Origin: a phage
Assembly (NCBI GenBank): GCA_026188615.1
Contig: GCA_026188615.1_4525.1
Length of the DNA stretch: 64,000 nt
Direction: 5' to 3' (one strand)
Shown here: positions 1 to 64,000 of the stretch, in pieces
How positions within the stretch are numbered: position 1 is the first letter of the stretch
How the letters are laid out: every line of letters starts with the position of its first letter
Position numbers and translations under genes: made by a program
The notes under the pieces: generated by a model
Databases searched by the model: none
The model's input: only the letters and a program-made list of their open reading frames with translations
Told to the model about the DNA's origin: nothing

Positions 1-38
1 AAAAAAAAAAAGGAATCCCGAAGGATTCCTTAAATTAT

Positions 39-275
39 TTAACCACTTACTGGTGTAGGGGTAAACATTGCAGCGTTCTTAGTTTTCCAGTCAGCTGCAT
101 CAGAAACTACAGTAGAATAAGCTGCCTTTTCTGATGGAAAGATTTGGTAATGAGAATCTGCAATCCGATGTTCGTTTGAATAAATCTCAAACGGCACAGA
201 AACTTCCATACCTTTAACTTCTTTACCTTCACCAGCAGGATGCGTAAAGGTTTTGATGTTTACATAACCACCCAT
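39..275 (-). CDS. soc: small outer capsid protein Soc
   Basis: 78-aa ORF; GYVNIKTF...HYQxFPSEKAAYSTV matches T4 Soc from memory; RBS AAGGAG; late promoter TATAAATA upstream. Confidence 0.85.
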   Translation of the reverse strand: MGGYVNIKTFTHPAGEGKEVKGMEVSVPFEIYSNEHRIADSHYQIFPSEKAAYSTVVSDAADWKTKNAAMFTPTPVSG

Positions 276-277
276 AA

Positions 278-616
278 TTAACTCCTTTGTTGTTTAATTA
301 CAGGTGTATTTATAATGAATTTCTTCGGGACAATAAAATATCCGAATTTAGCTAATATAACAACATCACCGTTAATTATTACCGGAGAATAATCATCTGG
401 AGTATTAAATTTCCAGTGGAGTCTAGTATTATATCCATCAGAGCCGAATGCTTTATTAGCCGGTCTCCCGGCTTTTTGCCATGCATAAAAATCAAGTTTC
501 ATTTGCAACCCAATCAACCATATGTAGATGGTCTGATAATTGACTAACATGCTGAAGCTGATTAGACAGGAGCTTACAAATAAGCTCACTGTTATCATTT
601 TTAAATAGTTGGTCAA
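278..616 (-). CDS. hypothetical protein (start uncertain, hydrophobic N-terminus)
   Basis: 112-aa ORF between soc and 56; no recognisable motif. Confidence 0.35.
   Translation of the reverse strand: MTNYLKMITVSLFVSSCLISFSMLVNYQTIYIWLIGLQMKLDFYAWQKAGRPANKAFGSDGYNTRLHWKFNTPDDYSPVIINGDVVILAKFGYFIVPKKFIINTPVIKQQRS
307..314 (-). promoter_or_regulatory. late promoter TATAAATA (gp55-dependent type) for soc
   Basis: Exact TATAAATA on minus strand ~32 nt upstream of soc ATG. Confidence 0.6.
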
Positions 617-664
617 TACGTTTCTTATGAGCTTTCTTAAGCTGACGTTTATTTAAACGAGCCA

Positions 665-1186
665 TTAATAACCTCGGTCTTGACGAGCAAAGTTTTCAGC
701 ATTCTTCAGATAATACAGTTTAAAGATTTCTTCTGCTGTAAGACCAAGACCCTGGAACATATTCAGAACGAAATGAAGAATATCAATCATCTCAAATTTA
801 ATTTCAAGCTGGTCTTCAGGAGACAGTTCATCGATACGACGATTTCGATATTCAGCATGTTGTGCTTTCCATGGCTTCCATACAGAGCTAGCGGCTTTTT
901 CACCATTGCTCATACCACCAAGTGAAGTCAACAGTTCACGGAATTCATCATCAATATAATCTTTCTGATTACGCAGCCAATCAACAACATCACCAGCAGT
1001 AGCCAATTCATCAGGATGTTTGTTATGTTCAGGCTTGTCATTTGCCAGACGAACCTGTAAAGATTTCTGCATATCAAGCATTACCTGCAGTGGGTCTTTA
1101 TCTTCATGAATCAGAGCATTAAAATAAGCTTCTTCTGCTTTATCAACACCAGAAATAAGTTGTGAACATTCATTAAAGTGTGCCAT
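665..1186 (-). CDS. 56: dCTP pyrophosphatase gp56
   Basis: MAHFNEC...DPLQVMLDMQ...ETAGDVV...DDEFRELLTSLG...LYYLKNxENFARQDRGY matches T4 gp56; start moved to internal ATG with AGGA RBS. Confidence 0.9.
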   Translation of the reverse strand: MAHFNECSQLISGVDKAEEAYFNALIHEDKDPLQVMLDMQKSLQVRLANDKPEHNKHPDELATAGDVVDWLRNQKDYIDDEFRELLTSLGGMSNGEKAASSVWKPWKAQHAEYRNRRIDELSPEDQLEIKFEMIDILHFVLNMFQGLGLTAEEIFKLYYLKNAENFARQDRGY

Positions 1187-1274
1187 TATTTTTCCTTTCA
1201 ATTCAGTATAAGAGAGTTAATTCTAACATTAATTTTATAAAGCGTAATAAATAATATGTAACTAAGGAGATATC

Positions 1275-1472
1275 ATGTTTAAACTTCCATCGTTAATCAA
1301 CGCTATTAAAGGCAATAAAAAGAAAACTGCTATCGCTGCAATAGTTGTAGGTGGCATTATTTCATGGAACTTCGGGATTGCACCATTGTTAGTTGCCCAT
1401 GGTATTATAGTTCCTTCTGTTCCATTGGATACTGTAGTTGATTTGGCCTTTGCTATTATAGGGCTTGTTTAA
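1275..1472 (+). CDS. small hydrophobic protein (65 aa), opposite strand
   Basis: Plus-strand ORF in the 56-61 gap; ATG preceded by AAGGAG at 7 nt; two predicted TM stretches; stop overlaps gene 61 stop convergently. Confidence 0.45.
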   Translation: MFKLPSLINAIKGNKKKTAIAAIVVGGIISWNFGIAPLLVAHGIIVPSVPLDTVVDLAFAIIGLV

Positions 1473-2491
1473 ATCTTCGAATAACGAGATAATCTCATTT
1501 TAGCATGCAACCCACTTGAAATATTCTGTTTCATATATTCTAAAATTTCTTGTGGTGTTGCATTTTCTTTCATTACCATATCATTCACATCCTTTGATCT
1601 CCATGGAGCTCGGTCCCAGAACATGACACGTTCGCCTGCATCAACTAATCGCTTCATGCGAGCTATAGTATCCGGATGCCTAGGTTCGTTATCCATTACC
1701 CATACCCGACGTTCTTTAAATGGTACCACATCTAAATCTATCGAGCCGCCTGTAATAGCGATTGCATTGGGTATGAATAAACTATCAATAGGGCCTTCCA
1801 TTACCCAGACGTCCCCTTCCTTAACACGTTCAACACCATAAATTTTTGTTGCAGACTCAAACGCTTTAATAGTGATATATTTCTGAGGAGCATCTTTACG
1901 AAGTGCACGTCCTTGGAATGACTCGGCCTTCCCATCTTTATTAAAAATAGGAATCACTAACCGTGGTTCGGGAATCTCTTTCTTATACGTACCAGGTTGA
2001 ATCTTGTTGACCAATTTGGGCCATTCTAATGTGAACCATAATCTGTTCCACGATTCTTTAGGAATACACCGAGACTTAACATATTTCACAATAGGATGCT
2101 CTTCAGGCAGCTTGTCAAGACGAGAACAAGACGGCAAAGAATTTATAGTCTTTTTCTCTGGTTCTGGTTTATGTTCAGGAACCTTTTCAATCTTTGGTTC
2201 CATTCTAGCTTTTTCTTTACGAACTTCCATTAGATATTCGCGATAAAGCTCTTCATCATACTCTTTTAAGTATCCGGAAATTGTATTGTGGTATTGACAA
2301 TTATAGCAATGTACATTACCAGGAGTACCGCCATAATACCAACCGCGGGCTTTCATTGCATCTGTCTGAGAGTCGCCACAAACTGGACAACGAAATGTTA
2401 ATTTAAATGTGCTTGAATTATTGATTTGTCTAAAACGAGGTAGGTGAGAAAACGCACGATAAGCAAATTCATTATCTATCCATTCAGCCAT
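1469..2491 (-). CDS. 61: DNA primase gp61
   Basis: 340 aa; N-terminal Zn ribbon CPVCGDS...CYNCQYH and T4 gp61-like length and position. Confidence 0.9.
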   Translation of the reverse strand: MAEWIDNEFAYRAFSHLPRFRQINNSSTFKLTFRCPVCGDSQTDAMKARGWYYGGTPGNVHCYNCQYHNTISGYLKEYDEELYREYLMEVRKEKARMEPKIEKVPEHKPEPEKKTINSLPSCSRLDKLPEEHPIVKYVKSRCIPKESWNRLWFTLEWPKLVNKIQPGTYKKEIPEPRLVIPIFNKDGKAESFQGRALRKDAPQKYITIKAFESATKIYGVERVKEGDVWVMEGPIDSLFIPNAIAITGGSIDLDVVPFKERRVWVMDNEPRHPDTIARMKRLVDAGERVMFWDRAPWRSKDVNDMVMKENATPQEILEYMKQNISSGLHAKMRLSRYSKI

Positions 2492-2530
2492 AGTATTCTC
2501 CAGAGGCCTTAAATTAATAAGGCCATCATA

Positions 2531-3025
2531 TCACAACTTATTAATATTTACTTTAATTCGCTTTCTTTTCTTGGAAGGAATTTGTTCGGGACCTTTATTT
2601 ACGACTGCACCTGTAGTTGTTCCTGATGCAATAGCTTGAGGACTACTGCCTGAATCACCAGCAACCATATCCTCAAATAAAGGGAGTTCTTTAAATATTT
2701 CTTTCTGTTGTTCTTCAGTAATGTTATAGCGTGAAGCTACAGCACTCCAAGCGGACATCATTGAGGCCATTCCATTAAGACCCGGAACAGTGCTCATCAT
2801 TCGCTTCATTGAACGAACTGAAGCATGAAAAGGTGTATAAGCCGCTTTCTCTTCGGGAGTAGAAGGACGTTTAAGAACACTTCCACGTTCATCGATGATT
2901 TTGGCTTCGTACGCTTTCCATTCTGTAAAAGGTTTTTGCATTAGTCGAATAAACTTATATGCATAAACTGAATCTATTGCAGTGTTAATAATACCCATAG
3001 GTACCTCCTGAGTATATTTAATCAA
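2531..3025 (-). CDS. hypothetical protein (61.1-like position)
   Basis: 164-aa ORF, synteny only. Confidence 0.5.
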   Translation of the reverse strand: MIKYTQEVPMGIINTAIDSVYAYKFIRLMQKPFTEWKAYEAKIIDERGSVLKRPSTPEEKAAYTPFHASVRSMKRMMSTVPGLNGMASMMSAWSAVASRYNITEEQQKEIFKELPLFEDMVAGDSGSSPQAIASGTTTGAVVNKGPEQIPSKKRKRIKVNINKL

Positions 3026-3215
3026 TCACAAAGATCGCTTTATCACCGTTCGCATCTGTGACTTCATATGTAGTGTCTTCGTAGTGTGGAATATTCCAAA
3101 TTACACCGTCATTAGCTTTTACACTAATATGGCATTGGTGTTTTGAAACAACTTCATAATCTTCAAAACTTGTAAAAACACTAATTTTAGAACCAGTGCA
3201 AATTGCAGTAGTCAT
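3018..3215 (-). CDS. hypothetical protein
   Basis: 65-aa ORF, tight spacing to neighbours. Confidence 0.4.
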   Translation of the reverse strand: MTTAICTGSKISVFTSFEDYEVVSKHQCHISVKANDGVIWNIPHYEDTTYEVTDANGDKAIFVID

Positions 3216-3216
3216 T

Positions 3217-3876
3217 TTAACCTCGATTCATAAATGCATTAAATATTTGGTCATCAACAGAAATTTCTAATTCAACTTCAATTGCTTCAGCCTTTTCTTC
3301 AGGTGGTAATTCATATCCACACACTACAATTTTTTCATCGATATCAAAATATACAGAAGCAATACGATTAATGTTACTTTCAGTTAAGTCTAAATCAACA
3401 TCAACATCTTTTTGACCTACACTTAAAGGATAACTAATACGGGTTATTTTATTATCTTTAACAAAGAGACCACCAACATACTCTGTACTACGTTTGAAGT
3501 TTACACGTTTCCGAATTGAAAGATATGATGCATCTTTACCATGAGCTCGGCTCATAGGACATAATGAATAGCTAGAATAAGAGATGTCAAATCCTACACC
3601 TTCAATATGAGCCAACGTGTCATGATTAAACCAATTATAATCATATGCCAAATCCATTATATTGTAATATGTGAAAGGCACAGGATTAACATCATATGTT
3701 GTACCTTTAAAATCTGCCCAGGCAACGATTTCGTTATCTTTAACAATTACAAAAATTACACCAATATGGTATCCGTTATTATTTTCATTCGGCGTTATAT
3801 TATAACATTGTGCATTAGGAAATTTACCATATTTAAATGGCGCATTTTTGTGCATATAATAAATCATATTATTCAC
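3217..3876 (-). CDS. hypothetical protein (61.2-like position)
   Basis: 219-aa ORF; no motif recognised. Confidence 0.5.
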   Translation of the reverse strand: MNNMIYYMHKNAPFKYGKFPNAQCYNITPNENNNGYHIGVIFVIVKDNEIVAWADFKGTTYDVNPVPFTYYNIMDLAYDYNWFNHDTLAHIEGVGFDISYSSYSLCPMSRAHGKDASYLSIRKRVNFKRSTEYVGGLFVKDNKITRISYPLSVGQKDVDVDLDLTESNINRIASVYFDIDEKIVVCGYELPPEEKAEAIEVELEISVDDQIFNAFMNRG

Positions 3877-4162
3877 CTGTGATTTCGGTTACGATATCTT
3901 TGTTATCGAAATTAGGGTCACAATACAAAACATAGTTGTACTGCATGATACCGCCAGACTTAAGTTGTTCAACAACTTTATTAACCATATTAGGACGGTC
4001 TCGTTTAGTGATGTTCATGATATCAGAGAAGATTTGTTGTTCAACATCTTCTTGATTTGCAGTCATTGACCACTCACAGAGGTCTTTATCATAACCTGCC
4101 GTAACTGGAGCCGGTGCACATGATACTGCAAGTAAGATTGCTGCCAATGATAACTTTTTCAT
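3869..4162 (-). CDS. sp: spackle periplasmic protein Sp (61.3)
   Basis: 97 aa; signal peptide then GYDKDLCEWSMTA...KSGGxMQYNYVLYCD matches T4 Sp; RBS AAGGAG. Confidence 0.9.
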   Translation of the reverse strand: MKKLSLAAILLAVSCAPAPVTAGYDKDLCEWSMTANQEDVEQQIFSDIMNITKRDRPNMVNKVVEQLKSGGIMQYNYVLYCDPNFDNKDIVTEITGE

Positions 4163-4191
4163 TTTAACTCCTTAGTTGATTTGATAGGACT

Positions 4192-4221
4192 ACTATACTA
4201 TAGTCCATCTATAATGTAAAC
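4192..4221 (-). promoter_or_regulatory. T4-early-type promoter (GTTTAC -35, TATAGT -10)
   Basis: GTTTAC-N18-TATAGT upstream of sp; dyad symmetry flanks -10. Confidence 0.6.
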
Positions 4222-4225
4222 AAGT

Positions 4226-4474
4226 TTATTCTTTTTCGCGAATAATAATTACTTGTTGAGGCTGCTGAGCAGATTTCTTTTCGGCAACGATAGACCAAAT
4301 TAAAGTTCCAATCCAACCAATCATCGTCCAGTTAAAGAGTAAAGATACAAAGAAGATTGCTGTTGTGCTTTTTGTGCCACGAATAAGTGCGATTACCCAA
4401 GGCAACATGTAAATGATGATTGAACCAATACCTGCGATTAAAACTGCTACTGAACTAGCTACGAATAATTCCAT
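4226..4474 (-). CDS. small membrane protein
   Basis: 82-aa ORF, two hydrophobic helices, RBS AGAGGA; early promoter upstream. Confidence 0.55.
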   Translation of the reverse strand: MELFVASSVAVLIAGIGSIIIYMLPWVIALIRGTKSTTAIFFVSLLFNWTMIGWIGTLIWSIVAEKKSAQQPQQVIIIREKE

Positions 4475-4502
4475 GTTAATTTCCTCTTGATTTGTTATGT
4501 TT

Positions 4503-4532
4503 ATAATATCTTGTTTTAACTTTGGTGTAAAC
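4503..4532 (-). promoter_or_regulatory. early-type promoter
   Basis: GTTTAC-N18-TATTAT upstream of ORF 4226..4474. Confidence 0.5.
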
Positions 4533-4535
4533 CAA

Positions 4536-4904
4536 TTAATTAAATTTGTTTAAACGTTCAATACACTGGACGTAGTTATTCGCTATTTGTTTCTGGGTAG
4601 GCTCTTTACCAGTTGTTTCAACATAGCGAATGAATGCGATTTCAGTAGCCTGTAAGCAATGTTCTTTAACGCGTTGTTCTTTTGACAATGCTACAGTATC
4701 AGAGTCACGATAACGTTGAGCATGGGCATCAGCTTGAATCATTCGATTACCTACAGTAACCGGGTCTTCCACTTCAACTTTAGGTTGTTCATATTGTTTA
4801 ACATTCGGATTGTAAATCAGTTGGCCAACGTTATTAGGGATAAAGCCATGGGCACCACATCCGGTTAATCCGAATACCATTGCTAAAGCGATTAATTTTT
4901 TCAT
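4536..4904 (-). CDS. putative lipoprotein
   Basis: Internal start MKKLIALAMVFGLTGC (lipobox) with GAGGA RBS; track ORF 4536..4964 extends upstream. Confidence 0.55.
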   Translation of the reverse strand: MKKLIALAMVFGLTGCGAHGFIPNNVGQLIYNPNVKQYEQPKVEVEDPVTVGNRMIQADAHAQRYRDSDTVALSKEQRVKEHCLQATEIAFIRYVETTGKEPTQKQIANNYVQCIERLNKFN

Positions 4905-4964
4905 TTCAATTTCCTCTGTAGTTGATAGAAAGATAGTAACACAGTATGTGGTGCTTGTAAACAA

Positions 4965-5177
4965 CTATTTTAAACTTTTGCGAAATTTGCGTTTTTCTTG
5001 ACGAATCTGTCGTTTAGTCGGACGTACAGCAAATTTAACGAAGTCCACTTTACCGTGTGGAAACTTTTCAGATGCTTCACAGTCCATCATTAGTTCCCAT
5101 CCTTCCAGAATAAGAGCTTTCCATTGTGTAGTTGATGCAAATTCGTATGTTGATGGTTTAAACACAGTTGAATACAT
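4965..5177 (-). CDS. hypothetical small basic protein (C-terminal VRPTKRQ motif)
   Basis: Start moved to internal Met so that it abuts the dmd stop; paralog of 33408..33578. Confidence 0.45.
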   Translation of the reverse strand: MYSTVFKPSTYEFASTTQWKALILEGWELMMDCEASEKFPHGKVDFVKFAVRPTKRQIRQEKRKFRKSLK

Positions 5178-5178
5178 A

Positions 5179-5373
5179 TTATCCTCTGAAATCAGCTTCG
5201 AAAACTTTCTCGTCATTAACAAATGCTTTAACTAATGCTTTATTAATTTCAGCAAACTGCATGGTAGCCCACATGATATGCTCTTTGTCTGTTATATCCA
5301 TGCGGATTTCTTTGGTAAACATACTACCATTTTCAAACCAACCAATAAAAACTACTTTAGCAAACTCTTCCAT
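5179..5373 (-). CDS. dmd: antitoxin Dmd (61.5)
   Basis: 64 aa; KVVFxGWFxNxSMFTKEI...WATxQxAEINKALVKAF matches T4 Dmd. Confidence 0.85.
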   Translation of the reverse strand: MEEFAKVVFIGWFENGSMFTKEIRMDITDKEHIMWATMQFAEINKALVKAFVNDEKVFEADFRG

Positions 5374-5691
5374 TTAGATTTCCTCACAGAACGCCCATTC
5401 AGCATGATAAACTGTAGCGCCTTTAGTATCATTCATTTGAACTACATCTACCGGAGAAATTACTCGATAGAGTCGTGGTTCACCTCCATAAGAGCGTGCA
5501 GCTCGTCCTGCATAAATCTTTGCTAAACCGATATCTTCAGTAAAGAATACACGATCCAAGTTTTTCTTACGTCCAGTTTCAGACAGAACTCCTGTTTCCT
5601 CAGGAGGACAAAGCATGTTTTCGATGTTAGCTGAACTACTTGAACCGTGATAAAAAATCTTAAATTCTGCTTTACAATCGATGGTTTTCAT
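5374..5691 (-). CDS. hypothetical protein
   Basis: 105-aa ORF with RBS. Confidence 0.5.
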   Translation of the reverse strand: MKTIDCKAEFKIFYHGSSSSANIENMLCPPEETGVLSETGRKKNLDRVFFTEDIGLAKIYAGRAARSYGGEPRLYRVISPVDVVQMNDTKGATVYHAEWAFCEEI

Positions 5692-5717
5692 TTTGTTCTC
5701 CAGTAGTTGATAGGTCT

Positions 5718-5746
5718 ATAATAACACAACTACTGGAGAAGTAAAC
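5718..5746 (-). promoter_or_regulatory. early-type promoter
   Basis: GTTTAC-N17-TATTAT upstream of ORF 5374..5691. Confidence 0.55.
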
Positions 5747-6121
5747 TTAAAAACGTAATTTAGATATATCTGCGTTGATTTCGTTTTGGTTCGCGTCATA
5801 TGCAATTAAACGAACCGCTTTAGACGGGTCATTCAATGCATAGAAATGATGGAACATTGCTCGAACGATATCACCATTTACGAGTTCTACCTGGATAGGA
5901 GAACCTTTTTCGAGTTGGAAATGTTCATAAGCTTTGATGGTTCGTAGATAATCAAGTTTTTGATTTCCAGCTCCAACTATTTGTACGATACGTTTGCCCA
6001 TGTTTTCCATACGAGATACAATAGTTTTAGGAGCAAGAATAACGTAGGTTGCCAGCGGAGAAACTACTTCAACAGTTGTGTTTTCGGTGATTGCAGTAAA
6101 AATTGCTTGAGACATATTCAT
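5747..6121 (-). CDS. hypothetical protein
   Basis: 124-aa ORF, RBS AGAGGA, early promoter and terminator upstream. Confidence 0.55.
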   Translation of the reverse strand: MNMSQAIFTAITENTTVEVVSPLATYVILAPKTIVSRMENMGKRIVQIVGAGNQKLDYLRTIKAYEHFQLEKGSPIQVELVNGDIVRAMFHHFYALNDPSKAVRLIAYDANQNEINADISKLRF

Positions 6122-6150
6122 AATGTTTTCCTCTTGGTTGGTGTAAGTAC

Positions 6151-6180
6151 ATCATATCATGCCTAGAGGAAGATGTAAAC
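6151..6180 (-). promoter_or_regulatory. early-type promoter
   Basis: GTTTAC-N18-TATGAT upstream of ORF 5747..6121. Confidence 0.5.
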
Positions 6181-6183
6181 CCC

Positions 6184-6209
6184 AAAAGGAGACCGAAGTC
6201 TCCTTTTTT
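6184..6209 (-). terminator. rho-independent terminator hairpin (bidirectional)
   Basis: GGAGAC-CGAA-GTCTCC flanked by A4 and T6, just after gene 41 stop. Confidence 0.7.
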
Positions 6210-6210
6210 A

Positions 6211-7653
6211 TTAAAATTTTAACTCATTGGCTAAGCTATCTAGGTCAGCACGTGTTGCTTTGGCTTTACCTACGCGTTCCGTACGATTCACCTCTGCCTG
6301 ACGCATCTGAGCACCTGCGTTTTCATTTACTGTGTTAGGTGTGTTCATGCCTTCTTGCTCGATCTCAATCCATTTCTGGTTGCCTTTACGTACACCCATC
6401 AGGAATTTATTCCACTTATTCTTATCGCCGTATCGTGATTTGATTTGTTTGATAAGTTGTTGTTCAGCTTGTGCAAGTTCTTCGGTTTCAATTACGGCCA
6501 ACATGAAATCTGCCGTTGCTGGTAAACCTGCTGATTCTGCAATATCACTCATGTTCATATCCGAAGCATCCCATGCTGCACGCCCTACTTGAGCTGCAGT
6601 CCATAGAACTGTTTCAGATTCTACTGCTAATGCACGAAGTTCTTCTGCGATAGCTTTAACTAATGTGTAGCTATTTTCAGTGTAAACTCTGATACGACAA
6701 GACCCACAAATACCTAAGTAATCAACCATGATTACAGATGGCACAAAGTTCTTCTTGAGTTTCAATTCATTAAGCAATGCACGGAATGTATTAGCATTAG
6801 CTCCGCCAGTAGGATACTGTTTAACTACTAAACGTCCTAATGTGGATTTTGAACGCCATTTTTCCATCTTGGCTTTATATTCGGCATAAGATACGTTACC
6901 ATCATCGATATCATCAAGTGATACGTCAAGCATGTTTGCATCTATACGCTTAGCACAAACTTCTTCAGCCATTTCCATAGAAATATAAAGAACGTTATGG
7001 CCTGTTTGAAGATAATCTGCAGCAAGTGAACAAAGGCCTAAAGATTTACCGACGTTAACACCAGCCATTAAAACGTTTAGTGTACCTGTTTCTGCACCGC
7101 CTTTAGTGATTTTATTCAAAATGTTTAATTTGAACGGGACCTTACGTGCTTTATTTAGATAAGAAAGCCAGCGTGCTTCGTAGTCTTCCATCCAGTCATG
7201 TCCAACATAACTATCAAACGAAATTGAAAGTGCTTGACGCATAATATCAGGAATAGCTCCTACATCAGGCATTTTCTTGTTACGTTGTTCTGGAGGTAGT
7301 TCAGCATTAGACTGAATCTCAATGATTTTGGATGTAGCATTATACATCGCTTTTTGCTGGACATATTTCTCAGTTTCTTTAACCAACCATTCGTGGTCTT
7401 CAGGAGTATCAGCCAATTTTTCAATTAGGTCTGAAGTTCCTTTATATTCGGCTTCAGTTAAAGAACTGTTATCTAAAGCCACCTTTAATGCATTGATAGA
7501 TGGCATTGCATTATATTCGTTAACGTGGCTCTTTATAATTTTAAAGACATTTTTTGCCGGTCCACGCTCAAAATACTCAGAATCCATATAAGGCCAGACC
7601 TTAGAAAAATAAGCCTGGTCATATACTAGATGAGACAAAATAATTTCTACCAC
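6211..7653 (-). CDS. 41: replicative DNA helicase gp41 (DnaB family)
   Basis: 480 aa; MVEIILSHL..., Walker A GVNVGKS; start codon appears to be GTG. Confidence 0.93.
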   Translation of the reverse strand: MVEIILSHLVYDQAYFSKVWPYMDSEYFERGPAKNVFKIIKSHVNEYNAMPSINALKVALDNSSLTEAEYKGTSDLIEKLADTPEDHEWLVKETEKYVQQKAMYNATSKIIEIQSNAELPPEQRNKKMPDVGAIPDIMRQALSISFDSYVGHDWMEDYEARWLSYLNKARKVPFKLNILNKITKGGAETGTLNVLMAGVNVGKSLGLCSLAADYLQTGHNVLYISMEMAEEVCAKRIDANMLDVSLDDIDDGNVSYAEYKAKMEKWRSKSTLGRLVVKQYPTGGANANTFRALLNELKLKKNFVPSVIMVDYLGICGSCRIRVYTENSYTLVKAIAEELRALAVESETVLWTAAQVGRAAWDASDMNMSDIAESAGLPATADFMLAVIETEELAQAEQQLIKQIKSRYGDKNKWNKFLMGVRKGNQKWIEIEQEGMNTPNTVNENAGAQMRQAEVNRTERVGKAKATRADLDSLANELKF

Positions 7654-7662
7654 GATAACTCC

Positions 7663-8004
7663 TTAAAAGAATTTAAATTTTTTCTTGGTCCGTTCATTAA
7701 AAGCTTGTTGTACTTGCATTGTAATACATTTTTCAACATGTGGTGCAAGTTCTGCTTTTCTGTCCTGGTCAAGAACTGCAAAGTCCATTACGATTTTACC
7801 ATCAACCCAGTCTAGTTTTGTAATATAGACTATATGATGAGAACCATCTTCAAGCGTAATCAGAATCTCTTGAATGACATTTTCCATTGCTGAACGGATA
7901 ATTTTAAGAGATTCATTAAACACTCGTTCTTTGCGAATGTCTTCCCCTTCCGAAGAAGGGGATTCATCAACGATTTCTAGATTTAAATCATCGAGATTAT
8001 TCAT
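7663..8004 (-). CDS. 40: gp40-like protein (head vertex assembly chaperone position)
   Basis: Internal ATG MNNLDDLNLEIVDESPSSEGE immediately after uvsX stop; ~114 aa as T4 gp40; synteny. Confidence 0.6.
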   Translation of the reverse strand: MNNLDDLNLEIVDESPSSEGEDIRKERVFNESLKIIRSAMENVIQEILITLEDGSHHIVYITKLDWVDGKIVMDFAVLDQDRKAELAPHVEKCITMQVQQAFNERTKKKFKFF

Positions 8005-9169
8005 CGAAATCTTCCATTTCGTCAAGGTCGTTTTCAATATCTGCTGCAGACGGAGCATCAGAAGCTTTAACAGGAACTTTAGTTGTTGCTTTGCAATTAA
8101 TAAGGTCGTTAACAGCGTCATCAACTTCTTTAATAGAAGAGATAGCACCTAGTTTATATTTAGTTTCAATTGCATCTCGGAAAGGTTTGTGTTTAAACAA
8201 CGGTCCCCAGAATTCTACACAATCAGTAGCTTTAGCACGCCACGATTTCTCTTCACGAATCATTTCGCCTGTTTCTTCGTCAAGGAATTCACGAGCATAC
8301 CAACCAGCTTTAGGCTTAACTACAAAACCAATTTCAGTTGCCATTTCTAGCAAGCCGCTGAATGGGTCGATACCACCATCAAAATTAACCGTGATTGGGA
8401 AAGTAGATTTTTCTTTAACGGTGCGAGATTTTTCTGCTTTCAATGTGAAGTCATAACCGGTCAATTCTGTACCTTCTTTAACCTGACGTTTAGAGATAAA
8501 GAATACAGTGTTAGCAGAGTAAAGAATACCTGTACCACCACCCATAATCTCTTTAGGATACAATCCGCCAATTTCCATTGCGGTATGGTTAATTGCAACA
8601 CACGGAATATCTTTAATAGTCAGATAAGGAGTCACAATGCGGAACAGAGATTTAAGTGCCTTAGCACGAGACATATCACCTACAACTTTCTCGTTCAACG
8701 CATCTTCGGTTTCTTTCTTAGATGCAGTATTACCGATTGAATCGATAAAGATAATAACTTTATCACCGCGTTCAATAGCGTCAAGCTGATTAGTCATATC
8801 AACTTTAAGTTGTTCGACAGATTGAATCGGAGTATGAACTACTCGGTCTAAATCAACACCCATTGATCGAAAATAAGATTCTGAAGCACCAAATTCAGAA
8901 TCATAGAACAAACAAATTGCATCTTTATATTTCTTCATATATGCTGCAACCATAGTCAGCCCAAACAACGTTTTAAAGTGTTTAGAAGGAGCAGCAAAAA
9001 TAGTCAAGCCTGATTGCAATCCTGCATTCAGAGCACCACCTAGTGCAATATTCAACATCGGAATACGAGTAGGGACTTCATCACGATTATTAAACAGCTT
9101 AGACTTAGTCAAGTCTGCAGTCATTTTAGAAGTAGAAGCTTTAATCAGACGAGATTTTAAATCAGACAT
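7997..9169 (-). CDS. uvsX: recombinase UvsX (RecA-like)
   Basis: 390 aa; MSDLKSRLIKASTSK...GWYAREFLDEETGEMIREEKSWRAK matches T4 UvsX. Confidence 0.95.
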   Translation of the reverse strand: MSDLKSRLIKASTSKMTADLTKSKLFNNRDEVPTRIPMLNIALGGALNAGLQSGLTIFAAPSKHFKTLFGLTMVAAYMKKYKDAICLFYDSEFGASESYFRSMGVDLDRVVHTPIQSVEQLKVDMTNQLDAIERGDKVIIFIDSIGNTASKKETEDALNEKVVGDMSRAKALKSLFRIVTPYLTIKDIPCVAINHTAMEIGGLYPKEIMGGGTGILYSANTVFFISKRQVKEGTELTGYDFTLKAEKSRTVKEKSTFPITVNFDGGIDPFSGLLEMATEIGFVVKPKAGWYAREFLDEETGEMIREEKSWRAKATDCVEFWGPLFKHKPFRDAIETKYKLGAISSIKEVDDAVNDLINCKATTKVPVKASDAPSAADIENDLDEMEDFDE

Positions 9170-9222
9170 TGTATTTTTCCATAGGCATCATTATATTTTA
9201 CTCATGTTTAAAAGATAAGATG

Positions 9223-9247
9223 ATTATATACTAAGGGTTATACAGCA
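9223..9247 (-). promoter_or_regulatory. middle-promoter-like element (imperfect MotA box TGCTGTA + TATAAT)
   Basis: Box 12 nt upstream of TATAAT, ~50 nt before uvsX ATG. Confidence 0.35.
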
Positions 9248-9267
9248 TTTAAAACTTTAAATGGCTC

Positions 9268-9816
9268 TTAACGAGCCCATTTGATAATTTCTGTAATCAA
9301 ATAATTACGTTCGCTTGCATTAAATCCTATAACTTTGTTAGCACCATCATGATTAAGTAATTGATACGTTTGGATTTTGTTATGAATTGCAAACTCTTCA
9401 AAATGTGAAATGGCTGTATTAAAACCGAATGAAGACAAAGTAATAAGGTCGTCTTCAAAACTTTCAGTCATTTCGTTACGTGTTAAAATAATTGTGAACA
9501 CATCATGGTTTTGGCAAAGACGAATATAATCCTGTTCATAAACGTCAAGAACCGAGTCCGCATCTTGTCGAATACGTCCATAAACCCAGTTACTAATATA
9601 TCCACGGTCTAACAGATAAATCTTAGTAGGGTCTAAATAATTCAACATCGTTTCGAAACAGCCAACTTCATTTCGAGACTTAACATCGAAACGTCCATCA
9701 ACTGTTCGTTTAGGGAAATCAATCTTTACATATCTTTCACTAATTTCCATTATGTCATTAATGAAAGTTGTTTTACCGGCATTATCCGGGCCATCTACTA
9801 AAATAATTTTAGCCAT
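9268..9816 (-). CDS. P-loop kinase-like protein (thymidylate-kinase-like Walker A)
   Basis: 182 aa; IILVDGPDNAGKTT and DRGYIS motifs; occupies the T4 beta-gt locus together with 9818..10717. Confidence 0.6.
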   Translation of the reverse strand: MAKIILVDGPDNAGKTTFINDIMEISERYVKIDFPKRTVDGRFDVKSRNEVGCFETMLNYLDPTKIYLLDRGYISNWVYGRIRQDADSVLDVYEQDYIRLCQNHDVFTIILTRNEMTESFEDDLITLSSFGFNTAISHFEEFAIHNKIQTYQLLNHDGANKVIGFNASERNYLITEIIKWAR

Positions 9817-9817
9817 T

Positions 9818-10717
9818 TTATTCCTCGATTACGACATCTTCGTATTTAGGTATATTATACGGCGAAGAAATTAAAGCATTAAAGTAGATGAACTCACCAA
9901 GACCTGGATGGAATACTTCTTCAGGATTTTCGAAATATTGAATCTTCGGACGTCCTTTAAGAATTTGATAGTACTCAGTTTTAGTTGGTTTAAAAATTCG
10001 AATCAGCGCTTCTTCAGGATACTTATTTCTGTCGAAGCTATTATTTGGATCGGTTATATAAAGCGGTTGGCCTAATTGAATTGCACATTCAACCACTTGT
10101 TCAAAACGATAGCACGGGTCACTAATTCGAAATGGATGAAAAATACCATCTAGATGAATAGGAGCCAAATCACCTACAAGACGCTGCATGATGGAAGGAC
10201 GTATAACTTTCTGAGTTACGATAATCTTATTACCATCTGCACCTGCGTTAACCAGCACTTCTTTTTGACGTTCATTCAACACAGTAGTTTGAAGTGAACT
10301 ATTAACTGACAACATATCGGTTTTTAAGAATTCGTCAATATAAAAACGTGGTTTATTAGGGTCTGCCGTGATATTGAAATTGAATTCTACATCAAAAGCG
10401 CCGTCATAACCAGTGATATCTGTTATTAGAAAATCACAATCATAATAAGCAATTAATGAATCAACCACAAATTCATTTTCAGACCAGAAATATTTACGAG
10501 TGTTATACGCGTTATCTTTATACCATAATGGAACAAACTTAAATTCTGGGAAAAGACGTTCACATTCTTTAATATCAGATGCATTACGTGGATATGTAAT
10601 CACATCACCTGGATTAGCACGGTGCAAATGAAGTTGGAAGTTGCCATCCTTAAGGATAGCATACTGTCCAGTTTCATAAGACCGCATACTCAAGATAGGT
10701 ACGCGGAAAATAGCCAT
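9818..10717 (-). CDS. hypothetical protein (299 aa) in place of beta-glucosyltransferase
   Basis: No recognisable motif; TAATG stop/start overlap with gene 42, 1-nt gap to downstream kinase-like gene. Confidence 0.6.
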   Translation of the reverse strand: MAIFRVPILSMRSYETGQYAILKDGNFQLHLHRANPGDVITYPRNASDIKECERLFPEFKFVPLWYKDNAYNTRKYFWSENEFVVDSLIAYYDCDFLITDITGYDGAFDVEFNFNITADPNKPRFYIDEFLKTDMLSVNSSLQTTVLNERQKEVLVNAGADGNKIIVTQKVIRPSIMQRLVGDLAPIHLDGIFHPFRISDPCYRFEQVVECAIQLGQPLYITDPNNSFDRNKYPEEALIRIFKPTKTEYYQILKGRPKIQYFENPEEVFHPGLGEFIYFNALISSPYNIPKYEDVVIEE

Positions 10718-11433
10718 TAGTCAAGGAATCCTTTAACATAATCAAAATCACGTTCAAACACATGGGCACTTACCATGGTATGAGTATAATCACCAACTTC
10801 TACACCGCATTCGTTAGCGATATAATGAAGTAATTTTCCTTGGAGATAAAAATCCAACTGCATAACAACAGCACAGTTCTGAGAACGCATATGGCAGTGG
10901 GTATAAAGCTTACCATCACGAATATAATAAGTCACTGAGTCAGTACATGGATATTCAAGCGTTTCGTCTGAATCAAGCAAAGCCTGATCAGAACTTTCTA
11001 GAATTTGGAACACAACTCTTCGGGAGTTAGGCTTCTCTTTAAGTTCTTTTAGAAGAGCTGGTAATTGGGCCGCAATGCGAGGACCATAGAAAGTGTTGAA
11101 GTTCGCCGGCAAAACATCTGATTTTGGTTTAGAAATAAATTTAGCGACATTAGGATATGCCTTAAACGCTTCTTCTGCGTTGGTACCACCAGAAATCATA
11201 AACTTCCAGAAGTCTTCGGCATATTCATAAGAGATGCGGTTAATACGTGGGTCGGTCATTTTGAATGATGATGGAGTGTCAACAACTACTGTCATAGACC
11301 CAATTTCATTACAACGTCCAATACGAGAATCAGTTACGAATTCCGGGTTTTCTAAAATTTCACGATTGACTGCTTTAAATGCGGTTTGAAAATCTGCGGC
11401 TTTGATATATTTCATTGTGTTATGTTTTCCCAT
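10717..11433 (-). CDS. 42: thymidylate-synthase-family dCMP hydroxymethylase (gp42-like)
   Basis: 238 aa; SRRVV, YPCTDSVTYYIRDG, HMRSQN and QLDF align to T4 gp42 NPDSRRGIM / FMCTNTVQYLIRD / NMRSND / RNDY motifs. Confidence 0.75.
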   Translation of the reverse strand: MGKHNTMKYIKAADFQTAFKAVNREILENPEFVTDSRIGRCNEIGSMTVVVDTPSSFKMTDPRINRISYEYAEDFWKFMISGGTNAEEAFKAYPNVAKFISKPKSDVLPANFNTFYGPRIAAQLPALLKELKEKPNSRRVVFQILESSDQALLDSDETLEYPCTDSVTYYIRDGKLYTHCHMRSQNCAVVMQLDFYLQGKLLHYIANECGVEVGDYTHTMVSAHVFERDFDYVKGFLD

Positions 11434-11452
11434 GTTTACCTCAATACAATTT

Positions 11453-11476
11453 ATTATATACTCAATTCATAAAGCT
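11453..11476 (-). promoter_or_regulatory. middle-promoter-like element (AGCTTTA box + TATAAT)
   Basis: MotA-like box 11 nt upstream of TATAAT, ~20 nt upstream of gene 42 ATG. Confidence 0.4.
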
Positions 11477-11715
11477 TATTTGAATTTCTTGGCAATGTTG
11501 ATATAACGTAAAGCTTCAGAATCTATACTTCCAAGAACACTATGAAGGAATGCATCAGTGTAGTATTCCAATTGAACAGGTTCTTTAATCACTTTAGCCG
11601 CTTTGGTTTCAAACAGGCCCATAAGGGCCTTTTTAAGAATTTGTTCGTTAGTGTTCAGTTTCATAGTCAAAATCTCTTCGTTAAGTTTATAATTAAAACT
11701 TTTTCTAGAAATCAT
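11476..11715 (-). CDS. hypothetical protein (79 aa)
   Basis: ATGA start/stop overlap with upstream 386-aa gene; soluble, no motif. Confidence 0.5.
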   Translation of the reverse strand: MISRKSFNYKLNEEILTMKLNTNEQILKKALMGLFETKAAKVIKEPVQLEYYTDAFLHSVLGSIDSEALRYINIAKKFK

Positions 11716-12872
11716 TCCGGGTACCTCAAAGCGTCATCAGAGTTAGTTATATCAATAATAGATATGGAGTTTTCTGCTAACCCGTTTTTAGATAATTGAC
11801 GTTTATAATACCTTTCACAATATGTACACGTTGACCCACAGATTTCATTAGCACAATCAAAATCTGGATGTCTGAACCACCTTTTTTCTAAAAAGCCATC
11901 TAACAAAGAGGTTTCAATATTTACTGTATGTGAAAACTCAGTCTCATTTTCAAGAGTGAAAATAGTCTCTAAAGGCTTCCACAGTTCTAACAAATTACCT
12001 TCAAACTTTTCAGAAGCGTATGCTTCAAGAACTTTCAAAATGTAGTCTGTGCTACCTGTACGTCCTGAAACTTTGAATTGAGTGATACCAATATCATTAT
12101 AAAGTTTCAAATCTTGAGGACGAACAAAACGAGTTCTCAACCAGTTAAATGGGTCTGTATCACGAGCTTTAATACAGTGCTGCATTGGATATCCGTTTAA
12201 GGATTTAGCATCATCAGCTGTAACATCAGTACTATGGAAAATATAGCAAGAGTCACGATAGCTACAATGTGTTGTATACCCTTTACCAGCATTAGAACAG
12301 AACTCATTTACAAGAACTTCAAATATTATATTGTTCTTATTGCAAAACTCTGCTGCACGCTTCAGGAAAGAAACTGAACGGTTCTTATGAATTCCACAGC
12401 AGACCTTTTTGATATTATATTGGTCATGCAAGTATTTGATTTGAGTTACAGCATCGACATGTAGAATTGTTGAAACTTCAATCTCAATGTCTTTATTGAC
12501 TTCACGAACAATTTCCATAACAACAGGGTTAGCGATAGTAATACGCCATACGCCTATTGACCAAAGATACTGAACATAATCCTGAATAGCTTTCTTCTTC
12601 CACTCAACTAGTTCTCTTTTTGAACCAGGATTTATCGTGTTGAGTGTATAGTTAAAGCAAATACCTAATTCGTTACAACGTTTAACGTAGTCTTCTAACA
12701 TCTTTTTGTCAACGTCAGGAAGCCTAAAATCAGGTCTGGCTGCTACAAAAGCCATTTCTCTTGTAGAGCCGTATACTTCGTTTATCAAGCTATTAGGATA
12801 AGTTTTATTGAGCTCTACGATTTTATCAAGAAGAGCTAAATCAAAATTCGTTCCGATTTTAAAAGTATTCAT
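11712..12872 (-). CDS. Cys-rich hypothetical enzyme (386 aa)
   Basis: Multiple Cys clusters (KVCCGIH; NEFCSN...HCSYRDSC; C-terminal CANEICGSTCTYC); weak resemblance to Fe-S/TIM-barrel enzymes, not assignable. Confidence 0.55.
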   Translation of the reverse strand: MNTFKIGTNFDLALLDKIVELNKTYPNSLINEVYGSTREMAFVAARPDFRLPDVDKKMLEDYVKRCNELGICFNYTLNTINPGSKRELVEWKKKAIQDYVQYLWSIGVWRITIANPVVMEIVREVNKDIEIEVSTILHVDAVTQIKYLHDQYNIKKVCCGIHKNRSVSFLKRAAEFCNKNNIIFEVLVNEFCSNAGKGYTTHCSYRDSCYIFHSTDVTADDAKSLNGYPMQHCIKARDTDPFNWLRTRFVRPQDLKLYNDIGITQFKVSGRTGSTDYILKVLEAYASEKFEGNLLELWKPLETIFTLENETEFSHTVNIETSLLDGFLEKRWFRHPDFDCANEICGSTCTYCERYYKRQLSKNGLAENSISIIDITNSDDALRYPE

Positions 12873-12928
12873 TTTTTTGCATCTCGCGTTAATTGATGCG
12901 ATGGTTTTTGCAGGTCTTACTTAAATTA

Positions 12929-13330
12929 TTATAGATTCGGTTTATATGATTTAAATGTTTCGAATTCGCCTTTATTCATAAGAGCTTTGAATTCGTCAGG
13001 ACGCATAGCTTTGTCGTCGATAATCCAATCATATACTGGTTTATGTGTTAGCAAATTATGGTACTTCAAACCAATGTTTTCCAAGTTCTGAATCAGACTT
13101 GGGAGAATGTCAATTGCTATACGACCAGGACCTACTGACTTCATACCACGAGCAGTGTAAAGCGTTATGGTATGCCCTGCATCATACAGGGCATTAATGG
13201 CAGACACCATTTCGACGTCTGGTTTGAAGTTCACGTAATCACGATTGTTATTCCATTCCGTGATGCAATCATCGACATCAAAACAAAGATTAAGCATGTT
13301 TTCTACACGGTGCATTAGATTCGTTCCCAT
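12929..13330 (-). CDS. HAD-superfamily phosphatase (KdsC-like small sugar-phosphate phosphatase)
   Basis: 133 aa; motif I FDVDDCIT, motif II ITLYTAR, motif IV WIIDDK; 16-nt overlap with upstream gene. Confidence 0.65.
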   Translation of the reverse strand: MGTNLMHRVENMLNLCFDVDDCITEWNNNRDYVNFKPDVEMVSAINALYDAGHTITLYTARGMKSVGPGRIAIDILPSLIQNLENIGLKYHNLLTHKPVYDWIIDDKAMRPDEFKALMNKGEFETFKSYKPNL

Positions 13331-15000
13331 TGATGAGTGATATCGCCACCGATTGGACGATAGGAAACACCAGTTTCTTTATCAGTTAGTACCCATTTAC
13401 CCGGATTTTTTGTAATCAGAGTAGCCGTTACAGGTTCTGCTACGTCATAACTAATAGAGCCGTCTTGAAGTACACGGCCCATGTTACGTAATTGCTTAGT
13501 CAGAAGTTCCATACCTTTATAATATGCGGCTACCGCTTTAAGTGGATTATTCTTGAAATAACCACCTAATGCAATCCAGATAATTGCTACAGCCAAATGA
13601 TGATACTCGTTAAACGAACTCATCTTTCCATATTTGTAAACTAATGGATTGATGTTAATAGTCACATTACAAGTTGTTTCATCAATAGTAAACTGTCCCC
13701 AGGCCGGATTAGCATTGAATTCATCATAACCTGAAACAGCATAAAGCACTTTAGCTTCATCATATAATTTTGGCCCGTAAATCTTGGTTTCGCCAAAATA
13801 TCCACGAGGGTCGATAAACTTGACTTCACCGTTATCAGTAATCATAGTATTACTGAAGTTCGGGTCACCATGAATAACAGAGTACTGTCCCTGAGAACGA
13901 TTATGATAACGAATAAGGTGTTCTAAAGCTTGTTTCAGCATTGGCTTCAGACGTCCAATCTTAGTGTAGTTCACATGTGTGATTTTACCAAATGAATCAA
14001 TCAATGGTTGAATGCTTTCACAACGATCAATAACTTTCGTATAGAATTCTTTAGTGAAATCACGACGAACAGTTTCAGGACTTACAAAATAAGTGTCTGT
14101 GCTGAATTTCAGTGCATCTAAAATTGCATCAACAATTTGTGGACGAGCAAGACTTGATTTGGATTTAATATATTCAAATGCCGGCTTACCTTTAATGCGT
14201 TCCATTTCAAAATTATTTTCATTAACAGAAACTAACTGAGGAACTGAATCTGATTTCACTTTAAGATACCATGAAATCTCATCTTTCTGAAGAGCTCGAC
14301 CCTGTTCGGTTAATGCGAATTTAGTTACAGTTTCTTCACCAATTTCAACTGCATTAAAACTACGGTTCAGTTCACGAACTTCATGAGCTTTTTCAAGTTT
14401 AGGCATATCACCTAAATCAATTAGATTCATAAGCTCTGATTTATTGAATGCGCTACCGTAAAGGAATTCTACGAAATCACGTCCTTTGCAGTATTCATGA
14501 ATTTCTTCATCGGTGGAACCCATATAGAATTCCCAGTCTTTGAACTGATAAATTCCTACAACATTACCACCTGTTGAACCTACGTTAGTGATATTTTCAC
14601 CGTCGAAATTATATCGACATTCGTCACCCTTAACATAGATTGCGTTAACATTCCAAGACCATGAACCAAAATCCGGAATAATATCACACCAGTTAACAAT
14701 TACATTATGGCCGTCTAAATCTTTGTGTAATTTAGCAAGAGCATAAGCAGAACCATACGCTTCATCAACTGTACGAATAGTCACATTGAACCCTTCTTGC
14801 TCACAATAAGCTCGAACAGTTTCAGCAAATTTTGAATGAACTACTACAATAATTTCATCTGCGCCAAGGTCAGAATAAATTGTATACAAATTGCTCAGAA
14901 TAGTGTCTTGTTTATAGTTAACAAGCACCTTAGGAATATGATGCGTTATTGGATACAAACGAGTTGCCAGTCCAGCACCAAGAATAACAGCTTTTTTCAT
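13315..15000 (-). CDS. bifunctional sugar-1-phosphate nucleotidyltransferase / APH-type sugar kinase
   Basis: 561 aa; N-terminus KKAVILGAGLATRLYPIT (RmlA/GalU-type G-x-G-T-R-x-x-P-x-T); C-terminal VIHGDPNFSN...KFIDPRGYFG (aminoglycoside/choline-kinase-like). Confidence 0.7.
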   Translation of the reverse strand: MKKAVILGAGLATRLYPITHHIPKVLVNYKQDTILSNLYTIYSDLGADEIIVVVHSKFAETVRAYCEQEGFNVTIRTVDEAYGSAYALAKLHKDLDGHNVIVNWCDIIPDFGSWSWNVNAIYVKGDECRYNFDGENITNVGSTGGNVVGIYQFKDWEFYMGSTDEEIHEYCKGRDFVEFLYGSAFNKSELMNLIDLGDMPKLEKAHEVRELNRSFNAVEIGEETVTKFALTEQGRALQKDEISWYLKVKSDSVPQLVSVNENNFEMERIKGKPAFEYIKSKSSLARPQIVDAILDALKFSTDTYFVSPETVRRDFTKEFYTKVIDRCESIQPLIDSFGKITHVNYTKIGRLKPMLKQALEHLIRYHNRSQGQYSVIHGDPNFSNTMITDNGEVKFIDPRGYFGETKIYGPKLYDEAKVLYAVSGYDEFNANPAWGQFTIDETTCNVTININPLVYKYGKMSSFNEYHHLAVAIIWIALGGYFKNNPLKAVAAYYKGMELLTKQLRNMGRVLQDGSISYDVAEPVTATLITKNPGKWVLTDKETGVSYRPIGGDITHQWERI

Positions 15001-15041
15001 GTTGAAGTCCTCATTGGTAAGTAGGAGTATTGTACACTATT

Positions 15042-15185
15042 CTAGTTAAAGCATTCATACTTTGCTTGTAGTCCAATCATAATCCATCCAATTACAAGTG
15101 TTGGAATCATTACTGGAGCCGTTAAGCTCCAGTAGATAGTCATGACAAGCATCAATAGTAAAAGTCCTATTGTTATTGCTTTCAT
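15042..15185 (-). CDS. small hydrophobic peptide (47 aa), not in ORF track
   Basis: MKAITIGLLLLMLVMTIYWSLTAPVMIPTLVIGWIMIGLQAKYECFN; its ATG overlaps the TGA of the SIS gene (ATGA); ends 42 nt before the nucleotidyltransferase start. Confidence 0.5.
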   Translation of the reverse strand: MKAITIGLLLLMLVMTIYWSLTAPVMIPTLVIGWIMIGLQAKYECFN

Positions 15186-15817
15186 TGTTCGCCTCGTAAC
15201 ATGGCACCTAGTGCACCGCCTGGATGGAACTTAAGGAAATCATTAGAGGTAAATCCGCGTTCAGACGAAAGGTTGATAGCGAACGTATCGATAAGCGCTA
15301 ACAACAATGTAGTAGACATTGTCGGAGCTAAAGAGTTCTCGTCAACTTCTACTGCGATGCCTGTACAGAAAGAGTAATCAAAAAGGGCTTCATTTTCTTG
15401 TGGAATGTCTGGGTTACAATGCAACAGAATCTGTTTGACGTTCGGTCGAATCATTTTAAGATGCTTAGCCACGCCTATCATTTCTTCAGTTTTACCAGAA
15501 CGACTAATATGAATCAACACGTCATTAGGCGCAATAAATCCTGCATCACCGTGAGAATAATGTCCAGTGTTCAAGTACATACTCGGGATACCGAGTGAAG
15601 CAAATGTCTCAGAAGCTTTAGTTGCAATATTAGCATTCTTACCAACACCTGTAATAATTACTCGGCTTTCATAATTACTAAGTCCCGGGCGTCGAAGAGT
15701 TTCTAGAATAGCATTATAACGAGCAGGGTTTTGACTAATTACTTTGGCCATAGCGGCCAAAGAAGAAGCTTGTTTTATGATTGCGTCAATAGCGATAGTA
15801 ATAGGAGTAGTTTTCAT
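15182..15817 (-). CDS. SIS-domain sugar-phosphate isomerase (KdsD/GutQ arabinose-5-phosphate isomerase-like, no CBS domains)
   Basis: 211 aa; GVGKNANIATKASETFASLG and FHPGGALG motifs typical of SIS isomerases. Confidence 0.7.
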   Translation of the reverse strand: MKTTPITIAIDAIIKQASSLAAMAKVISQNPARYNAILETLRRPGLSNYESRVIITGVGKNANIATKASETFASLGIPSMYLNTGHYSHGDAGFIAPNDVLIHISRSGKTEEMIGVAKHLKMIRPNVKQILLHCNPDIPQENEALFDYSFCTGIAVEVDENSLAPTMSTTLLLALIDTFAINLSSERGFTSNDFLKFHPGGALGAMLRGEQ

Positions 15818-15857
15818 ATTTCTCTCATTTAATTAGTTTACCGTCCATGACATTATA

Positions 15858-18569
15858 TCAAAAATCGAACATATCGAACAGAGATGCTTTCTTCTCATAA
15901 TCGAGTTTCGCTGCTGATGTGAATCCTTCAAGTGGTTTAATAAATGTCTTCTCAAGGAGAACAGTGTAGTCCATCCAATGAAGTACATCATCTTTGATTA
16001 AATCAGTGATTTCCGTACCAGAAGGCCATGCGATACATTTATCACCGAATGGGTTTCCTTCACGTAAAGGCAGAACATATACTTTTTCACCTTCTACAAC
16101 TTGCGGCGCATCGATATTACCTTTGATAGCCCGGTTATACGTCAGAATTCCACGAATATGGAACGGGCATTTGGGACCAGGGAATCCACCGACGTCATAT
16201 TTAGCAATGTTATTCGCAGAAGATACCGACGCGATGCTAATATAATTCAATTGACGGAATTCTTTTTCAAACTCTTTAAAATATTCTTGTAATGATTCTT
16301 CACCTTCTTGAAGCATACGACGAATACATTCCTTAAGAGCTTTCTGTACTGCTTTAGGGGTTGAAGATTTCTGTGTTTCGAGACCCATGATTTTAAGCTT
16401 AGGTTCAGCGTATCTAGTTCCTTCCATATCCCACACGTTTAATGCATAACGTTTCTTACCAGTCCAGAATCCACCAATACCTTTAGAACCGAGCGGAGGA
16501 CCAGCGATAGCTTCTCGGTCCATGAACATCAAATGTTGTTTATTGTTCATGTATTCACACATTTCACGGAAACCTCTATCAATAGCTGGTTCCATACGTT
16601 CACGTGCAAACTTATCTAAGAAGTCTACCCAATGGTTAGTATCACGGAATTTAGATTCACCAACCTTATCGATAATTTTATCAGCAGATACGTAAATAGA
16701 GTCTGTATCACCATAAAGAACGAAAGCTTCGCCTTCTGTACCACAAACTTCATTCAGGTATTCATTAACTTTACGTTCAATCCACTGTAAAGCCATTTGC
16801 CCGAATGTTGTGATTGCAGTAGCATTACGCAAATCATAATAACGGAACCAAACGTTGCCAAGTGCACCATAAAGTGAGTTGATAAGCAATTTACGGTTAA
16901 TCTGTGCAGTCATACCTGCAACTTCAGTACGTTGAGCTCTAAACAACATTTCATTAAGAGATTTAGCAGACAACTTTTTAATCTTTTCTTTAATCTCATC
17001 GCTGAAGTCGAAACGATAATCAACATCTAATGGTTCGTCAACAGAAAGATTAGGATTATGCAATGCCTCTTTAATTATTTCACCATTACGTTGAGCTGCA
17101 AGCATGTAACCTTTATGTTCTTTACGTTGATTAAAGACCTTAGTGATTTCAGTTGGAACTACACCATCACGGTCTTTATAATACATCATGCCGTTAGGAG
17201 AACAACTGTACACATCTGAAGGACGTTCAGCGATTGCGTTAATATAATCATGCAATGGAGCTACTTTAAACGTTCCTGCTATTGTTTCTGGGCTAATATT
17301 CACTTGGCGAATAATACTTGGATACAGAGATGTAAGGTCGAAACTCATTACATATTTGTATCGATTTGGAATAGGTTCCTTAACAAAAGCGCCAGGATAA
17401 GGTTGAACCGGGTGAGAACGACCTTGTGGAATCACCTTGTTCTGCTCTTTAAGGCTATTAAAAATAATAGCATCCCATGTTTTAATTGGGCTAAACACAG
17501 ATTGAATCTGTATCTTAGCATAATAACCCATGTCCAAGCTCAAGTTGATGAACTGACGCTTAGCATCAATTTGCAATACACGATACACGTCGATAATGTT
17601 ATAAGAAATATATCGTTGGTGATTGCTTTCACGAAGCTTAGAAATAGGGCCGTCATATTTCAGTTTACCAACGTTCAATTCAAATTCTGAAATGTAATCC
17701 AGAGAATATGACGGTTGGTTCGTGAAAGAGAACTTTTTGTAAAGGTCAATGTAATCAAGAACAGAGATACCGAACAATGTAATGATTTCACGAGAACCAT
17801 ACATGTTTTCGATAACTTTAACACGAGTTTTACGATGTGGTGATAAACGTTTCGCAGTAGATTCGCCAAAAATATTCTTGATTCGGTTATACACATATGG
17901 AATATCAAATGACTCAACGTTCCATCCAGTCAAAATGACAGGAGTTTTCTGTTGCCAGAAGTTGAGATATTCCATCAATAATTCTTTTTCATTATCAAAC
18001 GGCATATAAACGATTTTGTCGATAATTTCGGATGGAACTTCATCACCACCTTGTTCTTGAAGCTTAGCTGCAATTTCGATAGACCATTCTTCTACATTAC
18101 CATATGGAGAATTCAATAGATCAAATACGTAGAACCTGTCGTCAATTGAGTCATAATGGGTGATAGCATCAATCGGATGTTTTGCTTGTGACGGCTCAGG
18201 GAACCCGTCCGGAGATGTTACTTCGATGTCGAAGTTAGCCACACGAATTTTTGTATGGTCGTATTTGATTTCATAGTTATAAGTGTCAGACAAATACGCC
18301 AATTTGAAATCGTCCATGCCAAGTGCTTCAAGTCCGATATCTTCCATGCGTTTAATCCATTGGGAGGCATCACGCATATTAGCGAACAACTTACGAGTAC
18401 ACGGCTTACCGTAGATATCGAAATATTTCGTAGCCTGACTTTCTGGACAATGAGCAAACAGTGATGGTTTATATTCTACTTCACGAGTACGTTCACGACC
18501 GTTAGAATCGATGTAACGTTCAAAAATTGAATCACCAATCTGTTCAACCGTTAAGTAAAATTCTTTCAT
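15858..18569 (-). CDS. 43: DNA polymerase gp43 (family B)
   Basis: 903 aa; MKEFYLTVEQIGDSIFERYIDSNGRERTREVEYKPSLFAHC... matches my recollection of RB69 gp43; exo and pol motifs (FDIEV, YGDTDS) present. Confidence 0.97.
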   Translation of the reverse strand: MKEFYLTVEQIGDSIFERYIDSNGRERTREVEYKPSLFAHCPESQATKYFDIYGKPCTRKLFANMRDASQWIKRMEDIGLEALGMDDFKLAYLSDTYNYEIKYDHTKIRVANFDIEVTSPDGFPEPSQAKHPIDAITHYDSIDDRFYVFDLLNSPYGNVEEWSIEIAAKLQEQGGDEVPSEIIDKIVYMPFDNEKELLMEYLNFWQQKTPVILTGWNVESFDIPYVYNRIKNIFGESTAKRLSPHRKTRVKVIENMYGSREIITLFGISVLDYIDLYKKFSFTNQPSYSLDYISEFELNVGKLKYDGPISKLRESNHQRYISYNIIDVYRVLQIDAKRQFINLSLDMGYYAKIQIQSVFSPIKTWDAIIFNSLKEQNKVIPQGRSHPVQPYPGAFVKEPIPNRYKYVMSFDLTSLYPSIIRQVNISPETIAGTFKVAPLHDYINAIAERPSDVYSCSPNGMMYYKDRDGVVPTEITKVFNQRKEHKGYMLAAQRNGEIIKEALHNPNLSVDEPLDVDYRFDFSDEIKEKIKKLSAKSLNEMLFRAQRTEVAGMTAQINRKLLINSLYGALGNVWFRYYDLRNATAITTFGQMALQWIERKVNEYLNEVCGTEGEAFVLYGDTDSIYVSADKIIDKVGESKFRDTNHWVDFLDKFARERMEPAIDRGFREMCEYMNNKQHLMFMDREAIAGPPLGSKGIGGFWTGKKRYALNVWDMEGTRYAEPKLKIMGLETQKSSTPKAVQKALKECIRRMLQEGEESLQEYFKEFEKEFRQLNYISIASVSSANNIAKYDVGGFPGPKCPFHIRGILTYNRAIKGNIDAPQVVEGEKVYVLPLREGNPFGDKCIAWPSGTEITDLIKDDVLHWMDYTVLLEKTFIKPLEGFTSAAKLDYEKKASLFDMFDF

Positions 18570-18616
18570 TTAATTTCCTTTAGACGAGTTATTGTCTTTT
18601 GTTTGTTGATGAACTT

Positions 18617-18647
18617 ATTATACTCCAAATGGGACCGAAGTCCCATT
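18617..18647 (-). promoter_or_regulatory. regA-43 intergenic hairpin (AATGGGAC-UUCG-GUCCCAUU) abutting a TATAAT element
   Basis: 8-bp stem with UUCG tetraloop on the transcript, 5 nt upstream of TATAAT, ~50 nt upstream of gene 43 ATG. Confidence 0.45.
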
Positions 18648-18650
18648 GCT

Positions 18651-19019
18651 TTAATTACCAATTGTATATTTTGCTTTCAAAGTCCAGTCATCTTTCTGTT
18701 TAAAAGAGATAACTCGGAAGTTATTAGTCAGGCTAAATAGATCTTCACGAGCAGAGTCTTCAATAACAATCAGTCCCCAGTCTTCAAGCAACTGGGCAAT
18801 CGAATCACGTCGTTGGTAGTCTTCACCATCGATATCAACTTGTCGTCCGTCCATACGCAGCATTTCTTTAAAGTGGACGATGTAGTATTTACCTTGCTTT
18901 TGGAGGATATGACAGGACTGATAAAGGACTTTATCCTTGTTATTAGCGATGCCCATACGGGTCAAAGTCTCTTTGACTTTAAGAAAATCTTCCGGGTTCT
19001 TCAATTTAATTTCAATCAT
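18651..19019 (-). CDS. regA: translational repressor RegA
   Basis: 122 aa; MIEIKLKNPEDFLKVKETLTRMGIANNKDKVLYQSCHILQK matches T4 RegA. Confidence 0.93.
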   Translation of the reverse strand: MIEIKLKNPEDFLKVKETLTRMGIANNKDKVLYQSCHILQKQGKYYIVHFKEMLRMDGRQVDIDGEDYQRRDSIAQLLEDWGLIVIEDSAREDLFSLTNNFRVISFKQKDDWTLKAKYTIGN

Positions 19020-19022
19020 TTT

Positions 19023-19586
19023 TTACCATTCCAATGCTAATTTTTTAAATTGTTTTTGTTCTTTCACATTTTTTGTAACTTCTTTGAGAAACTCATCAGT
19101 GACCATGGCCTTCAGTTCTTTAAGGACTATTGGCAGCTTGTTATTTTTTTCAAGGAGCCGTTTATACTCGGTAGCATCATTCATGTTGATTGTGTAACGT
19201 TTCATCAACAATTTGATAACTAGTAACTCTGAAGTGTCTTCGACTAGTTTAGCCCATTTAGAGAATCGACGACCATGCGGAATTGCCGCCATCATATAGT
19301 TGAAGTGCGCTTCATCACTTAATTCAGAACCGACTAAGTTCATCATGTAAACAGCTGGCATACATTCCGGGAACTGTGATAATGAGTTCTCAACCATAAA
19401 TTTTGAGTAGTCGACCTGAGCAATTGACATAGATTTCTTTTCATTAATAGCATTAATGATTTTAAAGAATTCATTCTCAGGTTTTTCTTTAAACATGTCA
19501 GCACATTTTTGAATCGCATCAGCGTCATTAGACTTCCATGCAATTTGGTGCTCGTTAAGCTGGACGTCATCATCGAATAAGTTCAT
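19023..19586 (-). CDS. 62: clamp loader small subunit gp62
   Basis: 187 aa, position between regA and 44, T4 gp62 size. Confidence 0.85.
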
Positions 19587-19587
19587 A

Positions 19588-20550
19588 TTATTTCCAAGTC
19601 AGTTCGCAGGTCAGTTGAAGAAGCATATACATAACATGTAATTCAATATTACTTGCTAATCCATGAAACTTATTGTTTTCGCCTGCAATTTCGTAAAGCG
19701 AAATAATACTTTTACCAGGTGCAACTTGGTCATAACATTCTGAAACTAATTTATCGATGAACCATGAATAATCTGCAGCGTATTTTGGAGCTAATGCACG
19801 AAGTTGTTTGATATCTTTGTTCTTCATTGCTTCGATAACATCAGAGACTGTGCCACGGTCATTAGTTACGATAGACAAAATACCTGCATCAAGAACACCT
19901 TTAGACGAGTACTGGTCTAATTGACCAATTGTACGACGAAAGTCCGGGAAGTTCTTTTTAACCAGAGCTGCAACAACTTTCATATCAGCGATTTCGATAT
20001 TTTCATTCTTACAGATTTCAACCATACGATGAATCATTTTCTTCATCATCGAGATTTTATCTTCTTCGGTTGGACGTCCGAATTCGATAACTCGACAACG
20101 ACTACGTAATGGTTCAATAATTCCATCGATGTTGTTAGCAGTAATAACAATAGAGCAGTTACTAGAGAATTCTTCCATAAACGTACGAAGGTGACGTTGT
20201 GATTCGGCGAGGCCACTACGGTCAAATTCATCAATAACAATAACTTTAGGCTTGCCTTCCATTGAGACTGAACGAGCAAATGCAGTTAACGGACCGCGTA
20301 CAAAATCAATTTTACAATCAGAACCGTTGACGAACATCATTTCAGCGTTGATATCGTTACATAATGCTTTTGCTACGGTTGTTTTACCGGTACCAGGAGA
20401 TGGAGAGTGTAAAATAATATGAGGAAGTTTTCCTTTAGATACTAAAGACTTGAATGTTTCATGGTCATACGCAGGCAGAATACATTCGTCAATGGAAGAA
20501 GGACGATATTTCTGTTCTAGAATGTGTTCTTTGGAATTGATAGTAATCAT
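19588..20550 (-). CDS. 44: clamp loader ATPase gp44 (AAA+)
   Basis: 320 aa; Walker [11 protein letters not shown], Walker B VIVIDEFD. Confidence 0.93.
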
Positions 20551-20576
20551 GTAATTTTCCTCATTATCATTAAACT

Positions 20577-20592
20577 GGAGGATTTCTCCTCC
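20577..20592 (-). other. 45-44 intercistronic hairpin
   Basis: GGAGGA-TTTC-TCCTCC between gene 45 stop and gene 44 start. Confidence 0.35.
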
Positions 20593-20625
20593 ATAATCGT
20601 ACTACATTAAACGTAAAGCTTTGAC

Positions 20626-21312
20626 TTAGAAGTCGTGAGTAGAATCGGCTTCCATCGCAATAACATAACTTACTTGAGAGCTTTCAAACTTAGCTGCAAC
20701 TTTATCACCAGCTCCCCACAACATTACTTTATAGTTACCTGGCTGGATTTTCATATTAGCCATATTGATTACGAAGTTAAAGTTGTTAGAACCATCATAA
20801 TCGGTAAGAGTCAAAGAATACTTAGGACGAGTCAAGCCAGAATCTTCAACTTTATTGTAACCGTTGATAACAATTTTACCATCTTTATTTGTAATAGCAA
20901 TTGTATCAATCTGAAGACCACGTGAAACTCGAAGCAATTGTTGAAGGTCTTCAGCTTTAATTTCAGTAATCACAGAAGCCACTGGGAATTGAATTGGCTT
21001 ATTAGGAAAAACAATGGTGCTCTTGTCAGCGGCAGGCCAATAAACTGTGGAACGTGTATCTGCAATTTTAATATTGCCATCAGTGTGCATTGAAATTTCA
21101 GCATCATCAGACACTAGACTCAAAATGCTTAAGAAGCTATTCAAATCATAAAGTGCTACGTCAAAATCAATTTCATCAGAGATATTTGCTTCCGCATAAG
21201 TGGTGCCATTAACTGCACGAGTCATAATAAATTTACCTTGACTCAGCAGAATGCCAGAGTTAATAGAGGCAAAGTTTTTCAGAATAGCGATAGTATCTTT
21301 AGACAGTTTCAT
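20626..21312 (-). CDS. 45: sliding clamp gp45
   Basis: Internal ATG MKLSKDT... with AAGGAA RBS; sequence matches T4 gp45 along its length (ends ALEADSTHDF in T4, AMEADSTHDF here). Confidence 0.93.
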   Translation of the reverse strand: MKLSKDTIAILKNFASINSGILLSQGKFIMTRAVNGTTYAEANISDEIDFDVALYDLNSFLSILSLVSDDAEISMHTDGNIKIADTRSTVYWPAADKSTIVFPNKPIQFPVASVITEIKAEDLQQLLRVSRGLQIDTIAITNKDGKIVINGYNKVEDSGLTRPKYSLTLTDYDGSNNFNFVINMANMKIQPGNYKVMLWGAGDKVAAKFESSQVSYVIAMEADSTHDF

Positions 21313-21354
21313 TTTATTTCCTTTCAAGACAATTCAAAGTTTATAACAAATTTA

Positions 21355-21771
21355 TTATGCAGCAACCATCTGCTTTTTAATAGCTTCAGGCAGTGATTCA
21401 ATATATTCTGGAATTTTAGAAGCAACAATTTCACCAGCTGCAATTAGTTGTTCGTCGGCATCAACACAGTAGAAATCTTCCAGACGCTCAGAACCGTCTT
21501 TATCAAGAACGATTTTTCCGCCGGCTTCAATAGAATCTTTATAGTGCTTACGCATCAGATGAATCCACATATCAGATACATCGTTATCAATAAAACCATA
21601 AATCATAAAACGAGTTTCTTGTGGCAAAGATTGGAGTTTTTTAGCACTTGTGTCATCACAATGCAGGACCCATGCTTTACGAACACGATTATGGTTATGT
21701 GGGTTAGCGTCAGTACGGATAGAAGTAACTTTCAGATCAGCAGCAGTGAAACCTTTAGCAGTAGTAAACAT
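21355..21771 (-). CDS. rpbA: RNA polymerase-binding protein RpbA-like
   Basis: 138-aa ORF in the T4 rpbA position; assignment by synteny. Confidence 0.55.
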   Translation of the reverse strand: MFTTAKGFTAADLKVTSIRTDANPHNHNRVRKAWVLHCDDTSAKKLQSLPQETRFMIYGFIDNDVSDMWIHLMRKHYKDSIEAGGKIVLDKDGSERLEDFYCVDADEQLIAAGEIVASKIPEYIESLPEAIKKQMVAA

Positions 21772-21783
21772 ATTATTTCTCTC

Positions 21784-21984
21784 TTATTCGTAGAAGTCGG
21801 TAACTGTCCATGCGGAATTGCGATTAGACATTATTTTATTATACTCATCTTTAAAAGCAGATTTGAGCATTTGTTCAGTAACAATATGTTCTTCACCTGA
21901 AAACGTATTGGTCAAAACATATTTTTTAATTTCAGGGACAACGAGAAGATGTTGGCCAGTTGAATACTCCATGTTGTTCTCCAT
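21784..21984 (-). CDS. hypothetical protein (45.2-like position)
   Basis: 66-aa ORF. Confidence 0.45.
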   Translation of the reverse strand: MENNMEYSTGQHLLVVPEIKKYVLTNTFSGEEHIVTEQMLKSAFKDEYNKIMSNRNSAWTVTDFYE

Positions 21985-22026
21985 TTAATTTGATGTGGTC
22001 ATTATAACCACATCGTGTTAAAGCGT

Positions 22027-23715
22027 TTATGAAACAGTCATTACCGTAAATCGTCCAACTTTGCTCATCTGAAGATGTTGTCCATAACGTTGAGGGTCAT
22101 GGTCTCGATGAGAGATAATGAACACATTAGTATTTTGTAAACTTCCAAGAATGGTATCTATAGCCTTAACAGCCTCAGAATCGACAGCACCATCAAAAAC
22201 CTCATCAAGAATCAGAGTGTTGATTTTAACACCAGAGACCTTTTCAGCAATATCTCGCCATGTAAACAACAATGCGATATCGATACGCGCTTTTTCGCCT
22301 TGACTAAATGAAGCATAACTGAACTCTTCACGGCCACGTGATTTTATAGATTCATTGAATTCTTCGTCAATAGAAAACACGTAATCGGCTTCCATGATTT
22401 TAAGATAATGGTTAATCTGCTTGTTGAACAGAGGCACGTATTTTTTAATGATAGCACCTTTAATGCCAGAATCTTTTAACATATCTGTGATAATACCACG
22501 ATGGTATTTTTCAAGAACGATATCCGATTTTGTTTTAATGATTTTATCAAGTTCTTTTTGAAGCAAAGCTATCTCATCGGCATGGTCGATAAATTCCGCT
22601 GAGGCTTGTTCTATTGCAGCTTTAACTTTCTTAGCTTTATCAATAGTGGCAATCATTGCTTGTTTCTTGGTACGAATATCAGATGCAAGGTCCTGTTTAG
22701 TCTTAACATTAGCTCTATATTCGTCCACTAGGACACTCAGATTATCTCTGTGACATGTAAGTTGCTCGAATGAGTGATTACATTCATGAAGCTTATCGGT
22801 AATCTTAGAGACAATAGGATCACCCTGGTGCAACTGTGATGCACAAGTAGGACATGTACCGCCGTCATGATACATCTTAATAACTTTGTTATATGAGTCA
22901 ATTTTAGATTTAATCAAGAATGCTTCTTGTCCTATCTTGTTAAATGCCTCAGTAGGGTCTTCATCAAGAACGATATTAAGTAGTCGCTCATTAGCTTCTT
23001 CGATTTCTGCTTTTAATGAACGAGCTTCTTTGGCCAGGTCGTCGTACATATTCTGTAGACGTGCTACATTGTCACCAGATAATTTCTTTTGACGTTCGAT
23101 ATTCTCGTTATAAATCTTAATTTGTTGGATAACACCATCTTTCTTAGCATCGAGAACTTGTCCCTGGGAATTAAGTTCTCGAACTTGAGACTTATTGATT
23201 TTATCCATTTCGGCGAGTGTGCCGACTTCTAAAAGGTCTTCGACAAGTTTTCTACGAGCAGGGGTGCTAAGAGCCATGAAAGGGGTATACCCTGCCGTCC
23301 CAAGCACAACGATTTGTTTAAAAGACGCGTATGACATTCCGATGCTACGTTCAAATTCTTCTTGGAAGTCACGACTGCTGGCAGATTCATCGAGACGAAC
23401 ACCGTCAACGGAGATTTCGAAAATATTGGGCTTTTGGCCGCGTCTAATGAAGTATTTTTTATCATCGAATTCCATCCAAAGCTCAACTAAGAGCTCTTTC
23501 TTGTTCGTGCTATTAATGATTTGTCCTTTCTTAACATCACGAAATGGTTTACCGAAAAGTCCGAAAGTAATGGCTTCTAACATCGTAGATTTACCACCGC
23601 CATTTTTACCAGTGATTAATGTCTTTTGGACTTTATCTAATTGGATATCAATAGGATTCCCACCTACCGACATGATGTTTTGATAACGAACACGATTTAA
23701 TTTAAATGATTTCAT
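22027..23715 (-). CDS. 46: recombination endonuclease subunit gp46 (Rad50/SbcC-like)
   Basis: 562 aa; Walker A TGKNGGGKST, long coiled coil with CPTC zinc hook, C-terminal signature. Confidence 0.93.
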   Translation of the reverse strand: MKSFKLNRVRYQNIMSVGGNPIDIQLDKVQKTLITGKNGGGKSTMLEAITFGLFGKPFRDVKKGQIINSTNKKELLVELWMEFDDKKYFIRRGQKPNIFEISVDGVRLDESASSRDFQEEFERSIGMSYASFKQIVVLGTAGYTPFMALSTPARRKLVEDLLEVGTLAEMDKINKSQVRELNSQGQVLDAKKDGVIQQIKIYNENIERQKKLSGDNVARLQNMYDDLAKEARSLKAEIEEANERLLNIVLDEDPTEAFNKIGQEAFLIKSKIDSYNKVIKMYHDGGTCPTCASQLHQGDPIVSKITDKLHECNHSFEQLTCHRDNLSVLVDEYRANVKTKQDLASDIRTKKQAMIATIDKAKKVKAAIEQASAEFIDHADEIALLQKELDKIIKTKSDIVLEKYHRGIITDMLKDSGIKGAIIKKYVPLFNKQINHYLKIMEADYVFSIDEEFNESIKSRGREEFSYASFSQGEKARIDIALLFTWRDIAEKVSGVKINTLILDEVFDGAVDSEAVKAIDTILGSLQNTNVFIISHRDHDPQRYGQHLQMSKVGRFTVMTVS

Positions 23716-23966
23716 ATGTATTCTCTTCGAATGAAGTCCTCTACATATTTTAACATGTCATCTCTATCAGCAAAATATTCATCTAGTTCTGCATACATAA
23801 CAACACCTGGGGCGTACTCACAGGTAACATACATTGTTCCAAAGAAACGAGGAGTTGATTCCTCGTAATTCTCAGTCCATTCAACGATACCAATATAACC
23901 GTCACCAATACTAAATTCATGACGATGGATTTCATAATCAGTCTTCGTCATTATACGCATCCTCAA
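23712..23966 (-). CDS. hypothetical protein (46.1-like)
   Basis: 84-aa ORF overlapping gene 46 start by 4 nt. Confidence 0.5.
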   Translation of the reverse strand: MRMRIMTKTDYEIHRHEFSIGDGYIGIVEWTENYEESTPRFFGTMYVTCEYAPGVVMYAELDEYFADRDDMLKYVEDFIRREYI

Positions 23967-24195
23967 TACACGCTTCAGCCATTTTAAGAATAGAACTGGG
24001 AGTATCGTTGTCCATTATATTAAAGCTAAATTCAATAGCCCAGTCGGTGCAGACATGAACTGCTTTAACTTCATTGCCTTCAACGCGTAATGGCTCAATC
24101 CAATACTTGATAGTGTTCTCGAATCCATCATCATCTTTAACGTCTATTTCAACTTCAAGCCCGAGCCCAGCATTGTTAAATTCATCTAAAGTCAT
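23938..24195 (-). CDS. hypothetical protein (46.2-like)
   Basis: 85-aa ORF. Confidence 0.5.
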   Translation of the reverse strand: MTLDEFNNAGLGLEVEIDVKDDDGFENTIKYWIEPLRVEGNEVKAVHVCTDWAIEFSFNIMDNDTPSSILKMAEACIEDAYNDED

Positions 24196-25211
24196 TGTGT
24201 TGCCTCAATATAAAGTTCGTTGGAATATTTGACCAGCGCTTCTCTGTCTTCGTCTGAGATATCTGGAATCGCGTCAATATATTCTTTAATGATATCTTGA
24301 AGTGATTTAATCTCGATTTCCTGGTCGTCATCAGATTCAACACTGTTATCAACTTTAGAAACCATACGAAGAGAGTGAACTACTTTTTCAAGTTCAGATT
24401 CAAACTTAGTCAAATCTGAATCAATTTCTGATACTATAACACGTACGGCTAGATTAGTATAATCAGAATAATTGATTTTGCCTTTAAACGGATAAGTGAT
24501 TCGTCGATGCCATGTTGTTTCATTAGGAATAAATTCCATACGTTCAACATCAGTGTCAAATACCCAGAATCCTCGAGGGTCGTTCTCATCACCTGCAGTA
24601 AGGGTCCATGGTGTCCCAATATATTTGACGTTAGCAGCTTCAGAGATTGTGTGGAAGTGGCCAGACCAGACTTGTTTATAGGTCTTTAAGAAATCAGGTT
24701 CAAGCCCATGAGACTTCATTCCTTTATAGAAATAAAAGCCGTTCAGTTCCAAGTGACCAACACAATACGCAGCAGAAGAAGTCTTGATGTGCTCTAAGAT
24801 TTCACCTGTATTTTCTTCACACATCCATGGAACGATATCAATCAGACATCCGTCAAAATCTACAGTAGTTGGATGTTCGTAAATAGTAAAGTTTTCAAAT
24901 TGAGTTAACAATTCAGAAACAGTGTTAGGTGTTATTGTATTCTTAAACGCCATGTCATGGTTTCCTATCGTGACATGAACGTGAATGCCTGCTTTAGAAA
25001 TCATATCAACGATTTCACGATTGAATTCCATTGTACGATGTGTTATTGCTTTACGGACGTCAAACCAATCACCGTACTGAATCCAAGTTTTAATCCCGTG
25101 TTTCTTAGAGTATTCAATTGCTTGACGAATACCGTCACGTTGAATATCTTGGACCCATGGGTCGTCTTGTTTGACTCCGATATGGAAGTCGCCTAAGTGC
25201 AAAATTTTCAT
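24192..25211 (-). CDS. 47: recombination endonuclease subunit gp47 (Mre11/SbcD-like)
   Basis: 339 aa; MKILHLGDFHIG, phosphoesterase motifs GNHD and GHxH. Confidence 0.93.
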   Translation of the reverse strand: MKILHLGDFHIGVKQDDPWVQDIQRDGIRQAIEYSKKHGIKTWIQYGDWFDVRKAITHRTMEFNREIVDMISKAGIHVHVTIGNHDMAFKNTITPNTVSELLTQFENFTIYEHPTTVDFDGCLIDIVPWMCEENTGEILEHIKTSSAAYCVGHLELNGFYFYKGMKSHGLEPDFLKTYKQVWSGHFHTISEAANVKYIGTPWTLTAGDENDPRGFWVFDTDVERMEFIPNETTWHRRITYPFKGKINYSDYTNLAVRVIVSEIDSDLTKFESELEKVVHSLRMVSKVDNSVESDDDQEIEIKSLQDIIKEYIDAIPDISDEDREALVKYSNELYIEATQ

Positions 25212-25234
25212 ATTATTTCCTCATTAGTTAATTC

Positions 25235-25258
25235 ATTCTATCATCCGTTTATAAAGCA
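25235..25258 (-). promoter_or_regulatory. middle-promoter-like element (TGCTTTA + TAGAAT)
   Basis: MotA box consensus 11 nt upstream of TAGAAT, just after terminator and before gene 47. Confidence 0.4.
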
Positions 25259-25281
25259 AAAAAGGAACTCCGAAGAGTTCC
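25258..25281 (-). terminator. rho-independent terminator
   Basis: GGAACTC-CGAA-GAGTTCC followed on minus strand by T6. Confidence 0.7.
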
Positions 25282-25454
25282 TATCCACATAGTACACCGT
25301 ACAGAGGCTCATTTGAACTTTTAAATCGAATGGGCTTGTACGTAATAGTTCCTTCGGCTTTAGCTTTATCATAAGACTCTTTAAAACGTCTCATTCTTTC
25401 TGCTTTGCCTTTACTGATTTTATCGAAATTTTCAGAAGTCGGGATGTTCGTCAT
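25281..25454 (-). CDS. small ORF (57 aa), not in ORF track
   Basis: MTNIPTSENFDKISKGKAERMRRFKESYDKAKAEG...; ends at the terminator hairpin. Confidence 0.3.
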   Translation of the reverse strand: MTNIPTSENFDKISKGKAERMRRFKESYDKAKAEGTITYKPIRFKSSNEPLYGVLCG

Positions 25455-25493
25455 GCATAATCACCTCTCAGAAAATACCTAAATCGATTTCTC

Positions 25494-25715
25494 TCATCGT
25501 TTCCACCATTTCTTAACTTGAAATGAATCAACCCACACGAGTTGTTTTGGGTCTGCCTTTACAATAGGCGGACAAATTTCTGTAATAGAACCGTCGTGAT
25601 ATTCCTTTTCGGAAATTTTAACACAAAGAGGACCACCTAATTTAATGGTGAACCCTGCGTTCAGCTTCAGACGTTTAAACTTTGTTTGAACTAGCGCCAT
25701 TAATGATGTCCTCAA
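25494..25715 (-). CDS. hypothetical protein
   Basis: 73-aa ORF. Confidence 0.4.
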   Translation of the reverse strand: MRTSLMALVQTKFKRLKLNAGFTIKLGGPLCVKISEKEYHDGSITEICPPIVKADPKQLVWVDSFQVKKWWKR

Positions 25716-25998
25716 TAGCCTGACGAGTAGTAATCCACTGGATTTTAATTAACTTGTCATTATATGGTTGTCGTAGAATATCCCGAGATTTCTTAATAGC
25801 ATATTCATAAGCTTCGAAGTTGTTTTGAATTGCTGCTTCTTGAGCATGAGCATAAAGACGGTTTAGTTCAAAACGATTCTTTTTAAGAATCTTTTCAGAT
25901 TTTTTACGTGCTTCAGCTTCATTTTTCTTTTGGATTTCTTGTAGCATTTTAGCTACTGCATCTTCTGCTTCTTTATTTTCAATAATCTCGGTAGTCAT
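25675..25998 (-). CDS. hypothetical protein
   Basis: 107-aa ORF. Confidence 0.5.
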   Translation of the reverse strand: MTTEIIENKEAEDAVAKMLQEIQKKNEAEARKKSEKILKKNRFELNRLYAHAQEAAIQNNFEAYEYAIKKSRDILRQPYNDKLIKIQWITTRQAIEDIINGASSNKV

Positions 25999-25999
25999 A

Positions 26000-26215
26000 T
26001 TATCTCATTAAATTAAAATAAAAACGTCCGTCCTCTTCAATACAGAACTCGTACTCAACCGGGGTCCCATTTATCGAAAATGACACGTCATGTGGGTTCA
26101 AAGGGTCGATGTCAAAATTAATTTTAAATTCTCGACCCAACAGTTTTACCAAATAAGGGATTGCTTCGTCAAAAGGTTCTTCTAAGTAGTTAGAGATGTC
26201 AATTGTCATCCTCAT
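26000..26215 (-). CDS. hypothetical protein (start trimmed to first in-frame Met, still overlaps gene 55 end by 17 nt)
   Basis: ORF 26000..26293 overlaps gene 55 end; internal Met used. Confidence 0.45.
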
Positions 26216-26756
26216 ATAAAAAATCCAAACTAGGTGAATCGCTAACAACTTCCTTCTTTTCAGCCCCAGGAGCTTTATAAGCGGATTCTTCATAATGCGT
26301 CATTTTATCGTAGATGTCTTGAATAAACGTTTCATCTACCAACGCTACCATATCATCGTCATGACTGTCGTAGACATTATGAACGAAGTAACTATATTTC
26401 TTTGCAACTTCCTTACGTTCTTTTTTGATACGTTGGACAAAAGCATTAAAACAAGCTCGAGTTATGTATGCATGTGGGTTATTGTACTTAGTTTCGTCGA
26501 AATTATGAAGTCCCTTAATAGAGGCTTCAATCCCATCTGCAATCATCTCCTGCTTCCAAGACTGGGTATATCCTGAAAAGTTGAAACGTTTGGACAGGCC
26601 TTCGGCGATAAGCATAATTGCTAAACCGATGGTATCATTCTGACGAATAATTTTGTTTGGGTCTTTATTATTTAAGAGCTCCTTTTTCCACTCGATTATA
26701 GCGGCGAGAAGCTCTTTATTATTCACATAGTTATTTTTAGGTTTTTGTTCAGTCAT
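26199..26756 (-). CDS. 55: late-transcription sigma factor gp55
   Basis: 185 aa; NYVNNKELL...[60 protein letters not shown] matches T4 gp55. Confidence 0.95.
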
Positions 26757-26793
26757 AAGTACCTCTTAGCTCAATTCATAGGTCTATTATATC

Positions 26794-26821
26794 ATAATAT
26801 TTAGAGACCTATCTTAAAGCA
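26794..26821 (-). promoter_or_regulatory. middle-promoter-like element (TGCTTTA box) upstream of gene 55
   Basis: TGCTTTA then 15-nt spacer then TATTAT; spacing longer than canonical. Confidence 0.3.
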
Positions 26822-26828
26822 CGAGATA

Positions 26829-27098
26829 CTATCGGATCAAACAATAAGCCTGAAACACTTTTTCCATTAAACGTTTGAACTCATGGATATCGATATAAAG
26901 CTCAGTAAGACCGGCATTATAAAGAAAATCTAAAAAGTTCTCATGTGTTTCGTTATAGTCGCCTTCGTTTAATTGAGATACATGAGTTTCCCAAAAACCA
27001 ACACCTTTAACGAATGGAAAATACGTGACTTTCATGTATTCGTCAACATAAAATTCGCCCAGCTTTTCTTCAGTTATACTGATTCGAGTTATTTTCAT
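26829..27098 (-). CDS. hypothetical protein
   Basis: 89-aa ORF. Confidence 0.5.
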   Translation of the reverse strand: MKITRISITEEKLGEFYVDEYMKVTYFPFVKGVGFWETHVSQLNEGDYNETHENFLDFLYNAGLTELYIDIHEFKRLMEKVFQAYCLIR

Positions 27099-27322
27099 TC
27101 TAGTTCCTTTGCTGCTTCAAGAGCAGCATCCAGCGAATCAAATTGGTCAACGAAATCAATATTCAACGCATCGTCAACCGTAGCATATAACCACCATTGT
27201 TTGAATTCATATTCTAGGATAAATCCAGGCCCTTCAATCTGAGGAAGACCTAGGCTATTTGTACCAACTTCGTAACCAGCTAGACGCAGGTCATTAATCA
27301 AAGTTTCTGTTAATACGCTCAT
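27095..27322 (-). CDS. hypothetical protein
   Basis: 75-aa ORF, 4-nt overlaps both sides. Confidence 0.5.
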   Translation of the reverse strand: MSVLTETLINDLRLAGYEVGTNSLGLPQIEGPGFILEYEFKQWWLYATVDDALNIDFVDQFDSLDAALEAAKELE

Positions 27323-27651
27323 TTTACCGCCTTAACAATTTTCAGGTCAACGAATTTTTTCTTACGTTGATTTTTCATACGACGGATAGTCTTTTCAGAG
27401 ATTTCATGTTTCTGATAAGCTTTAGATTCAACACCAAATGCAGCAACGTCAAATTCAGAAAGAATATATTGTACTAGAATTTCACGAATAGAATTACGTC
27501 CAATTTTCTGGTCGTGTTTTTGCATGATTTCATAAAGACGGAATTCCCACGCGTCAAGAACTTGAGGAGTAACAATATTGCCGGATTCCAGAAGAGCAAC
27601 AACTTTATCGAAAGCGAAAGAATTAACTACGTTTTTGATTTTAGTAGACAT
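27319..27651 (-). CDS. hypothetical protein
   Basis: Internal ATG MSTKIKN with GAGGA RBS; early promoter upstream. Confidence 0.5.
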   Translation of the reverse strand: MSTKIKNVVNSFAFDKVVALLESGNIVTPQVLDAWEFRLYEIMQKHDQKIGRNSIREILVQYILSEFDVAAFGVESKAYQKHEISEKTIRRMKNQRKKKFVDLKIVKAVK

Positions 27652-27688
27652 ATTATTTTCCTCGGTTATTTTATTATCCAACGAGAGA

Positions 27689-27717
27689 ATTATACTCATC
27701 TCTCAAGAGTTTGTATA
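27689..27717 (-). promoter_or_regulatory. sigma70-type promoter (TATACA -35, TATAAT -10)
   Basis: 17-nt spacer; near-duplicate of element at 57044..57072. Confidence 0.45.
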
Positions 27718-27957
27718 TTATTTTTTAAGCATGAAAAGTAAGTAATTTGTATCACGTGGAGTAATATCAACACCCATATCAAAGATGCCTTTATAGATTG
27801 GGTATTTGTTTTCGGTTGTATCGAAGCTGAAACTATTTCCATCACAACTAACAGTAATAGCATCTGTTAAAATGTCATACTCAATCCTAACAATTGAATC
27901 CCCAATTTTAACGTCGAGGTGTTTTTTGAATTTGATAAAATCTAATTCTTGGGCCAT
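27718..27957 (-). CDS. hypothetical protein
   Basis: 79-aa ORF. Confidence 0.5.
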   Translation of the reverse strand: MAQELDFIKFKKHLDVKIGDSIVRIEYDILTDAITVSCDGNSFSFDTTENKYPIYKGIFDMGVDITPRDTNYLLFMLKK

Positions 27958-28020
27958 GATATTTTACTCATTTTAAGACGATAGGAAGATAATAACATGT
28001 CTTCCTATCGTTGTACATTA

Positions 28021-28233
28021 TTAACCGAACTTTTTAGCGCCTTTCCAGCCTTCGTACATAACTGCACAAGTCAATAGTACAGCGTGCTGGCATTCTTTGT
28101 ATTTGTAAACCCAGAACCAGCGTAAGAAGTCTTCATCCTCAACGCCGTTGAGTTTCATATTGGCAAAGAATTCTGCACGTTCTTCACGAAGCTTTTGCGA
28201 TAACATAGATTCAGGATTCATTTTGTGTTCCAC
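28021..28233 (-). CDS. hypothetical protein
   Basis: 70-aa ORF. Confidence 0.45.
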   Translation of the reverse strand: MEHKMNPESMLSQKLREERAEFFANMKLNGVEDEDFLRWFWVYKYKECQHAVLLTCAVMYEGWKGAKKFG

Positions 28234-28359
28234 GCCCCATTTTCATCGATGAACTTAATCCAGTCATTTACAGACCATTTAGTTGTATCACCCTTTGGAT
28301 TAACATTTAAAGTGTATAATCCCTGCTTAAAAAGCATTCGTTTGATATTCATAATTTCC

Positions 28360-28653
28360 TCAACTGTAACGATAACATTCGTTAGCTTTACGTTTGGCTT
28401 CAGTATGAGAAGTATTATAATCATAATCTTCTTTACTGTAAACATCTTTTTTCAACTTACGAACTTCTTTGCGGAGTTGTCGATTCATTTCGTTCTTGAC
28501 TTCAGAATCAACGCCTTTCATACGTTTCCATTTATCTGAGCGGAAGATGTTTTCAACCATGTCTTTGTGGCTAACACCGTCAGGAGCTTTACGCTTACCA
28601 AAATAGTCGTAATCGCGAACTTTCAAATCTTTACGACGATATGTTTTACCCAT
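28360..28653 (-). CDS. hypothetical basic protein
   Basis: Internal start MGKTYRRKDLK; Lys/Arg-rich. Confidence 0.45.
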   Translation of the reverse strand: MGKTYRRKDLKVRDYDYFGKRKAPDGVSHKDMVENIFRSDKWKRMKGVDSEVKNEMNRQLRKEVRKLKKDVYSKEDYDYNTSHTEAKRKANECYRYS

Positions 28654-28660
28654 AAGTACC

Positions 28661-28909
28661 TCAGAGGTTGATTGATACAATGCGTTTGATAAAATTCACT
28701 TCACTTACTGAAAGGTCTTTAAGACCGATTGATTCTAAACGCTGAGTAAGCGTCAACATTGGGATATAATCCCATTGAGTTTTATTTGCTTGATAAGTAC
28801 GAACGCCATTAGCAATTTCAACATGCAAATCGGAAATGGTAATGAATACCGGATGCTCGTCATTAACTTTAAGGGTTAGAACAACCTTCTTTGAATCTAA
28901 ACTAATCAT
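28661..28909 (-). CDS. hypothetical protein
   Basis: 82-aa ORF. Confidence 0.45.
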   Translation of the reverse strand: MISLDSKKVVLTLKVNDEHPVFITISDLHVEIANGVRTYQANKTQWDYIPMLTLTQRLESIGLKDLSVSEVNFIKRIVSINL

Positions 28910-29250
28910 GGCTTAATTTCCTTCGCAACTGAACAGAAGATACTACGGTCACAAAGCATTTCACCAATTTCTGGATATTTGATTGAACGGTACCAAACAT
29001 CCAGGCTTGAAACTCTGGTTATCTGTATGGCATTACCATTGACAGAATAGTACTGGTCAACCTTAATTTCTTTATCTTCAATTGTCATTTTATTTTCCTC
29101 TATAGTAGATGGTTTAATCTTAACACATTTATTGAGGATGTAAACTGTTTTATGAAAATATTTTTTGATTTGAGAGGGGCACAAGGAGATAGTGAAGTGA
29201 AGATTCCAATGGATTATATTAGAAATGAGATAAAGAAGACCAGGCGGCAC
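28906..29250 (-). CDS. hypothetical protein
   Basis: 114-aa ORF, start uncertain. Confidence 0.4.
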   Translation of the reverse strand: MPPGLLYLISNIIHWNLHFTISLCPSQIKKYFHKTVYILNKCVKIKPSTIEENKMTIEDKEIKVDQYYSVNGNAIQITRVSSLDVWYRSIKYPEIGEMLCDRSIFCSVAKEIKP

Positions 29251-29254
29251 CTGG

Positions 29255-29545
29255 TCAATCTTCTATGATATCAGAGTCATATCCTAATGAAATCAAGGAC
29301 TTTTTAAACTCTGCAATATTCTTTTGTTTCTTATCATTTAAAAATATGACAGGATAACGAATATTAAGTGAAGTGAATCCTGCACGTTTAGCAAGAGATA
29401 CGATTAAAGGACGGTCATATTCAATCTTACCATTATTAGTGAGGACTTTATAAAATGTATAAGGAGCATTGAGCTCCTTTAAAAGTTTTGTAACAGTATA
29501 ACATCCTGGACAACGTCCAACTTCTTCAGGGATGCCATAAATTTC
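29255..29545 (-). CDS. glutaredoxin/NrdH-like redoxin (start uncertain)
   Basis: CPGCYTV CxxC motif in thioredoxin-fold context IYGIPEEVGRCPGCY...; upstream part of track ORF overlaps 29544..29861. Confidence 0.45.
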   Translation of the reverse strand, partial: EIYGIPEEVGRCPGCYTVTKLLKELNAPYTFYKVLTNNGKIEYDRPLIVSLAKRAGFTSLNIRYPVIFLNDKKQKNIAEFKKSLISLGYDSDIIED

Positions 29546-29861
29546 AATCTTGTTCTTTAAGTTCGAGTTTTGTTCCACGAGAAATAATTCCTTGGTAAGC
29601 CCAATAAGGAGGATTAACAGAATCCTCACCAGAGTTTTCTTCAGGAAAATAAACCTGGATAACGAAGCCGGATTCATCAAAGGTAAAATAAACCGTAGGC
29701 AGTTCACCTAACAAATCGGCACGAGCGTTGATTTCTTCGAGGTCTTGTTCACGTCCAGCCCAGAAGCTTGGGTTCAGACTACATTCATAGAAATAATAGT
29801 CATTACCGAACATATCAAAACCATTCCAACTCTCTACTACATACCGCTCAAAACTAATCAT
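29544..29861 (-). CDS. hypothetical protein
   Basis: 105-aa ORF with ATG start. Confidence 0.5.
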   Translation of the reverse strand: MISFERYVVESWNGFDMFGNDYYFYECSLNPSFWAGREQDLEEINARADLLGELPTVYFTFDESGFVIQVYFPEENSGEDSVNPPYWAYQGIISRGTKLELKEQD

Positions 29862-29863
29862 AA

Positions 29864-30079
29864 TTAAGCCTTTTTATCAAGAACAGAATTCAGTTTGTTA
29901 GTAATTTTATCCAGACGCTCATTGAACTCATTATAAGATAAGCCCTTTTCTGGAGAAATTAAACTAATCACGAAAAATACACCAGTAAAAGGAATAAGAA
30001 AAATAGCTCCAACTGCCATAAACAAAAAGAACGTTACAGTTGTAAGAAAATCAGCTAAACCTTTACGAAATTTATACAT
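29864..30079 (-). CDS. small membrane protein
   Basis: 71-aa ORF, one long hydrophobic segment. Confidence 0.5.
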   Translation of the reverse strand: MYKFRKGLADFLTTVTFFLFMAVGAIFLIPFTGVFFVISLISPEKGLSYNEFNERLDKITNKLNSVLDKKA

Positions 30080-30190
30080 ATTTACCCTTAATTAATTAAC
30101 CAAGCGTTGATAAGCAAACCATATTGCGAATAAAATTCTGGACCAAAATGAAAAATCATATCATTTGTAGTATCCATAATGTAATTCAAT

Positions 30191-30661
30191 TTAATCATGT
30201 TTCCACACCCCATCGGTATTTGACCAAAGTCGCTGATTATCTGATCCTCGCCACAGCTTTTTGGTCGGAAGATTTTTCTCATACTTCCCATCAATAATAA
30301 CATCAACATATTTAAGCATTTCTAGCTGTTTAATATCTTCAAACTTATATCCTGTCCACAACCAAATGCTTTTATTGGGATAAAGATTTTTAATAGTTTG
30401 AACCACAGAGTGAATCACATCTCTGTTATCAGGATAGAGAGGGTCACCTCCGGTTATAGTCAATCCTTCTATATAATCATTATTCAAACATTCAATTAAT
30501 TGTTCTAGTGTTTCACCAGTGAATGGAATACCATTTCTAGCATTCCATGTTGATTTATTATAACACCCTTCGCATTTATGCAAACAACCTGTAACGAAAA
30601 GAACGACCCTGCAACCAGGGCCATTCACAAAATCGCAAGGATAAAATCTATCATAATTCAT
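30191..30661 (-). CDS. nrdG: anaerobic ribonucleotide reductase activating protein NrdG (radical SAM)
   Basis: 156 aa; CxxxCxxC motif CLHKCEGC; size and position as T4 NrdG. Confidence 0.9.
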   Translation of the reverse strand: MNYDRFYPCDFVNGPGCRVVLFVTGCLHKCEGCYNKSTWNARNGIPFTGETLEQLIECLNNDYIEGLTITGGDPLYPDNRDVIHSVVQTIKNLYPNKSIWLWTGYKFEDIKQLEMLKYVDVIIDGKYEKNLPTKKLWRGSDNQRLWSNTDGVWKHD

Positions 30662-32475
30662 TGATGCTTAACCCTATGCATGATTTCTTTATTTTTGCCT
30701 AGATTAAATCCGCGTTCGTTCGGATTTCCCAAGTAACCGCAGGTCCTTCTTATAGTGTTCATCTTTTTAGGATCAGTTTCTCCGCAAACTGAACAAACAA
30801 ATCCGTTTTCAGTAGGAGTCATTTCATGGGTACTTCCGCATGTAAAACACTTATCTACTGGCATATTAACACCAAAATAATCTAAATGTTGTGCAGCATA
30901 ATCCCAGACAGCCTCAAGTCCCTTTAAATTGTTTTTCATATCTGGAAGTTCAACATAAGAAATGTGACCACCTGACGCAATGAAATGATATGGCGCTTCA
31001 CGAGAAATCTTTTCAAACGGAGTAATATTTTCTTCTACTGAAACATGGAAACTATTAGTGTACCAGCCTTTATCAGTGACATCCTTTACACTTCCATATT
31101 TTTCCGTGTCGAGTTTACAGAAACGATAACACAAGTTTTCAGCAGGAGTAGAATACAAGCTAAAAGCAAAACCGGTTCTTTCGGTCCACTGTTTAAGATG
31201 AGCATTCATCTTAGTTAAAATTTCTTGTCCAATATCACGACCGACAAGAATATTCAATTCGTGAATACCAATGTATCCTAGGGACACTGAACTTCTACCG
31301 TTTTTAAATAACTCAATTATATCGTCATCAGGTTTAAGACGGACCCCGAATGCACCTTCTTGGTAAAGAATAGGAGCAACAGTCGCTTTAACCCCTTTTA
31401 AGGAACTAATTCTACACATCAAAGCTTCAAAACACAAATCCATTCGTTCATCGAACAATTCGGCAAATTTCTGTTCATTGAACTGTGTTCCAATATAAGA
31501 ATCTAATGCGATACGAGGAAGATTCAGTGTTACAACACCGAGATTATTACGTCCATCAAGAATTTCATTACCGGTCGAATCTTTCCATACGCTCAAGAAA
31601 CTACGGCAACCCATTGGAGAAACAGGAACTGAAGAACCGGTAATAGCTTTATTATTCTTAACCGAAATAATATCAGGATACATTCTTTTGCTTGCGCACT
31701 CTAGAGCAAGCTGCTTAATATCATAGTTCGGATCATCTTTATAAAGATTAACACCTTCTTCAACAAACATAACAAGCTTAGGGAAAATAGGAGTTATTCC
31801 ATCACGACCAAGACCTTTAATGCGGTTTTTAAGAATTGCCTTCTGAATCATTCGTTCAGTCCAATCGGTTCCCGTACCAAATGTAATTGTTACAAAAGGC
31901 GTTTGTCCGTTTGAACTAAAGAGAGTATTTACTTCATATTCATAAGCTTGGAATGCGTCATAGACATCTTTTTCTGTTTTGGATTGAGCATAATTCAACG
32001 CATCAGCGATTTGCCATTTTTCTGCATCTTCAACATGTTTAGCGTATGTGCGTTTAACATAAGGAGAAAGAACTTTATCGACATTCGCAAATGTAGTTCC
32101 GCCATACTGGTGTGAAGCAACTTGTGCGGTAATTTGTGCCATAATTGCAGTAGCAACGCCAATAGATTTAGGCGTTTCAATTTGAGCATTGCCTAATTTA
32201 AATCCATTCTCAAGCATCCCCTTTAAATCGACTAAACAGCAATTAGTAAATGGAAGAGCAGGAGAATAATCAATATCATGCATGTGAATGATTCCGCTTT
32301 CATGCGCATTCATAATAAAAGACGGGACCATATTTTTGGCAATGTGCTTAGACACAATACCAGCCATAAGGTCCCGTTGAGTTGGAAAAACACGAGAATC
32401 TTTATTAGCATTCTCGTTTAAAAGGTCTTTATTAGTTTTATGAATTAATCCTTCAATTTCTTTTTCAATTTTCAT
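30658..32475 (-). CDS. nrdD: anaerobic ribonucleoside-triphosphate reductase NrdD
   Basis: 605 aa uninterrupted; C-terminal Zn site CFTCGS...CSVCG and glycyl-radical motif RTCGYLG. Confidence 0.95.
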   Translation of the reverse strand: MKIEKEIEGLIHKTNKDLLNENANKDSRVFPTQRDLMAGIVSKHIAKNMVPSFIMNAHESGIIHMHDIDYSPALPFTNCCLVDLKGMLENGFKLGNAQIETPKSIGVATAIMAQITAQVASHQYGGTTFANVDKVLSPYVKRTYAKHVEDAEKWQIADALNYAQSKTEKDVYDAFQAYEYEVNTLFSSNGQTPFVTITFGTGTDWTERMIQKAILKNRIKGLGRDGITPIFPKLVMFVEEGVNLYKDDPNYDIKQLALECASKRMYPDIISVKNNKAITGSSVPVSPMGCRSFLSVWKDSTGNEILDGRNNLGVVTLNLPRIALDSYIGTQFNEQKFAELFDERMDLCFEALMCRISSLKGVKATVAPILYQEGAFGVRLKPDDDIIELFKNGRSSVSLGYIGIHELNILVGRDIGQEILTKMNAHLKQWTERTGFAFSLYSTPAENLCYRFCKLDTEKYGSVKDVTDKGWYTNSFHVSVEENITPFEKISREAPYHFIASGGHISYVELPDMKNNLKGLEAVWDYAAQHLDYFGVNMPVDKCFTCGSTHEMTPTENGFVCSVCGETDPKKMNTIRRTCGYLGNPNERGFNLGKNKEIMHRVKHQ

Positions 32476-32945
32476 TTTAAACTCTTTCTAAGCTGCTTTT
32501 TGAATGAAGCTATTAATTGTGTTTTAGTGTCAGATTCATTATATTTAAATCCTCTTTGAAGCATCTCAGTCATCATTTCCTCTTTACCTAGTCTTGAGAA
32601 CTCTTTAGTTTTGTCTGGAACAAAATTAGGATGGATATTATTATCAGAATAATCTTGTTTCAAATAAGCAAGAAGAGCTTCAAGCCATTCGAGGTAATCA
32701 ACGTTTTGACCTTTAAGACCAGAACGGTTGAACTTATGCTTCATTTGACCTTCTGCTGCGTTGCACAGGTTACATAGTAAACCACGAACCTTACCTGCTT
32801 TTGGCCCGTTTAATTCATGGTCGTGGTCAAGATGGTTACCTTGAACATCAGGGTCTAATTCACGGTGGCAAATAGGACACTTACCGTTCTGTGCATCATA
32901 AAATTTTTGTTTTTCTTCTTTATATTTTGCGCCTGATAATAACAT
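32472..32945 (-). CDS. 49: endonuclease VII gp49 (Holliday junction resolvase)
   Basis: 157 aa; KFYDAQNGKCPICxREL...HLDHDHELNGPKAGKVRGLLCNLCNAAEG matches T4 gp49. Confidence 0.95.
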   Translation of the reverse strand: MLLSGAKYKEEKQKFYDAQNGKCPICHRELDPDVQGNHLDHDHELNGPKAGKVRGLLCNLCNAAEGQMKHKFNRSGLKGQNVDYLEWLEALLAYLKQDYSDNNIHPNFVPDKTKEFSRLGKEEMMTEMLQRGFKYNESDTKTQLIASFKKQLRKSLK

Positions 32946-32980
32946 GATAAACCCTTACCTTAAATAGATAAGGGTATTTA

Positions 32981-33544
32981 TTAACTTAAACGTCTTTCTA
33001 AATATTCAATGTATTCTGCGGCTGCTTGCATCAGGTTACCTTCATAGCCGTCGTTATTTTCTTGTCCGGCTAATTTAGCTAATGCATAAGAAATTCGTTC
33101 ACCTTCGAATTCACCAAGTTTACTACCTAGCACATCCGCAATATCAGCCGAATCAATTTCTTCGAGTTCATCTATTGAATGGGATTCCCAGAAGCACCAA
33201 AGAGAAGTATCACGGTCATAGATGCAAAGTTTCTCACCTGTGTTCAACATCACTTCGTTAATGCCATGGTCGCCATAACCATCTTCGGTAGTAGTACCAA
33301 TTACCTTGATGATTGTTCCTTTCTTTAATTCAGGAAACTTGACTTGTAGTTCTTCATCTTCTTTAACAATCTTGAACCATTTACCGCGAGTTTCAGAAAT
33401 ATTCATATCAATATTCTCTATAAAAGTTACGATGAGAACGTTTAGCTTTGCGAAGCTGACGTTTAGTAGGACGAACTGTAAATGGTTGTCCAGAGAAAAA
33501 ATTAGGATCGGTTTTAATAAGCAAATACCAATCATGTTTGCCAT
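32981..33544 (-). CDS. hypothetical protein (start uncertain)
   Basis: 187-aa ORF; likely starts at internal Met MNISETRGKWFK. Confidence 0.45.
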   Translation of the reverse strand: MANMIGICLLKPILIFSLDNHLQFVLLNVSFAKLNVLIVTFIENIDMNISETRGKWFKIVKEDEELQVKFPELKKGTIIKVIGTTTEDGYGDHGINEVMLNTGEKLCIYDRDTSLWCFWESHSIDELEEIDSADIADVLGSKLGEFEGERISYALAKLAGQENNDGYEGNLMQAAAEYIEYLERRLS

Positions 33545-33578
33545 TTTTTAATAAACGGTACAATAATTTAACTTGCAT
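33408..33578 (-). CDS. hypothetical small basic protein (C-terminal VRPTKRQ motif)
   Basis: Internal start MQVKLLYRLLK...FTVRPTKRQLRKAKRSHRNFYREY; paralog of 4965..5177. Confidence 0.4.
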   Translation of the reverse strand: MQVKLLYRLLKNGKHDWYLLIKTDPNFFSGQPFTVRPTKRQLRKAKRSHRNFYREY

Positions 33579-33706
33579 AATAATCTCTTCCCATTTCCAT
33601 ATCAATTAATTCATTTATTGAAGGTTCATCATAACATGGTTCTTCGTCGTTGTAAACCGTTTCGACGTCTGGCTCGACAGTCTCCCATCGAGCAGAATAC
33701 CACGGT

Positions 33707-33916
33707 TTAACCCCGGAGTTTATTGAGCTCTTCATAATCAATCCAGGATTCTAGCCCAGATGGCAAATCAGATTCAATTTCCCAAAGAAGCTCTTCAATT
33801 TTCTGAAGACGATCTAATTCTTCAACAGGAATAGTAACCATTGATGGAGCTCTTGCTGCACTAATATCGTAAATCATATTTACCCCAGTTTGACCACACA
33901 ATCGCCATATTTCCAC
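33707..33916 (-). CDS. hypothetical protein
   Basis: 69-aa ORF. Confidence 0.45.
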   Translation of the reverse strand: MEIWRLCGQTGVNMIYDISAARAPSMVTIPVEELDRLQKIEELLWEIESDLPSGLESWIDYEELNKLRG

Positions 33917-34095
33917 TTAGAAATAGACTTTTCGCCATTAGAATAATAAACTTCGAGTTTAGCACGATTATTTTTAATTTGAATAACCTTGGCTGTCATC
34001 AAAGTTCCATACCCATAGTAAACTGCAACTTCATCACCTACATATACCGCGTTTCCACGGTAGTCATGGATATAATCAGTTCCTTTAAGCATCAT
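33880..34095 (-). CDS. hypothetical protein
   Basis: 71-aa ORF. Confidence 0.45.
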   Translation of the reverse strand: MMLKGTDYIHDYRGNAVYVGDEVAVYYGYGTLMTAKVIQIKNNRAKLEVYYSNGEKSISKWKYGDCVVKLG

Positions 34096-34355
34096 TTAAA
34101 ATATTCCCGCAGTTGATCAAATCCACCAATGTGACTTCCGTCAGGAGCAAACACTTGAGGCATAGTCAATCCAACTTGTGATTTACGTCCAAGCTTAACC
34201 AGAAGCTCAGCAATTTTTTCTTCATCGAATACACCTTTTTCTGGCATAACATTAATGAATTCAAATGGCTGTTTCTTAACAGTCAGCAATCGTTTAGCAT
34301 TATCACAATAAATGCATTTATGAATAGTAGAGTCATACCCGTACACTTTAAACAT
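34092..34355 (-). CDS. nrdC: thioredoxin/glutaredoxin NrdC
   Basis: Internal ATG MFKVYGYDSxIHKCxYCDNAKRLLTVKKQPFEFIN...PDGSHIGGFDQLREYFK matches T4 NrdC; AGGA RBS. Confidence 0.93.
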   Translation of the reverse strand: MFKVYGYDSTIHKCIYCDNAKRLLTVKKQPFEFINVMPEKGVFDEEKIAELLVKLGRKSQVGLTMPQVFAPDGSHIGGFDQLREYFK

Positions 34356-34761
34356 TATTTTTCCTTTCATCGATTAAATATGCAACGCCAAATACAATAC
34401 ATGTAATAAAACCTGTGATACAGATAGAAACCAACAACACTGTACCAAAGAACCAAATCAGGTTATCTTTAGTAGTTTGTTTGATATCCATCTCACGAAT
34501 TTCTATAGCTATCGTATCACCTTTATTCAGAAGCGTATAAAACGAAGGTGATACACGCCTGTCAAAAACTCGTCCTTGTTCATCTTTATAAACTGCAATA
34601 AATTCTAATTTAGAATATTTTCCTGTAGATTGTCCTGAGATTAATTCCACTACCTCCACAGGAATTACTTTAGTTTCCATGTAAGTATTCTGGCTGTTCC
34701 AAATGAATGGAATAATGGCAAAAACTAAAGCTGCGATAAAACAACGAAGGCTATATCTCAT
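34348..34761 (-). CDS. membrane protein
   Basis: 137-aa ORF, N- and C-terminal TM segments. Confidence 0.5.
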   Translation of the reverse strand: MRYSLRCFIAALVFAIIPFIWNSQNTYMETKVIPVEVVELISGQSTGKYSKLEFIAVYKDEQGRVFDRRVSPSFYTLLNKGDTIAIEIREMDIKQTTKDNLIWFFGTVLLVSICITGFITCIVFGVAYLIDERKNNV

Positions 34762-35066
34762 TATAATGTTCTCTCAAATTTGTGGAAGCATTTACGGCAT
34801 TTCAATTTCAAGTTATCACTGGTCCAGTTAACCAGTTGGACTTGGATAGTTCCACATTCCGGACACGGATGTTTTGCTGCCGATTTGGCAGCATTTTCAC
34901 GTCGTTCAACCATTTTCATTATTTCGTTCCATGCTGGAGGAACGAACTCTTCTTCACCATGAATTTTATCTCGCTGAACAAATTCAATCTTTGAACTATC
35001 ATCAATAAACTTAACTAAGCCATGATTAGTGCTCATATCAATATCCTCTAGAAGACGTAGGTTCAT
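34761..35066 (-). CDS. zinc-ribbon protein
   Basis: 101 aa; CPECG...CRKC. Confidence 0.5.
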   Translation of the reverse strand: MNLRLLEDIDMSTNHGLVKFIDDSSKIEFVQRDKIHGEEEFVPPAWNEIMKMVERRENAAKSAAKHPCPECGTIQVQLVNWTSDNLKLKCRKCFHKFERTL

Positions 35067-36013
35067 TATAACACCTCAATGGCATTTCGTAAACCATCCG
35101 CTTTCGCGTTCAGAGCTTTTAACGATTTAGTCTGTTCTTTAATCTGGGCTTCGACTTCTTTAAGACGAGATTTGAGATATTCACGTTCTTCGCTCAAGTT
35201 GTCAACTTTTTCTACTTTAGGTTCTTTAATAGTCTTAAGTTTATACTCGTTAGGGTTCTTCAACTTAATTTGAATGCGAGAACTGAATAACATCGAACCG
35301 TTATCTTCGGTTTCGTCATACATTTCTACTACGTCCATGATTCTTAACATCATGCGAAGTTTATAAGACAGCGAACGAACGGTTTTATTGTGCTTCTTAA
35401 TTTCTTCAGCTTTCATGGTGCCGAGATTACGTGAGTAGTAATAAGGAACCTGGATATCAATTGACAATGATGCGTTACCATTACCTGTTGGTTTGAATAC
35501 TGCAGTAACCCAATCTTTAACATGAACTTTATTTGTACGATCATCGCCACCAGTGAATAATTTACGAGAATGTTTAAAAAGCATATTCACTTGGTTATTG
35601 AATTCACAAGCAAATTTATCAGCAAATTTAGTTTCAGGAATGGTAGATAACCAATCAGCCAAATGAGTCTTTTTAACATCATTAACAATAGTGAATTCAA
35701 CCAAATCGGTTTTAGATGTCACAGATTTAATAAAGCTCGGCTTCATAAAGTTTTTAATGTTATCGCGAGCTACAGTAGAAGATAATAAACGAGAACGTTT
35801 GAACCATTGAAGCAGCGTCCCTAATGAATGAGAATATGCATTTTGAGTATCTTTACAGATATGATTTTCTTGGCCTGTGTATGTAAGAAAATCACGAAGA
35901 ATACTATAAACCACACCTTTATGTGGAACATCAGTCCAAGCACCAGTAGCACGTTGAGCGTGAGCGTTAGCGATAAGACCGGCAAAGTATTCAATGTAAT
36001 GTGAACGTGTCAT
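35066..36013 (-). CDS. hypothetical protein with C-terminal coiled coil
   Basis: 315-aa ORF; strong early promoter upstream. Confidence 0.6.
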   Translation of the reverse strand: MTRSHYIEYFAGLIANAHAQRATGAWTDVPHKGVVYSILRDFLTYTGQENHICKDTQNAYSHSLGTLLQWFKRSRLLSSTVARDNIKNFMKPSFIKSVTSKTDLVEFTIVNDVKKTHLADWLSTIPETKFADKFACEFNNQVNMLFKHSRKLFTGGDDRTNKVHVKDWVTAVFKPTGNGNASLSIDIQVPYYYSRNLGTMKAEEIKKHNKTVRSLSYKLRMMLRIMDVVEMYDETEDNGSMLFSSRIQIKLKNPNEYKLKTIKEPKVEKVDNLSEEREYLKSRLKEVEAQIKEQTKSLKALNAKADGLRNAIEVL

Positions 36014-36041
36014 AATATTTTCCTCTCGTTAAGATAGGTTC

Positions 36042-36071
36042 ATTATACTCCAACCATCCTTGGTTGTAAAC
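36042..36071 (-). promoter_or_regulatory. early promoter (GTTTAC-N18-TATAAT)
   Basis: Best consensus match in window; upstream of ORF 35066..36013. Confidence 0.7.
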
Positions 36072-36075
36072 TGAT

Positions 36076-37035
36076 TTATGATTTTAATGCATTCATTGCG
36101 TTAAAAAGTTTAGAGTACTGCAACTGGAGATTGGTCACCACCTGTTGAGCATCACGAAGCTTAGCTTGTGCTTTGTCAAGTTCAACGGACAGTTGGTCTA
36201 CAGTAGCCTTGATTTGGTTGTAATGATAATCTTCGGCCGGAAGAAGGTCATTAGAAACATTTAGTTTTACTGCCGACAGTTTGCACACATTTGGCAAACC
36301 TTTAAACATACCAGATTGTGCTGGAGAATATGCGCCTAGAACCTCTGCATTACCGACTGGTGTTGCTGTAATATTGCCTTCAAACAATGCATTTTCCTTT
36401 TTAAGATTTTGATAGTATTCAGAGTCTTTGTGCCACCATGGCGCAGGAACCTTTTTACCAATAGATACACGAGCTTGGATAGCGATATGGCCCTTATTCT
36501 TGATAGGGTCGATAATATTAAGCTCACGAGAATAAATTGCTTTAATCTGGTGGATATTATCACCTAAAACTTCCAACGCTTGGTGAAATACACGAGCAAC
36601 GTTATCATTCTTAGGTTTATACGTAAGAGTGAACTCATTCTCACTGATAACCATGATTTCCAACTTATCATAAGTATATTTCAAATGTTTCATGTTAATT
36701 GCTTGAGGACGAATACGAGAAGCAATGGCCATCAGATTGTTAAGGTTATTCCGGAACTGCTTAGCGAAATATTGTCCTTCACCGCCAATACAAAAATTAC
36801 GAAGTTTCTGTTTGGCTAATAAACGGCTGAACTCACCATTTTTAATGAACTCTTTAACGGGTGTGTTAGTAACGCATTCAAATTGAGTAAACTTACGAGA
36901 AGTAATCCCATAATATGAACAGACTTCCTCAATCTCTTCAGGAGTCTTTACAGGCATACGGATAGGATTAGGTCCTGGAGTATATGCGTTCGAGGTAAAT
37001 TCTTTGATAAGTTCTTTACGTGTAATAAAAGCCAT
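36076..37035 (-). CDS. hypothetical protein with C-terminal coiled coil
   Basis: 319-aa ORF; own promoter. Confidence 0.6.
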   Translation of the reverse strand: MAFITRKELIKEFTSNAYTPGPNPIRMPVKTPEEIEEVCSYYGITSRKFTQFECVTNTPVKEFIKNGEFSRLLAKQKLRNFCIGGEGQYFAKQFRNNLNNLMAIASRIRPQAINMKHLKYTYDKLEIMVISENEFTLTYKPKNDNVARVFHQALEVLGDNIHQIKAIYSRELNIIDPIKNKGHIAIQARVSIGKKVPAPWWHKDSEYYQNLKKENALFEGNITATPVGNAEVLGAYSPAQSGMFKGLPNVCKLSAVKLNVSNDLLPAEDYHYNQIKATVDQLSVELDKAQAKLRDAQQVVTNLQLQYSKLFNAMNALKS

Positions 37036-37061
37036 TTTATATTCCTCATGTTGAAAAATTT

Positions 37062-37091
37062 ATTATACTCCAACCATCCTTGGTTGTACAT
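37062..37091 (-). promoter_or_regulatory. early-type promoter (TGTACA -35 variant, TATAAT -10)
   Basis: Near-duplicate of 36042..36071 with 1-nt change in -35. Confidence 0.5.
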
Positions 37092-38086
37092 CATTCCTTA
37101 AGAAGTTTTACTACCTGAATAAGATTAGCTCGTTCTGTTTTATTTTTACCATTTAAGCCTGCTAATCGTGAGATTTCATCGTCAGTCTGTTGAATAGTTA
37201 CATTAAGTTCGTTAATCAAAGCTTCAAAGTATTTGATTTGCTCAGCATGTTTTGATTCAAATTTCTGAACAGGAATAACGTCTTGGTTCAGTTCATCAAT
37301 AAGGTCTTTAAGAGCATCTTCTTGGTTGATATCATATTCAACTTCTTTTATTTCTTCAACGAGCTCGTCTTTATATCTAACGTCTTTTAGTCCTGGTGCT
37401 GGTCCTGAAATCTCTTCTTTAAGAGTACAAACATATCCAATACGGTATCCAATGCCGTCTCGCTTGATATCAACTTCGTCGATAAATCCACAATGTTTAA
37501 GACCAGAGCCGATTAGGTCAAAATATCCTTGACGTCGTCCTTCAAACGTTACACGAACTACTAAGACAGTTTTACCTGCAACCTTTTGAAGCTCACATTT
37601 ATAAAAGTCAGTTGAACCTGAATAACGTGGATGAGTTTTAAAGTTCATCTGACGATCTAGGCCCATTTGTAAGCGTGCTGTTACGGCCATAAAACGTGTT
37701 TGGTTCTCGTTAAGATGAGCAACAATCCATTTCAAAGGCATTTTACACTGTTCACGACCGAACAAATCAGTACGTCCTAGATTACGCAGGATGTTGTTAG
37801 AGTTAATCATCGACAGAACGTTAAGTTTATTCAGCGCGCTGAAGATTCCGTCAGCCATTGATTTTCCATAACCTTTACACGTTTTAATAAGTGCTCGCGG
37901 TAGATTAGTATAGATTTCAGATGGCATATGAAAATCAAATTTTCTAACCAGTAATTGATGAACTTGGATAGCAATTTGCTCATAATTAAGTGCTCTGCGA
38001 TCGTTATGGTCTTTAAACCACACTTTAATCTGTGAAGCACATAAACCGTTAATTTCATGTTTTACCGCATCAGATGTAATGCTCAT
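37091..38086 (-). CDS. hypothetical protein with C-terminal coiled coil
   Basis: 331-aa ORF. Confidence 0.6.
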   Translation of the reverse strand: MSITSDAVKHEINGLCASQIKVWFKDHNDRRALNYEQIAIQVHQLLVRKFDFHMPSEIYTNLPRALIKTCKGYGKSMADGIFSALNKLNVLSMINSNNILRNLGRTDLFGREQCKMPLKWIVAHLNENQTRFMAVTARLQMGLDRQMNFKTHPRYSGSTDFYKCELQKVAGKTVLVVRVTFEGRRQGYFDLIGSGLKHCGFIDEVDIKRDGIGYRIGYVCTLKEEISGPAPGLKDVRYKDELVEEIKEVEYDINQEDALKDLIDELNQDVIPVQKFESKHAEQIKYFEALINELNVTIQQTDDEISRLAGLNGKNKTERANLIQVVKLLKE

Positions 38087-38148
38087 AACTATTTCCTCAG
38101 ATTGAATTGGAACTCAAAACCATTATAACCCGTCCTTGGGTAAAGCGT

Positions 38149-38673
38149 TTATGCGTGAACCGTCTTTAAACGTTCTTCAAATTTCCGAAGAAGTGCTTGG
38201 CGTTCTGCTCGTTGTTCCGTATAAGTTTTAATACGACCTGAAGTGAGGGCGTATTGTTCGTTTACCGATTCCTTCATAAAATCAGGAATCTCACGACAAG
38301 CTTTTATTTCGTCGAACTTGTCAATAACTGCTTGTTGTTCTGCAATCAGATTGTTGTAGTATTCGATATCTGATTTAATGTTTTGGATATCAGACTCAGT
38401 AGGCATGTTACGTGCTTTACGTTTTGCCTGATACTCTGCGTTTGTAGCACGACTCCAGTGAAGAGTACGTTTTTTGTTAGTGTTTTTATAGACTTCCAAA
38501 ATCCCAACTGAATCGATGATAACAATCCAGTTCCAACGGCTTTTGTAAATCTCTCCTCCAGAAACGGTAATCTCGTTACCGCATGCTACTTCATTAAAGA
38601 ACTTGCTTTGTGCTTCAGATTTAAATTTACCGTCGTTATAATTTACCAGGTTGAAAATATCTTTAGCGTTCAT
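38149..38673 (-). CDS. hypothetical protein
   Basis: 174-aa ORF; early promoter upstream. Confidence 0.55.
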   Translation of the reverse strand: MNAKDIFNLVNYNDGKFKSEAQSKFFNEVACGNEITVSGGEIYKSRWNWIVIIDSVGILEVYKNTNKKRTLHWSRATNAEYQAKRKARNMPTESDIQNIKSDIEYYNNLIAEQQAVIDKFDEIKACREIPDFMKESVNEQYALTSGRIKTYTEQRAERQALLRKFEERLKTVHA

Positions 38674-38700
38674 GTTTTACCTCCAGTAGTTGATAGGTCT

Positions 38701-38730
38701 ATAGTAACATGTCCATAGACCTGTGTAAAC
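38701..38730 (-). promoter_or_regulatory. early-type promoter
   Basis: GTTTAC-N18-TACTAT upstream of ORF 38149..38673. Confidence 0.5.
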
Positions 38731-38732
38731 AA

Positions 38733-39020
38733 CTAAAAGAAACTTTTTTCGGTATTTTTTCCACTGAACCAAACAGACTTCGGGATTTTTTGTAATTTTT
38801 CAGATTTAAGTTTCTCTTTTTGTTCTTTCTTATATACACCCTTGTCGTACTGGAGCATCTCTATGGCATTCTTTTGTAGACGATCTAAGGTAATTAAGGC
38901 TTTAGTTTTTCCTTTCAAGGAAGAGTCCTGGCGAACCTCCTCGCTATATTGCATCGTAGAACTAACCATACGATGAGCATACAGTTCGACTGCGGCTTTA
39001 ATTTTTTGCATAAAATCCAT
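38733..39020 (-). CDS. hypothetical protein
   Basis: 95-aa ORF. Confidence 0.45.
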   Translation of the reverse strand: MDFMQKIKAAVELYAHRMVSSTMQYSEEVRQDSSLKGKTKALITLDRLQKNAIEMLQYDKGVYKKEQKEKLKSEKLQKIPKSVWFSGKNTEKSFF

Positions 39021-39158
39021 AACATATCCTCTTTGATTTGTACATCATTATTTTTAAATATTTCTATGCCCTCAGTAGGTTCCTGGTGTCCTTCTTTGAG
39101 GTAAGCCATATGATTATTCATCTTTATGGCTTTTGTTACCTAAGAATTTCCTATAAGC

Positions 39159-40160
39159 TTATTTCAGTAAAGTAACTTCCGAGATTTCCTCCCAACCATC
39201 TTTATCAGTTGAAATAAAATCTGCTACATAAAGAGCCGTACGTAATGATACATTGCGAAGACGAGATACGTTAGCCTTCATCCAGGACAATGCTTTATAC
39301 GTTTCTGCATCAGTCAGACCACGTTTCTGCATCATGTCAGTAGATAATATTACATCTTCAACTCGAACCATAATCTCTTCATTAGAGTGTACTCCAAGGT
39401 CGAGATACACTGAACGAGATACTAAAGCTTGAAGGTGTGGAGCAAGTTTCGAACCGCGTTCTAACTCTTTATCGATATCAACGTTTGTAATGAAAACGAT
39501 AGTACCTTCAAACTCAAATTCTTTATCAATACCCTTATCATCGAGATAAGATGACGCAGTGCTCCAACAAACTTTGCGTTTATCTCCAGTATCTAATGCT
39601 GCTTTAAGAAGATTCAAGATGTCCATATCTGAGAATACGTCAACGTCGTCGATTAAGAGAACGCTGTCTGCATCACGGTTGAGCCAAAGTTGTTCGTAAA
39701 GGCCAATACCGGAGATTTTACCATTAATGCTTTTGTATTTGATGAAACCATTATCATTAGCATTATTAAGTGCTTTATCCAGAGAATACGTCTTACCAAT
39801 ACCGGCTGCACCTGAAATAATGAGTGAACGAATTTTGCCATCGATAATGCCATTCGTCATCATGTTCATTACTTTAAAGCGTTTGTTGATACGAGTTTTC
39901 ATATCTTCAGTGCTTTCAACAACTGCAACTGGTGACGTCTCAACTCCTTCCATTACGATGTCTGATTTGAAGACCCATACTCCACGTTCAGAACCATCAA
40001 TCATAACGAAAATTTTACCGTCACCTAAGTGGGAACATTCAGGATTAAGCTTTGCCGGGAACCAGGTCTTTGTGGCAACATAAGAACCAGAGATTTCGTT
40101 ATTACGATAGATACCTTTTTTGATTTGAACGTTGAACATTTTATTCTCCAATTTACTCAT
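39159..40160 (-). CDS. AAA+ ATPase-like protein
   Basis: 333 aa; Walker A ISGAAGIGKTY, Walker B VLLIDDVD; unassigned ~110-aa N-terminal domain. Confidence 0.65.
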   Translation of the reverse strand: MSKLENKMFNVQIKKGIYRNNEISGSYVATKTWFPAKLNPECSHLGDGKIFVMIDGSERGVWVFKSDIVMEGVETSPVAVVESTEDMKTRINKRFKVMNMMTNGIIDGKIRSLIISGAAGIGKTYSLDKALNNANDNGFIKYKSINGKISGIGLYEQLWLNRDADSVLLIDDVDVFSDMDILNLLKAALDTGDKRKVCWSTASSYLDDKGIDKEFEFEGTIVFITNVDIDKELERGSKLAPHLQALVSRSVYLDLGVHSNEEIMVRVEDVILSTDMMQKRGLTDAETYKALSWMKANVSRLRNVSLRTALYVADFISTDKDGWEEISEVTLLK

Positions 40161-40177
40161 TTCGTTTCGATAGGTCT

Positions 40178-40206
40178 ATAATAACATATCCTAAAAGCAT
40201 GTACAC
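40178..40206 (-). promoter_or_regulatory. early-type promoter
   Basis: GTGTAC-N17-TATTAT upstream of AAA+ ATPase gene. Confidence 0.45.
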
Positions 40207-40236
40207 TACTTTTTAAAAATATTTTAACCCCCTAAA

Positions 40237-40252
40237 GGGACCCGAAGGTCCC
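40237..40252 (-). other. stem-loop GGGACC-CGAA-GGTCCC after secreted-protein gene
   Basis: 6-bp GC stem with tetraloop; not followed by a clean U tract. Confidence 0.4.
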
Positions 40253-40257
40253 CACAT

Positions 40258-40539
40258 TTACTTATCACACTTAGCAACATAATTAGGCATATCACAGAAT
40301 ACGGAGCGAGTAACTACTCGACCCTTTGACCATGCTTCAGTTGCTTGTCCGGCCGTGCTATTAATATAGTTTGATTTAATGTTCTCAATACCCTGAGAAT
40401 GTGATGCATTTACCGAACCATTGGAAGGCCCAGAAGACTGGTTACCACCAGCTCCTGCACTACCGCTGGCTGCACCCGTGGTAGCACCGACAGAGAATGC
40501 CATCATTACTGCGAATAAACCAATTACTAATTTTTTCAT
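40258..40539 (-). CDS. secreted Gly/Ser-rich small protein
   Basis: 93 aa; signal peptide MKKLVIGLFAVMMAFSVGA; two C-terminal Cys. Confidence 0.5.
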   Translation of the reverse strand: MKKLVIGLFAVMMAFSVGATTGAASGSAGAGGNQSSGPSNGSVNASHSQGIENIKSNYINSTAGQATEAWSKGRVVTRSVFCDMPNYVAKCDK

Positions 40540-40570
40540 ATTTACCTCAAGTTAATGGTTATTTATCTAT

Positions 40571-41560
40571 TTATTTATAGTAAGAATTATGATTTTCGAG
40601 ATAGACTTGCTCAAGGAAATCATCCCAGAAACTCATATCTACTTTTTGTTGCATACCATTCTTGGCAGCTTGTTCAGATGCTTGTTCAACTTGGTCAACG
40701 ATATCTTCTAGGAATTCTTGTACAGTTTTAAACGTATGTTTGCCAAGCTTAACATCGAGAATAAATGGAGCATCCTGAAGTGGGTAAACCAGGTCGCCGG
40801 TTTTGTAAATTTCCAATAATTGAAGTCCACCACGACATGCATGACTCAATGCTTTCCAGTCAATACCTTCGTTGGCTTCTGCCTTACGAGCACGTTCACC
40901 ATAGTTCTCTTCCAGTTTAACCAGGATGGCATTGAACTCTTTATTGGTTAACGTATCTTGGAATTTACGGTCTAACAGATTATAGAATGTTTGCTTACCT
41001 GTTTTCTCGTTTTCGGTTTCAACCCACGAAGCAAATTCACCTACAGGCAGAACATTCTTCATATGTGATAAACGAATTACTGCACCATTATCAAAGTATT
41101 GTCCCCATTCATTAGAACGTTTAAGGGCTTGTCGAAGAACAGCCAGTCGAGAACCCTTGACACCATATTTAGAAGCTTGCTTACGGACATACCCTAAATA
41201 AGATTTCATGTTAGTGGTATAGAAACGAGACCTGTTATCTTGAATATACTTCCATACATCAGGCAAATCAGATTTAACTACTAGACTTTGTGGAGTGTGA
41301 AGCATATCTAATGCGACGGTTTCACCATCCGCAGCTAGTTTAAAGAAATATTTGAGACTATATAACTCATGGTCCACGTCGTCTTTTGTGTTCTTAGAAG
41401 ATGTGTTATTCGTGTTCTTGCTCATATGTTCTTTAACGTTACCGGTCAAGATATCACGAGCATGAGGGACATAAATTTCTTTAAAATCAACGTCAGATTC
41501 TGGGGTAGACGTTCCATAAAGGTGGCTACCAAAGTAGCCTTTCATAATTGTTTTCATCAT
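40571..41560 (-). CDS. nucleotidyltransferase-fold protein (minimal NTase motif)
   Basis: 329 aa; GSHLYGTSTPESDVD fits G[SG]x9-13Dx[DE]. Confidence 0.6.
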   Translation of the reverse strand: MMKTIMKGYFGSHLYGTSTPESDVDFKEIYVPHARDILTGNVKEHMSKNTNNTSSKNTKDDVDHELYSLKYFFKLAADGETVALDMLHTPQSLVVKSDLPDVWKYIQDNRSRFYTTNMKSYLGYVRKQASKYGVKGSRLAVLRQALKRSNEWGQYFDNGAVIRLSHMKNVLPVGEFASWVETENEKTGKQTFYNLLDRKFQDTLTNKEFNAILVKLEENYGERARKAEANEGIDWKALSHACRGGLQLLEIYKTGDLVYPLQDAPFILDVKLGKHTFKTVQEFLEDIVDQVEQASEQAAKNGMQQKVDMSFWDDFLEQVYLENHNSYYK

Positions 41561-42030
41561 TTAGCCTTATATTCAAGAGTAGGACAGACTTTTTCTTTAC
41601 GAGCTTTAAGGTATTCGCCTATTAATGATTTCTTACGTTCAATAGGCTCAAGTCCATTTTTAATTCGTTCTTGGTTTTGCGCAATGAGCTCAATTTCTTT
41701 ATAATACTTCCGCTCTCTATATAAGTCGATTAGCCACGGTATGCCTAATACTAAAACTATAGAAATACCAACACATAATGCAATGAATAAAACACCTACA
41801 CCAATTGAGGCCGGAACCAATGACCATAAACTACTAAAGACAAAGAATTTAGTTAAAATTTCATGGCCAACGATTGTGGCCGCTGCTAAAATCGCAAATC
41901 CAATAATCGAAACAAACAATACCGGGAGAAACGTTTTCCAAAAATAAGCACACAACGTTTTCGGACGATTCCATGTACTATTAAACGCGGCATAAATTTT
42001 AAAGTGCCAAGAGTTTTCATTGATAATCAT
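41557..42030 (-). CDS. membrane protein
   Basis: 157-aa ORF, multiple TM segments. Confidence 0.5.
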   Translation of the reverse strand: MIINENSWHFKIYAAFNSTWNRPKTLCAYFWKTFLPVLFVSIIGFAILAAATIVGHEILTKFFVFSSLWSLVPASIGVGVLFIALCVGISIVLVLGIPWLIDLYRERKYYKEIELIAQNQERIKNGLEPIERKKSLIGEYLKARKEKVCPTLEYKAK

Positions 42031-42039
42031 AATAATTCC

Positions 42040-42570
42040 TTATTTCAAAGTTGGGATAATAGAATCGAGATAAGCTTTAAGAGCAACTGCTTCATCTTTG
42101 TCTAATGTAACGATATGTTGACGAAGGTCATCAATTTGGCGAATAACTACAACATCGCCATCTTCATAAGAAGGATTAACGCCTAGGACCGTTGTATAGT
42201 CAGGGCGGTCCTGATTTGTAATAAAAGCATTACGGCATTTAGCCCATTGAAGTTTAGCCTTTTTGGCCGTTTCAGATTCCATTAATTCTTTCACCTTAGT
42301 GACAAACGTTTTCCAATTATTAATAGAAAGGCATTCATCTTCTGTTTCGATATTAACCCCACTATAAAGACCGTGATAAAAACGAACTTGAAGGTCTTCA
42401 CCGATGTTAATTACAGATGCATGGCCGGGCGGATTGAGTTTCAAAATCTTGTCCAGTTCCATAGGAAGAATAGTAACAGAATCATCTTCTTGTGTCAGAA
42501 CATACACATAACCACGTTTTTCGATACATAAATCACCAAACAACTCGGTTGTTTCAATTACGGTTTTCAT
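42040..42570 (-). CDS. hypothetical protein
   Basis: Track ORF starts on TTG; ATG MKTVIETT at 42570 with RBS. Confidence 0.5.
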   Translation of the reverse strand: MKTVIETTELFGDLCIEKRGYVYVLTQEDDSVTILPMELDKILKLNPPGHASVINIGEDLQVRFYHGLYSGVNIETEDECLSINNWKTFVTKVKELMESETAKKAKLQWAKCRNAFITNQDRPDYTTVLGVNPSYEDGDVVVIRQIDDLRQHIVTLDKDEAVALKAYLDSIIPTLK

Positions 42571-42571
42571 A

Positions 42572-42751
42572 TTATTCACCAATTAAAGTTTCAACAAAAT
42601 TCACCAAATCATTCAGACAAGCATCAACCTGTTTTTCATAAAAGTCTTCGTTATCATTTACTGCATGATAAGCTACATCATTCAAATCTGAATCGGCTTC
42701 ACGTAAGTTACGGATAAGTTCCATCAATTTATTAGCTTGTTCACGGGTCAT
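42572..42751 (-). CDS. small ORF (59 aa), not in ORF track
   Basis: MTREQANKLMELIRNLREADSDLNDVAYHAV...; ATGA overlap with upstream 36-aa ORF. Confidence 0.35.
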   Translation of the reverse strand: MTREQANKLMELIRNLREADSDLNDVAYHAVNDNEDFYEKQVDACLNDLVNFVETLIGE

Positions 42752-42858
42752 TTTACCATACTCGTTTCAATAAGATTCACTACGCCGTTTACCATGTTAT
42801 AAGTAAACATCGGATAATTGTATTGTACTACAACATAAGCGATAAGCAAAAGTTTCAT
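42748..42858 (-). CDS. small ORF (36 aa), not in ORF track
   Basis: MKLLLIAYVVVQYNYPMF...; just downstream of an early promoter. Confidence 0.3.
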   Translation of the reverse strand: MKLLLIAYVVVQYNYPMFTYNMVNGVVNLIETSMVK

Positions 42859-42886
42859 TTTGTTCTCCGTTCGTTTTGGTAGGACT

Positions 42887-42916
42887 ACTATAACATAATC
42901 CTACCAAGATGTAAAC
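42887..42916 (-). promoter_or_regulatory. early-type promoter
   Basis: GTTTAC-N18-TATAGT with flanking dyad TAGGACT/AGTCCTA. Confidence 0.55.
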
Positions 42917-43149
42917 TACCGATTGTGTTTTAAATGTTGATAAAGTTCTTCAACTTGTTTATGGTCCAAAACAATTAGGTCATTTTCTTGGCGAAGATAA
43001 ATCCATCCCTTATCACCAGGGCCATTTTTACAAAACATCACCACCGTATCATCATCTTCAGCGCTTTCAGGTAAAAGTTCAAGTACACCGTCTTCAGATT
43101 TTCCAGTATAATCGTAAAGCATAATATCCTCACATAATCTCGTTAACAT
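42916..43149 (-). CDS. hypothetical protein
   Basis: 77-aa ORF. Confidence 0.45.
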   Translation of the reverse strand: MLTRLCEDIMLYDYTGKSEDGVLELLPESAEDDDTVVMFCKNGPGDKGWIYLRQENDLIVLDHKQVEELYQHLKHNR

Positions 43150-43309
43150 ACATTTGCAATTCGGTGTGGGTGTCAGCCATCTTTTTCATTGCCTTATTGA
43201 TATCAATATCGCCATCTTCGCACCCATGGGCATTCTCCCAATCAGATACGGCATTAGCGTACTCTTCAATCAAAAACATTAACTTAGAAATTTTTTCTTT
43301 ACGTGACAT
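43130..43309 (-). CDS. hypothetical protein
   Basis: Internal ATG MSRKEK; track ORF extends into the promoter. Confidence 0.4.
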   Translation of the reverse strand: MSRKEKISKLMFLIEEYANAVSDWENAHGCEDGDIDINKAMKKMADTHTELQMYVNEIM

Positions 43310-43336
43310 AACGTTCTCCTCTAGTAAGTAAAGACT

Positions 43337-43365
43337 ACTATAACACAACCTGCGGAGAAGTAAAC
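43337..43365 (-). promoter_or_regulatory. early-type promoter
   Basis: GTTTAC-N17-TATAGT immediately after terminator 43376..43404. Confidence 0.55.
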
Positions 43366-43375
43366 TGATAGATAC

Positions 43376-43404
43376 AAAAAAGCCCCAACCATAAGGAAGG
43401 GGCT
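43376..43404 (-). terminator. rho-independent terminator
   Basis: AGCCCC...GGGGCT stem with internal GNRA-like loop, then T5 on minus strand; after rI. Confidence 0.65.
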
Positions 43405-43410
43405 AGTAAA

Positions 43411-43713
43411 TTAGATAGATGTAGGCTCTAATTTTATTTTCATGAACTCGGCAAATTGTTTGGCAGTTTTTATGCCTTGTTCATGACATTCAAATGCATC
43501 ATCACAGGGGCTATTTTTGTAATGCTTTGCCATATACTTATAGAATTTTTCAGAGTTCTCGACATTTTGAATTTCAAACAAAGTGTATACGTTTTTAATC
43601 CCTGATTCCATAAAGTTATCAAAGTATGGGTCAACATATGCAGTACCAACGATAGGAGTTGTTGCTGCAAAAAACCCAAGCATCGCCATGACAGCTATCG
43701 CTCTTAAGGCCAT
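43411..43713 (-). CDS. rI: lysis inhibition regulator RI
   Basis: 100 aa; signal anchor then VDPYFDNFMESGIKNVYTLFE...PCDDAFEC matches T4 RI. Confidence 0.85.
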   Translation of the reverse strand: MALRAIAVMAMLGFFAATTPIVGTAYVDPYFDNFMESGIKNVYTLFEIQNVENSEKFYKYMAKHYKNSPCDDAFECHEQGIKTAKQFAEFMKIKLEPTSI

Positions 43714-43725
43714 ATAGGCCTCCTG

Positions 43726-43938
43726 TTAATTTTGGCCAGTATTTATTTTTCGCCTTTGGACGGCCTTAACATCTGCGAGGTATTTTTCCAGCTTGCGCTT
43801 GCGTGTATAATCAGCTTTAGAACCAGTTTGACGAATATCCTCGTTTAAATGAGAAATAGAATGTCCTAATTCTCTTCGGATTTCGTCCAATTGGGTTACA
43901 GTAAGATTACGAAGTTGTCTTTCGTTTAATTGCTGCAT
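43726..43938 (-). CDS. hypothetical protein
   Basis: 70-aa ORF; late-promoter-like TATAAATA upstream. Confidence 0.5.
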
Positions 43939-43962
43939 ATATACCTCTTGGTTAGATATTAG

Positions 43963-43970
43963 TATTTATA
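43963..43970 (-). promoter_or_regulatory. late-promoter-like TATAAATA
   Basis: Exact TATAAATA on minus strand 24 nt upstream of ORF 43726..43938. Confidence 0.45.
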
Positions 43971-44547
43971 ACAACCCTGTCAAATCATTCCAATGCTTCC
44001 GGCATAATGACACGTATCTATCAGTATCACCAATTTCAATTTGACTGCCATCTGTAATTGGAAGTCCGTCTTCCGTGACTCTAGCTACCATTGTGGCTTT
44101 TTTACCGCAATGACAGACACCTTTAAGTTCAACAAGCTTATCAGCAATAGCCATTAATGCTTGAGAACCTTCAAATAGATTACCTTTAAAATCTGTTCGT
44201 AGTCCGTATGCCATTACCGGCACATTGTATACGTCAACAATACGACTAAGTTGATACACCTTTTCAGTAGTTAAGAACTGAGCTTCGTCAACAAATACAC
44301 AGTGAATATCCTTTTGTGCTGCAGCCCATTTATAAAATTCAAAGATATCCATGTCTTTTGTAATTATATTGGCATCCTGACGAATACCAATACGGGAGAC
44401 TATTTCACCTTTTGAATCGCGAGTATCAATAGCCGGTTTAAGAACTAATACACCCATGCCACGTTCTTTATAGTTATGTGCGGCAGTAAGTAATGAAGCG
44501 GACTTACCAGCGTTCATAGCGGCATAGGTAAAAATTAAACTAGCCAT
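43966..44547 (-). CDS. tk: thymidine kinase
   Basis: 193 aa; Walker A YAAMNAGKSASLL, C-terminal Zn site CHCGKKA...CRKH. Confidence 0.93.
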   Translation of the reverse strand: MASLIFTYAAMNAGKSASLLTAAHNYKERGMGVLVLKPAIDTRDSKGEIVSRIGIRQDANIITKDMDIFEFYKWAAAQKDIHCVFVDEAQFLTTEKVYQLSRIVDVYNVPVMAYGLRTDFKGNLFEGSQALMAIADKLVELKGVCHCGKKATMVARVTEDGLPITDGSQIEIGDTDRYVSLCRKHWNDLTGLL

Positions 44548-44556
44548 AAGAGTCCC

Positions 44557-44739
44557 TTATAGTGAATTCACGTAGTCAATGAGTTCTTGTTCTTTCCTGT
44601 CAAATGATTCCATCAATGCTTGATATTCTTCGTCTGTTAAAGGAGCATATTCATCGTACGCATTGGTGGCTGCTTGCTCATCCAATAGGTCATGGATAAG
44701 TTCGAACAGTTTAGTTTTCTCTTCTTTAGTCAATTTCAT
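44557..44739 (-). CDS. hypothetical protein
   Basis: 60-aa ORF. Confidence 0.4.
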   Translation of the reverse strand: MKLTKEEKTKLFELIHDLLDEQAATNAYDEYAPLTDEEYQALMESFDRKEQELIDYVNSL

Positions 44740-44957
44740 TTAGGTTCACCTTCTTTAACGAAATCTGGGTAAGGGTAAAATCCTGAGTAAAACCCTTCAC
44801 CTTTATGATTGCTACAACCTTTGTTCGAACAGTAACACCAATAATCAAAATCACAAGCCATTTCGTCATTGCATAAAGCAAAAACTACAGGCCATTCGCA
44901 TTTTTCGCATTTAGCACCTGTAAGAATTTTTGTTTGGCTCATAACAATGGTTCCCAA
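44736..44957 (-). CDS. Cys-rich small protein
   Basis: 73 aa with 8 Cys (CEKCEW...CNDEMAC...CYCSNKGC). Confidence 0.45.
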   Translation of the reverse strand: MGTIVMSQTKILTGAKCEKCEWPVVFALCNDEMACDFDYWCYCSNKGCSNHKGEGFYSGFYPYPDFVKEGEPK

Positions 44958-45439
44958 TCAACAATCACAATTTCTAGTTTAGTGGAATACGTATCTAAAA
45001 TCTCTTCGATGACATCCCAGTTTCCACCACCACCAATACCTGCACCAATTCTTGGCATATAAATTACAGGCTTTGTTATCTTATTTTTTCCGAATTCATT
45101 TAATTCTATTATACAATTCATTAAAGCAGAGTACTCAAAATTAGGTCCCGGCTCAAACTGTGTATAAAGATTAAAGCAATAAGCTTTATGGGTCTTAAAA
45201 TATTTTTCATAAACCGAATAAGTCCCGAGTTTAGACTTGTCTCCGAATTCGGTTTGAAGTTTATCGGCTTCCAGAATTTTTGGATAAGCCTTTGCTAATT
45301 GTCCTGCCACACCAGCACCCATTGTATGAAAACAATTGCACCCATGAGCAATATTATTACCTTTAGAAAACAGGGCGACAATATCGCCCTTGATATAGTT
45401 TTTAATCACTTGCTGCAAGTCCTCTAGTATAAGAGTCAA
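44939..45439 (-). CDS. macro-domain protein (TARG1/OARD1- or DarG-like)
   Basis: 166 aa; NIAHGCNCFHTMGAGVAG and YMPRIGAGIGGG resemble TARG1 motifs AHCISEDCRMGAGIA and MPRIGCGLD. Confidence 0.65.
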   Translation of the reverse strand: MTLILEDLQQVIKNYIKGDIVALFSKGNNIAHGCNCFHTMGAGVAGQLAKAYPKILEADKLQTEFGDKSKLGTYSVYEKYFKTHKAYCFNLYTQFEPGPNFEYSALMNCIIELNEFGKNKITKPVIYMPRIGAGIGGGGNWDVIEEILDTYSTKLEIVIVDWEPLL

Positions 45440-45749
45440 CTAGGCGGTCTACCATAGAATTGCATGCTGCCTTATCTTTAGGTTCCGCCACCGAGCATTC
45501 TAATATTTGCCATTTTTTATGATATCGTTTAATTAAGGTAGACGCCTTGAACCTACTAGACGCCCCATCTTTTTCTCCGTCTTTATATGCGTATAACAAT
45601 TTTTGTGAAAAATCTACTTTACACTCTTGACTTTTACCACAATAATCAGACGCCGTTCTGTTTGTATACTCCGTTACATCAGTATATGTAGTATTAGCAA
45701 GAGCGTTAAATGAAACCAAGCCAACTATTAAAGCCAACATTTTGGTCAT
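45402..45749 (-). CDS. secreted Cys-containing protein
   Basis: 115 aa; signal peptide MTKMLALIVGLVSFNALA. Confidence 0.5.
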   Translation of the reverse strand: MTKMLALIVGLVSFNALANTTYTDVTEYTNRTASDYCGKSQECKVDFSQKLLYAYKDGEKDGASSRFKASTLIKRYHKKWQILECSVAEPKDKAACNSMVDRLVDSYTRGLAASD

Positions 45750-46288
45750 TCTTTTATTTCCAGTAGTTTATTTGATTTAAGGTAATTAGCCTTTTCTAGG
45801 ACTTCAGAAGCATATTTACTTCCAGCACTTGTCTTCCATCCCGCATTATATGAGGATATAGCTTTTCTTATATCCCCGTTATGTATATTTAACCAATAAG
45901 AAAATTCGATATAAGCCCATCTGGCTGAATTAGACCGCTTAGATAGCATTTTCTTAATTTGGGCATCAGTCATATTATAACCAAGTTGGTTAATTCTTGC
46001 CCTCATTGTTGGTAGATAATTTTGGAACATTCCATACGCATGGTGACCTTTCTTATCTTTAAGATTAATACCGGCAGATGATTCCTGCCATAGTATTGCG
46101 GCCATTATGTATCCAAGTCCTTTCTTATGCATATTTTCATGCGTTTTAAATTTTCCGTCCTTAGAAAACTGTTCCCCAAACTGATAAGCATAATTCAAGT
46201 TATCGAGTTGGACATTACTAAAAGTATGCTCGGAGCTATGTGCTGATAACGAAAGAGCAAATAGACCAGCGAGTAGTGCTTTTCTCAT
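45746..46288 (-). CDS. soluble lytic transglycosylase-like protein (vs.1-like)
   Basis: 180 aa; signal peptide; SLT motifs WQESS, YGMFQ, SYNAG. Confidence 0.7.
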   Translation of the reverse strand: MRKALLAGLFALSLSAHSSEHTFSNVQLDNLNYAYQFGEQFSKDGKFKTHENMHKKGLGYIMAAILWQESSAGINLKDKKGHHAYGMFQNYLPTMRARINQLGYNMTDAQIKKMLSKRSNSARWAYIEFSYWLNIHNGDIRKAISSYNAGWKTSAGSKYASEVLEKANYLKSNKLLEIKE

Positions 46289-46296
46289 GTTTACCT

Positions 46297-46755
46297 CTAG
46301 ATTTTAATCACTGCTTTAGAAGCTTTTCCTGGTAGTCGTTTATTGTTAATAATAGCCATTCTGCATTGAAGAGTCTTCATTTTGAATGCCGGATTTTCGC
46401 GACAAACTGTAAGTCCTAACCAAAGATTTCCGTCAGTTATTTCTAAACGGCCCGGGCGATATTCGACACCTTCGTCAAAATCTTCATCAACATCTGGACG
46501 TGCCGGCATTGATAAAAATTCTGCAACTTCTTTAACATGATTTTTTACTTTATGAAATAATTCAAAAACGTAATTCTCATCTATTTCTCTCTGGATGGCA
46601 CGATCTAAGAGATGTTGAGAATACTTGATATGAAAGCCTGGTAGTCCAAGAGACTTTGCAGCATCTTTTATACTGGCATTTATTTTGCGGAACTCCGTTT
46701 CAAAGATTCGACGGAGTTTATTGCGGCGGATAAAAACGTCTGAATTGATAGTCAT
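46297..46755 (-). CDS. regB: RegB endoribonuclease-like
   Basis: 152 aa; size and position as T4 regB; sequence similarity recalled only weakly. Confidence 0.6.
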   Translation of the reverse strand: MTINSDVFIRRNKLRRIFETEFRKINASIKDAAKSLGLPGFHIKYSQHLLDRAIQREIDENYVFELFHKVKNHVKEVAEFLSMPARPDVDEDFDEGVEYRPGRLEITDGNLWLGLTVCRENPAFKMKTLQCRMAIINNKRLPGKASKAVIKI

Positions 46756-46783
46756 TTTGATTTCTCCTCTAGTTGACAGGTCT

Positions 46784-46812
46784 ATAGTAACACAACTAGA
46801 GGAGAAGTAAAC
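46784..46812 (-). promoter_or_regulatory. early-type promoter upstream of regB
   Basis: GTTTAC-N17-TACTAT. Confidence 0.5.
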
Positions 46813-46816
46813 TACT

Positions 46817-47032
46817 TTATTGATAAAATGGAGTTAAAGCCCAAGATTCTTTAGATACTATATTGGCGAAACGCCTCATCTCTTCGATTTGGCGACGACG
46901 CTGGTCAGCATAGTCTTCTTCGCCTTCTTCCTTACAATCTTCAAGGTCTTCTTCAAGATACTTTAAGTATTCACTACAAATTTTGTTGACCTTTTCTTGA
47001 AAGTCCAATAACCCAGTAATAGTAGAAGCCAT
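46817..47032 (-). CDS. hypothetical protein
   Basis: 71-aa ORF. Confidence 0.45.
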   Translation of the reverse strand: MASTITGLLDFQEKVNKICSEYLKYLEEDLEDCKEEGEEDYADQRRRQIEEMRRFANIVSKESWALTPFYQ

Positions 47033-47466
47033 TAGTATTTTTCCTCAGGACGAAATACTGCACGACACGCCCACATGCTGGCTTCTTTTAGATGTTGCTT
47101 AGCATACTTAAGAGCCTGCACTGCATCCATATCTTCTTTGGTTTGTTCCTCTGTTTCATTTTCTTTCAAGATATATGCTTCTTCAATCAGAGCATCAAAC
47201 AACAATCCAAGACGGACTTCGGCATCTTTAATAGCGTTCACTTTACTGATTTTATCATCGGTATGCGGCTTGTAGCCTTTGATGTCTTCAATCGACATAA
47301 GGAATTTCCTCATCGGTGGCAAGGTCGTATTCGACCAATTGGATAGGCTCATTAATACCATATCCACGTACAGTGATATCAGTTGTCGGATAGTTTCCAG
47401 TAATATCACCCATTCTAAATGCTTCAATGAATGATTGCTCGCCTGAGCAACTAAACCAGGCGGCAA
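47032..47466 (-). CDS. hypothetical protein (start uncertain)
   Basis: 144-aa ORF; upstream part overlaps 47288..47512 in another frame. Confidence 0.35.
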   Translation of the reverse strand: MPPGLVAQASNHSLKHLEWVILLETIRQLISLYVDMVLMSLSNWSNTTLPPMRKFLMSIEDIKGYKPHTDDKISKVNAIKDAEVRLGLLFDALIEEAYILKENETEEQTKEDMDAVQALKYAKQHLKEASMWACRAVFRPEEKY

Positions 47467-47512
47467 AACATTTTAAAACATCTTCGGACCCTTCTATAAT
47501 CAATTTAGCCAT
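47288..47512 (-). CDS. hypothetical protein
   Basis: 74-aa ORF abutting grcA. Confidence 0.4.
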   Translation of the reverse strand: MAKLIIEGSEDVLKCFAAWFSCSGEQSFIEAFRMGDITGNYPTTDITVRGYGINEPIQLVEYDLATDEEIPYVD

Positions 47513-47874
47513 TATAGACTCTCAGTAAAGGTACGAGCGATAACGTCACGCTGCTGTTCCGGAGTCAGAGAGTTAAAGCGAACTGCATAACCGGATACAC
47601 GGATGGTCAGCTGCGGATATTTTTCCGGATGCTTAACTGCATCTTCCAGAGTTTCACGACGCAGAACGTTAACGTTCAGGTGTTGACCACCTTCAATTTT
47701 AACTTTAGGTTGATGTTCAATTTCAATTTCACGGGCATTCAAACCGTAGAAAATTTCTGGATCTACAATAGCGTCTTCTTTAAAAGTCTTAGAGACAATA
47801 ATCCGGGCTTGAGTACCGTCTTCAAAATAAATAGTGCCTTTGTGTGCACCTTCAAGAATTTGATATGCTTTCAT
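47512..47874 (-). CDS. grcA: autonomous glycyl radical cofactor GrcA/YfiD homolog
   Basis: 120 aa; C-terminal [60 protein letters not shown] matches E. coli GrcA from memory; locally GC-rich. Confidence 0.85.
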
Positions 47875-47880
47875 ATAACC

Positions 47881-48189
47881 TCAATTAGAAAATAAATTTA
47901 TCCAAGATTTTTCTTTAATCAAAAATGGACCGGAATTAAACGCCATTAAACTTTGAGTGATTAATCCCTTAAATGGTCCATCAATAAATTCCATTTTGAA
48001 ATGCGGAATACTAGTCATCAACCGTGCATTAGGAGCAGTACAAAGAACCTGCTGCCCTGCGAACGGACCTTTAGTCAAACGATATCGTTTAGGTTTAAAA
48101 TGGTAAATCTCGTAATTTTCTACAAGGGCCCTTTTATTGCATACTGGGCTGTTATAACAATATTCAAAAACTTCAATAGTGGTCATCAT
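47881..48189 (-). CDS. hypothetical protein
   Basis: 102-aa ORF. Confidence 0.45.
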   Translation of the reverse strand: MMTTIEVFEYCYNSPVCNKRALVENYEIYHFKPKRYRLTKGPFAGQQVLCTAPNARLMTSIPHFKMEFIDGPFKGLITQSLMAFNSGPFLIKEKSWINLFSN

Positions 48190-48725
48190 TGCATTCCAAT
48201 CACAAAAAATTGAGGACGAGCATTACCGCCGATGCAATATTTGCTTTTGCAACAGTGTTGGACTGTTTTAATATGTACATTGTAAATCTTATCCATATCA
48301 GGAGCTTTAATAGGCTCGTCAATTATATACAGAATACGAGAAAGCGTTAATCCACGAAATTTAGAACCTTCATTGCCAATAAAACTACGGACAGAATCAG
48401 TAAATAAACGGAATCGAATATCATCGCTAGAATAACGAGAAAATTCTTTTTTAATGTTGCCAGCAGAAATTTTAGCATAAGCTGAAGTATTAGAAAGAAC
48501 AATAACTGTTCCACCATCATACAGCCAATTAACAGCAAAATTAGTTACTGCGGTCGATTTACCTGATTGTCGGCCGCCGTCTAAACGAAGTGTACAGTAC
48601 TGCTTGAGTACGTCTTCAAACGGTGGGACATAACCATTCTTACAAATTTCTTCTACTCTAGCATCAGAATGGTGTGTAAAAGCATTCATCAGGGATAGAT
48701 AAGGTCCAGTTAAAAATGTTCTCAT
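48186..48725 (-). CDS. P-loop NTPase-like protein
   Basis: 179 aa; Walker A GGRQSGKST. Confidence 0.55.
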   Translation of the reverse strand: MRTFLTGPYLSLMNAFTHHSDARVEEICKNGYVPPFEDVLKQYCTLRLDGGRQSGKSTAVTNFAVNWLYDGGTVIVLSNTSAYAKISAGNIKKEFSRYSSDDIRFRLFTDSVRSFIGNEGSKFRGLTLSRILYIIDEPIKAPDMDKIYNVHIKTVQHCCKSKYCIGGNARPQFFVIGMQ

Positions 48726-48806
48726 TTAGTTTCTCTTAAGGTTTGGGCCATTCCGTGGCACATGAATTGTCCATTTCTGTATTTACCCCTCCAAGTAATT
48801 ATGAAT

Positions 48807-48836
48807 ATACTATCACAATTCTAGGAGAAAGTAAAC
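48807..48836 (-). promoter_or_regulatory. early-type promoter
   Basis: GTTTAC-N18-TAGTAT upstream of ORF 48186..48725. Confidence 0.45.
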
Positions 48837-48838
48837 TG

Positions 48839-49141
48839 TTATTTACCTTTAATTACTTTAGCTGCTTCGATAGCCGCTTGCTGAAGGTCATCCATAGACA
48901 TACCGAATTTAGAAGCAAAGTTATCAATTTTCTTTTCGACAGCATTCAAAGGCTTGGCCTGTTTACCTTCATTAGCGCCAGGAAGAGCGAGAATACGCTC
49001 TTTGTCAATATAAAGGCTTACAAGTTTCTTACGGTCTTTATCGGACAAATCATGAAATGAATGGGCCTTTTTATTTATAGCGGCTTCTAATTTACCTGCA
49101 CTCACTCGCGCTTCAGTAATAAATTCTTGATATGTTTTCAT
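48839..49141 (-). CDS. internal (capsid-packaged) protein with capsid targeting sequence, IPII-like
   Basis: 100 aa; N-terminal CTS MKTYQEFITEA; own early promoter. Confidence 0.75.
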   Translation of the reverse strand: MKTYQEFITEARVSAGKLEAAINKKAHSFHDLSDKDRKKLVSLYIDKERILALPGANEGKQAKPLNAVEKKIDNFASKFGMSMDDLQQAAIEAAKVIKGK

Positions 49142-49174
49142 TTTTTTTGTTTCCTTGTTTGTTTTGATAGAGTA

Positions 49175-49204
49175 ATTATACCATATTAATACTTAAGCGT
49201 AAAC
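49175..49204 (-). promoter_or_regulatory. early promoter (GTTTAC-N18-TATAAT)
   Basis: Upstream of internal protein gene 48839..49141. Confidence 0.65.
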
Positions 49205-49207
49205 AAT

Positions 49208-49468
49208 TTAAGCTTTACCGCCAGAAATAATTCCGAAATTGTTAAAATCATATCCAATATCGTCAACATCTACTTTAGGACTTGCTACAACATAAGCAAT
49301 TTCACTACGTTTTGCATAGGTGTTGATTTCTTTACCATCGCCACCTAAGAAAGAATACCCATTACGTTTTAATGAGCCAAAGTCTTCCGCATCACCAATG
49401 AAAGCTTTAACTTTAAATTTAGGACCTTTGGCATCAGCTTCAGTGATAAATTCTTGATACATTTTCAT
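49208..49468 (-). CDS. internal protein with capsid targeting sequence
   Basis: 86 aa; N-terminal MKMYQEFITEA. Confidence 0.7.
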   Translation of the reverse strand: MKMYQEFITEADAKGPKFKVKAFIGDAEDFGSLKRNGYSFLGGDGKEINTYAKRSEIAYVVASPKVDVDDIGYDFNNFGIISGGKA

Positions 49469-49474
49469 TTTTCC

Positions 49475-49888
49475 TTAGTAAATTGATTTACCATAGTATT
49501 TGTACCAAGTCGGACGTTGAGCAATTTTTTCATCTAAGCGTGCTTGACTTATCGCAATGGACTCTTCGGACGGGACGTAATTATTACGAAATTCGGCAGG
49601 GATGTCGGAAATATCCTGGACAGTCGTGTCCTTGATTTTGAAACCACGTTTCAAGCATTCAGCGATTAGCTCGATTTGTCGTAAACGTAAAAATTCGAGT
49701 TTGTCGTAAAAGAATGTTACGTGACCTGTGCCTAAGATAAATGTTGGAGAGATTTTAAAATCCTTTACACGTTTACCGTTTTGAACATGTTTACGGACTG
49801 CACCGAATACACGAGGTAATTCACGATACTCAGCCATAAGATGTTGGTCGGCCAGTTCAGAAACAAGTGTTAAATTGATACGGGTCAT
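49475..49888 (-). CDS. denV: endonuclease V (pyrimidine dimer DNA glycosylase) DenV
   Basis: Internal [37 protein letters not shown]... matches T4 EndoV. Confidence 0.93.
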
Positions 49889-49915
49889 AATTTCCTCCAA
49901 GTAGTTGATAGATGT

Positions 49916-49945
49916 ATAGTATCAAAGTCCTTGGAGGAAGTAAAC
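49916..49945 (-). promoter_or_regulatory. early-type promoter upstream of denV
   Basis: GTTTAC-N18-TACTAT. Confidence 0.5.
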
Positions 49946-49946
49946 A

Positions 49947-50228
49947 CTATTTTTCTGAAGCGCCTGAAATATATTTTTCAAGACGTTGTTTCATTAACGA
50001 GCCGTTCTTAGCGATTTCTTCCGGTTTATCGCACATACGTAACAAGGCTTCAAGCTTAGCGATATCGCTGGTACGTTCAAATTTGCGAGTATCTATCTTA
50101 CTAGCAAGTTCAGAAATACGTGCTAATAGACTTTCCGCTTCAACCAAAGCTGCACCTAGCTTAGTTGCAAATGTGTCAGTAGCTTCGTTAAGAATAGATT
50201 CTGATAAAAATTCACTATATGTTTTCAT
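49947..50228 (-). CDS. internal protein with capsid targeting sequence (IPIII-like position)
   Basis: Internal [14 protein letters not shown]; its ATG overlaps the TGA of gene e (ATGA). Confidence 0.65.
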
Positions 50229-50713
50229 ATATACGCTTTCCAAGTTCCTGTTTTAAATGTTGAGATTACGCGTTTTGCGCGATTAGGTGTCTGACGATAC
50301 CATTTAGATTGGGCTAGATTTACTGCCGCTTCGTCCCAACGTTTCTGTTGAAGCATACGAAGAGAATTAGTAAAACCGGCGACGCCTGCTACACCCATTT
50401 GGAAGACCATATTGACCAATGCACATCGACGAACTGCATCTAAAGAATCATATACCGGTTTAAGTTTAGCATTACCCAAGATTCCGCGAACGGCTTTATC
50501 AACGTCTTCATTAAATAGCTTTTCAGCCTCATCAAGGGTAATTGTACCGTTGCATTTACGACCGATCATTCTGTCAAGTTCAGCTTTAGCTACGGCTAAA
50601 GACGGGTTCTTTGTTACCAAATGGCCTATGCCAATCGTCCAAAAGCCTTCAGTGTCTTTGTATAAAGTCAGTCTAAGACCTTCGTCATTACGAAGCATTT
50701 CAAATATATTCAT
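50225..50713 (-). CDS. e: lysozyme (endolysin) e
   Basis: [23 protein letters not shown]..TIGIGHL...RCALxNMVFQMG..[25 protein letters not shown] matches T4 lysozyme. Confidence 0.97.
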
Positions 50714-50747
50714 AATACCTCCCACGTTTATAGGAGGTATTTATTAC

Positions 50748-51206
50748 TTATAGGATGGTAGTGAGCACCTTATATAATGATTTGCCCATTACATATTCCC
50801 ATTGAGAAGGTTTAATTAAAGCGAATGCATCAAATTCAGGAATCTGTCGTCCGTCTGGGAATGTATGATAGGAATTACAAACACTGTTTCTGAATTGCTC
50901 GTGCTCTACAGGGATGGTATATAGGAACAGATGAATATTCTTATTGTCTGAGTAATGATGTTCACCTAGGTCTTTCAGGAAGGCAGGGTCATATTGTGTA
51001 AACCCAGTTTCTTCTTCGCATTCACGAATAGCGGCTTCAATAGGAGATTCACCAGGCTCGACACGGCCTTTAGGAATATCCCACCGATGAGCTAAAGAAC
51101 CTTTAGGACGAGAACCAGTTACACGCCCCATGAATAATTCTTTATCTTCGGTAAGGAAAATAATACCGGCTGATAGTTCTTTCACTTTATTTTTCTTACT
51201 CATCAT
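50748..51206 (-). CDS. nudE: Nudix hydrolase NudE-like
   Basis: 152 aa; Nudix box GRVEPGESPIEAAIRECEEETG. Confidence 0.85.
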   Translation of the reverse strand: MMSKKNKVKELSAGIIFLTEDKELFMGRVTGSRPKGSLAHRWDIPKGRVEPGESPIEAAIRECEEETGFTQYDPAFLKDLGEHHYSDNKNIHLFLYTIPVEHEQFRNSVCNSYHTFPDGRQIPEFDAFALIKPSQWEYVMGKSLYKVLTTIL

Positions 51207-51447
51207 CTCTGTCCCATGATTTGGCCATTAATTCGGACATAAATTCTTCAATGCGCGTTTCTTTAGATGGACTTTCACTATTAGAGACCGCAAGTTTGTA
51301 ATCTGCAATAGGACAGAACATATCAAGGTCCATATTAAGGTCGTCTTTGATTTTTTCTTCTGACACATCTTTATCGTATGTGTACAGATAACTATCACAT
51401 GATTCTGATTTAATGTAAATTGCTATACTCATCTCAAATTTCTGCAT
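51196..51447 (-). CDS. hypothetical protein
   Basis: 83-aa ORF. Confidence 0.45.
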   Translation of the reverse strand: MQKFEMSIAIYIKSESCDSYLYTYDKDVSEEKIKDDLNMDLDMFCPIADYKLAVSNSESPSKETRIEEFMSELMAKSWDRDDE

Positions 51448-51920
51448 TCGGTAATAAAACGTTCAACTTCATTATTCTTGGCTTTTATCTTGTCTTTATG
51501 TTCTTGTAAACTACTTTTAATAAGATTAATAATGATAGCGGCAGTGCCGCCGCCAATGATGCCACCAACAACACTTATGATAATAGATGCTAATAAGATA
51601 GCAATAATATCAACAAAACCGAAAGAACTCACCTTAGTACTGAAAAACCATATAGATGGTACAAATATAATCCATCCTGTTATCCATTGGCACTTATTGA
51701 AAAACTTTTCAAGCTCAGCTTGAGTTGTTCGTATTACTTCATCGATAGGTTGATAACCGTTAATGTATCTGTTCACGATAATACCTGCTGGCTGGTCGAT
51801 TTTAAATTCTTGGCAAATACGTTTAACTAAGTAGGATGGACATCCTGTCCAATCTACTGAATAGTATGAAATACCTTTATTGCCGTCGTCTATATTAGAC
51901 CAATATGTTTTGTTAATCAT
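51429..51920 (-). CDS. membrane protein
   Basis: 163-aa ORF, two TM segments. Confidence 0.5.
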   Translation of the reverse strand: MINKTYWSNIDDGNKGISYYSVDWTGCPSYLVKRICQEFKIDQPAGIIVNRYINGYQPIDEVIRTTQAELEKFFNKCQWITGWIIFVPSIWFFSTKVSSFGFVDIIAILLASIIISVVGGIIGGGTAAIIINLIKSSLQEHKDKIKAKNNEVERFITECRNLR

Positions 51921-52606
51921 TACCAGCCTTCCATAGGGAATTCCAGATAAACTTGAGCGTTGACACGAATTTCATTGGTAATCTTTTTAACTCGGTCTGT
52001 ATTACGAGATACACGTCCGAACCAACGCCATCCGTTACTAATTGCACGAGAACCAGTGTGCCATGTTTGCCAATCAAACTGAAGAAGAGTACGATCCGGA
52101 GCTTCCCATTTCTCTAGTTCGCCTTTTTCGATTTTTTCGAGGACTTCTTTGTGCCACTGGCGATAGATAAGTTCGCCATCAGGAATCTGACTGAACTCTG
52201 CAGTTCCTGTTGCAAAATGAGTAGGACACACATCAGCGTTAACAAGACCAAGAATATGTTCAGACAAATAGCGAGGATTGTCATAGTCAGGTTGTCCTGC
52301 AGTAATAAAATGTTGACCAACCGGAATATCCGGGCGTGGTACATCGTCATGGTGATAACCTGGGATAGCAGGGTACCAACCGGGCATCAGCATGTGGACT
52401 CGTGAATCAAATACTACAACCGAGTCTTTCCAATCGTCAGGGAGATTTTGGATAAAGCTACGAGTAATTGGACCGCCGTTATCAAAAGCAAAATTCAAAT
52501 CGCAATTAAAGAACATAGGCTCGTTTTTAATCTGGCCATTTTTAATCGCATGAGCAAAACCACCTACTGCACGAGCTTGACTATTAAACACTTTAGAACT
52601 ATTCAT
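51920..52606 (-). CDS. hypothetical protein
   Basis: 228-aa ORF. Confidence 0.55.
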   Translation of the reverse strand: MNSSKVFNSQARAVGGFAHAIKNGQIKNEPMFFNCDLNFAFDNGGPITRSFIQNLPDDWKDSVVVFDSRVHMLMPGWYPAIPGYHHDDVPRPDIPVGQHFITAGQPDYDNPRYLSEHILGLVNADVCPTHFATGTAEFSQIPDGELIYRQWHKEVLEKIEKGELEKWEAPDRTLLQFDWQTWHTGSRAISNGWRWFGRVSRNTDRVKKITNEIRVNAQVYLEFPMEGW

Positions 52607-52607
52607 A

Positions 52608-52913
52608 TTATTTTCCTCGACATTCTTTAATGAAATTTTCTAGATTGGTAGATTCAATAGCTTTTTTACGAGCTTCTGCGTGTTCTTCTTCGGTCAATTT
52701 ACGTTTATAATTGACCCAGACATTATGGTCGAAACTAGTCGTGGCATATAATAACAATGCTCCAACGAATAGCAAAAACGGCGATAAGAATATAAAACCA
52801 GGAACACCATCCATATCGTAAGCCTTTTGTAATACTGCAACAGAAAGGGCTGCGTAAAAAAGTGATGCAAATATTGTTAAAAGACCAATTCGGTTGGTTT
52901 CGCCTAATTTCAT
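52608..52913 (-). CDS. membrane protein
   Basis: 101-aa ORF with TM segments; early promoter upstream. Confidence 0.5.
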   Translation of the reverse strand: MKLGETNRIGLLTIFASLFYAALSVAVLQKAYDMDGVPGFIFLSPFLLFVGALLLYATTSFDHNVWVNYKRKLTEEEHAEARKKAIESTNLENFIKECRGK

Positions 52914-52941
52914 AATATTCTCCTCATGTTTAATAGGACTA

Positions 52942-52971
52942 CTATAACATAGTCCTATAATTGTGTAAACA
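52942..52971 (-). promoter_or_regulatory. early-type promoter
   Basis: GTTTAC-N18-TATAGT, dyad ATAGGACT/AGTCCTAT around -10. Confidence 0.55.
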
Positions 52972-52982
52972 GTTTTGTGAAG

Positions 52983-53939
52983 TTATTTGAAAGGTTTTAC
53001 CATATGGAAATTTTGTTTGAAACGTTTGACGTAATCGTCATGTCCTAAGCTTTGGTACATACTTACAACTTTGCTGTAGTTTTCCCAAGCGTATTCACGG
53101 AACCAACCTGATGTGATTGAAGTACAGACCTTTTCAAGAGCCATCATAAAACTATCACGTGGATGGATTTTAAAGTCATTAGGAATTTGAGAACGTTCTA
53201 ACGCTAGTACACATGATTCTTCGTATACACCGGCCAATTTGACCATTTCCGGTAATGATTCGAACTTCTCGCGTGAGGTCATGACTTCAGAACCATCTTT
53301 CATGTAAAATGTATACGCTGGACGGTCTGTTAGTGCAATGGCTTCATGAATAGTATCATGGTCATATGTATAGATGTCATCTTTAAAGAATGCGCTTTTA
53401 GAAGTGTCAAGAACCGGGTGAGCATAATTCAAGGTTTCTTTCTGGCGTTTCAGCATAATTTCAGTAAGTTCATCGTTCAGTGTAACACCTTTACCACGAA
53501 GATACTGAATATGGTTCATAGTCTTTAAAAAGAATGGATTATTTTTCTTGAAACGATGAGACATCTTAATTGCAAGACACATCTCAGGAGTTGCCCAGTA
53601 AAACCCGTTCAAACGATCTTTAGTCAAATTTTTCTTGGCGTATTTTAAAAGGTCATAAGAAGACGTGAAATCTTCAGGAGTGAGTTCACCGACTAATTCA
53701 CGGACATTAGTGATTGCCGGAACAATATATGCTTCAAAATGAGTTTCGCGTCCATTATGGAAGCATTTGAAAACTTGGACATCAGGGTTATCTTGGTGAA
53801 CATATACACCCATCATTTGATTTTTGAATGCATTCCAAGAACCTTGGTCTGCAATAAAGTCCCAGTCACTATTTTTGATAGCGTTAGAATCAATAAGACC
53901 GTGATAGTGAAGTGCACGAGAACCAATAACTAACATCAT
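52983..53939 (-). CDS. hypothetical protein
   Basis: 318-aa ORF. Confidence 0.55.
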   Translation of the reverse strand: MMLVIGSRALHYHGLIDSNAIKNSDWDFIADQGSWNAFKNQMMGVYVHQDNPDVQVFKCFHNGRETHFEAYIVPAITNVRELVGELTPEDFTSSYDLLKYAKKNLTKDRLNGFYWATPEMCLAIKMSHRFKKNNPFFLKTMNHIQYLRGKGVTLNDELTEIMLKRQKETLNYAHPVLDTSKSAFFKDDIYTYDHDTIHEAIALTDRPAYTFYMKDGSEVMTSREKFESLPEMVKLAGVYEESCVLALERSQIPNDFKIHPRDSFMMALEKVCTSITSGWFREYAWENYSKVVSMYQSLGHDDYVKRFKQNFHMVKPFK

Positions 53940-53967
53940 AATATTTTCCTCGGATTAATTCATTAAC

Positions 53968-54219
53968 TTAAATTTCACGACATGCGATATTATATTCATC
54001 CCAGAGGTCATCGTGTGAAGCCTCTACCAATGGAACGATTGTACCGTTTATGTCTTCATTATAAGGGCAAATTGTACAGTGCGCATCTTCGAATCGGATG
54101 CCTTTGTGTTCAGATTTTTTATAACGCATATCGAATATCTTTGCAAACTTTTCACGAGTAATGGTTTTACCAACCACTTTGGTTCCGATACTTTCGTAAT
54201 AAATCATTGTGGACTCCAT
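53968..54219 (-). CDS. hypothetical protein
   Basis: 83-aa ORF; early promoter upstream. Confidence 0.5.
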   Translation of the reverse strand: MESTMIYYESIGTKVVGKTITREKFAKIFDMRYKKSEHKGIRFEDAHCTICPYNEDINGTIVPLVEASHDDLWDEYNIACREI

Positions 54220-54235
54220 TTGTTTTGATAGGACT

Positions 54236-54265
54236 ACTATAACATAGCCCTATCTTGTTGTAAAC
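54236..54265 (-). promoter_or_regulatory. early-type promoter
   Basis: GTTTAC-N18-TATAGT. Confidence 0.55.
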
Positions 54266-54269
54266 TGTT

Positions 54270-54467
54270 TTAGCAAGAATAACTAGATGATACCCAGCCT
54301 TGAACAGTGATACTATTGTGGGATAATGAGATCGCGTCCTGGAGATTCAGACCTGCGTTATCTTCAATCCATAATGTAACTTCTTCGCGTTCTTCTGTTG
54401 CAATTTGGAACAGGTTTTCCAGAGCAGCTACTGCCGTACGTACAGCACAATCTAATTCACGAGACAT
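54270..54467 (-). CDS. small protein, paralog family (C-terminal WVSSSxSC)
   Basis: 65 aa ending QGWVSSSYSC. Confidence 0.5.
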   Translation of the reverse strand: MSRELDCAVRTAVAALENLFQIATEEREEVTLWIEDNAGLNLQDAISLSHNSITVQGWVSSSYSC

Positions 54468-54476
54468 ATTGTTTCC

Positions 54477-54749
54477 TTAGCAAGTGTGAGAAGATGCGAC
54501 CCAACCACCAGTTTCGAGGCTCAGGTTGTAGTCGTATTGGTAAACGTCAGCCCATTCAGCATAGCCGTTTTTTGTACAACGTTCAAGATCGGCTTTAAGA
54601 TGTCCGGGTGAATGATAGGTTCCACCCATACCATAAGCTGGGTACAAGTTGAATGTTGTGTTTTGTTTATCAGCAATTTCTTTGGCAGCCTCAATAGCTG
54701 CATAGATTTTTGCTACAGCTTCAGCCAGTTCGGTTTGTTCTTTAGACAT
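54477..54749 (-). CDS. small protein, paralog family (C-terminal WVxSSxxC)
   Basis: 90 aa ending GGWVASSHTC. Confidence 0.5.
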   Translation of the reverse strand: MSKEQTELAEAVAKIYAAIEAAKEIADKQNTTFNLYPAYGMGGTYHSPGHLKADLERCTKNGYAEWADVYQYDYNLSLETGGWVASSHTC

Positions 54750-54758
54750 AATGATTCC

Positions 54759-55064
54759 TTAGCACAACGCAGAAGACGAAACCCAAGCACCTTCAGTAAT
54801 AACGTATCCATTACCTTCACGCTTAACATCGCCACCATTATTTTCAATTTCATCTTTCATCCACTGGGATACGATTTCACCCTTAGGATAATAAGTACGA
54901 CCGCTACCATAATCACCTACAGAAAATGATACGGCATATTGGTCTGCGATCTTTGTTGCTTCTTCTTCGATGCGTTCAGCTTGATTCAGAAGTTTATAAA
55001 TTGCATCTGAAGCGGATTTGGCATCATTAAACTCTGGTACTTTAATTTCAATAATCTTACTCAT
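54759..55064 (-). CDS. small protein, paralog family (C-terminal WVSSSxxC)
   Basis: 101 aa ending GAWVSSSALC. Confidence 0.5.
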   Translation of the reverse strand: MSKIIEIKVPEFNDAKSASDAIYKLLNQAERIEEEATKIADQYAVSFSVGDYGSGRTYYPKGEIVSQWMKDEIENNGGDVKREGNGYVITEGAWVSSSALC

Positions 55065-55420
55065 TTTCTACATTCCTTAATAAAGTTTTCTATTGTTTCA
55101 TTTTCACGTCTAGTTAGGAGTTCATTATAACTAATCATTTGAGAAGCGTAAACCTTTTTATTTTTCTTGTTATGGTTTATAAAATCGTAGTAAAAATAGA
55201 CTACAGTACAAAATGATGCGATGGATGCAAAGGCTTGGGTATACCGTAAGTCCTGCCATTGGTCTGTGAATCCACCGGTATTCCCTATAAATCCTAACAC
55301 AACTCCGTCAATAAGAAATCCAACTAATCCAAAGGCAAATCCCATGCCAATACTCATAATAAAAATTAGAATGTTCTCACCAAGAGAAGGCCATACGGTT
55401 AAGAGTTGAGGCTTTTGCAT
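55061..55420 (-). CDS. membrane protein
   Basis: 119-aa ORF. Confidence 0.5.
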   Translation of the reverse strand: MQKPQLLTVWPSLGENILIFIMSIGMGFAFGLVGFLIDGVVLGFIGNTGGFTDQWQDLRYTQAFASIASFCTVVYFYYDFINHNKKNKKVYASQMISYNELLTRRENETIENFIKECRK

Positions 55421-55824
55421 CTTATCTCCTTAACGAATTCCATAGCTTCTTCATATTCATACTTTTTAACAGCTTCATCATACTGAGCTTGAGCTTTTGC
55501 GCACTGAACTTTCCATTCTCTTAATCGGGCTCTGTGATGACGGCCTTGGTGCCAATATCCTACCCAATTAATAGGCATTAATAAAAACGGTACAATAAGT
55601 GGTGCGACGAACATTAATGAAAATGCTGCATCAGACGATATAACTTTATTGGAATCTAAAACAGCTCCTATAATCATAAAGATTAAAAATGCTAAAGCTA
55701 AAATAGGGCCAAATAGTACTTCGTTTGGGATTAATTTACGTTTGTATTCGTATGCCCATGGCTTAATTGGCATGTACAGGGTTGGCTTTGACATATTCTC
55801 TACATTCCATAATAAATTGCTCAA
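55399..55824 (-). CDS. membrane protein
   Basis: 141-aa ORF. Confidence 0.5.
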   Translation of the reverse strand: MSNLLWNVENMSKPTLYMPIKPWAYEYKRKLIPNEVLFGPILALAFLIFMIIGAVLDSNKVISSDAAFSLMFVAPLIVPFLLMPINWVGYWHQGRHHRARLREWKVQCAKAQAQYDEAVKKYEYEEAMEFVKEIRCKSLNS

Positions 55825-56359
55825 GGATTAAATTGTTAGTGAAATTAGGACTAACAACCATAGTTTCATAAAGCGCATCAATAGCACTTAAAGCATCAAC
55901 TCTTTTAAGCAAAGGCTTGCCTTCATACATAGTTTCAGAATCGATGATTAAAGTAAAGTAATATTTTTTATTATCGACTAGAACTTCTGTATCGATATAA
56001 AACATATTAGACCTCAGAAGCTTATCTCTAAAACCATAATAATCTTCTGAACGTTCACTGATATATTCCCGTTCAGTGTTTAAACAACAAACAGACCACG
56101 TAGGAGCAACGAAATCAGTGAATCTAATATCATGGTCTGCAACTAGTTTAGCAATAGCTCCGATATCATGAATCATAATACCTGGGGCTAATAAAGATTT
56201 TCGGTGATTTGCATATTCAGTTGTCTCATAAGAAGACGACCAGTACCATTTACGTCCAGTTGCAACATATCGTAATGAATCAACTAAAGACGTAGGTGGA
56301 TTTACCTTATCTCGGAACTCTTCGAACATTGAGTCAATATCATTATTTTGGTTTCGCAT
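55763..56359 (-). CDS. hypothetical protein
   Basis: Internal ATG MRNQNNDIDSMFEEF with AAGGAG RBS. Confidence 0.5.
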   Translation of the reverse strand: MRNQNNDIDSMFEEFRDKVNPPTSLVDSLRYVATGRKWYWSSSYETTEYANHRKSLLAPGIMIHDIGAIAKLVADHDIRFTDFVAPTWSVCCLNTEREYISERSEDYYGFRDKLLRSNMFYIDTEVLVDNKKYYFTLIIDSETMYEGKPLLKRVDALSAIDALYETMVVSPNFTNNLILEQFIMECREYVKANPVHAN

Positions 56360-56378
56360 GTTAACTCCTTTATTATCC

Positions 56379-56400
56379 AAAAGGAGGACCGGAGTCCTCC
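56379..56400 (-). terminator. hairpin with short U tract (weak terminator or attenuator)
   Basis: GGAGGAC-CGGA-GTCCTCC then TTTT on minus strand. Confidence 0.45.
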
Positions 56401-56408
56401 GTATTATT

Positions 56409-57002
56409 TTATTTCAAAGAGTTAATATATTCTTGTACATCAGCAGAAGTGGTTTCGACGCCGGCTGGAGTGCCATTGAACGTTTCAACACGAGTCAGAG
56501 TGTCTTCGATATCAACCTTAGTCAGTGCAGCTATTTCAATTACATCATCGGCCGTAGAGATACCAAGGGCATTGGCTGCTCGAGTTTCACGAATGTATTC
56601 GAGTTTGATTGCCAGGTTCTGACTAGCATCGTCAAGTTCAACCACCTTACGAGCAATTTCAATTCGCATAGCGGCGTACCCGTCAGCTTTTGTATTAAGT
56701 TGTTCGGCAGTTCGACGATACAGAAGACCAAGCTTAGCATGCATAGTAACATCTTGTCCTTCAGCCAGGAGCTTACGAATTTCACGTTCCTTAGAAGCGG
56801 CTTGCTTGTTCTTTTCATTAACAAGTTCGCGAATACGTTTTTCTTCATTAATAGATTTAACAGAAGCCGTTTTTAGTTCTTTGATTTGGGTAATCAACTT
56901 ATCTGCAGCTGCGTTATACTGTTCTTCGACAGTCAGATTTTTAGCCATAGCAGTACCCAGTTTAGTGCGAATGAATTCAACAAGTTTCTTCAGTGTGTTC
57001 AT
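56409..57002 (-). CDS. PspA/IM30-like coiled-coil protein (tentative)
   Basis: Start at [13 protein letters not shown]; long amphipathic coiled coil resembling phage-shock protein A architecture. Confidence 0.45.
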
Positions 57003-57043
57003 ATTATTACCTTTCAATTGGTGGTTTATTATCCAACGAGAGC

Positions 57044-57072
57044 ATTATACTCTGCTCTCAAGAGTTTGTAAA
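57044..57072 (-). promoter_or_regulatory. sigma70-type promoter (TTTACA-N17-TATAAT)
   Basis: Upstream of PspA-like gene; near-duplicate of 27689..27717. Confidence 0.55.
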
Positions 57073-57300
57073 TTATTTTTTAATCAAATTGACATAAAAC
57101 TTGGCGTCTTCGGGGTGCATGCCTTCGCAGTATTCTTCAACCATGAACTTCTTAACAGCTTCATAAGGACCGCTCAGATTAAGCTCAGTTGTCCAAAACT
57201 TGGAATCTTGGACTGAATCGATACGAACTTCAGGGTGACGGTTGCGAATAACTTCTTCAGTGTATTCATAATCAACAACATCAATACTAACTGTAGCCAT
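57073..57300 (-). CDS. hypothetical protein
   Basis: 75-aa ORF. Confidence 0.5.
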   Translation of the reverse strand: MATVSIDVVDYEYTEEVIRNRHPEVRIDSVQDSKFWTTELNLSGPYEAVKKFMVEEYCEGMHPEDAKFYVNLIKK

Positions 57301-57329
57301 TTTGTTTCTCCTCTTGATTTGATGTGATT

Positions 57330-57359
57330 ACTATAACATAAACTTACTTAGATGTAAAT
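57330..57359 (-). promoter_or_regulatory. early-type promoter
   Basis: ATTTAC-N18-TATAGT. Confidence 0.45.
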
Positions 57360-57512
57360 TATTTCAACGTCACCTTTAGCTGCTTTATAACCTTCGGCCC
57401 AAGATACAACAGAGTTTTTATCTGAGGATTCAAATTCAGGCATTGGACTTTCACCAATATTCACACAGTATGTTTCTTCATTTTCATCGAACCAAATAAT
57501 TAAAGTAGTCAT
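57348..57512 (-). CDS. small ORF (54 aa), not in ORF track
   Basis: MTTLIIWFDENEETYCVNIGESPMPEFESSDKNSVVSWAEGYKAAKGDVEIIYI; fills otherwise empty interval. Confidence 0.35.
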   Translation of the reverse strand: MTTLIIWFDENEETYCVNIGESPMPEFESSDKNSVVSWAEGYKAAKGDVEIIYI

Positions 57513-57542
57513 TTTGTTTACTCCTCTGTAGTTGATAAGTCT

Positions 57543-57571
57543 ATAGTATCACCATCCTTGGTGCTTGTACA
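57543..57571 (-). promoter_or_regulatory. early-type promoter
   Basis: TGTACA-N17-TACTAT upstream of small ORF 57348..57512. Confidence 0.4.
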
Positions 57572-57580
57572 TCGTTATTT

Positions 57581-57886
57581 TTAATTTTTCCAACTTAACA
57601 ACTTGTAGTGTCCTTCATTCATACGTGGTTTATCCCAAGAAATACTAATATATGATTCGCTGTCAATAGAAGTCGCCGGGTTTTTCTCTACCGTAAGACC
57701 TTCACTTTCCAGCCATTCAATAGTATTTGCGCATAAATCGGAAGAACACCTCATCGGGAACCGGCAAGATTTTTCACCTTTAGCTGCAGTGTTATACATC
57801 TTTTCTAAAATACGCTTTTGCACGTTTTTAAAAATAGTTTCAGCAGATTCTTCAGATTTTTTATTCAGTTCAGTGTAAAGACTCAT
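57581..57886 (-). CDS. hypothetical protein
   Basis: 101-aa ORF. Confidence 0.5.
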   Translation of the reverse strand: MSLYTELNKKSEESAETIFKNVQKRILEKMYNTAAKGEKSCRFPMRCSSDLCANTIEWLESEGLTVEKNPATSIDSESYISISWDKPRMNEGHYKLLSWKN

Positions 57887-57914
57887 AATATTTTCCTCAT
57901 GTTTTTATAGGTCT

Positions 57915-57943
57915 ATAGTAACACATCTAGGGAAGAAGTAAAC
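57915..57943 (-). promoter_or_regulatory. early-type promoter
   Basis: GTTTAC-N17-TACTAT just after terminator 57974..58001. Confidence 0.5.
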
Positions 57944-57973
57944 ATCTTTATGAAATATTTTTATGCCCTAGAC

Positions 57974-58001
57974 ACCAAAAAGCCCCAACCTTTCGGAAGG
58001 G
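57974..58001 (-). terminator. rho-independent terminator
   Basis: AGCCCC...GGGGCT then T5; near-copy of terminator at 43376..43404; downstream of RNA region. Confidence 0.65.
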
Positions 58002-58052
58002 GCTATGCCTTGCGGCAACCTTGTCGGGGTTCCACCTGCTAAGGCAAGTGTT

Positions 58053-58144
58053 TGTACGAAACGCCGGGATTTGAACCCGGTTATCAAGTAGTTGACGCTA
58101 CTCAATATTTTTAAAAGGCCATATCTCGACCATATCCGAACGTT
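58053..58144 (-). ncRNA. tRNA-like structured RNA element
   Basis: T-arm CCGGG-TTCAAAT-CCCGG followed by 7-nt strand pairing with CGGAACG 77 nt upstream; no D or anticodon arm could be folded. Confidence 0.3.
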
Positions 58145-58315
58145 CCGTCAAAAACGCTACTCGGCTTACGGCAAAGATATTTCCTCGAATCGATAATTCG
58201 GTGCGCCGTTTCTGCTGTGATGTAAGGGGATATTAACAAATCGTAAAGATTTATTAAGACCAGTCCTTACTCAGGGAACATCAGTCCGACGACTTACCGG
58301 TAGCGACCCGGCTTC

Positions 58316-58711
58316 TTATTTTGGCATATCATCAATTTGCTCTCGACGCCGACGCCATAGATTAATCGCTTCATTAACACATTCGGCGTTTGGTATATGA
58401 CGGCAATAATATAATGATTCGCGTTTCTGGAACCGATGTTGCAATGGGATTTCGTTTAAAAGGTCTTTACGGTCAAAGTATTCAAAACTAGTTAACCCGG
58501 AACGGTTTTTAATGAACTTCCAATGACCGAATTCATTTTGAACATAGATGTAATCGGCATGCTGATACAGCGAATTAATCAATCGATGAGAAATAACTGT
58601 ATCATATTCGTTAAAATAAAACGTTAAATCATGAACTACCAGATAAATATTGCCTTTCATATTTTCCTCACTTAAAGTTGGTGCCTCTAGAAAGATTTGA
58701 ACTCTCACCAT
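58316..58711 (-). CDS. hypothetical protein (start uncertain)
   Basis: 131-aa ORF; likely begins at internal MKGNIYLVVHDL. Confidence 0.45.
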   Translation of the reverse strand: MVRVQIFLEAPTLSEENMKGNIYLVVHDLTFYFNEYDTVISHRLINSLYQHADYIYVQNEFGHWKFIKNRSGLTSFEYFDRKDLLNEIPLQHRFQKRESLYYCRHIPNAECVNEAINLWRRRREQIDDMPK

Positions 58712-58739
58712 TAACCTTAGAATGATTATATGCTATCCA

Positions 58740-59405
58740 TTACACTATAGAGGCAATTAAATTATTTACAATATCTTCTTTATAAACTTCAGCATAATGA
58801 AGTTCATATATTTCCCATCCTAATGATTTTATAATATCATGGCGTTCTTTATAATAAGGGGCCAAAATCTTTTTCTTAGGATTGGAGTAATGTTGGTTTC
58901 CATTAACTTCAATAATAATCTTTTTATCTATTAAAGCAATATCCGTGCAATACGCTCGGTTTTTAACCGGTTGGTATTCTTCAATAAATGAAATTCCATT
59001 TTCTATTAATTTAGATTTCAAAAATTCACAAGGCACAGATTTAAATTTTGTATTTTTCTTCCAAGGATGTTTATCGGGGTTTTCATTCAACCATTTTTTC
59101 CGAGCATTAGATATTTTTATTCTAGCTTCCTCAGAGTGTTCTCTACCTAATGAAGCGGCTGACAATTTTTGTCTAGTCTCTTCCGAAATTACTACAGGAA
59201 CACCAGTCTTTTTAGATACAACATACTGGTTTAAATTACCTGAAGCTATACGTGCTTTATTCATTGCTGCAATGGCTGATTTAGAACTTTCTTTATACAA
59301 TTCCAATTTAGGGTTGGATTTACACCATCTAGTGTGGTTAGCCATCCATCCTTTAGGTTTATTAGAAATATCAAATTCCATATTACAATGTTTACAAATG
59401 CTCAT
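58740..59405 (-). CDS. putative endonuclease (Zn finger, NUMOD3-like helix, C-terminal Vsr/DUF559-like PD-(D/E)xK domain)
   Basis: Track ORF starts on TTG; ATG MSICKHCN...; C-terminal IIEVNGNQHY...ERHDIIKSLGWEIYEL; sits beside the tRNA genes. Confidence 0.5.
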   Translation of the reverse strand: MSICKHCNMEFDISNKPKGWMANHTRWCKSNPKLELYKESSKSAIAAMNKARIASGNLNQYVVSKKTGVPVVISEETRQKLSAASLGREHSEEARIKISNARKKWLNENPDKHPWKKNTKFKSVPCEFLKSKLIENGISFIEEYQPVKNRAYCTDIALIDKKIIIEVNGNQHYSNPKKKILAPYYKERHDIIKSLGWEIYELHYAEVYKEDIVNNLIASIV

Positions 59406-59415
59406 TACCAATTAT

Positions 59416-59434
59416 CTCCTATAAAATATAGGAG
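59416..59434 (-). promoter_or_regulatory. hairpin sequestering the Shine-Dalgarno of the endonuclease gene
   Basis: Perfect 8-bp inverted repeat CTCCTATA/TATAGGAG; the AGGAG RBS lies in the 3' arm, ~10 nt upstream of ATG at 59405. Confidence 0.45.
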
Positions 59435-59479
59435 TATTTATTATTTGGATAGAGCACTTAATTTACTTCGTTTAAATTA

Positions 59480-59551
59480 CTGGCGCACTTGGACTCGAAC
59501 CAAGATAAAGAAGTTAACAGCTCCCCGTAATAACCTTTATACGATGCACCA
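59480..59551 (-). tRNA. tRNA-Asn (anticodon GUU)
   Basis: Cloverleaf folded by hand: U1-A71 7-bp acceptor, D loop with GG, anticodon loop CUGUUAA, T arm CTTGG-TTCGAGT-CCAAG; no encoded CCA. Confidence 0.7.
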
Positions 59552-59557
59552 TTTGTT

Positions 59558-59632
59558 TGGTGACCCTGGCTGGTTTCGATCCAGCTACCTATCAGTTATG
59601 AGCTGACAGCTCTCCCATTGAGCTACAGGGCC
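59558..59632 (-). tRNA. tRNA with CAU anticodon (Met or Ile2-type), CCA encoded
   Basis: Acceptor GGCCCTG/CAGGGTC, D stem GCTC/GAGC, anticodon loop CUCAUAA, T arm GCTGG-ATCGAAA-CCAGC, 3' ACCA. Confidence 0.7.
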
Positions 59633-59694
59633 TAAATAACTTTCTATTATGAAAGGCACTTTAGAGTACCTTTGGTAATAGAGGGTATGAATTA

Positions 59695-59719
59695 ATAATA
59701 ACACATAATTCTTAAAGCA
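59695..59719 (-). promoter_or_regulatory. middle-promoter-like element (TGCTTTA-N12-TATTAT) upstream of tRNA genes
   Basis: MotA box consensus with canonical spacing, ~60 nt upstream of tRNA 5' end. Confidence 0.45.
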
Positions 59720-60227
59720 AATCAATCATTTTAACAGTTGGCAAAACGATTTCTTCTTCAATATAAGCAAATTCGACACGTTCAACTACACGCAAGAAAT
59801 CATAATCATAGTATTCAGAAGCATAGCCAAGAATATCAATAAGACCTTCTGATACCTCATCACCTTTCACAAAGAACAGGTCGAATACACGGGCTTCGTC
59901 TTCTTCAGATTTATAGCCAAGGTCGACTTCAATATCAAAGACCTTTTTAATGAATTCTGGATAAAGCTGGTCTGAGAACAGTCCTTCAACCAAGTATTCA
60001 TAGATTAAAAGCGAGCAATCACTGAATGGTGTATTACCACAGTAACGTTCAGCTTTAGTACTGGAATGACGACTCTTAAATTTCTTCAAGAGATATTTAA
60101 ACTGTTGGAGCTCATGCTCTTCCACACCAAATAATGTTTTGGTTTTATAGTTGTCGCCGTCATTTTCCCAAGTAGTGACATCAATTACGTAACCCTTAGG
60201 AATTGTACTGCCTAAACAAATATTCAT
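59712..60227 (-). CDS. hypothetical protein
   Basis: 171-aa ORF. Confidence 0.55.
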   Translation of the reverse strand: MNICLGSTIPKGYVIDVTTWENDGDNYKTKTLFGVEEHELQQFKYLLKKFKSRHSSTKAERYCGNTPFSDCSLLIYEYLVEGLFSDQLYPEFIKKVFDIEVDLGYKSEEDEARVFDLFFVKGDEVSEGLIDILGYASEYYDYDFLRVVERVEFAYIEEEIVLPTVKMIDLL

Positions 60228-60231
60228 TTAC

Positions 60232-60522
60232 TCACCGTACCATATTAATGTAATTATATTCAATGCAACGTAATTTCAAAGGATTCTTGAAAATATCATA
60301 TTCAAGAGGGCCTTTTTCTGTTTCAATAAAGAAATCAAAGTTAACTGTGTTAAATTTATCGTCTTCACAGAGTAATTTAACTTGCGAAGATGAACGGTCG
60401 ATATAAACCTTTTCAACCTCAAAGTTAGTCAGAATACCGTAGTCATTAACTAGTGCTTTAGCTGCACGTTGGTCGCTTTCATATCCATTCTCGACAGATT
60501 TTACTTTAGCATAAAGAATCAT
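60232..60522 (-). CDS. hypothetical protein
   Basis: 96-aa ORF. Confidence 0.5.
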   Translation of the reverse strand: MILYAKVKSVENGYESDQRAAKALVNDYGILTNFEVEKVYIDRSSSQVKLLCEDDKFNTVNFDFFIETEKGPLEYDIFKNPLKLRCIEYNYINMVR

Positions 60523-60899
60523 GAATGTTCCACCATTTCAAAGGTATGAGCATCAACAATATGATACCAGTCAAAATTTTCTTCTGCGTTTTTATAAATT
60601 TCGCGAAGAGCCTCAACAGTTTTTCCTGTAGCAACAAGGTCGTCAATACCACCAAGAGGATAACAGTCATAACCAGCAAACAGAAGGAAATTAATAGTTT
60701 CTGTAGGTTCTGGATGCAGAACACCGTTATCGTCTACCACTTCAAAGAAAGTGTAAGAAGGAGTACAAGTTTTAATCCAAGCCCATGCTTGAGCTGCTGA
60801 ATCAAATGGTCTGCGTATCAAACGACAATCAGGGTCTTTAGAAGGATTTGCTTCAAAATCAGCATATACATGATATTTCATTTTACTCACCTTTTGCAA
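60519..60899 (-). CDS. hypothetical protein
   Basis: 126-aa ORF. Confidence 0.5.
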   Translation of the reverse strand: MQKVSKMKYHVYADFEANPSKDPDCRLIRRPFDSAAQAWAWIKTCTPSYTFFEVVDDNGVLHPEPTETINFLLFAGYDCYPLGGIDDLVATGKTVEALREIYKNAEENFDWYHIVDAHTFEMVEHS

Positions 60900-61089
60900 T
60901 TTTATCCATAACGATAGCGATTAAACTGATTAGAAATGCTACTACCAATGAGATAGAATTTTCAGTTGTTGTCAGTAGTCCGCAAATGAATCCTACAAAC
61001 ATCGAAAAACTAAAAGCCATTGAAGCAATTACTACAGCAACATTACGAATCAGTTCAGCGCGTTTCATTTTATTTCTCCATTTACTCAT
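60883..61089 (-). CDS. small membrane protein
   Basis: 68-aa ORF, two TM segments. Confidence 0.5.
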   Translation of the reverse strand: MSKWRNKMKRAELIRNVAVVIASMAFSFSMFVGFICGLLTTTENSISLVVAFLISLIAIVMDKIAKGE

Positions 61090-61105
61090 TTGATTTGATA
61101 GGACT

Positions 61106-61135
61106 ACTATAACATATCCCTATAGGCTTGTATAC
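61106..61135 (-). promoter_or_regulatory. early-type promoter
   Basis: GTATAC-N18-TATAGT. Confidence 0.45.
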
Positions 61136-61137
61136 CT

Positions 61138-61401
61138 TTATTTCAAATATATTGCGTATTTTTTATAGCCACCAGGCTCGTGTCGAAGACCTTTATCATT
61201 CGCAAAACGTTGAATGTTATTGAACTGGTTTTCATCAAGTTCGGATGTGTCAAATATAAAAAAGTTTCGTTTGTTACCAAGCGTGATATGCGGAGTTAAG
61301 TCAATGTTATACAAATTAAGAATATCAGCAATAACCTGATTAACCGCTTTGTTAATTTTCACGCCAGACGATTCTGAGATGAATTCATTGAAAGTTTTCA
61401 T
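61138..61401 (-). CDS. internal protein with capsid targeting sequence
   Basis: CTS MKTFNEFISES at internal Met of track ORF 61138..61413. Confidence 0.6.
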   Translation of the reverse strand: MKTFNEFISESSGVKINKAVNQVIADILNLYNIDLTPHITLGNKRNFFIFDTSELDENQFNNIQRFANDKGLRHEPGGYKKYAIYLK

Positions 61402-61433
61402 TTTAGGTTCCATTTGGTTGTTTTGATAGGACT

Positions 61434-61463
61434 ACTATAGCATAGTCCTATCGTGTTTTAAAC
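61434..61463 (-). promoter_or_regulatory. early-type promoter upstream of internal protein gene
   Basis: GTTTAA-N18-TATAGT. Confidence 0.5.
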
Positions 61464-61466
61464 TAC

Positions 61467-61754
61467 TTACAGAAGAGTTTTTGCAATAATTTTAAGCTGA
61501 GCTACAGAAATATGCTTAGCTTTAAACAGTGCAGTCTCTTCAGCCGGAGAGATAACAATAGTAGCGCCATCTTTCTTAGCAGACCATCCATCCCCTAAGT
61601 AAACAGTACCTTTTACTTCTTCGCCGTCAACCAGACTAATCATTGGTTTACCCTCACGTCCTTTATTTGCTTTAATAACTTCAGAAGTAAGGGTTGCTTC
61701 GGTCAGAGTAGAAACGTTAGCAACAGGTGATATAAATTCTTTATAGGTTTTCAT
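61467..61754 (-). CDS. internal protein with capsid targeting sequence (IPI-like position)
   Basis: 95 aa; N-terminal MKTYKEFIS; adjacent to 57B as ipI is in T4. Confidence 0.65.
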   Translation of the reverse strand: MKTYKEFISPVANVSTLTEATLTSEVIKANKGREGKPMISLVDGEEVKGTVYLGDGWSAKKDGATIVISPAEETALFKAKHISVAQLKIIAKTLL

Positions 61755-61788
61755 TTTATTTCCTTGAGGCTGTTTATTTGATAGGATG

Positions 61789-61818
61789 ATAGTATCACAC
61801 CATCTTCCTTATGTAAAC
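61789..61818 (-). promoter_or_regulatory. early-type promoter upstream of internal protein gene
   Basis: GTTTAC-N18-TACTAT. Confidence 0.5.
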
Positions 61819-61831
61819 TGTTTTGTGAAAA

Positions 61832-62517
<686 letters not shown>

Positions 62518-62521
62518 TTTA

Positions 62522-63256
62522 TTACCTTAAGATTTTTTCAATTTTAGAATAAAGCTCTTCTAACGAGCCGTCGTTTGTAATAACTAAGTCGCCTTCTTCA
62601 ATAGGCAACCCAGCTTCTGTAATATGTTTATCAGTGGATTCCGTACCAGAGCGAACCACATGAATAACTGTAGCACCCATCGCTCTAGCGGTTTCCATTT
62701 CATGGACTTGGCGTGTATCGGTCACAACGTAGTAATCGAAATCACTTCCAATATAATCCATATAGTTTAATGCAAAAAGCTTAACCCAATACATACGGTC
62801 AAATAAATTAACGACAACATCCGTACCGAGGGCTTGCATAAGACGGCGGATTGACCATGTGTCGTTGATATTATTTATAGCTTCACGCAGGGCTTCATAC
62901 GGTTTAATATCTAGATATGAATACCCACCTTCTAATGATGATAATACTTTAACATTATTAATTGGCAAATATTGACTTTGTAAATAAATTAGCGCTTCTT
63001 CCAATAATTCAATAACATCCAACTTATTGAGATTTAATGGTGTTTCACGGTCGTATCCAATGCCTTCAAAGTATTCGTATTTCAACTCTGTGAATACATC
63101 AGGATTTTCAGCATGCCAAAATTGCCACGCTGTTGCTAGAGCGTCTTTAATTGGATATGCTAATTGGTATTTTACGGATTTAAAGTTTGAATTGATGTAA
63201 TCAGCAGTAGTGTCTTTACCACTACGTTTGATGCCACTTAAAAAGATTAGCTCCAT
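62522..63256 (-). CDS. 1: deoxynucleoside monophosphate kinase gp1
   Basis: 244 aa; IFLSGxKRSGKDTTAD, WSIRRLMQALGTD, MGATVIHVVR, ITNDGSLEEL match T4 gp1. Confidence 0.93.
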   Translation of the reverse strand: MELIFLSGIKRSGKDTTADYINSNFKSVKYQLAYPIKDALATAWQFWHAENPDVFTELKYEYFEGIGYDRETPLNLNKLDVIELLEEALIYLQSQYLPINNVKVLSSLEGGYSYLDIKPYEALREAINNINDTWSIRRLMQALGTDVVVNLFDRMYWVKLFALNYMDYIGSDFDYYVVTDTRQVHEMETARAMGATVIHVVRSGTESTDKHITEAGLPIEEGDLVITNDGSLEELYSKIEKILR

Positions 63257-63309
63257 AGGTTTTCCTCATATAATTTATGAGTGATTATAACATACGGAGC
63301 TAGAAGCGA

Positions 63310-63900
63310 TTAACGCAAGGAAGGGTGTCTAGAAATGGATTTAGATTCGACTGCTTGACGTGGTTGTTGAGATACAATGACTTCACCATCCTTTTCTATC
63401 GTCATATACGCATAGTGAATAGTTGCTACGCACGTAACGGCAGGGTCAGAGTCTTCGGTGTAACTAAATTCAATTTCACTCAAATCAGAAATCCATGGTT
63501 TATAGAAATTCGCCGTCAAAACTACTTCAGTCTTATTGTTGTTTAAAATGTGCAAAGTAACAAACTCAGGACCATCAGAGTGTGCCGTATTATGTCCGGT
63601 TATATAGTTATTAGTGCTGAGCATCCATTTATACATGTTCATCCAGGACGTCATGTCTTCATCAACTATAAATCGTACAACAAAAGGGTCATATTCAAAT
63701 GTGGTGCCTGCACGCATTGCACGTCCTAACCCCATTGTGCCTGTCACAGTTTCAACAACAGGAATTCTCACACCTGGCAACGGTGCCGTTTGGGCATTGA
63801 GCACAAAACCTGAAGTTCGTGTACTATCCGGGATATCCACAACAAAGTTTGTTATATTTGTTTGGTTAAAAATCTGTCTCGCTGGACGAGTCATAAGCAC
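63310..63900 (-). CDS. 3: tail-associated protein in gp3 position
   Basis: 196-aa ORF downstream of gene 1; synteny only. Confidence 0.45.
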   Translation of the reverse strand: MLMTRPARQIFNQTNITNFVVDIPDSTRTSGFVLNAQTAPLPGVRIPVVETVTGTMGLGRAMRAGTTFEYDPFVVRFIVDEDMTSWMNMYKWMLSTNNYITGHNTAHSDGPEFVTLHILNNNKTEVVLTANFYKPWISDLSEIEFSYTEDSDPAVTCVATIHYAYMTIEKDGEVIVSQQPRQAVESKSISRHPSLR

Positions 63901-64000
63901 CTCAAAAACGCTTTAATAAAAATGCAGTATAATGGTTTTAGGTCTCTTCCATTAATCCGGTTCAACAGAATATCAGAAGAACGGAAGAGAATAGAATTAA

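Follow-up and report, generated by a model that had tools for sequence, protein, structure and literature searches.

Andorfer et al. (2021, PMC8683613), who cite Wagner et al. (2001), name two proteins as validated 'spare parts' for PFL: Escherichia coli YfiD (GrcA) and the T4 protein Y06I, the product of vs.6. PflB is cleaved by oxygen at Gly734, and YfiD and Y06I bind the cleaved enzyme (PMC8683613). As set out in the same account, PFL-AE installs a glycyl radical on YfiD or Y06I, and oxygen-cleaved PFL regains activity in vitro. Residues 1–60 of YfiD are disordered and residues 61–127 are structured; the N-terminal half helps binding and activation, and is dispensable for catalysis (PMC8683613). 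According to a 2026 review, no spare part is known for any other glycyl radical enzyme. Both the vs.6/Y06I gene and its function are already known: RefSeq phage genomes carry the annotation GrcA for it, and the biochemistry is published.

A second described system concerns the evolution of host-derived genes rather than their function. The psbA and psbD genes of cyanophages have undergone intragenic host–phage recombination and have a patchy GC content (Zeidner, 2005; Sullivan et al., 2006, PMC1484495). They are the closest published analogue of the vs.6 mosaic described here. In both cases the gene is metabolic, derived from a host and carried by a T4-like myovirus, with patchy GC content and segments exchanged between host and phage. 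Unlike psbA and psbD, vs.6 has a short tract of 171 nt, whose left boundary is sharp, reproducible and placed at the border of a domain. The tract is essentially the present-day host allele, its carriers are classic coliphages, and transfer was seen only from host to phage.

We analysed a 64-kb stretch of phage DNA (hereafter the window), which belongs to an RB69-like Mosigvirus. We are confident that the gene at 47512–47874 is the Mosigvirus ortholog of the T4 vs.6 (Y06I) spare part, and that it would be a chimera produced by conversion of its radical domain by host grcA. As a gene, vs.6 adds little. The sole non-trivial addition is a sharply bounded, host-identical conversion tract together with a parallel in a Klebsiella phage, and this evolutionary detail may merit follow-up.

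The vs.6 locus and its product

The vs.6 ortholog, coding for a 120-aa GrcA-like autonomous glycyl-radical cofactor, is an ATG-to-TAA open reading frame on the minus strand (47512–47874, stop included); the limits given for it in a first-pass annotation of the sequence were exact. The gene lies between vs.7 (47881–48189) and vs.5 (47288–47512) within the denV–regB interval, which also holds vs.8 (48186–48725) and, between vs.5 and regB, vs.4; denV is at 49475–49900 and regB at 46297–46755. The genes are on one strand, and the position of vs.6 is as in T4, RB69 and the Mosigvirus vB_EcoM_G53 (G53). A Shine-Dalgarno-like GAGG (47879–47882, minus strand), 4 nt upstream of the vs.6 ATG, overlaps the vs.7 stop, which points to tight packing and probable co-transcription of the genes; at the other end, the vs.6 TAA overlaps the vs.5 ATG (TAATG). 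A promoter and terminator scan of positions 46000–50300 gave 13 promoter-like sites, as compared with 13.1 expected.

The top phage match to the gene was G53 (98.9% nucleotide identity). Comparison with RB69 vs.6 gave 118/120 identical residues and 98% nucleotide identity, and comparison with T4 vs.6 gave 112/120 and 93%. The protein was matched over its full length by positions 1–121 of phrog_1209 (E=9e-63), and the syntenic gene of T4 and RB69 is annotated vs.6, 'autonomous glycyl radical cofactor GrcA'. Full-length homologs are present throughout the T4-like phages. The T4 homolog mentioned in the first-pass annotation is in fact this ortholog. It has the same length of 120 aa, the same neighbours, the same chimeric structure and an E. 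coli-like tract (98.4% identity to E. coli in T4). Seven of the eight amino-acid differences between the T4 and window proteins are in the N-terminal half. The radical domain of T4 vs.6 has R73H, where the window protein keeps the host residue, and the genes that flank vs.6 in T4 are highly diverged from those of the window.

Assignment of the product to the GrcA/YfiD type of glycyl-radical protein, also proposed from the first reading of the sequence, was borne out by profile and structure matches. The Pfam Gly_radical model scored 67.3 bits (cut-off 22.2; 2e-18), over residues 60–101 only, and E. coli GrcA/YfiD (PDB 6OWR) was matched with E=2e-42. Residues 696–759 of PFL (1H16) aligned with E=3e-26, the radical domain being 78% identical to these residues of PflB. 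The product is a small stand-alone glycyl-radical domain (∼14 kDa) without the catalytic barrel. The alignments to GrcA and to PFL residues 696–759 place the predicted glycyl-radical site at Gly95, in the motif RVSGYAV (codon 47590–47592, minus strand), which corresponds to Gly102 of YfiD and Gly734 of PflB (numbering from PMC8683613 and established knowledge).

The C-terminal 60 residues had been described in the first-pass annotation as almost exactly those of E. coli GrcA; all 60 are identical to GrcA residues 68–127. Like the window protein, E. coli GrcA is a small stand-alone protein with RVSGYAV, and the two radical domains are identical, whereas the N-terminal half of the window protein is seven residues shorter than that of GrcA and about 25% identical to it over 60 residues. 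This half is nevertheless a genuine, if distant, GrcA homolog, and the motifs ARxIVxK, ED..V and RE..E..P.V are common to both. The NCBIfam equivalog TIGR04365 (spare_glycyl), which covers residues 18–120, scored 159.1 bits, below its cut-off of 170 bits, because the N-terminal half is divergent. The two genes also differ in their setting, vs.6 of the window lying in a lytic phage operon whereas E. coli GrcA is expressed from the host's own grcA promoter.

Two halves of vs.6 with different relatives

At the nucleotide level, the nearest relatives of vs.6 are CC31-like phages for the 5′ half and E. coli for the 3′ half. The phage-lineage 5′ half (codons 1–60; 47695–47874, minus strand) is 73–77% identical to that of CC31-like phages, 59–60% to RB16, RB43 and KP15, 49% to E. 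coli, and 46% to both Citrobacter and Salmonella. Over the 3′ 180 nt the corresponding identities are 75–79% for CC31-like phages, 79–84% for RB16, RB43 and KP15, 90.6% for Citrobacter and 81.7% for Salmonella, while for E. coli grcA the value is 97.8%, over the last 183 nt. T4 is 89% identical over the 5′ 180 nt and 97% over the 3′ 180 nt. Comparison of the 5′ half with T4 gave dN 0.055 and dS 0.44 (dN/dS about 0.13), and on these estimates the 5′ half is under purifying selection.

Between the last 183 nt and E. coli grcA there are four differences, all synonymous, and 146 nt are identical without interruption. Three of the four differences cluster in the last three sense codons, which together with the stop read GAG AGT CTA TAA (47512–47523, minus strand) in place of the GAA AGC CTG TAA of E. 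coli. This ending is phage-type; GAGAGTCTATAA is also found in the distant relatives RB16 and KP15, and it forms the right edge of the tract. The putative host-derived conversion tract is formed by codons 61–117 (171 nt; 47524–47694, minus strand), which encode the glycyl-radical domain and differ from E. coli grcA by a single synonymous change (dS 0.023 for the tract). On the left the boundary is abrupt. Along the gene from its 5′ end, successive 30-nt bins were 57, 52, 38, 56, 47, 50 and 63% identical to E. coli, and then 100, 100, 100, 100, 97 and 90%, so that identity steps from about 50% to 100% at codon 61 (GAAGGTGGT...).

The resemblance of the tract to the host is far beyond chance, because a megablast of the whole window against 5,426 complete E. 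coli genomes matched the vs.6 segment only (to grcA), together with a weak match to pflB. The grcA match to the tract was found in 5,426 of the 5,426 genomes. Neither can a constraint on the protein account for it: RB16 has the identical C-terminal 60 residues and yet only 83% nucleotide identity, so that amino-acid constraint cannot explain the identity of the tract DNA. The 3′ segment of E. coli grcA is 92.8% identical to that of Citrobacter, 83.9% to Salmonella and 86.7% to Klebsiella, values that vertical descent would predict. Since E. coli and Citrobacter themselves share only 92.8%, the phage tract nests, in these comparisons, within Escherichia. The direction of transfer indicated is from host to phage, because the E. 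coli tract tracks other enterobacterial grcA genes in step with its own 5′ half, and also because the tract has host composition and occurs in all 5,426 E. coli genomes. We propose that, in an older phage-lineage grcA homolog, the 171 nt for the radical domain would have been replaced, through homologous recombination (gene conversion), by chromosomal grcA sequence of an Escherichia host.

The first-pass annotation had described the whole coding sequence as elevated in GC and as a relatively recent acquisition from the host, and each of these claims holds for one part of the gene. The GC content of the whole gene, 41.3%, exceeds the 37.0% mean of the window (z=1.6) and falls in the top 6% for segments of its size. 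The elevation is in the 3′ 183 nt (48.1%; z=3.0, top 0.23% of equal-sized windows), E. coli grcA having 48–49%, whereas the 5′ 180 nt, at 34.4%, are below the window mean. Recent acquisition applies to codons 61–117; codons 1–60 are of an old phage lineage, with synteny in Tevenvirinae. A recently captured grcA, entire and now ameliorating toward phage composition, would fit the host-identical C-terminal 60 residues and the host-like GC of the 3′ half. It is hardly credible in view of the 5′ half, which has 49% nucleotide identity to E. coli grcA as against 73–77% to CC31-like phages. Moreover, identity changes by a step and without a gradient, the gene has the same place among vs.7, vs.5 and regB in T4, RB69, G53 and the Klebsiella phage JD18, and full-length homologs occur throughout the T4-like phages. 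Recent capture of the whole gene is contradicted by the old phage lineage of the 5′ half and by the synteny conserved across Tevenvirinae.

A codon-adaptation analysis, which had been suggested as a check on host origin, did not discriminate. Under the window's own codon usage the synonymous-codon likelihood of the tract is no outlier (z=-0.46), and the only atypical codons are CTG for Leu (5/5) and CCG for Pro (3/3). The codons CGT, GGT, ACT and GTT, typical of highly expressed E. coli genes, are also favoured by T-even phages. The test was dropped, nucleotide identity being the informative measure.

In the literature searched, whose coverage of T4 was incomplete, we found no description of the vs.6 mosaic at the nucleotide level, and searches on grcA, phage and horizontal transfer returned nothing relevant. 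If it is as we propose, vs.6 would give a clean and tractable T4 example of host-to-phage gene conversion, and would extend mosaics of the psbA type beyond the cyanophages.

Predicted role of the spare part and its relation to nrdD and nrdG

Rescue of PFL by the window protein is predicted from T4 Y06I, with which it is 93% identical, and we infer its role and timing in infection. When oxygen cleaves host PflB at Gly734, the C-terminal radical domain of the vs.6 protein (residues 61–120) would dock into the cleaved enzyme. The host activase PflA would then install a new radical on Gly95, and production of acetyl-CoA and formate would resume. An infected cell that can no longer induce its own grcA would in this way keep its fermentative energy supply under microaerobic conditions: with host expression shut off in infection, the phage would supply the spare part itself, and acetyl-CoA, formate and ATP would continue to be made under fluctuating oxygen. 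The literature searched gave no demonstration that the spare part benefits any T-even phage in vivo.

The boundary of the mosaic coincides with the border between the disordered and structured parts of YfiD. A radical domain identical to that of the host would ensure fit to host PflA and PflB, while the phage-specific N-terminal half may tune recognition. The constraint implied is that the radical domain must fit host PflB and PflA exactly, the N-terminal recognition half being free to be phage-specific.

The first-pass annotation had placed the gene in a repair module with nrdD and nrdG, a proposal that found no support. An anaerobic or microaerobic theme links the three genes, but they form no module. 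All three belong to glycyl-radical biochemistry and are in one genome. A role in nucleotide metabolism was put forward by Nolan et al. (2006, PMC1524935) as a guess from a Pfam match alone, and reviews still regard spare parts for other glycyl radical enzymes as possible. That the vs.6 protein is a spare part for the phage NrdD, activated by NrdG, is nevertheless highly improbable. The genes nrdG (30191–30661) and nrdD (30658–32475) are 15 kb from vs.6, with dozens of genes between. BLASTP of the vs.6 protein against the window's NrdD detected no similarity (E=6.3), and a PDB search with it at E<=1 returned many PFL-class enzymes and no ribonucleotide reductase. Its radical domain is that of host GrcA, with 78% identity to PflB 696–759, and the T4 ortholog, in the account of PMC8683613, works with PFL and PFL-AE, that is, on the PFL of the host.

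The tract in other T-even phages and a parallel in JD18

The host-like tract is not special to the window phage. With the 183 nt of E. coli as query, about 640 T4/RB69-type phage records were found, at 94.4–99.5% identity, 639 of them reaching at least 95%. The isolation hosts of these phages are Escherichia, Shigella, Yersinia, Salmonella and Hafnia. Identity of the 3′ segment to E. coli grcA is 98.4% in T4, 97.8% in the window and 97.3% in RB69; elsewhere it is 82–83% in RB16/RB43, 79% in CC31, 79–81% in KP15 and 69–73% in T5-like phages. The expectation that identity to host grcA should exceed that of other phage homologs is borne out by a wide distance with respect to RB16/RB43, CC31, KP15 and T5-like phages, but among the T4/RB69-type records the window's value is mid-range. 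This mid-range position argues that the tract is no more recent in the window phage than in T4.

Divergence between T4 and the window was compared across the locus. In the flanking genes regB, vs.4, vs.7, vs.8 and denV, dS ranges from 0.84 to >2, and in vs.5 it is beyond estimation (49% nucleotide identity). Within vs.6 it is 0.44 in the 5′ half and 0.024 in the tract. Among 16 alleles, the 5′ 180 nt hold 12 differences that are fixed between Tequatrovirus and Mosigvirus, whereas the 171-nt tract holds none (Fisher p=4e-4). In the same 16 alleles, the mean number of differences within a genus, in the 5′ half and the tract, is 4.9 and 5.1 (Tequatrovirus) and 2.8 and 2.5 (Mosigvirus). These allele comparisons make it well supported that the tract is younger than the Tequatrovirus–Mosigvirus split.

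The equal polymorphism of the two halves within genera speaks against any special constraint on the synonymous sites of the tract, and it bears on a reading in which there was no recent recombination and an ancient tract has been kept host-identical by selection on codon usage, mRNA structure or the nucleic acid itself. grcA is indeed highly expressed and codon-biased, and a tract dS of 0.024 between T4 and the window is what such selection might leave. We regard this reading as very unlikely. RB16, RB43 and KP15 encode an identical or almost identical amino-acid sequence at 79–84% nucleotide identity, synonymous changes are tolerated in the tract within genera as in the 5′ half, and the tract of JD18 is different, being Klebsiella-type. 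An Rfam scan of the 64-kb window found three tRNAs only, with no family inside vs.6.

The Klebsiella phage JD18 (Jiaodavirus) has a GrcA-like gene next to regB that shares with vs.6 of the window its gene position, its 120-aa architecture and a step at codon 61. GC content rises from 37% in its 5′ half to 55% in its 3′ half. The tract of JD18 carries the Klebsiella/Salmonella-type variant LLDAVEH and is only 84–86% identical to the tract of the window. The reference for this comparison was a full-length bacterial grcA on the best of several metagenome contigs found with a Klebsiella GrcA query; its organism was assigned from the flanks only, for which the closest matches, at 82–83% over 1.6 kb, were one MAG each of Klebsiella and Raoultella. 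Against this Klebsiella/Raoultella-clade grcA, identity in successive bins was 42, 33, 46, 48, 37, 40 and 43%, and then 100, 100, 100, 93, 97 and 73%, the step being at the same codon and the tract 96.5% identical. A step at the same codon with a Klebsiella-type allele indicates an independent second event: the phage 3′ half has been overwritten by host grcA no fewer than two times, by two host alleles and in phages of two genera.

Within the T-even phages themselves, the question is whether the tract was acquired once or repeatedly. At every tract position the consensus of the 16 alleles is the E. coli base, and three phages have no difference from E. coli at all. The last three codons of Tequatrovirus alleles read GAG AGT TTG, GAA AGT TTG, GAG AGC TTG, GAG AGT CTG or GAG AGC CTG. 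Phage-type and E. coli-type codons are mixed in them, and all four combinations occur at two sites 3 nt apart. These mixed 3′ codons fit what would be expected from several conversions with different end points.

One host-to-phage conversion in a single T-even lineage, followed by spread from phage to phage among Tequatrovirus and Mosigvirus and neither repeated nor ongoing, is a possible but doubtful alternative. Exchange between phages does occur here: vs.6 as a whole, its 5′ half included (dS 0.44), is less diverged than its neighbours (0.84 to >2), and in the Salmonella phage pSe_SNUABM_01 T4-type and RB69-type sequence are combined within the 5′ half. However, the 12 fixed differences in the 5′ half as compared with none in the tract, the centring of the tract on the E. 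coli sequence, the three phages with zero differences and the mixed Tequatrovirus codons all speak against a single event, and JD18 represents at least one more event, with another host.

On the evidence of these alleles, recurrence of host conversion within the Tequatrovirus and Mosigvirus lineages is likely but not proven. We lean, with some reserve, towards the view that T-even phages repeatedly patch the 171-nt tract from host DNA during lytic infection, and that the radical-domain half would evolve concertedly with grcA. No other stretch of this phage region would share sufficient homology with the host for recombination, and each conversion would restore the homology of the tract. T-even phages degrade host DNA, which leaves less opportunity for recombination with the host. 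Marker rescue in T4 suggests that phage–host recombination is feasible despite this degradation. If conversion is recurrent, the tract would be a natural record of phage–host DNA recombination in 'host-DNA-destroying' phages, and would mark the genus of the recent host, E. coli-type in T4/RB69-like phages and Klebsiella-type in JD18-like phages.

The homologs of RB16/RB43, KP15, CC31, T5-like and 150-kb metagenomic phages were also considered as cases of recent conversion and were rejected, their best identities to 158 bacterial grcA genes being 70–87%. Some homologs in these groups carry host-type amino-acid variants. An exact-pattern scan of IMG/VR with a 41-nt segment of the tract returned 5 contigs.

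Probable exchange of vs.6 between T-even genera

The region at 46297-49900 was compared with its counterpart in T4 (L163). Across this region vs.6 has diverged far less than any of its neighbours, and this holds for its phage-type 5' half as well as for the host-derived tract. The dS of the 5' half was 0.44, as compared with 0.84 to >2 for the neighbouring genes. The adjacent vs.5 shows only 49% nucleotide identity between T4 and the window, and its two versions are of unequal length (225 nt in the window, 177 nt in T4). These comparisons suggest that T-even genera have exchanged vs.6 at a later date than the sequence on either side of it.

vs.6 genes of other T4-like phages

In the vs.6 gene of Salmonella phage pSe_SNUABM_01 (L257, 221-583), the 5' half is T4-type except at positions 57-72, where RB69-type bases are found; the gene is itself a mosaic of sequence from two phage types. 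The gene of Escherichia phage OES_C-2 (L253, 227-583) has lost 6 nt, which leaves EIE in place of EIEIE; at the 3' end of this gene, all bases but one as far as the stop codon are E. coli-type.

Klebsiella phages of the JD18 type carry a vs.6 that is chimeric in the same way as that of the window, with a Klebsiella-type 3' half of 55% GC; examples are found in JD18 itself (L171, 1321-1683) and in RCIP0102 (L172, 421-783). In a JD18-type IMG/VR contig (L029) the gene appears to be frameshifted, with a 359-nt match but an ORF of 80 aa. It is a pseudogene, or else the contig sequence contains an error.

The C-terminal halves encoded by RB16 (L016), RB43 (L018) and the KP15-like phages (L019 and L020) match the GrcA of their hosts in amino-acid sequence, down to the host-specific variants LEDAVKH and LLDAVEH. 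Nucleotide identity to any bacterial grcA sampled was only 79-87%. The amino-acid match may stem from older conversions that drifted afterwards; alternatively, it may result from selection to match the host.

GC-rich islands and other loci of the window

Five further short islands (23200-23446, 40291-40525, 52219-52503, 56434-56733 and 57956-58189) reach 48-50% GC in 183-nt windows, equal to or above the vs.6 tract. None of the five matched any E. coli genome by megablast. High GC alone is therefore no sign of host DNA in the window.

The interval from vs.8 to the lysozyme region contains three small minus-strand ORFs (48839-49141, 49208-49468 and 49947-50243) that share an N-terminal motif (MKTYQEFITEA, MKMYQEFITEA and a third variant), which resembles the T4 capsid-targeting sequence. 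In the corresponding region of RB69, ORFs on either side of denV are annotated 'internal head protein'. The three ORFs, a set unlike ipII/ipIII of T4, would form a variable internal-protein locus.

The vs.8 ortholog (48186-48725, minus strand) encodes a protein with a Walker-A-like motif, GGRQSGKS. It matched its own family, phrog_1488, and, weakly (E=1e-5), phrog_2, the terminase large subunit ATPase family; no Pfam match was obtained. ARAGORN and Rfam agreed on all three tRNA genes in the window, Arg-TCT (58679-58754), Asn-GTT (59480-59551) and Met-CAT (59558-59632), each on the minus strand.

What the first reader, a model, noticed from the sequence alone, without database searches (positions are those of the whole stretch)
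48839..50228. Three capsid-targeting-sequence internal protein genes around denV, two more at 61138-61754
Five small ORFs begin with the conserved T4 internal-protein CTS ([53 protein letters not shown]) but have unrelated bodies. In T4 such proteins are packaged and injected with the DNA, and IPI blocks a type IV restriction enzyme, so these are candidate injected anti-defence effectors. One is translationally coupled to lysozyme (ATGA).
Basis: partly seen in the sequence, partly recalled or inferred. Interest (0 to 1): 0.55.

Follow-up and report, generated by a model that had tools for sequence, protein, structure and literature searches.

The report
Known T4-type injected internal protein genes
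These are five real but already catalogued "internal protein" genes of an RB69-like (Mosigvirus) T-even phage; such proteins are packed into the head and injected with the DNA to disarm host restriction enzymes, so the finding is correct but ordinary.

Summary
Exactly five minus-strand ORFs in the 64-kb window start with the T4 capsid-targeting sequence (CTS). They score 31-36 bits on a CTS matrix, and the next best ORF scores 2.7. Shuffled sequence gives 0.003 such ORFs on average.

The window is a Mosigvirus, 96-98% identical to Shf125875, JS09 and KAW3E185. It also carries the arabinosyl-cytosine DNA-modification cluster.

- **IP-E** (61467-61754) is 100% identical to RB69 IPI. Its mature part matches T4 IPI* (PDB 2JUB) at 72 of 76 residues.
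- **IP-A** (48839-49141) is 93% identical to T4 IPII.
- **IP-C** (49947-50228) is a diverged Ip5 (48% identity).
- **IP-D** (61138-61401) belongs to the Ip9 family (about 72% identity).
- **IP-B** (49208-49468) belongs to the RB69ORF125c family.

All five fall in PHROG families annotated as internal head or virion proteins, and RefSeq annotates their homologues the same way. Each has the aromatic-4 and Phe-7 targeting residues and an (I/L)-x-E site for the gp21 protease. The ATGA overlap with lysozyme is real.

The anti-defence reading matches published work: T4 Ip1, Ip2 and Ip3 each block a distinct GmrSD type IV enzyme (Silas 2025). The targets of IP-B, IP-C and IP-D remain unknown. Verdict: supported, already known, low interest.

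The parts
48839..49141 (-). IP-A, the IPII/Ip2 orthologue (100 aa). CTS is MKTYQEFITE|A. The predicted mature form is 90 aa with pI 9.7.
   Evidence: 93% identical to T4 IPII. phrog_7857 'internal virion protein', E 4.5e-55. Annotated 'IpII' in Shf125875.
49208..49468 (-). IP-B, RB69ORF125c-family internal protein (86 aa). CTS is MKMYQEFITE|A. The predicted mature form is 76 aa with pI 6.4. Its target is unknown.
   Evidence: phrog_2667/35655. Found in 218 phage records, with 100% identity in phage JoYop. RefSeq calls it 'internal head protein'. Distant CTS-bearing relatives are P0035, P0036, P0038 and P0040.
49475..49888 (-). denV (endonuclease V). It is not an internal protein; it is embedded between IP-B and IP-C.
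   Evidence: 91% identical to T4 DenV.
49947..50228 (-). IP-C, a diverged Ip5 / RB69ORF127c-family internal protein (93 aa). CTS is [10 protein letters not shown]|S. Further L/I-x-E sites end at residues 15, 30 and 40.
   Evidence: 48% identity to RB32 Ip5, E 2e-24. phrog_3499, E 2e-46. 100% identical in Shf125875, CEV1, LF82-1 and JK45. The RB32 annotation links Ip5 to RB69ORF127c.
50225..50713 (-). Lysozyme e. Its TGA stop overlaps the ATG of IP-C (ATGA at 50225-50228).
   Evidence: Sequence. 83% identical to T4 e. Homologues are annotated with the same 4-nt overlap.
61138..61401 (-). IP-D, Ip9-family internal protein (87 aa). CTS is MKTFNEFISE|S. The predicted mature form is 77 aa with pI 9.0 and an alpha-beta-beta-alpha-beta-beta fold.
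   Evidence: 71-72% identity to RB15/RB32 Ip9. phrog_7673, E 7e-49. AF2 pLDDT 84.9, with the CTS region disordered.
61467..61754 (-). IP-E, the IPI orthologue (95 aa). It has a long 19-residue propeptide, MKTYKEFISPVANVSTLTE|A, and a 76-aa mature IPI*.
   Evidence: 100% identical to RB69 IPI. Residues 20-95 match all 76 residues of PDB 2JUB (72 of 76 identical, E 6e-42). Pfam PF11634 IPI_T4, E 1.3e-50, profile positions 1-76.
49175..49203 (-). Early (sigma-70-type) promoter upstream of IP-A: TTTACG, 17-nt spacer, TG-TATAAT.
   Evidence: Consensus scan, 10 of 12 matches with an extended -10. Consensus only, not tested.
61418..61463 (-). PeSL-like element upstream of IP-D. It has an early-type promoter (TTTAAA, 17 nt, TATAGT) overlapping an 11-bp stem-loop (61425-61452). 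It is one copy of a 46-nt direct repeat.
   Evidence: Direct repeat with 61090-61135, 80% identity. Hairpin at -16.6 kcal/mol, z -6.2. It matches the PeSL description in PMC4122927.
61090..61135 (-). Second copy of the 46-nt repeat, immediately downstream of IP-D. The two copies bracket the Ip9-type cassette.
   Evidence: The stem is weaker in this copy.
50714..50741 (-). 12-bp hairpin in the e leader that sequesters the e Shine-Dalgarno sequence (GGGAGG). It bears on when e, and the overlapping IP-C, are translated.
   Evidence: -16.3 kcal/mol, z -3.2. The link to late-only translation rests on my knowledge of T4 e and is an inference.
62872..62879 (-). Exact T4 late-promoter consensus TATAAATA inside gene 1. 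It lies upstream of 57A, 57B, IP-E and IP-D and is a possible source of late transcripts.
   Evidence: The window-wide count is not above chance (5 observed against 8.2 expected), so this is only a candidate.

Best explanation
The five ORFs are the internal-protein (Ip) genes of a Mosigvirus (RB69-like T-even phage). They sit in the two classical hyperplastic ip loci: e to vs.8, and 57B to trna.4.

Proposed mechanism:
1. Each protein carries the N-terminal CTS, MKT(Y/F)xEF(I/L)x(E). Aromatic residue 4 and Phe7 dock the protein onto the scaffolding core while the prohead assembles. This is inferred from T4 IPIII genetics.
2. The gp21 prohead protease cuts after the Glu of (I/L)-x-E. That is after residue 10 in IP-A to IP-D and after residue 19 in IP-E. 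The cut releases the mature 76-90-aa proteins inside the head (inferred).
3. The proteins are ejected with the arabinosylated DNA at infection (inferred).
4. In the cell they bind and block modification-dependent (type IV, GmrSD-family) nucleases.

How far each protein is supported:
- For IP-E, step 4 rests on 100% identity to RB69 IPI and 95% identity to T4 IPI*.
- For IP-A, it rests on 93% identity to T4 Ip2.
- For IP-B, IP-C (Ip5-like) and IP-D (Ip9-like), it is an extrapolation. They are most likely subtype-specific inhibitors of further restriction or defence variants.

The genes behave as cassettes. The conserved CTS-coding 5' ends and the repeated promoter/stem-loop (PeSL-type) elements give short homologies by which bodies can be swapped between phages.
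For: - CTS and protease motif are present in all five and in no other ORF of the window.
- Residue requirements come from PMC9026906. Positions 4 and 7 serve targeting, positions 8 and 10 serve processing, and gp21 cuts after L/I-x-E.
- IP-E is identical to RB69 IPI. Its residues 20-95 cover all 76 residues of 2JUB and the whole PF11634 profile, which puts the propeptide boundary at residue 19.
- Thomas 2018 (PMC6024577) states that RB69 DNA is cut by GmrSD and that RB69 IPI prevents this.
- IP-A is 93% identical to T4 IPII. Ip1, Ip2 and Ip3 each block one GmrSD subtype (PMC12373910).
- IP-C is homologous to Ip5 and IP-D to Ip9.
- All five fall in PHROGs annotated as internal head or virion proteins.
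- Gene order matches the ip loci of T4, RB69, RB32 and PST.
- The repertoire differs among near-identical Mosigviruses. Mogra has an extra IpIII, SF has a different 103-aa IP where IPI sits, PhAPEC2 lacks the Ip9-type gene, and RB69 has six CTS genes and no IPII.
- The CTS-coding DNA is a 36-nt direct repeat, 92% identical between IP-A and IP-B. A 46-nt repeat brackets IP-D and contains a promoter plus a stable hairpin.
- The window carries the arabinosylation cluster (9268-15817, 97.5% identity to Shf125875). GmrSD/BrxU enzymes cleave arabinosylated DNA.
- The nearest relative encodes gp67, gp68, the gp21 protease, gp22 and gp23.
Against: - There is no direct evidence that these particular proteins are in virions, are cleaved or are injected. 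I found no Mosigvirus virion proteome in the paper library.
- gp21 and the scaffold genes lie outside the window.
- Silas et al. tested ip4-10 from T4-like phages against 15 GmrSD groups and found no reproducible inhibition. A GmrSD target for the Ip5-like and Ip9-like proteins is therefore unproven. The window's alleles are only 48% and 72% identical to the named Ip5 and Ip9.
- Mature IP-B and IP-C are near-neutral (pI 6.4 and 6.3), unlike the basic T4 IPs.
- IP-C has three further L/I-x-E sites and could be cut into peptides.
- Apart from one exact TATAAATA inside the IP-A coding sequence, the only one near these genes lies inside gene 1. The window-wide count is not above chance.
Confidence: 0.85

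Rival explanations
1. IP-B, IP-C and IP-D are packaged but are not defence inhibitors. They act as head-filling, DNA-counterion or core-assembly proteins, or they modulate host physiology in some other way, as the packaged Alt ADP-ribosyltransferase does.
For: T4 IPs are abundant (about 1000 molecules per head) and their lysines contact DNA phosphates (PMC3012670). Mature IP-D is basic, with pI 9.0. ip4-10 showed no reproducible anti-GmrSD activity.
Against: Mature IP-B and IP-C are not basic (pI 6.4 and 6.3), so they are poor counterions. The presence/absence variation between near-identical phages fits accessory arms-race genes, not structural needs. All three T4 IPs turned out to be nuclease inhibitors.
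Confidence: 0.15
2. Some of these proteins act mainly as newly synthesised early cytoplasmic proteins and not as injected ones. Under this reading the CTS is dispensable or vestigial for function.
For: Early-type promoters sit directly upstream of IP-A, IP-D and IP-E. T4 IPIII lacking its CTS, expressed in the host, still rescues infection of ECOR17 (PMC9391042). The RB69 record has a compensated frameshift that scrambles residues 5-12 of the ORF127c CTS.
Against: The CTS and the protease site are strictly kept in all five genes, while the bodies diverge freely. The CTS is also kept in the distant IP-B relatives. A nuclease that cuts incoming DNA must be blocked before any phage gene is expressed. 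The RB69 frameshift may be a sequencing error in a 2003 record.
Confidence: 0.1
3. The shared N-terminus is a chance or gene-calling artefact, and the ORFs are not genes.
For: None found.
Against: Five were observed against 0.003 expected. The score gap is 31-36 bits against 2.7 bits. The ORFs are conserved in hundreds of phage genomes. IP-E matches a solved structure.
Confidence: 0.01

Closest known systems
T4 / RB69 internal protein I (IPI, mature IPI*; Pfam PF11634; PDB 2JUB), inhibitor of the GmrSD type IV restriction enzyme of E. coli CT596
   Same: IP-E is 100% identical to RB69 IPI. Its mature part is identical to T4 IPI* at 72 of 76 residues. It sits in the same position downstream of 57B and has the same 19-residue propeptide ending (I/L)-T-E.
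   Different: Nothing differs from RB69 IPI. It differs from T4 IPI* at four mature residues (V/I, V/A, Q/H, T/N). The phage DNA is arabosylated, not glucosylated: the window carries the arabinosylation cluster.
T4 internal protein II (Ip2), inhibitor of GmrSD-ECOR21/BrxU (Silas et al. 2025, PMC12373910)
   Same: IP-A is 93% identical over all 100 residues, with the same CTS type and the same locus.
   Different: The gene order differs. T4 has e, ipIII, ipII, denV. The window has e, IP-C, denV, IP-B, IP-A. RB69 itself lacks IPII, so this cassette is variably present within the genus.
[not shown]
   Same: IP-C is homologous to Ip5 (48% identity, E 2e-24). IP-D is homologous to Ip9 (about 72% identity, with the C-terminal 35 residues nearly invariant). 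Both have the CTS. The Ip9-type gene is bracketed by direct repeats, as noted for RB32.
   Different: IP-C lies next to lysozyme e with an ATGA overlap, whereas Ip5 lies in the 57B-trna.4 locus. IP-C also has a short CTS with Glu10, unlike Ip5 (MKTFKEFATKTTITE). The function of Ip5 and Ip9 is unknown.
PeSL (early-promoter stem-loop) mobile regulatory cassettes of T4-type phages (Arbiol 2010, PMC2839356; Comeau 2014, PMC4122927)
   Same: Repeated intergenic elements combine a TTTAxx-N17-TAyAgT promoter with a stem-loop. They flank genes that vary between close relatives.
   Different: They are assigned by resemblance only. The stem sequences here (GATAGGACTA...TAGTCCTATC) are specific to this lineage.

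Membership tests
T-even internal proteins (CTS-bearing Ip family) | N-terminal capsid-targeting sequence MKT(Y/F)xEF(I/L), with an aromatic residue at position 4 and Phe at position 7 (the targeting determinants) | tested here: met
   All five ORFs meet it and no other ORF in the window does. The requirement is taken from PMC9026906.
T-even internal proteins (CTS-bearing Ip family) | gp21 protease site (L/I)-x-E at the end of the propeptide (residues 8-10, or 17-19 in the IPI type) | tested here: met
   ITE10 in IP-A, ITE10 in IP-B, LSE10 in IP-C, ISE10 in IP-D and LTE19 in IP-E.
T-even internal proteins (CTS-bearing Ip family) | Location in the ip hyperplastic loci (between e and vs.8, and between 57B and trna.4) | tested here: met
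   Gene order was compared with T4, RB69, RB32 and PST.
T-even internal proteins (CTS-bearing Ip family) | The phage encodes the T4-type prohead core (gp22, gp67, gp68) and the gp21 protease | tested here: inconclusive
   These genes lie outside the 64-kb window. They are present in Shf125875, which is 96-98% identical.
T-even internal proteins (CTS-bearing Ip family) | Physical presence in the virion, N-terminal processing and ejection into the host | not testable with these tools
   This needs virion proteomics. No Mosigvirus virion proteome was found in the paper library.
IPI_T4 (Pfam PF11634) | Full-length match of the mature protein to the IPI* domain or structure | tested here: met
   IP-E residues 20-95 match profile positions 1-76 (169.7 bits against a cut-off of 25) and 2JUB residues 1-76.
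IPII / Ip2 | Full-length homology to T4 IPII | tested here: met
   93% identity over 100 aa. phrog_7857 positions 1-100 of 100.
Ip5 family | Sequence homology of the body to Ip5 of RB15, RB32 and PST | tested here: met
   IP-C against RB32 Ip5: 48% identity over 84 aa, E 2e-24. It is a distant member of the family.
Ip9 family | Sequence homology of the body to Ip9 of RB15 and RB32 | tested here: met
   IP-D is 71-72% identical, and 33 columns are invariant in a 17-sequence alignment.
Inhibitors of GmrSD-family type IV restriction enzymes | Blocks a GmrSD nuclease in vivo or in vitro | not testable with these tools
   For IP-E this is inferred from identity to RB69 IPI. For IP-A it is inferred from 93% identity to T4 Ip2. 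There is no evidence for IP-B, IP-C or IP-D, and ip4-10 were negative on 15 GmrSD groups.
PeSL regulatory cassettes | An early-promoter consensus combined with a stem-loop, repeated in intergenic regions next to variable genes | tested here: met
   The 46-nt repeat brackets IP-D. The upstream copy has a promoter with a 17-nt spacer and an 11-bp stem (z -6.2). The stem is weak in the downstream copy (z -0.7).

The most novel reading that the evidence does not exclude
At least one of the three uncharacterised proteins neutralises something other than the GmrSD subtypes already paired with Ip1, Ip2 and Ip3. The candidates are IP-B (RB69ORF125c family), IP-C (Ip5-like, overlapping lysozyme) and IP-D (Ip9-like). 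The target could be a nuclease specialised for arabinosylated cytosine DNA or a non-nuclease defence. This would extend the injected-effector repertoire of T-even phages beyond type IV restriction. A related point is that the Ip9 body also occurs as the C-terminal domain of a 755-aa Kuttervirus protein. This suggests that CTS fusion captures ready-made effector domains from other phages.
Probability: 0.3. Interest if true: 0.5.

Novelty: already known. Interest (0 to 1): 0.15.

Why it matters
Internal proteins are the first phage molecules to meet host immunity, and they help set the host range of T-even phages used in therapy. This window adds no new kind of element. It shows one more combination of known cassettes (Ip1, Ip2, Ip5-like, Ip9-like and an ORF125c type) in a phage with arabinosylated DNA. 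The practical value is limited to naming three small, well-defined candidates (IP-B, IP-C, IP-D) whose targets are still unknown. These could be screened against panels of type IV enzymes and other defences.

Tried and rejected
- **Structure of IP-B.** The AlphaFold2 model from a 7-sequence alignment is unusable (pLDDT 40.7).
- **Sequence searches of solved structures.** Nothing was found for IP-A, IP-B, IP-C or IP-D at E below 0.06.
- **NCBIfam.** No family matched any of the five.
- **Pfam.** Only IPI_T4 matched, for IP-E. The weak DUF7412 hits (E 0.005-0.012, below the cut-off) start at residue 1 and probably reflect the shared CTS.
- **Exhaustive HMM search with the IP-B alignment.** It found only 10 proteins. 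Four are further CTS-bearing relatives. Two are long repeat proteins (P0039, P0041) that I regard as compositional or repeat matches.
- **Late promoters.** Apart from one exact TATAAATA inside the IP-A coding sequence (49072-49079), the nearest lies inside gene 1, and the window-wide count is below the shuffle mean. Late expression is therefore inferred, not shown.
- **Recent transfer of cassettes from T4-like phages.** IPII (93%) and IPI (88%) are more T4-like than nudE (63%) or gp1 (62%). The neighbours denV (91%), 57B (86%) and e (83%) are also high, so the signal is regional and not specific to the cassettes.
- **Literature gaps.** Repoila 1994, Bair 2007 and Rifat 2008 are not held in the library. 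No Mosigvirus virion proteome was found. One literature search returned only irrelevant hits.

Full report
**What is there.** On the minus strand the window has five small ORFs whose products start with the T4 capsid-targeting sequence:
- IP-A, 48839-49141, 100 aa.
- IP-B, 49208-49468, 86 aa.
- IP-C, 49947-50228, 93 aa.
- IP-D, 61138-61401, 87 aa.
- IP-E, 61467-61754, 95 aa.

denV (49475-49888) lies between IP-B and IP-C. Lysozyme e (50225-50713) ends in a TGA that overlaps the IP-C ATG, giving ATGA at 50225-50228. A six-frame regex for K.[YF].EF[ILV] finds exactly these five sites, each preceded by Met. Shuffles give 0.003 Met-anchored matches on average. A CTS position matrix separates the five (30.9-36.3 bits) from every other Met-started ORF (2.7 bits or less).

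**Which phage.** The region is 96-98% identical to many Mosigvirus (RB69-like) genomes, including Shf125875, JS09, KAW3E185, AV110 and the LF82 series. It is identical to none of them. The window also holds the Mosigvirus sugar-modification cluster between uvsX and DNA polymerase, at 9268-15817, 97.5% identical to Shf125875. The DNA is therefore expected to carry arabinosylated cytosines, not glucosyl-hmC (PMC6024577; PMC13390438).

**Identity of each protein.**
- **IP-E** is 100% identical to RB69 IPI and 88% identical to T4 IPI. Residues 20-95 align end to end with the 76-residue IPI* structure 2JUB (72 of 76 identical) and with the whole Pfam IPI_T4 profile (E 1.3e-50).
- **IP-A** is 93% identical to T4 IPII.
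- **IP-C** is a diverged homologue of Ip5 (48% identity to RB32 Ip5, E 2e-24). The RB32 annotation already links Ip5 to RB69ORF127c.
- **IP-B** belongs to the RB69ORF125c family. That family occurs in 218 phage records and has a few distant CTS-bearing relatives.

All five fall in PHROG families annotated as internal head or virion proteins. RefSeq annotates their homologues in that way. Outside the CTS the five bodies are unrelated to one another, with 15-27% global identity.

**Fit to the defining features.** Mullaney and Black's work, as summarised in PMC9026906, showed that residues 4 and 7 of the CTS govern targeting. Residues 8 and 10 govern processing, and gp21 cuts after Glu in L/I-x-E. 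All five proteins have Tyr or Phe at position 4 and Phe at position 7. Four have (I/L)-x-E at residues 8-10. IP-E, like T4 IPI, has Pro or Thr at position 10 and L/I-T-E at residues 17-19. In the AlphaFold model of IP-D the CTS is the only low-confidence segment, which suits a flexible propeptide. The protease and scaffold genes are outside the window but are present in the nearest relative.

**Mechanism.** The best-supported account is the textbook one. The CTS docks the protein onto the prohead core, gp21 removes the CTS, and the mature protein is packaged with the DNA. It is then injected and blocks modification-dependent nucleases before they cut the incoming genome.
- Shown elsewhere: IPI* inhibits GmrSD of CT596, and RB69 IPI protects RB69. 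T4 Ip2 and Ip3 inhibit GmrSD-ECOR21/BrxU and GmrSD-ECOR17 respectively, with no cross-protection. GmrSD-family enzymes cut arabinosylated DNA.
- Inferred here by orthology: IP-E and IP-A do the same.
- Extrapolated: IP-B, IP-C and IP-D are further subtype-specific inhibitors. Silas et al. tested ip4-10 against 15 GmrSD groups without reproducible hits, so their targets are open.
- Mature IP-B and IP-C are near-neutral (pI 6.4 and 6.3), which argues against a simple DNA-counterion role.

**Cassette behaviour.** Closely related Mosigviruses differ in their Ip sets.
- RB69 has six CTS genes (ORF123c, 124c, 125c, 127c, 156c and ipI) and no IPII.
- Mogra has an added IpIII.
- SF has a different 103-aa IP where IPI sits.
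- PhAPEC2 lacks the Ip9-type gene.
- Only KAW3E185 is collinear with the window across the IPI/Ip9 locus.

The CTS-coding DNA is itself a 36-nt direct repeat, 92% identical between IP-A and IP-B. A 46-nt repeat brackets IP-D. Its upstream copy holds a TTTAAA-N17-TATAGT promoter overlapping an 11-bp hairpin (-16.6 kcal/mol, z -6.2). [quoted passage not shown] The same CTS variants recur on different bodies. For example, MKMYQEFITEA occurs on IP-B here and on an Ip9 of Citrobacter phage Moon.

**Expression.** Early-type promoters precede IP-A, IP-D and IP-E. IP-C has no promoter of its own and overlaps e. The e leader forms a 12-bp hairpin that covers its Shine-Dalgarno sequence. In T4, to my knowledge, this arrangement limits e translation to late transcripts. 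Coupling would then time IP-C synthesis with head assembly. This is an inference. The ATGA overlap is a fact, but coupling is not demonstrated.

**Comparison and verdict.** The genes, their families, their annotation and the anti-defence concept are all published (Repoila 1994; PMC3012670; PMC9391042; PMC12373910). Novelty is 'already known' and interest is low. The open question is the targets of IP-B, IP-C and IP-D in a phage with arabinosylated DNA.

Noticed in passing
window 9268-15817: The Mosigvirus cytosine-arabinosylation / sugar-nucleotide gene cluster lies between uvsX and DNA polymerase. It includes homologues of RB69ORF045c-055c, among them a thymidylate-synthase-like gene, a phosphoheptose isomerase, ORF53_52c and an arabinose-5-phosphate isomerase. 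It is 97.5% identical to Shf125875. This implies arabinosylated DNA, not glucosyl-hmC DNA.
   Followed up: partly
window 49892-49939 (minus strand), upstream of denV: A strong hairpin (-19.2 kcal/mol, z -5.7) pairs CUUCCUCCAAG with CUUGGAGGAA(A). It sequesters the denV Shine-Dalgarno sequence, and an early-type promoter (GTTTAC...TACTAT) lies inside it. A related 31-nt copy (81% identical) lies downstream of IP-A at 48806-48836. This looks like promoter-dependent translational gating.
   Followed up: partly
L011 (RB69 NC_004928) 4126-4221, compared with window 50150-50245: The RB69 record has a 1-nt deletion after codon 4 of ORF127c and a 1-nt insertion 22 nt later. The pair scrambles CTS residues 5-12 (MKTYMNFYQNLSLNE against [15 protein letters not shown]). 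It is either a real loss of the canonical CTS in RB69 or an old sequencing error.
   Followed up: partly
window 61138-61401 (IP-D); L014 (Kuttervirus phage KFSST3, PP994976.1) 1301-3565: The Ip9-type body is homologous to the C-terminal 80 or so residues of a 755-aa hypothetical protein of an Ackermannviridae phage (32% identity, E 2e-12; phrog_7673 hit at 2.9e-8). It is also similar to a 535-aa viral protein in BFVD (28% identity, TM 0.78). An Ip body is therefore a domain used elsewhere without a CTS.
   Followed up: partly
protein P0029 ('ip7 protein', Escherichia phage OLB35), compared with window IP-D: This 77-aa protein has a different N-terminal half with no CTS, but its C-terminal 35 residues match IP-D almost exactly. 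That indicates mosaicism inside ip genes.
   Followed up: no
window 49947-50228 (IP-C): Besides LSE at residues 8-10, IP-C has three further gp21-type sites: LNE ending at residue 15, LVE at 30 and ISE at 40. The LNE site ending at residue 15 lines up with the ITE ending at residue 15 in Ip5. The true maturation site is therefore ambiguous, and the protein could be cut into peptides.
   Followed up: no
window 61402-61413: An in-frame ATG four codons upstream (MEPK-MKTF...) precedes the IP-D start. The same MEPK extension is the annotated start of RB69 ipI. The upstream ATG has no Shine-Dalgarno sequence and a weak GGA precedes the MKT start, so the MKT start is more likely.
   Followed up: partly
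window 48839-50713 and 61467-63256, compared with T4: Identity to T4 is uneven. IPII is 93%, denV 91%, IPI 88%, 57B 86% and e 83%, but nudE is 63% and gp1 is 62%. This suggests regional exchange with Tequatrovirus-like phages around the ip loci.
   Followed up: partly
window 58679-59632: There are only three tRNA genes (Arg-TCT, Asn-GTT, Met-CAT), against eight in T4 and two annotated in RB69. The tRNA island is therefore variable too.
   Followed up: no
proteins P0035, P0036, P0038 and P0040 (relatives of IP-B): The IP-B body has distant homologues that carry diverged CTSs (MKTYNEFIAEA, MQTFHEFLVEN, MKSFDQYIMES, MKTFQEFINEA). One of them is a 194-aa protein with an extra C-terminal half. The ORF125c-type family is therefore older and wider than the Mosigvirus genus.
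   Followed up: no

Follow-up and report, generated by a model that had tools for sequence, protein, structure and literature searches.

In the MenAT1 system (DUF1814/AbiEii), which is found in bacterial chromosomes, a small protein of 68 aa, MenA1, is encoded immediately upstream of the nucleotidyltransferase (NTase) MenT1 and inhibits it by occupying the active-site face (PMC10435456). The resistance enzymes ANT(2'')-Ia and LnuA, about 160-180 aa in length, stand alone and act on small-molecule substrates. Several NTase-fold enzymes have a small protein as substrate and modify a hydroxyl residue of it, as GlnD does with PII and MntA with HepT; CitX/MdcG act on a serine of acidic ACPs, and in CitD/MdcC the serine receives a nucleotide-derived group. 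There are also small proteins whose function resides in an extreme C-terminal arm, for example the acidic LysW (...EDWGE) and SoxY (...GGCGG, with a substrate-carrying cysteine). The phage locus described here resembles MenAT1 in that small protein genes lie immediately upstream of an NTase gene. By analogy it may also be compared with GlnD-PII, MntA-HepT and CitX/MdcG-ACP, where an NTase-fold enzyme is paired with a small protein, in many cases acidic, that has an invariant hydroxyl residue, and with LysW/ArgW and SoxY, small proteins working through a conserved extreme C-terminus.

The window (the whole stretch of 64,000 nt that was analysed) is from a T4-like Mosigvirus of the RB69 group. 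As stated in the preliminary description, it contains three consecutive ORFs with MSR/MSK starts (MSR in ORF1, MSK in the other two) and Cys-ended tails. All are encoded on the minus strand: ORF3 (101 aa, 54759-55064), ORF2 (90 aa, 54477-54749, the ortholog of RB69ORF137c) and ORF1 (65 aa, 54270-54467, the ortholog of RB69ORF136c). Their products end in ...EGAWVSSSALC, ...TGGWVASSHTC and ...VQGWVSSSYSC, respectively. The tails, each counted from the tryptophan through the stop codon, are located at 54759-54785 (W-V-S-S-S-A-L-C), 54477-54503 (W-V-A-S-S-H-T-C) and 54270-54296 (W-V-S-S-S-Y-S-C), and all three show the conservation seen in the family introduced below. ORF3 is an acidic family member with a net charge of -6. 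In PHROG, ORF3 and ORF2 belong to phrog_899 (HMM E-values of 1.3e-22 and 5e-19) and ORF1 to phrog_4882 (7.7e-37); both families, like phrog_2141 with the 318-aa protein discussed below, are catalogued as 'unknown function'.

ORF1-3 share one reading frame and are separated by gaps of 9 nt, which is also the modal distance between consecutive tagged ORFs of other phages (54/137 gaps). At these gaps the Shine-Dalgarno (SD) sequence of the following ATG is provided by TAAGGAA, stop codon included. Read with the preceding stop codon, the ORF3/ORF2 junction (54750-54758, minus strand) is TAAGGAATCATT-ATG, with the SD at the stop (translational coupling), and the ORF2/ORF1 junction (54468-54476, minus strand) reads TAAGGAAACAAT-ATG. 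The start of ORF3 overlaps the stop of an e.3-like gene (ATGA). Within this gene, upstream of ORF3, we found a promoter-like site by consensus match (TTTACG-17-TATAAT, 55124-55152, minus strand). A T4-type middle promoter is annotated inside the orthologous e.3-like gene of one related phage record, which does not imply that the two sites coincide. A second promoter-like consensus match (TTTACA-17-TG-TATAGT, 54236-54264, minus strand) is located just past the ORF1 stop, upstream of an 83-aa ORF and of the NTase gene; phage SA79RD has an annotated terminator at the equivalent place. The 83-aa ORF (53968-54219, minus strand; RB69ORF135c ortholog, phrog_3723) separates the trio from the NTase gene. 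Its family is present in only 12 of 80 related loci, a subset of the T4-like ones, and it probably lies outside the core module.

Relatives of ORF1-3 had to be sought by exhaustive profile search, as a word-indexed protein search reached only seven of them. The profile search revealed 173 protein clusters (representatives) at E<=1e-3, nearly all of them aligned through their own C-terminus, and W-x-[S/A/P]-S-S-x-x-C ends 146 of the 153 proteins in hand. The motif is thus retained in homologs, and with this the claim of a functionally constrained C-terminus is strongly supported: the 146 diverged representatives show 100% conservation at W(-8), S(-5) and C(-1) and 96% at S(-4), the linker being unconserved, and in 139 of the 146 the chain ends with the Cys. 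This is a large family, confined to phages, whose members are small acidic proteins about 65-100 aa long (median net charge -8). Its members begin with an amphipathic helix ending in ..A-x-x-I-A-D-E, usually followed by a Y-G-M-G-G-T-Y-Y-P hairpin; a variable acidic linker then leads to the invariant end G-x-W-[VIL]-[S/A/P]-S-S-x-x-Cys-COOH. Spacing variants of the tail with 0-3 residues between SS and C also occur. We considered that the tail might be a portable tag on unrelated domains and rejected this, as 174 of 188 tail-bearing ORFs remain in one single-linkage cluster after removal of the tail, i.e. they form one family with a conserved end. An AF2 monomer model of ORF3 is folded (pLDDT 89.6). 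Here W94-V-S forms the last beta-strand and SSAL a short helical turn, so that the tail, with a pLDDT of about 85 falling to 59 at the cysteine, is predicted to be partly structured rather than a free tag.

Could the shared ending be the by-product of a DNA or RNA signal, such as a ribosome-binding site, a terminator or a recombination junction, or have arisen by chance? The stop codons do lie within the TAAGGAA SD of the next gene, and the only DNA-level repeat in the trio is a 48-nt tail/stop/SD/start junction (75% identity). An artefact of this kind even exists nearby: the ..FIKECR.. ends of neighbouring membrane-protein genes, which we considered as a second tag, were rejected as in-frame SD sequences. 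However, the SD comes only after the codons of the conserved residues, and in every array even the closing gene, with no coupled gene behind it, still bears the tail. The invariant positions draw on all six Ser codons (TCN 113 and AGY 30 at -5; TCN 102 and AGY 41 at -4), which shows that selection acts on the protein. The Val codon varies as well, as does that of the terminal Cys (TGC 87, TGT 56), and 20 of 143 tails are followed by TGA or TAG stops. The motif is retained in 146 diverged proteins, and there was no Rfam match. As to chance, the window contains 257 ATG-ORFs with a length of 40 aa or more, and of these only ORF1-3 end in the motif. In 80 related loci, beyond the cassette zone, a relaxed motif stands at the end of 13 among 3664 ORFs, so that three adjacent matches would be expected with a probability of the order of 1e-7. 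On the basis of codon usage and the lacking Rfam match we rejected the nucleic acid artefact, and an origin of the ending in either signal or chance is barely conceivable.

For the tail itself, lipidation, metal binding or recognition had been proposed. The first is not supported: the N-termini of the three ORFs are hydrophilic (MSKIIEIKVPEF.., MSKEQTELAE.. and MSRELDCAV..), with neither signal peptide nor lipobox, the proteins are soluble and acidic (pI 4.2-5.0), and Cys is the last residue (139/146) instead of occupying the -4 position of a CaaX box. Metal binding by a monomer is unlikely as well. A single Cys is present in 80 of 146 members, and an intramolecular site with at least 3-4 conserved Cys/His/Asp ligands is not formed, the terminal Cys alone being conserved; an intermolecular or enzyme-shared metal site may still be considered. 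Recognition fits best, the tail genes being tightly and reciprocally linked to the NTase gene (see below).

The three ORFs had further been described as a tandem triplication. Their paralogy is borne out, the event being ancient rather than recent, because ORF1-3 are only 31-34% identical to each other, compared with 54-64% to their own Dhakavirus orthologs; a recent duplication is thereby ruled out. ORF1 has the N-terminal helix and the tail in common with ORF2 and ORF3, and is devoid of the central Y-G-x-G-G-T-Y-Y-P block. The higher local GC content turned out to be real yet modest (0.411 for the trio, the 99th percentile; the window averages 0.370, with an sd of 0.018 between 800-nt windows), and none of the tests made connects it to recent acquisition.

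The gene co-occurring with tail ORFs is the 318-aa ORF at 52983-53939 (minus strand; RB69ORF134c ortholog, phrog_2141), a predicted NTase. Its product scores 97 and 265 bits against Pfam DUF7277 (the NTase domain) and DUF7275 (a helical domain), well above the gathering cut-offs of 27, and both domains were matched in 8/8 diverse homologs. G6-S7, D25-x-D27 and E69 are invariant. With hG[GS], [DE]x[DE], a third carboxylate and an alpha/beta core, the protein thus has the features of the Pol-beta superfamily of nucleotidyltransferases, its G-S / D-x-D / E motif being intact. The best fold matches of its model are MenT1, TglT/MenT3, MenT4, ANT(2''), JHP933 and LnuA, enzymes whose NMP acceptor is a hydroxyl, either on tRNA or on a small molecule. 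NTases of the tail-associated clade carry an extra basic patch, H128-R129-F-K131-K132, beside the invariant K125/H128, which is absent from NTase homologs without tail genes.

Phage records positive for the NTase number 734. To describe the genomic association we selected 80 viral loci solely by a homolog of this 318-aa ORF (40-99% identity). A canonical tail ORF is carried by 75 of them, and in about 71 the tail ORF(s) lie upstream within about 2.6 kb on the same strand; a tail ORF downstream of the NTase on its strand was found in none of the 80. Three loci seemingly without the motif bear spacing variants such as SSWVQSSC and SNWDSSTC, and in two (L025, L076) an NTase is present but the 6 kb examined contain no tail ORF. 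In the upstream zone 199 of 844 ORFs end in the relaxed motif, versus the above 13 of 3664 elsewhere, and of the gene families in these loci only the tail family shows linkage to the NTase in all phage types. For the converse test, a blind DNA pattern for the tail matched 22 ORFs of at least 40 aa with at least 3 kb of downstream sequence, and 17 of these are followed by an NTase; four of the other five are non-acidic ORFs and probably chance matches, and for the acidic member L153 there is no NTase within 4.5 kb downstream. DUF7277/7275 was also found downstream of distant members in both of two metagenome contigs, and 185,579 species genomes yielded five NTase loci, all of them on MAG contigs and all with tail ORFs upstream. 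An array contains between one and about five tail-bearing genes, mostly with 9-nt spacing, and lies directly upstream of the NTase gene. Several paralog lineages are retained as orthologs across genera, the tail being kept in each. The linkage persists where other synteny is gone: it is seen in T4-like enterobacterial phages, in jumbo phage contigs of roughly 350-370 kb and in MAG contigs, down to NTases that are only about 40% identical. Genes of the ORF1-3 type and the NTase gene therefore form a conserved cassette in very different large lytic phages. This linkage points to an undescribed enzyme-plus-partner module; the searchable literature gave us no description of the common C-terminal motif, of its linkage to the NTase, or of the module.

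It could be argued that the tail functions independently of the NTase, e.g. in binding a host target, as a degron or protease signal, or in an intermolecular disulfide or oligomer metal site, the synteny then reflecting common early expression or a common pathway. In line with this, the tail is packed as the last strand in the AF2 model and the acidity resembles that of many phage inhibitor or mimic proteins; L153 and the few NTase loci without tail ORFs would be accommodated, and the promoter-like site in our window and the terminator annotated in a related phage separate the trio from the NTase gene. However, the linkage is reciprocal and outlasts other synteny from T4-like phages to jumbo phages and MAG contigs, there is a single conserved Cys with no second metal ligand, and no known family, degron or defence-related model was matched. 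We therefore judge such an independent role unlikely.

In comparison with the systems mentioned at the outset, the phage module shows several differences. Its NTase lies outside DUF1814 (PF08843), to which MenT/AbiEii relate, as Pfam at E<=0.01 and at E<=5 gave only DUF7275 and DUF7277; the latter scan also gave no sequence support for reading DUF7275 as an HD domain. The small proteins are unrelated to MenA1/AbiEi, resembling neither MenA1 nor the COG5340 wHTH-kinase antitoxins in sequence or fold, and occur as one to about five paralogs with an invariant W-x-S-S-S-x-x-C end, in lytic phages instead of bacterial chromosomes. Unlike ANT(2'')-Ia and LnuA, the phage enzyme has a 190-residue helical DUF7275 with invariant His/Asp/Cys and dedicated neighbouring protein genes. 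There is no sequence similarity to GlnD-PII, MntA-HepT or CitX, and ORF1-3, the NTase and eight neighbouring ORFs gave no Pfam/NCBIfam match to CitX/MdcG, CitD/MdcC or CitG/MdcB; the candidate acceptor in the phage proteins would lie within the last five residues, beside the terminal Cys. LysW/ArgW and SoxY have other folds and motifs, their partners being ATP-grasp or Sox enzymes rather than an NTase, and there was no Pfam match.

We propose, with a probability of roughly 0.4, that the tail is the element engaging the NTase active site, the small proteins preferably being protein clients with a serine acceptor. According to this proposal, the conserved tail would enter the active site of the 318-aa enzyme, where its invariant Ser pair would undergo O-nucleotidylylation or receive a phosphoryl group, while Trp(-8) and, through its free carboxylate and thiol, the terminal Cys would act as docking or metal-contacting determinants; the diverged bodies of the small proteins could serve distinct effector functions in host takeover. 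That several tail-keeping paralog lineages are retained across genera argues for clients rather than redundant blockers. Several observations count against a client role: the tail is partly structured in the AF2 model, it marks one family and is not a portable tag, there are distant NTases without tail genes as well as the loci L025 and L076, and the closest structural relatives, the MenT enzymes, act on tRNA.

A role as non-covalent inhibitor or adaptor is nearly as likely as that of serine acceptor. Here the NTase would be directed to RNA (tRNA or RNA 3' ends, MenT-like, or in repair), and the small proteins would be acidic inhibitors, timers or specificity adaptors whose unmodified tail plugs or docks into the active site, for example with the Cys carboxylate and thiol on the catalytic metals and the Trp in the base pocket. 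MenT1 is neutralised by its upstream-encoded 68-aa protein, which blocks the active site, and the gene order is alike, small acidic genes first and NTase second. Distant members of the same Pfam families without a nearby tail ORF, in Streptomyces phage Muntaha, Gordonia phage Miskis, roseophage DSS3_VP1, Vibrio phage ValKK3 and Pseudoalteromonas phage HM1, indicate that the enzyme does not universally depend on tail proteins. In three of these five (Muntaha, Miskis, DSS3_VP1) RNA ligase, PNK or tRNA genes adjoin the NTase, which hints at an RNA substrate, and the cassette in our window lies a few kb from a phage tRNA cluster. Four short tail-less homologs still have a very acidic neighbour with a conserved end of its own (..EEV-x-P-x4-[IV]-T-[VM]-[YW]..), suggesting a general pairing of the NTase with an acidic partner. 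On the other hand, one to about five paralogs per NTase, each a separate orthologous lineage, would be unusual for an antitoxin, and the complete conservation of Ser at -5 resembles a chemical role more than docking. The C-terminus is the most conserved part of the phage proteins, whereas the C-terminal 17 residues of MenA1 are disordered in the crystal and its contacts lie in helix alpha1 (PMC10435456). Neither is there sequence similarity to MenA, AbiEi or DUF1814, nor an obvious need of a lytic phage for a self-inhibited toxin. In our opinion a purely non-covalent partnership is possible, and somewhat less likely than the client reading.

The serine-acceptor reading has a farther-reaching form, in which the phages would possess a dedicated post-translational system: a MenT/ANT-like NTase would recognise the ribosomally made W-x-S-S-S-x-x-Cys tail and modify it covalently (Ser-O-nucleotidylylation/phosphorylation, or a lanthionine-like C-terminal ring), thereby arming diversifying small acidic effectors for host takeover or counter-defence. 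In this extended form we consider the proposal doubtful. Its ring variant would be a RiPP-like cross-link, in which a tail Ser, once activated by the NTase as O-NMP or O-phosphate, would be eliminated to dehydroalanine, and addition of the Cys would close a lanthionine-type ring. A Ser three or four residues ahead of a Cys is the typical spacing of lanthionine rings, and S(-5) and S(-4) stand four and three residues before the terminal Cys; this S-x-x-C / S-x-x-x-C spacing alone recalls lanthipeptides. The Ser pair and the Cys are both invariant, and a hydroxyl-activating enzyme is encoded next door. The eight neighbouring ORFs, though, include no homolog of LanB, LanM, LanKC, LanD, YcaO or radical-SAM enzymes. 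Nor do the small proteins look like lanthipeptide or AviCys precursors, as they are folded proteins of 65-100 aa (for ORF3, see the model above) instead of leader-plus-core peptides, and tail variants have 0-3 residues between SS and C. Moreover, we know of no precedent for elimination from an O-nucleotidylylated serine. Such a ring is even less probable than a tail acting apart from the NTase.

T4-like and jumbo phages hold hundreds of small early genes of unknown function. With the present analysis, three hypothetical proteins and several hundred relatives become part of a defined two-part module, in which an invariant 8-residue C-terminus ending in a free Cys is tied to one enzyme, and Pfam DUF7275 and DUF7277 would gain a functional context. 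If the tail is a modification site, the module would represent a new phage-encoded protein-modification chemistry and a genetically portable tag-and-enzyme pair. Should the small proteins instead inhibit or adapt a MenT-like enzyme, tRNA-directed nucleotidyltransferases, which have so far been described as bacterial toxins and abortive-infection effectors, would turn out to serve lytic phages as well, where a family of tail-docking proteins controls them. Both readings are relevant to the ways in which phages manipulate translation or escape defence.

This T4-like phage is a Mosigvirus (RB69 group); over 53900-55500 it shares 99.3% identity with Escherichia phage APCEc01 and Shigella phage JK36. 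Flanked by lysozyme/nudE/e.2 on one side and e.3-e.6 on the other, with a tRNA cluster a few kb away, the three small ORFs of the preliminary description are indeed found on the minus strand with their shared Cys-ending tails: ORF1 (54270-54467, 65 aa, MSR to QGWVSSSYSC), ORF2 (54477-54749, 90 aa, MSK to GGWVASSHTC) and ORF3 (54759-55064, 101 aa, MSK to GAWVSSSALC). They lie in a single reading frame, separated by 9-nt gaps of the sequence TAAGGAA-N4-ATG, so that each stop codon belongs to the Shine-Dalgarno sequence of the next gene. Nowhere else in the 64-kb window does an ORF terminate in the tail motif. The GC enrichment claimed for the region exists (0.411 where the window averages 0.370, placing the trio at the 99th percentile among 800-nt windows), but amounts to merely four points. 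Strong promoter-like sites (TTTACA-17-TATAGT/TATAAT) form a regular series on the coding minus strand between the small genes (52941-52969, 54236-54264, 55124-55152, 57044-57072 and 57330-57358). They are consensus matches only; two of them precede the trio and the nucleotidyltransferase (NTase) gene discussed below, and the series suggests that transcription of the whole block may proceed in several short units. Four neighbours (RB69ORF133c-like, e.3, e.4 and e.5; 52608-52913, 55061-55420, 55399-55824 and 55763-56380, minus strand) have F[IV][KM]E[CI]R at or near their C-termini; at the DNA level this is the Shine-Dalgarno sequence and start of the following gene (ATTAAGGAATGTAGA..ATG) read in frame, a by-product of translational coupling rather than a protein tag. 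The name 'sulfurtransferase' given to the e.4-like membrane protein in JK36, JK42, F27 and F31 looks spurious.

The proposed tandem triplication stands, as an old event: the paralogs align with 31-34% pairwise identity, whereas the Dhakavirus orthologs (JS98, JS10, IME08) are 54-64% identical, which places the duplication before the genera Mosigvirus and Dhakavirus. ORF2 and ORF3 match phrog_899, ORF1 phrog_4882. In the RB69 reference (L003, AY303349, 2501-2807, counterpart of 54759-55064), a 1-nt insertion breaks the ORF3 ortholog into ORF139c and ORF138c, and the tail reads WVSSPALC, with Pro for the conserved Ser(-4), counted from the C-terminal Cys(-1); this is either laboratory-strain decay or a sequencing error.

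An exhaustive profile search (three paralogs plus four homologs, E<=1e-3) yielded 173 cluster representatives, nearly all aligned through their own last residue. W-x-x-[ST]-[STN]-x-x-C ends 146 of the 153 family proteins collected (Cys being terminal in 139 of these), which makes this ending the hallmark of a large family. Members have median values of ~90 aa for length and -8 for net charge, and column statistics delineate three conserved blocks: an N-terminal helix ending A-x-x-[IL]-A-D-E; F-x5-Y-G-M-G-G-T-Y-Y-P, absent from ORF1; and, after an unconserved acidic linker, G-G-W(100%)-[VIL]-S/A/P-S(100%)-S(96%)-x-x-C(100%). Among 143 non-identical tails, all from other phages, every one of the six Ser codons occurs at the invariant serines (Ser(-5): 113 TCN, 30 AGY; Ser(-4): 102 and 41, respectively) and the terminal Cys uses both of its own (87 TGC, 56 TGT). 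Selection thus acts on the protein rather than on DNA or RNA, a nucleic-acid artefact is excluded as the source of the shared ending, and Rfam gave no match; the C-terminus of these proteins is strongly constrained. That its Ser and Cys serve to form a lanthionine-type cross-link seems improbable. Many members, e.g. the metagenomic P0064, P0083, P0104 and P0153, carry repeated, degenerate W-x-S-S copies within the acidic linker (e.g. WESSSEGWESSSEGWVSSSSQC), which would fit several docking or acceptor sites. Eleven cassettes (L043, L051, L059, L061, L063, L066-L071) also encode, at ~3.6-5.7 kb of each locus, ~100-200-aa proteins clustering with the family, in which a tail-like W-x-[PAS]-S-G-G-C-E-W-E-E-S is internal and followed by ~17 residues ending YGW[DN][LIV].

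Two metagenomic contigs with distant family members both encode a ~310-aa DUF7277 + DUF7275 protein just downstream. Its equivalent here, two genes downstream of ORF1, is the predicted NTase (52983-53939, minus strand, 318 aa, RB69ORF134c ortholog, phrog_2141; DUF7277 1e-27, DUF7275 4.5e-79). Starting from the enzyme, 75 of 80 IMG/VR loci chosen through an NTase homolog alone (40-99% identity) contain a canonical tail ORF; in ~71, at least one lies on the NTase strand within ~2.6 kb upstream, and no locus has one downstream on that strand. Three of the apparent exceptions, L031, L053 and L075, carry spacing variants (SSWVQSSC, SNWDSSTC, EWQASAQSC, WEESSC), and variants such as WYSSSMQNC occur in further loci. 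A relaxed motif ends 199/844 ORFs in the 3-kb upstream zone versus 13/3664 elsewhere, with zero (six loci) to ~5 copies per locus and a modal spacing of 9 nt between consecutive tagged ORFs. No other gene family accompanies the NTase across phage types. Starting from the tail, a blind DNA pattern (W-x-S-S-S-x-x-C-TAA) was run against the viral collection; of 22 matching ORFs of >=40 aa with >=3 kb of downstream sequence, 17 have the NTase downstream, and four of the other five are non-acidic and probably chance matches. A homolog of the NTase is encoded in 734/50,697 phage records; 185,579 species genomes gave only five matching loci, all on MAG contigs and all with upstream tail ORFs. The tail family is phage-restricted, in deep and reciprocal synteny with the NTase; that the tail acts independently of the enzyme appears unlikely.

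By its sequence, the NTase is catalytically intact: G6-S7, D25-x-D27 and E69, the Pol-beta nucleotidyltransferase signature, are kept in sixteen diverse homologs, as are K125, H128, R129, K131/K132, H174-P175, D193-H194-D195, H198, C243 and C272-T-S of the helical domain. Its AF2 model (pLDDT 85) resembles MenT1 (10.2), TglT/MenT3 (8.6), ANT(2'') (8.5), MenT4 (7.8), JHP933 (7.4) and LnuA (7.2) in fold comparison. The label 'putative nucleotidyltransferase' in two Acinetobacter phages is plausibly right; 'prohead assembly scaffold protein' (Klebsiella phage VAC36) and 'major capsid protein' (JQD51) look spurious.

The linkage extends to Acinetobacter phage Berthold (NTase 41% identical, tail ORFs upstream) and Stenotrophomonas phage IME-SM1 (37.5%, one tail ORF, downstream). 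Near more distant homologs (26-34%, many just ~250 aa) no tail ORF was found; these come from Streptomyces phage Muntaha, Gordonia phage Miskis, roseophage DSS3_VP1, Vibrio phage ValKK3 and Pseudoalteromonas phage HM1. A basic patch, H-R-F-K-K, beside the invariant K125/H128 sets the tail-associated clade apart from the tail-less homologs. In Muntaha, Miskis and DSS3_VP1 the homolog adjoins tRNA arrays or genes for RNA ligase or polynucleotide kinase (L210, Muntaha, 1-2137 and 10146-10573; L212, 2265-3810; L211, Miskis, 5974-7859). Neighbours of this kind, metallophosphoesterase genes among them, also accompany a distant homolog on one of the metagenomic contigs. Together with the tRNA cluster near our cassette, these neighbourhoods may point to a connection with RNA or tRNA ends. 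The short DUF7277/DUF7275 homologs of Muntaha, Miskis, ValKK3 (L215) and HM1 (L216) adjoin a highly acidic protein (net -12 to -15) that has another common ending, EEV-x-P-x4-[IV]-T-[VM]-[YW]. It may be a second partner type, and the superfamily may generally pair with an acidic partner.

We infer that the tail is the means by which the small proteins meet the NTase. It is well established that some NTase-fold enzymes modify small proteins (GlnD-PII, MntA-HepT, CitX/MdcG-ACP). By analogy with these, and because Ser(-5) is absolutely invariant and several tailed paralog lineages were retained side by side, we tentatively favour (probability roughly 0.4) that the small proteins are clients or acceptors, whose tail Ser the NTase would nucleotidylylate or phosphorylate. 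Nearly as likely, they would be non-covalent inhibitors or adaptors of an RNA-directed enzyme, as modelled on MenT1-MenA1 (PMC10435456); this is supported by neighbouring RNA-repair and tRNA genes and by homologs that occur without tail ORFs.

The module genes are catalogued merely as hypothetical proteins, PHROGs or DUFs, and nothing on the tail motif, the DUFs or the module turned up in the searchable literature. The logic of the module is similar to that of the known pairs of an NTase and a small protein, to which it adds new features: an invariant tail ending in Cys, arrays of several paralogs and restriction to phages. It is conceivable, if rather doubtful, that it represents a new protein-modification system.
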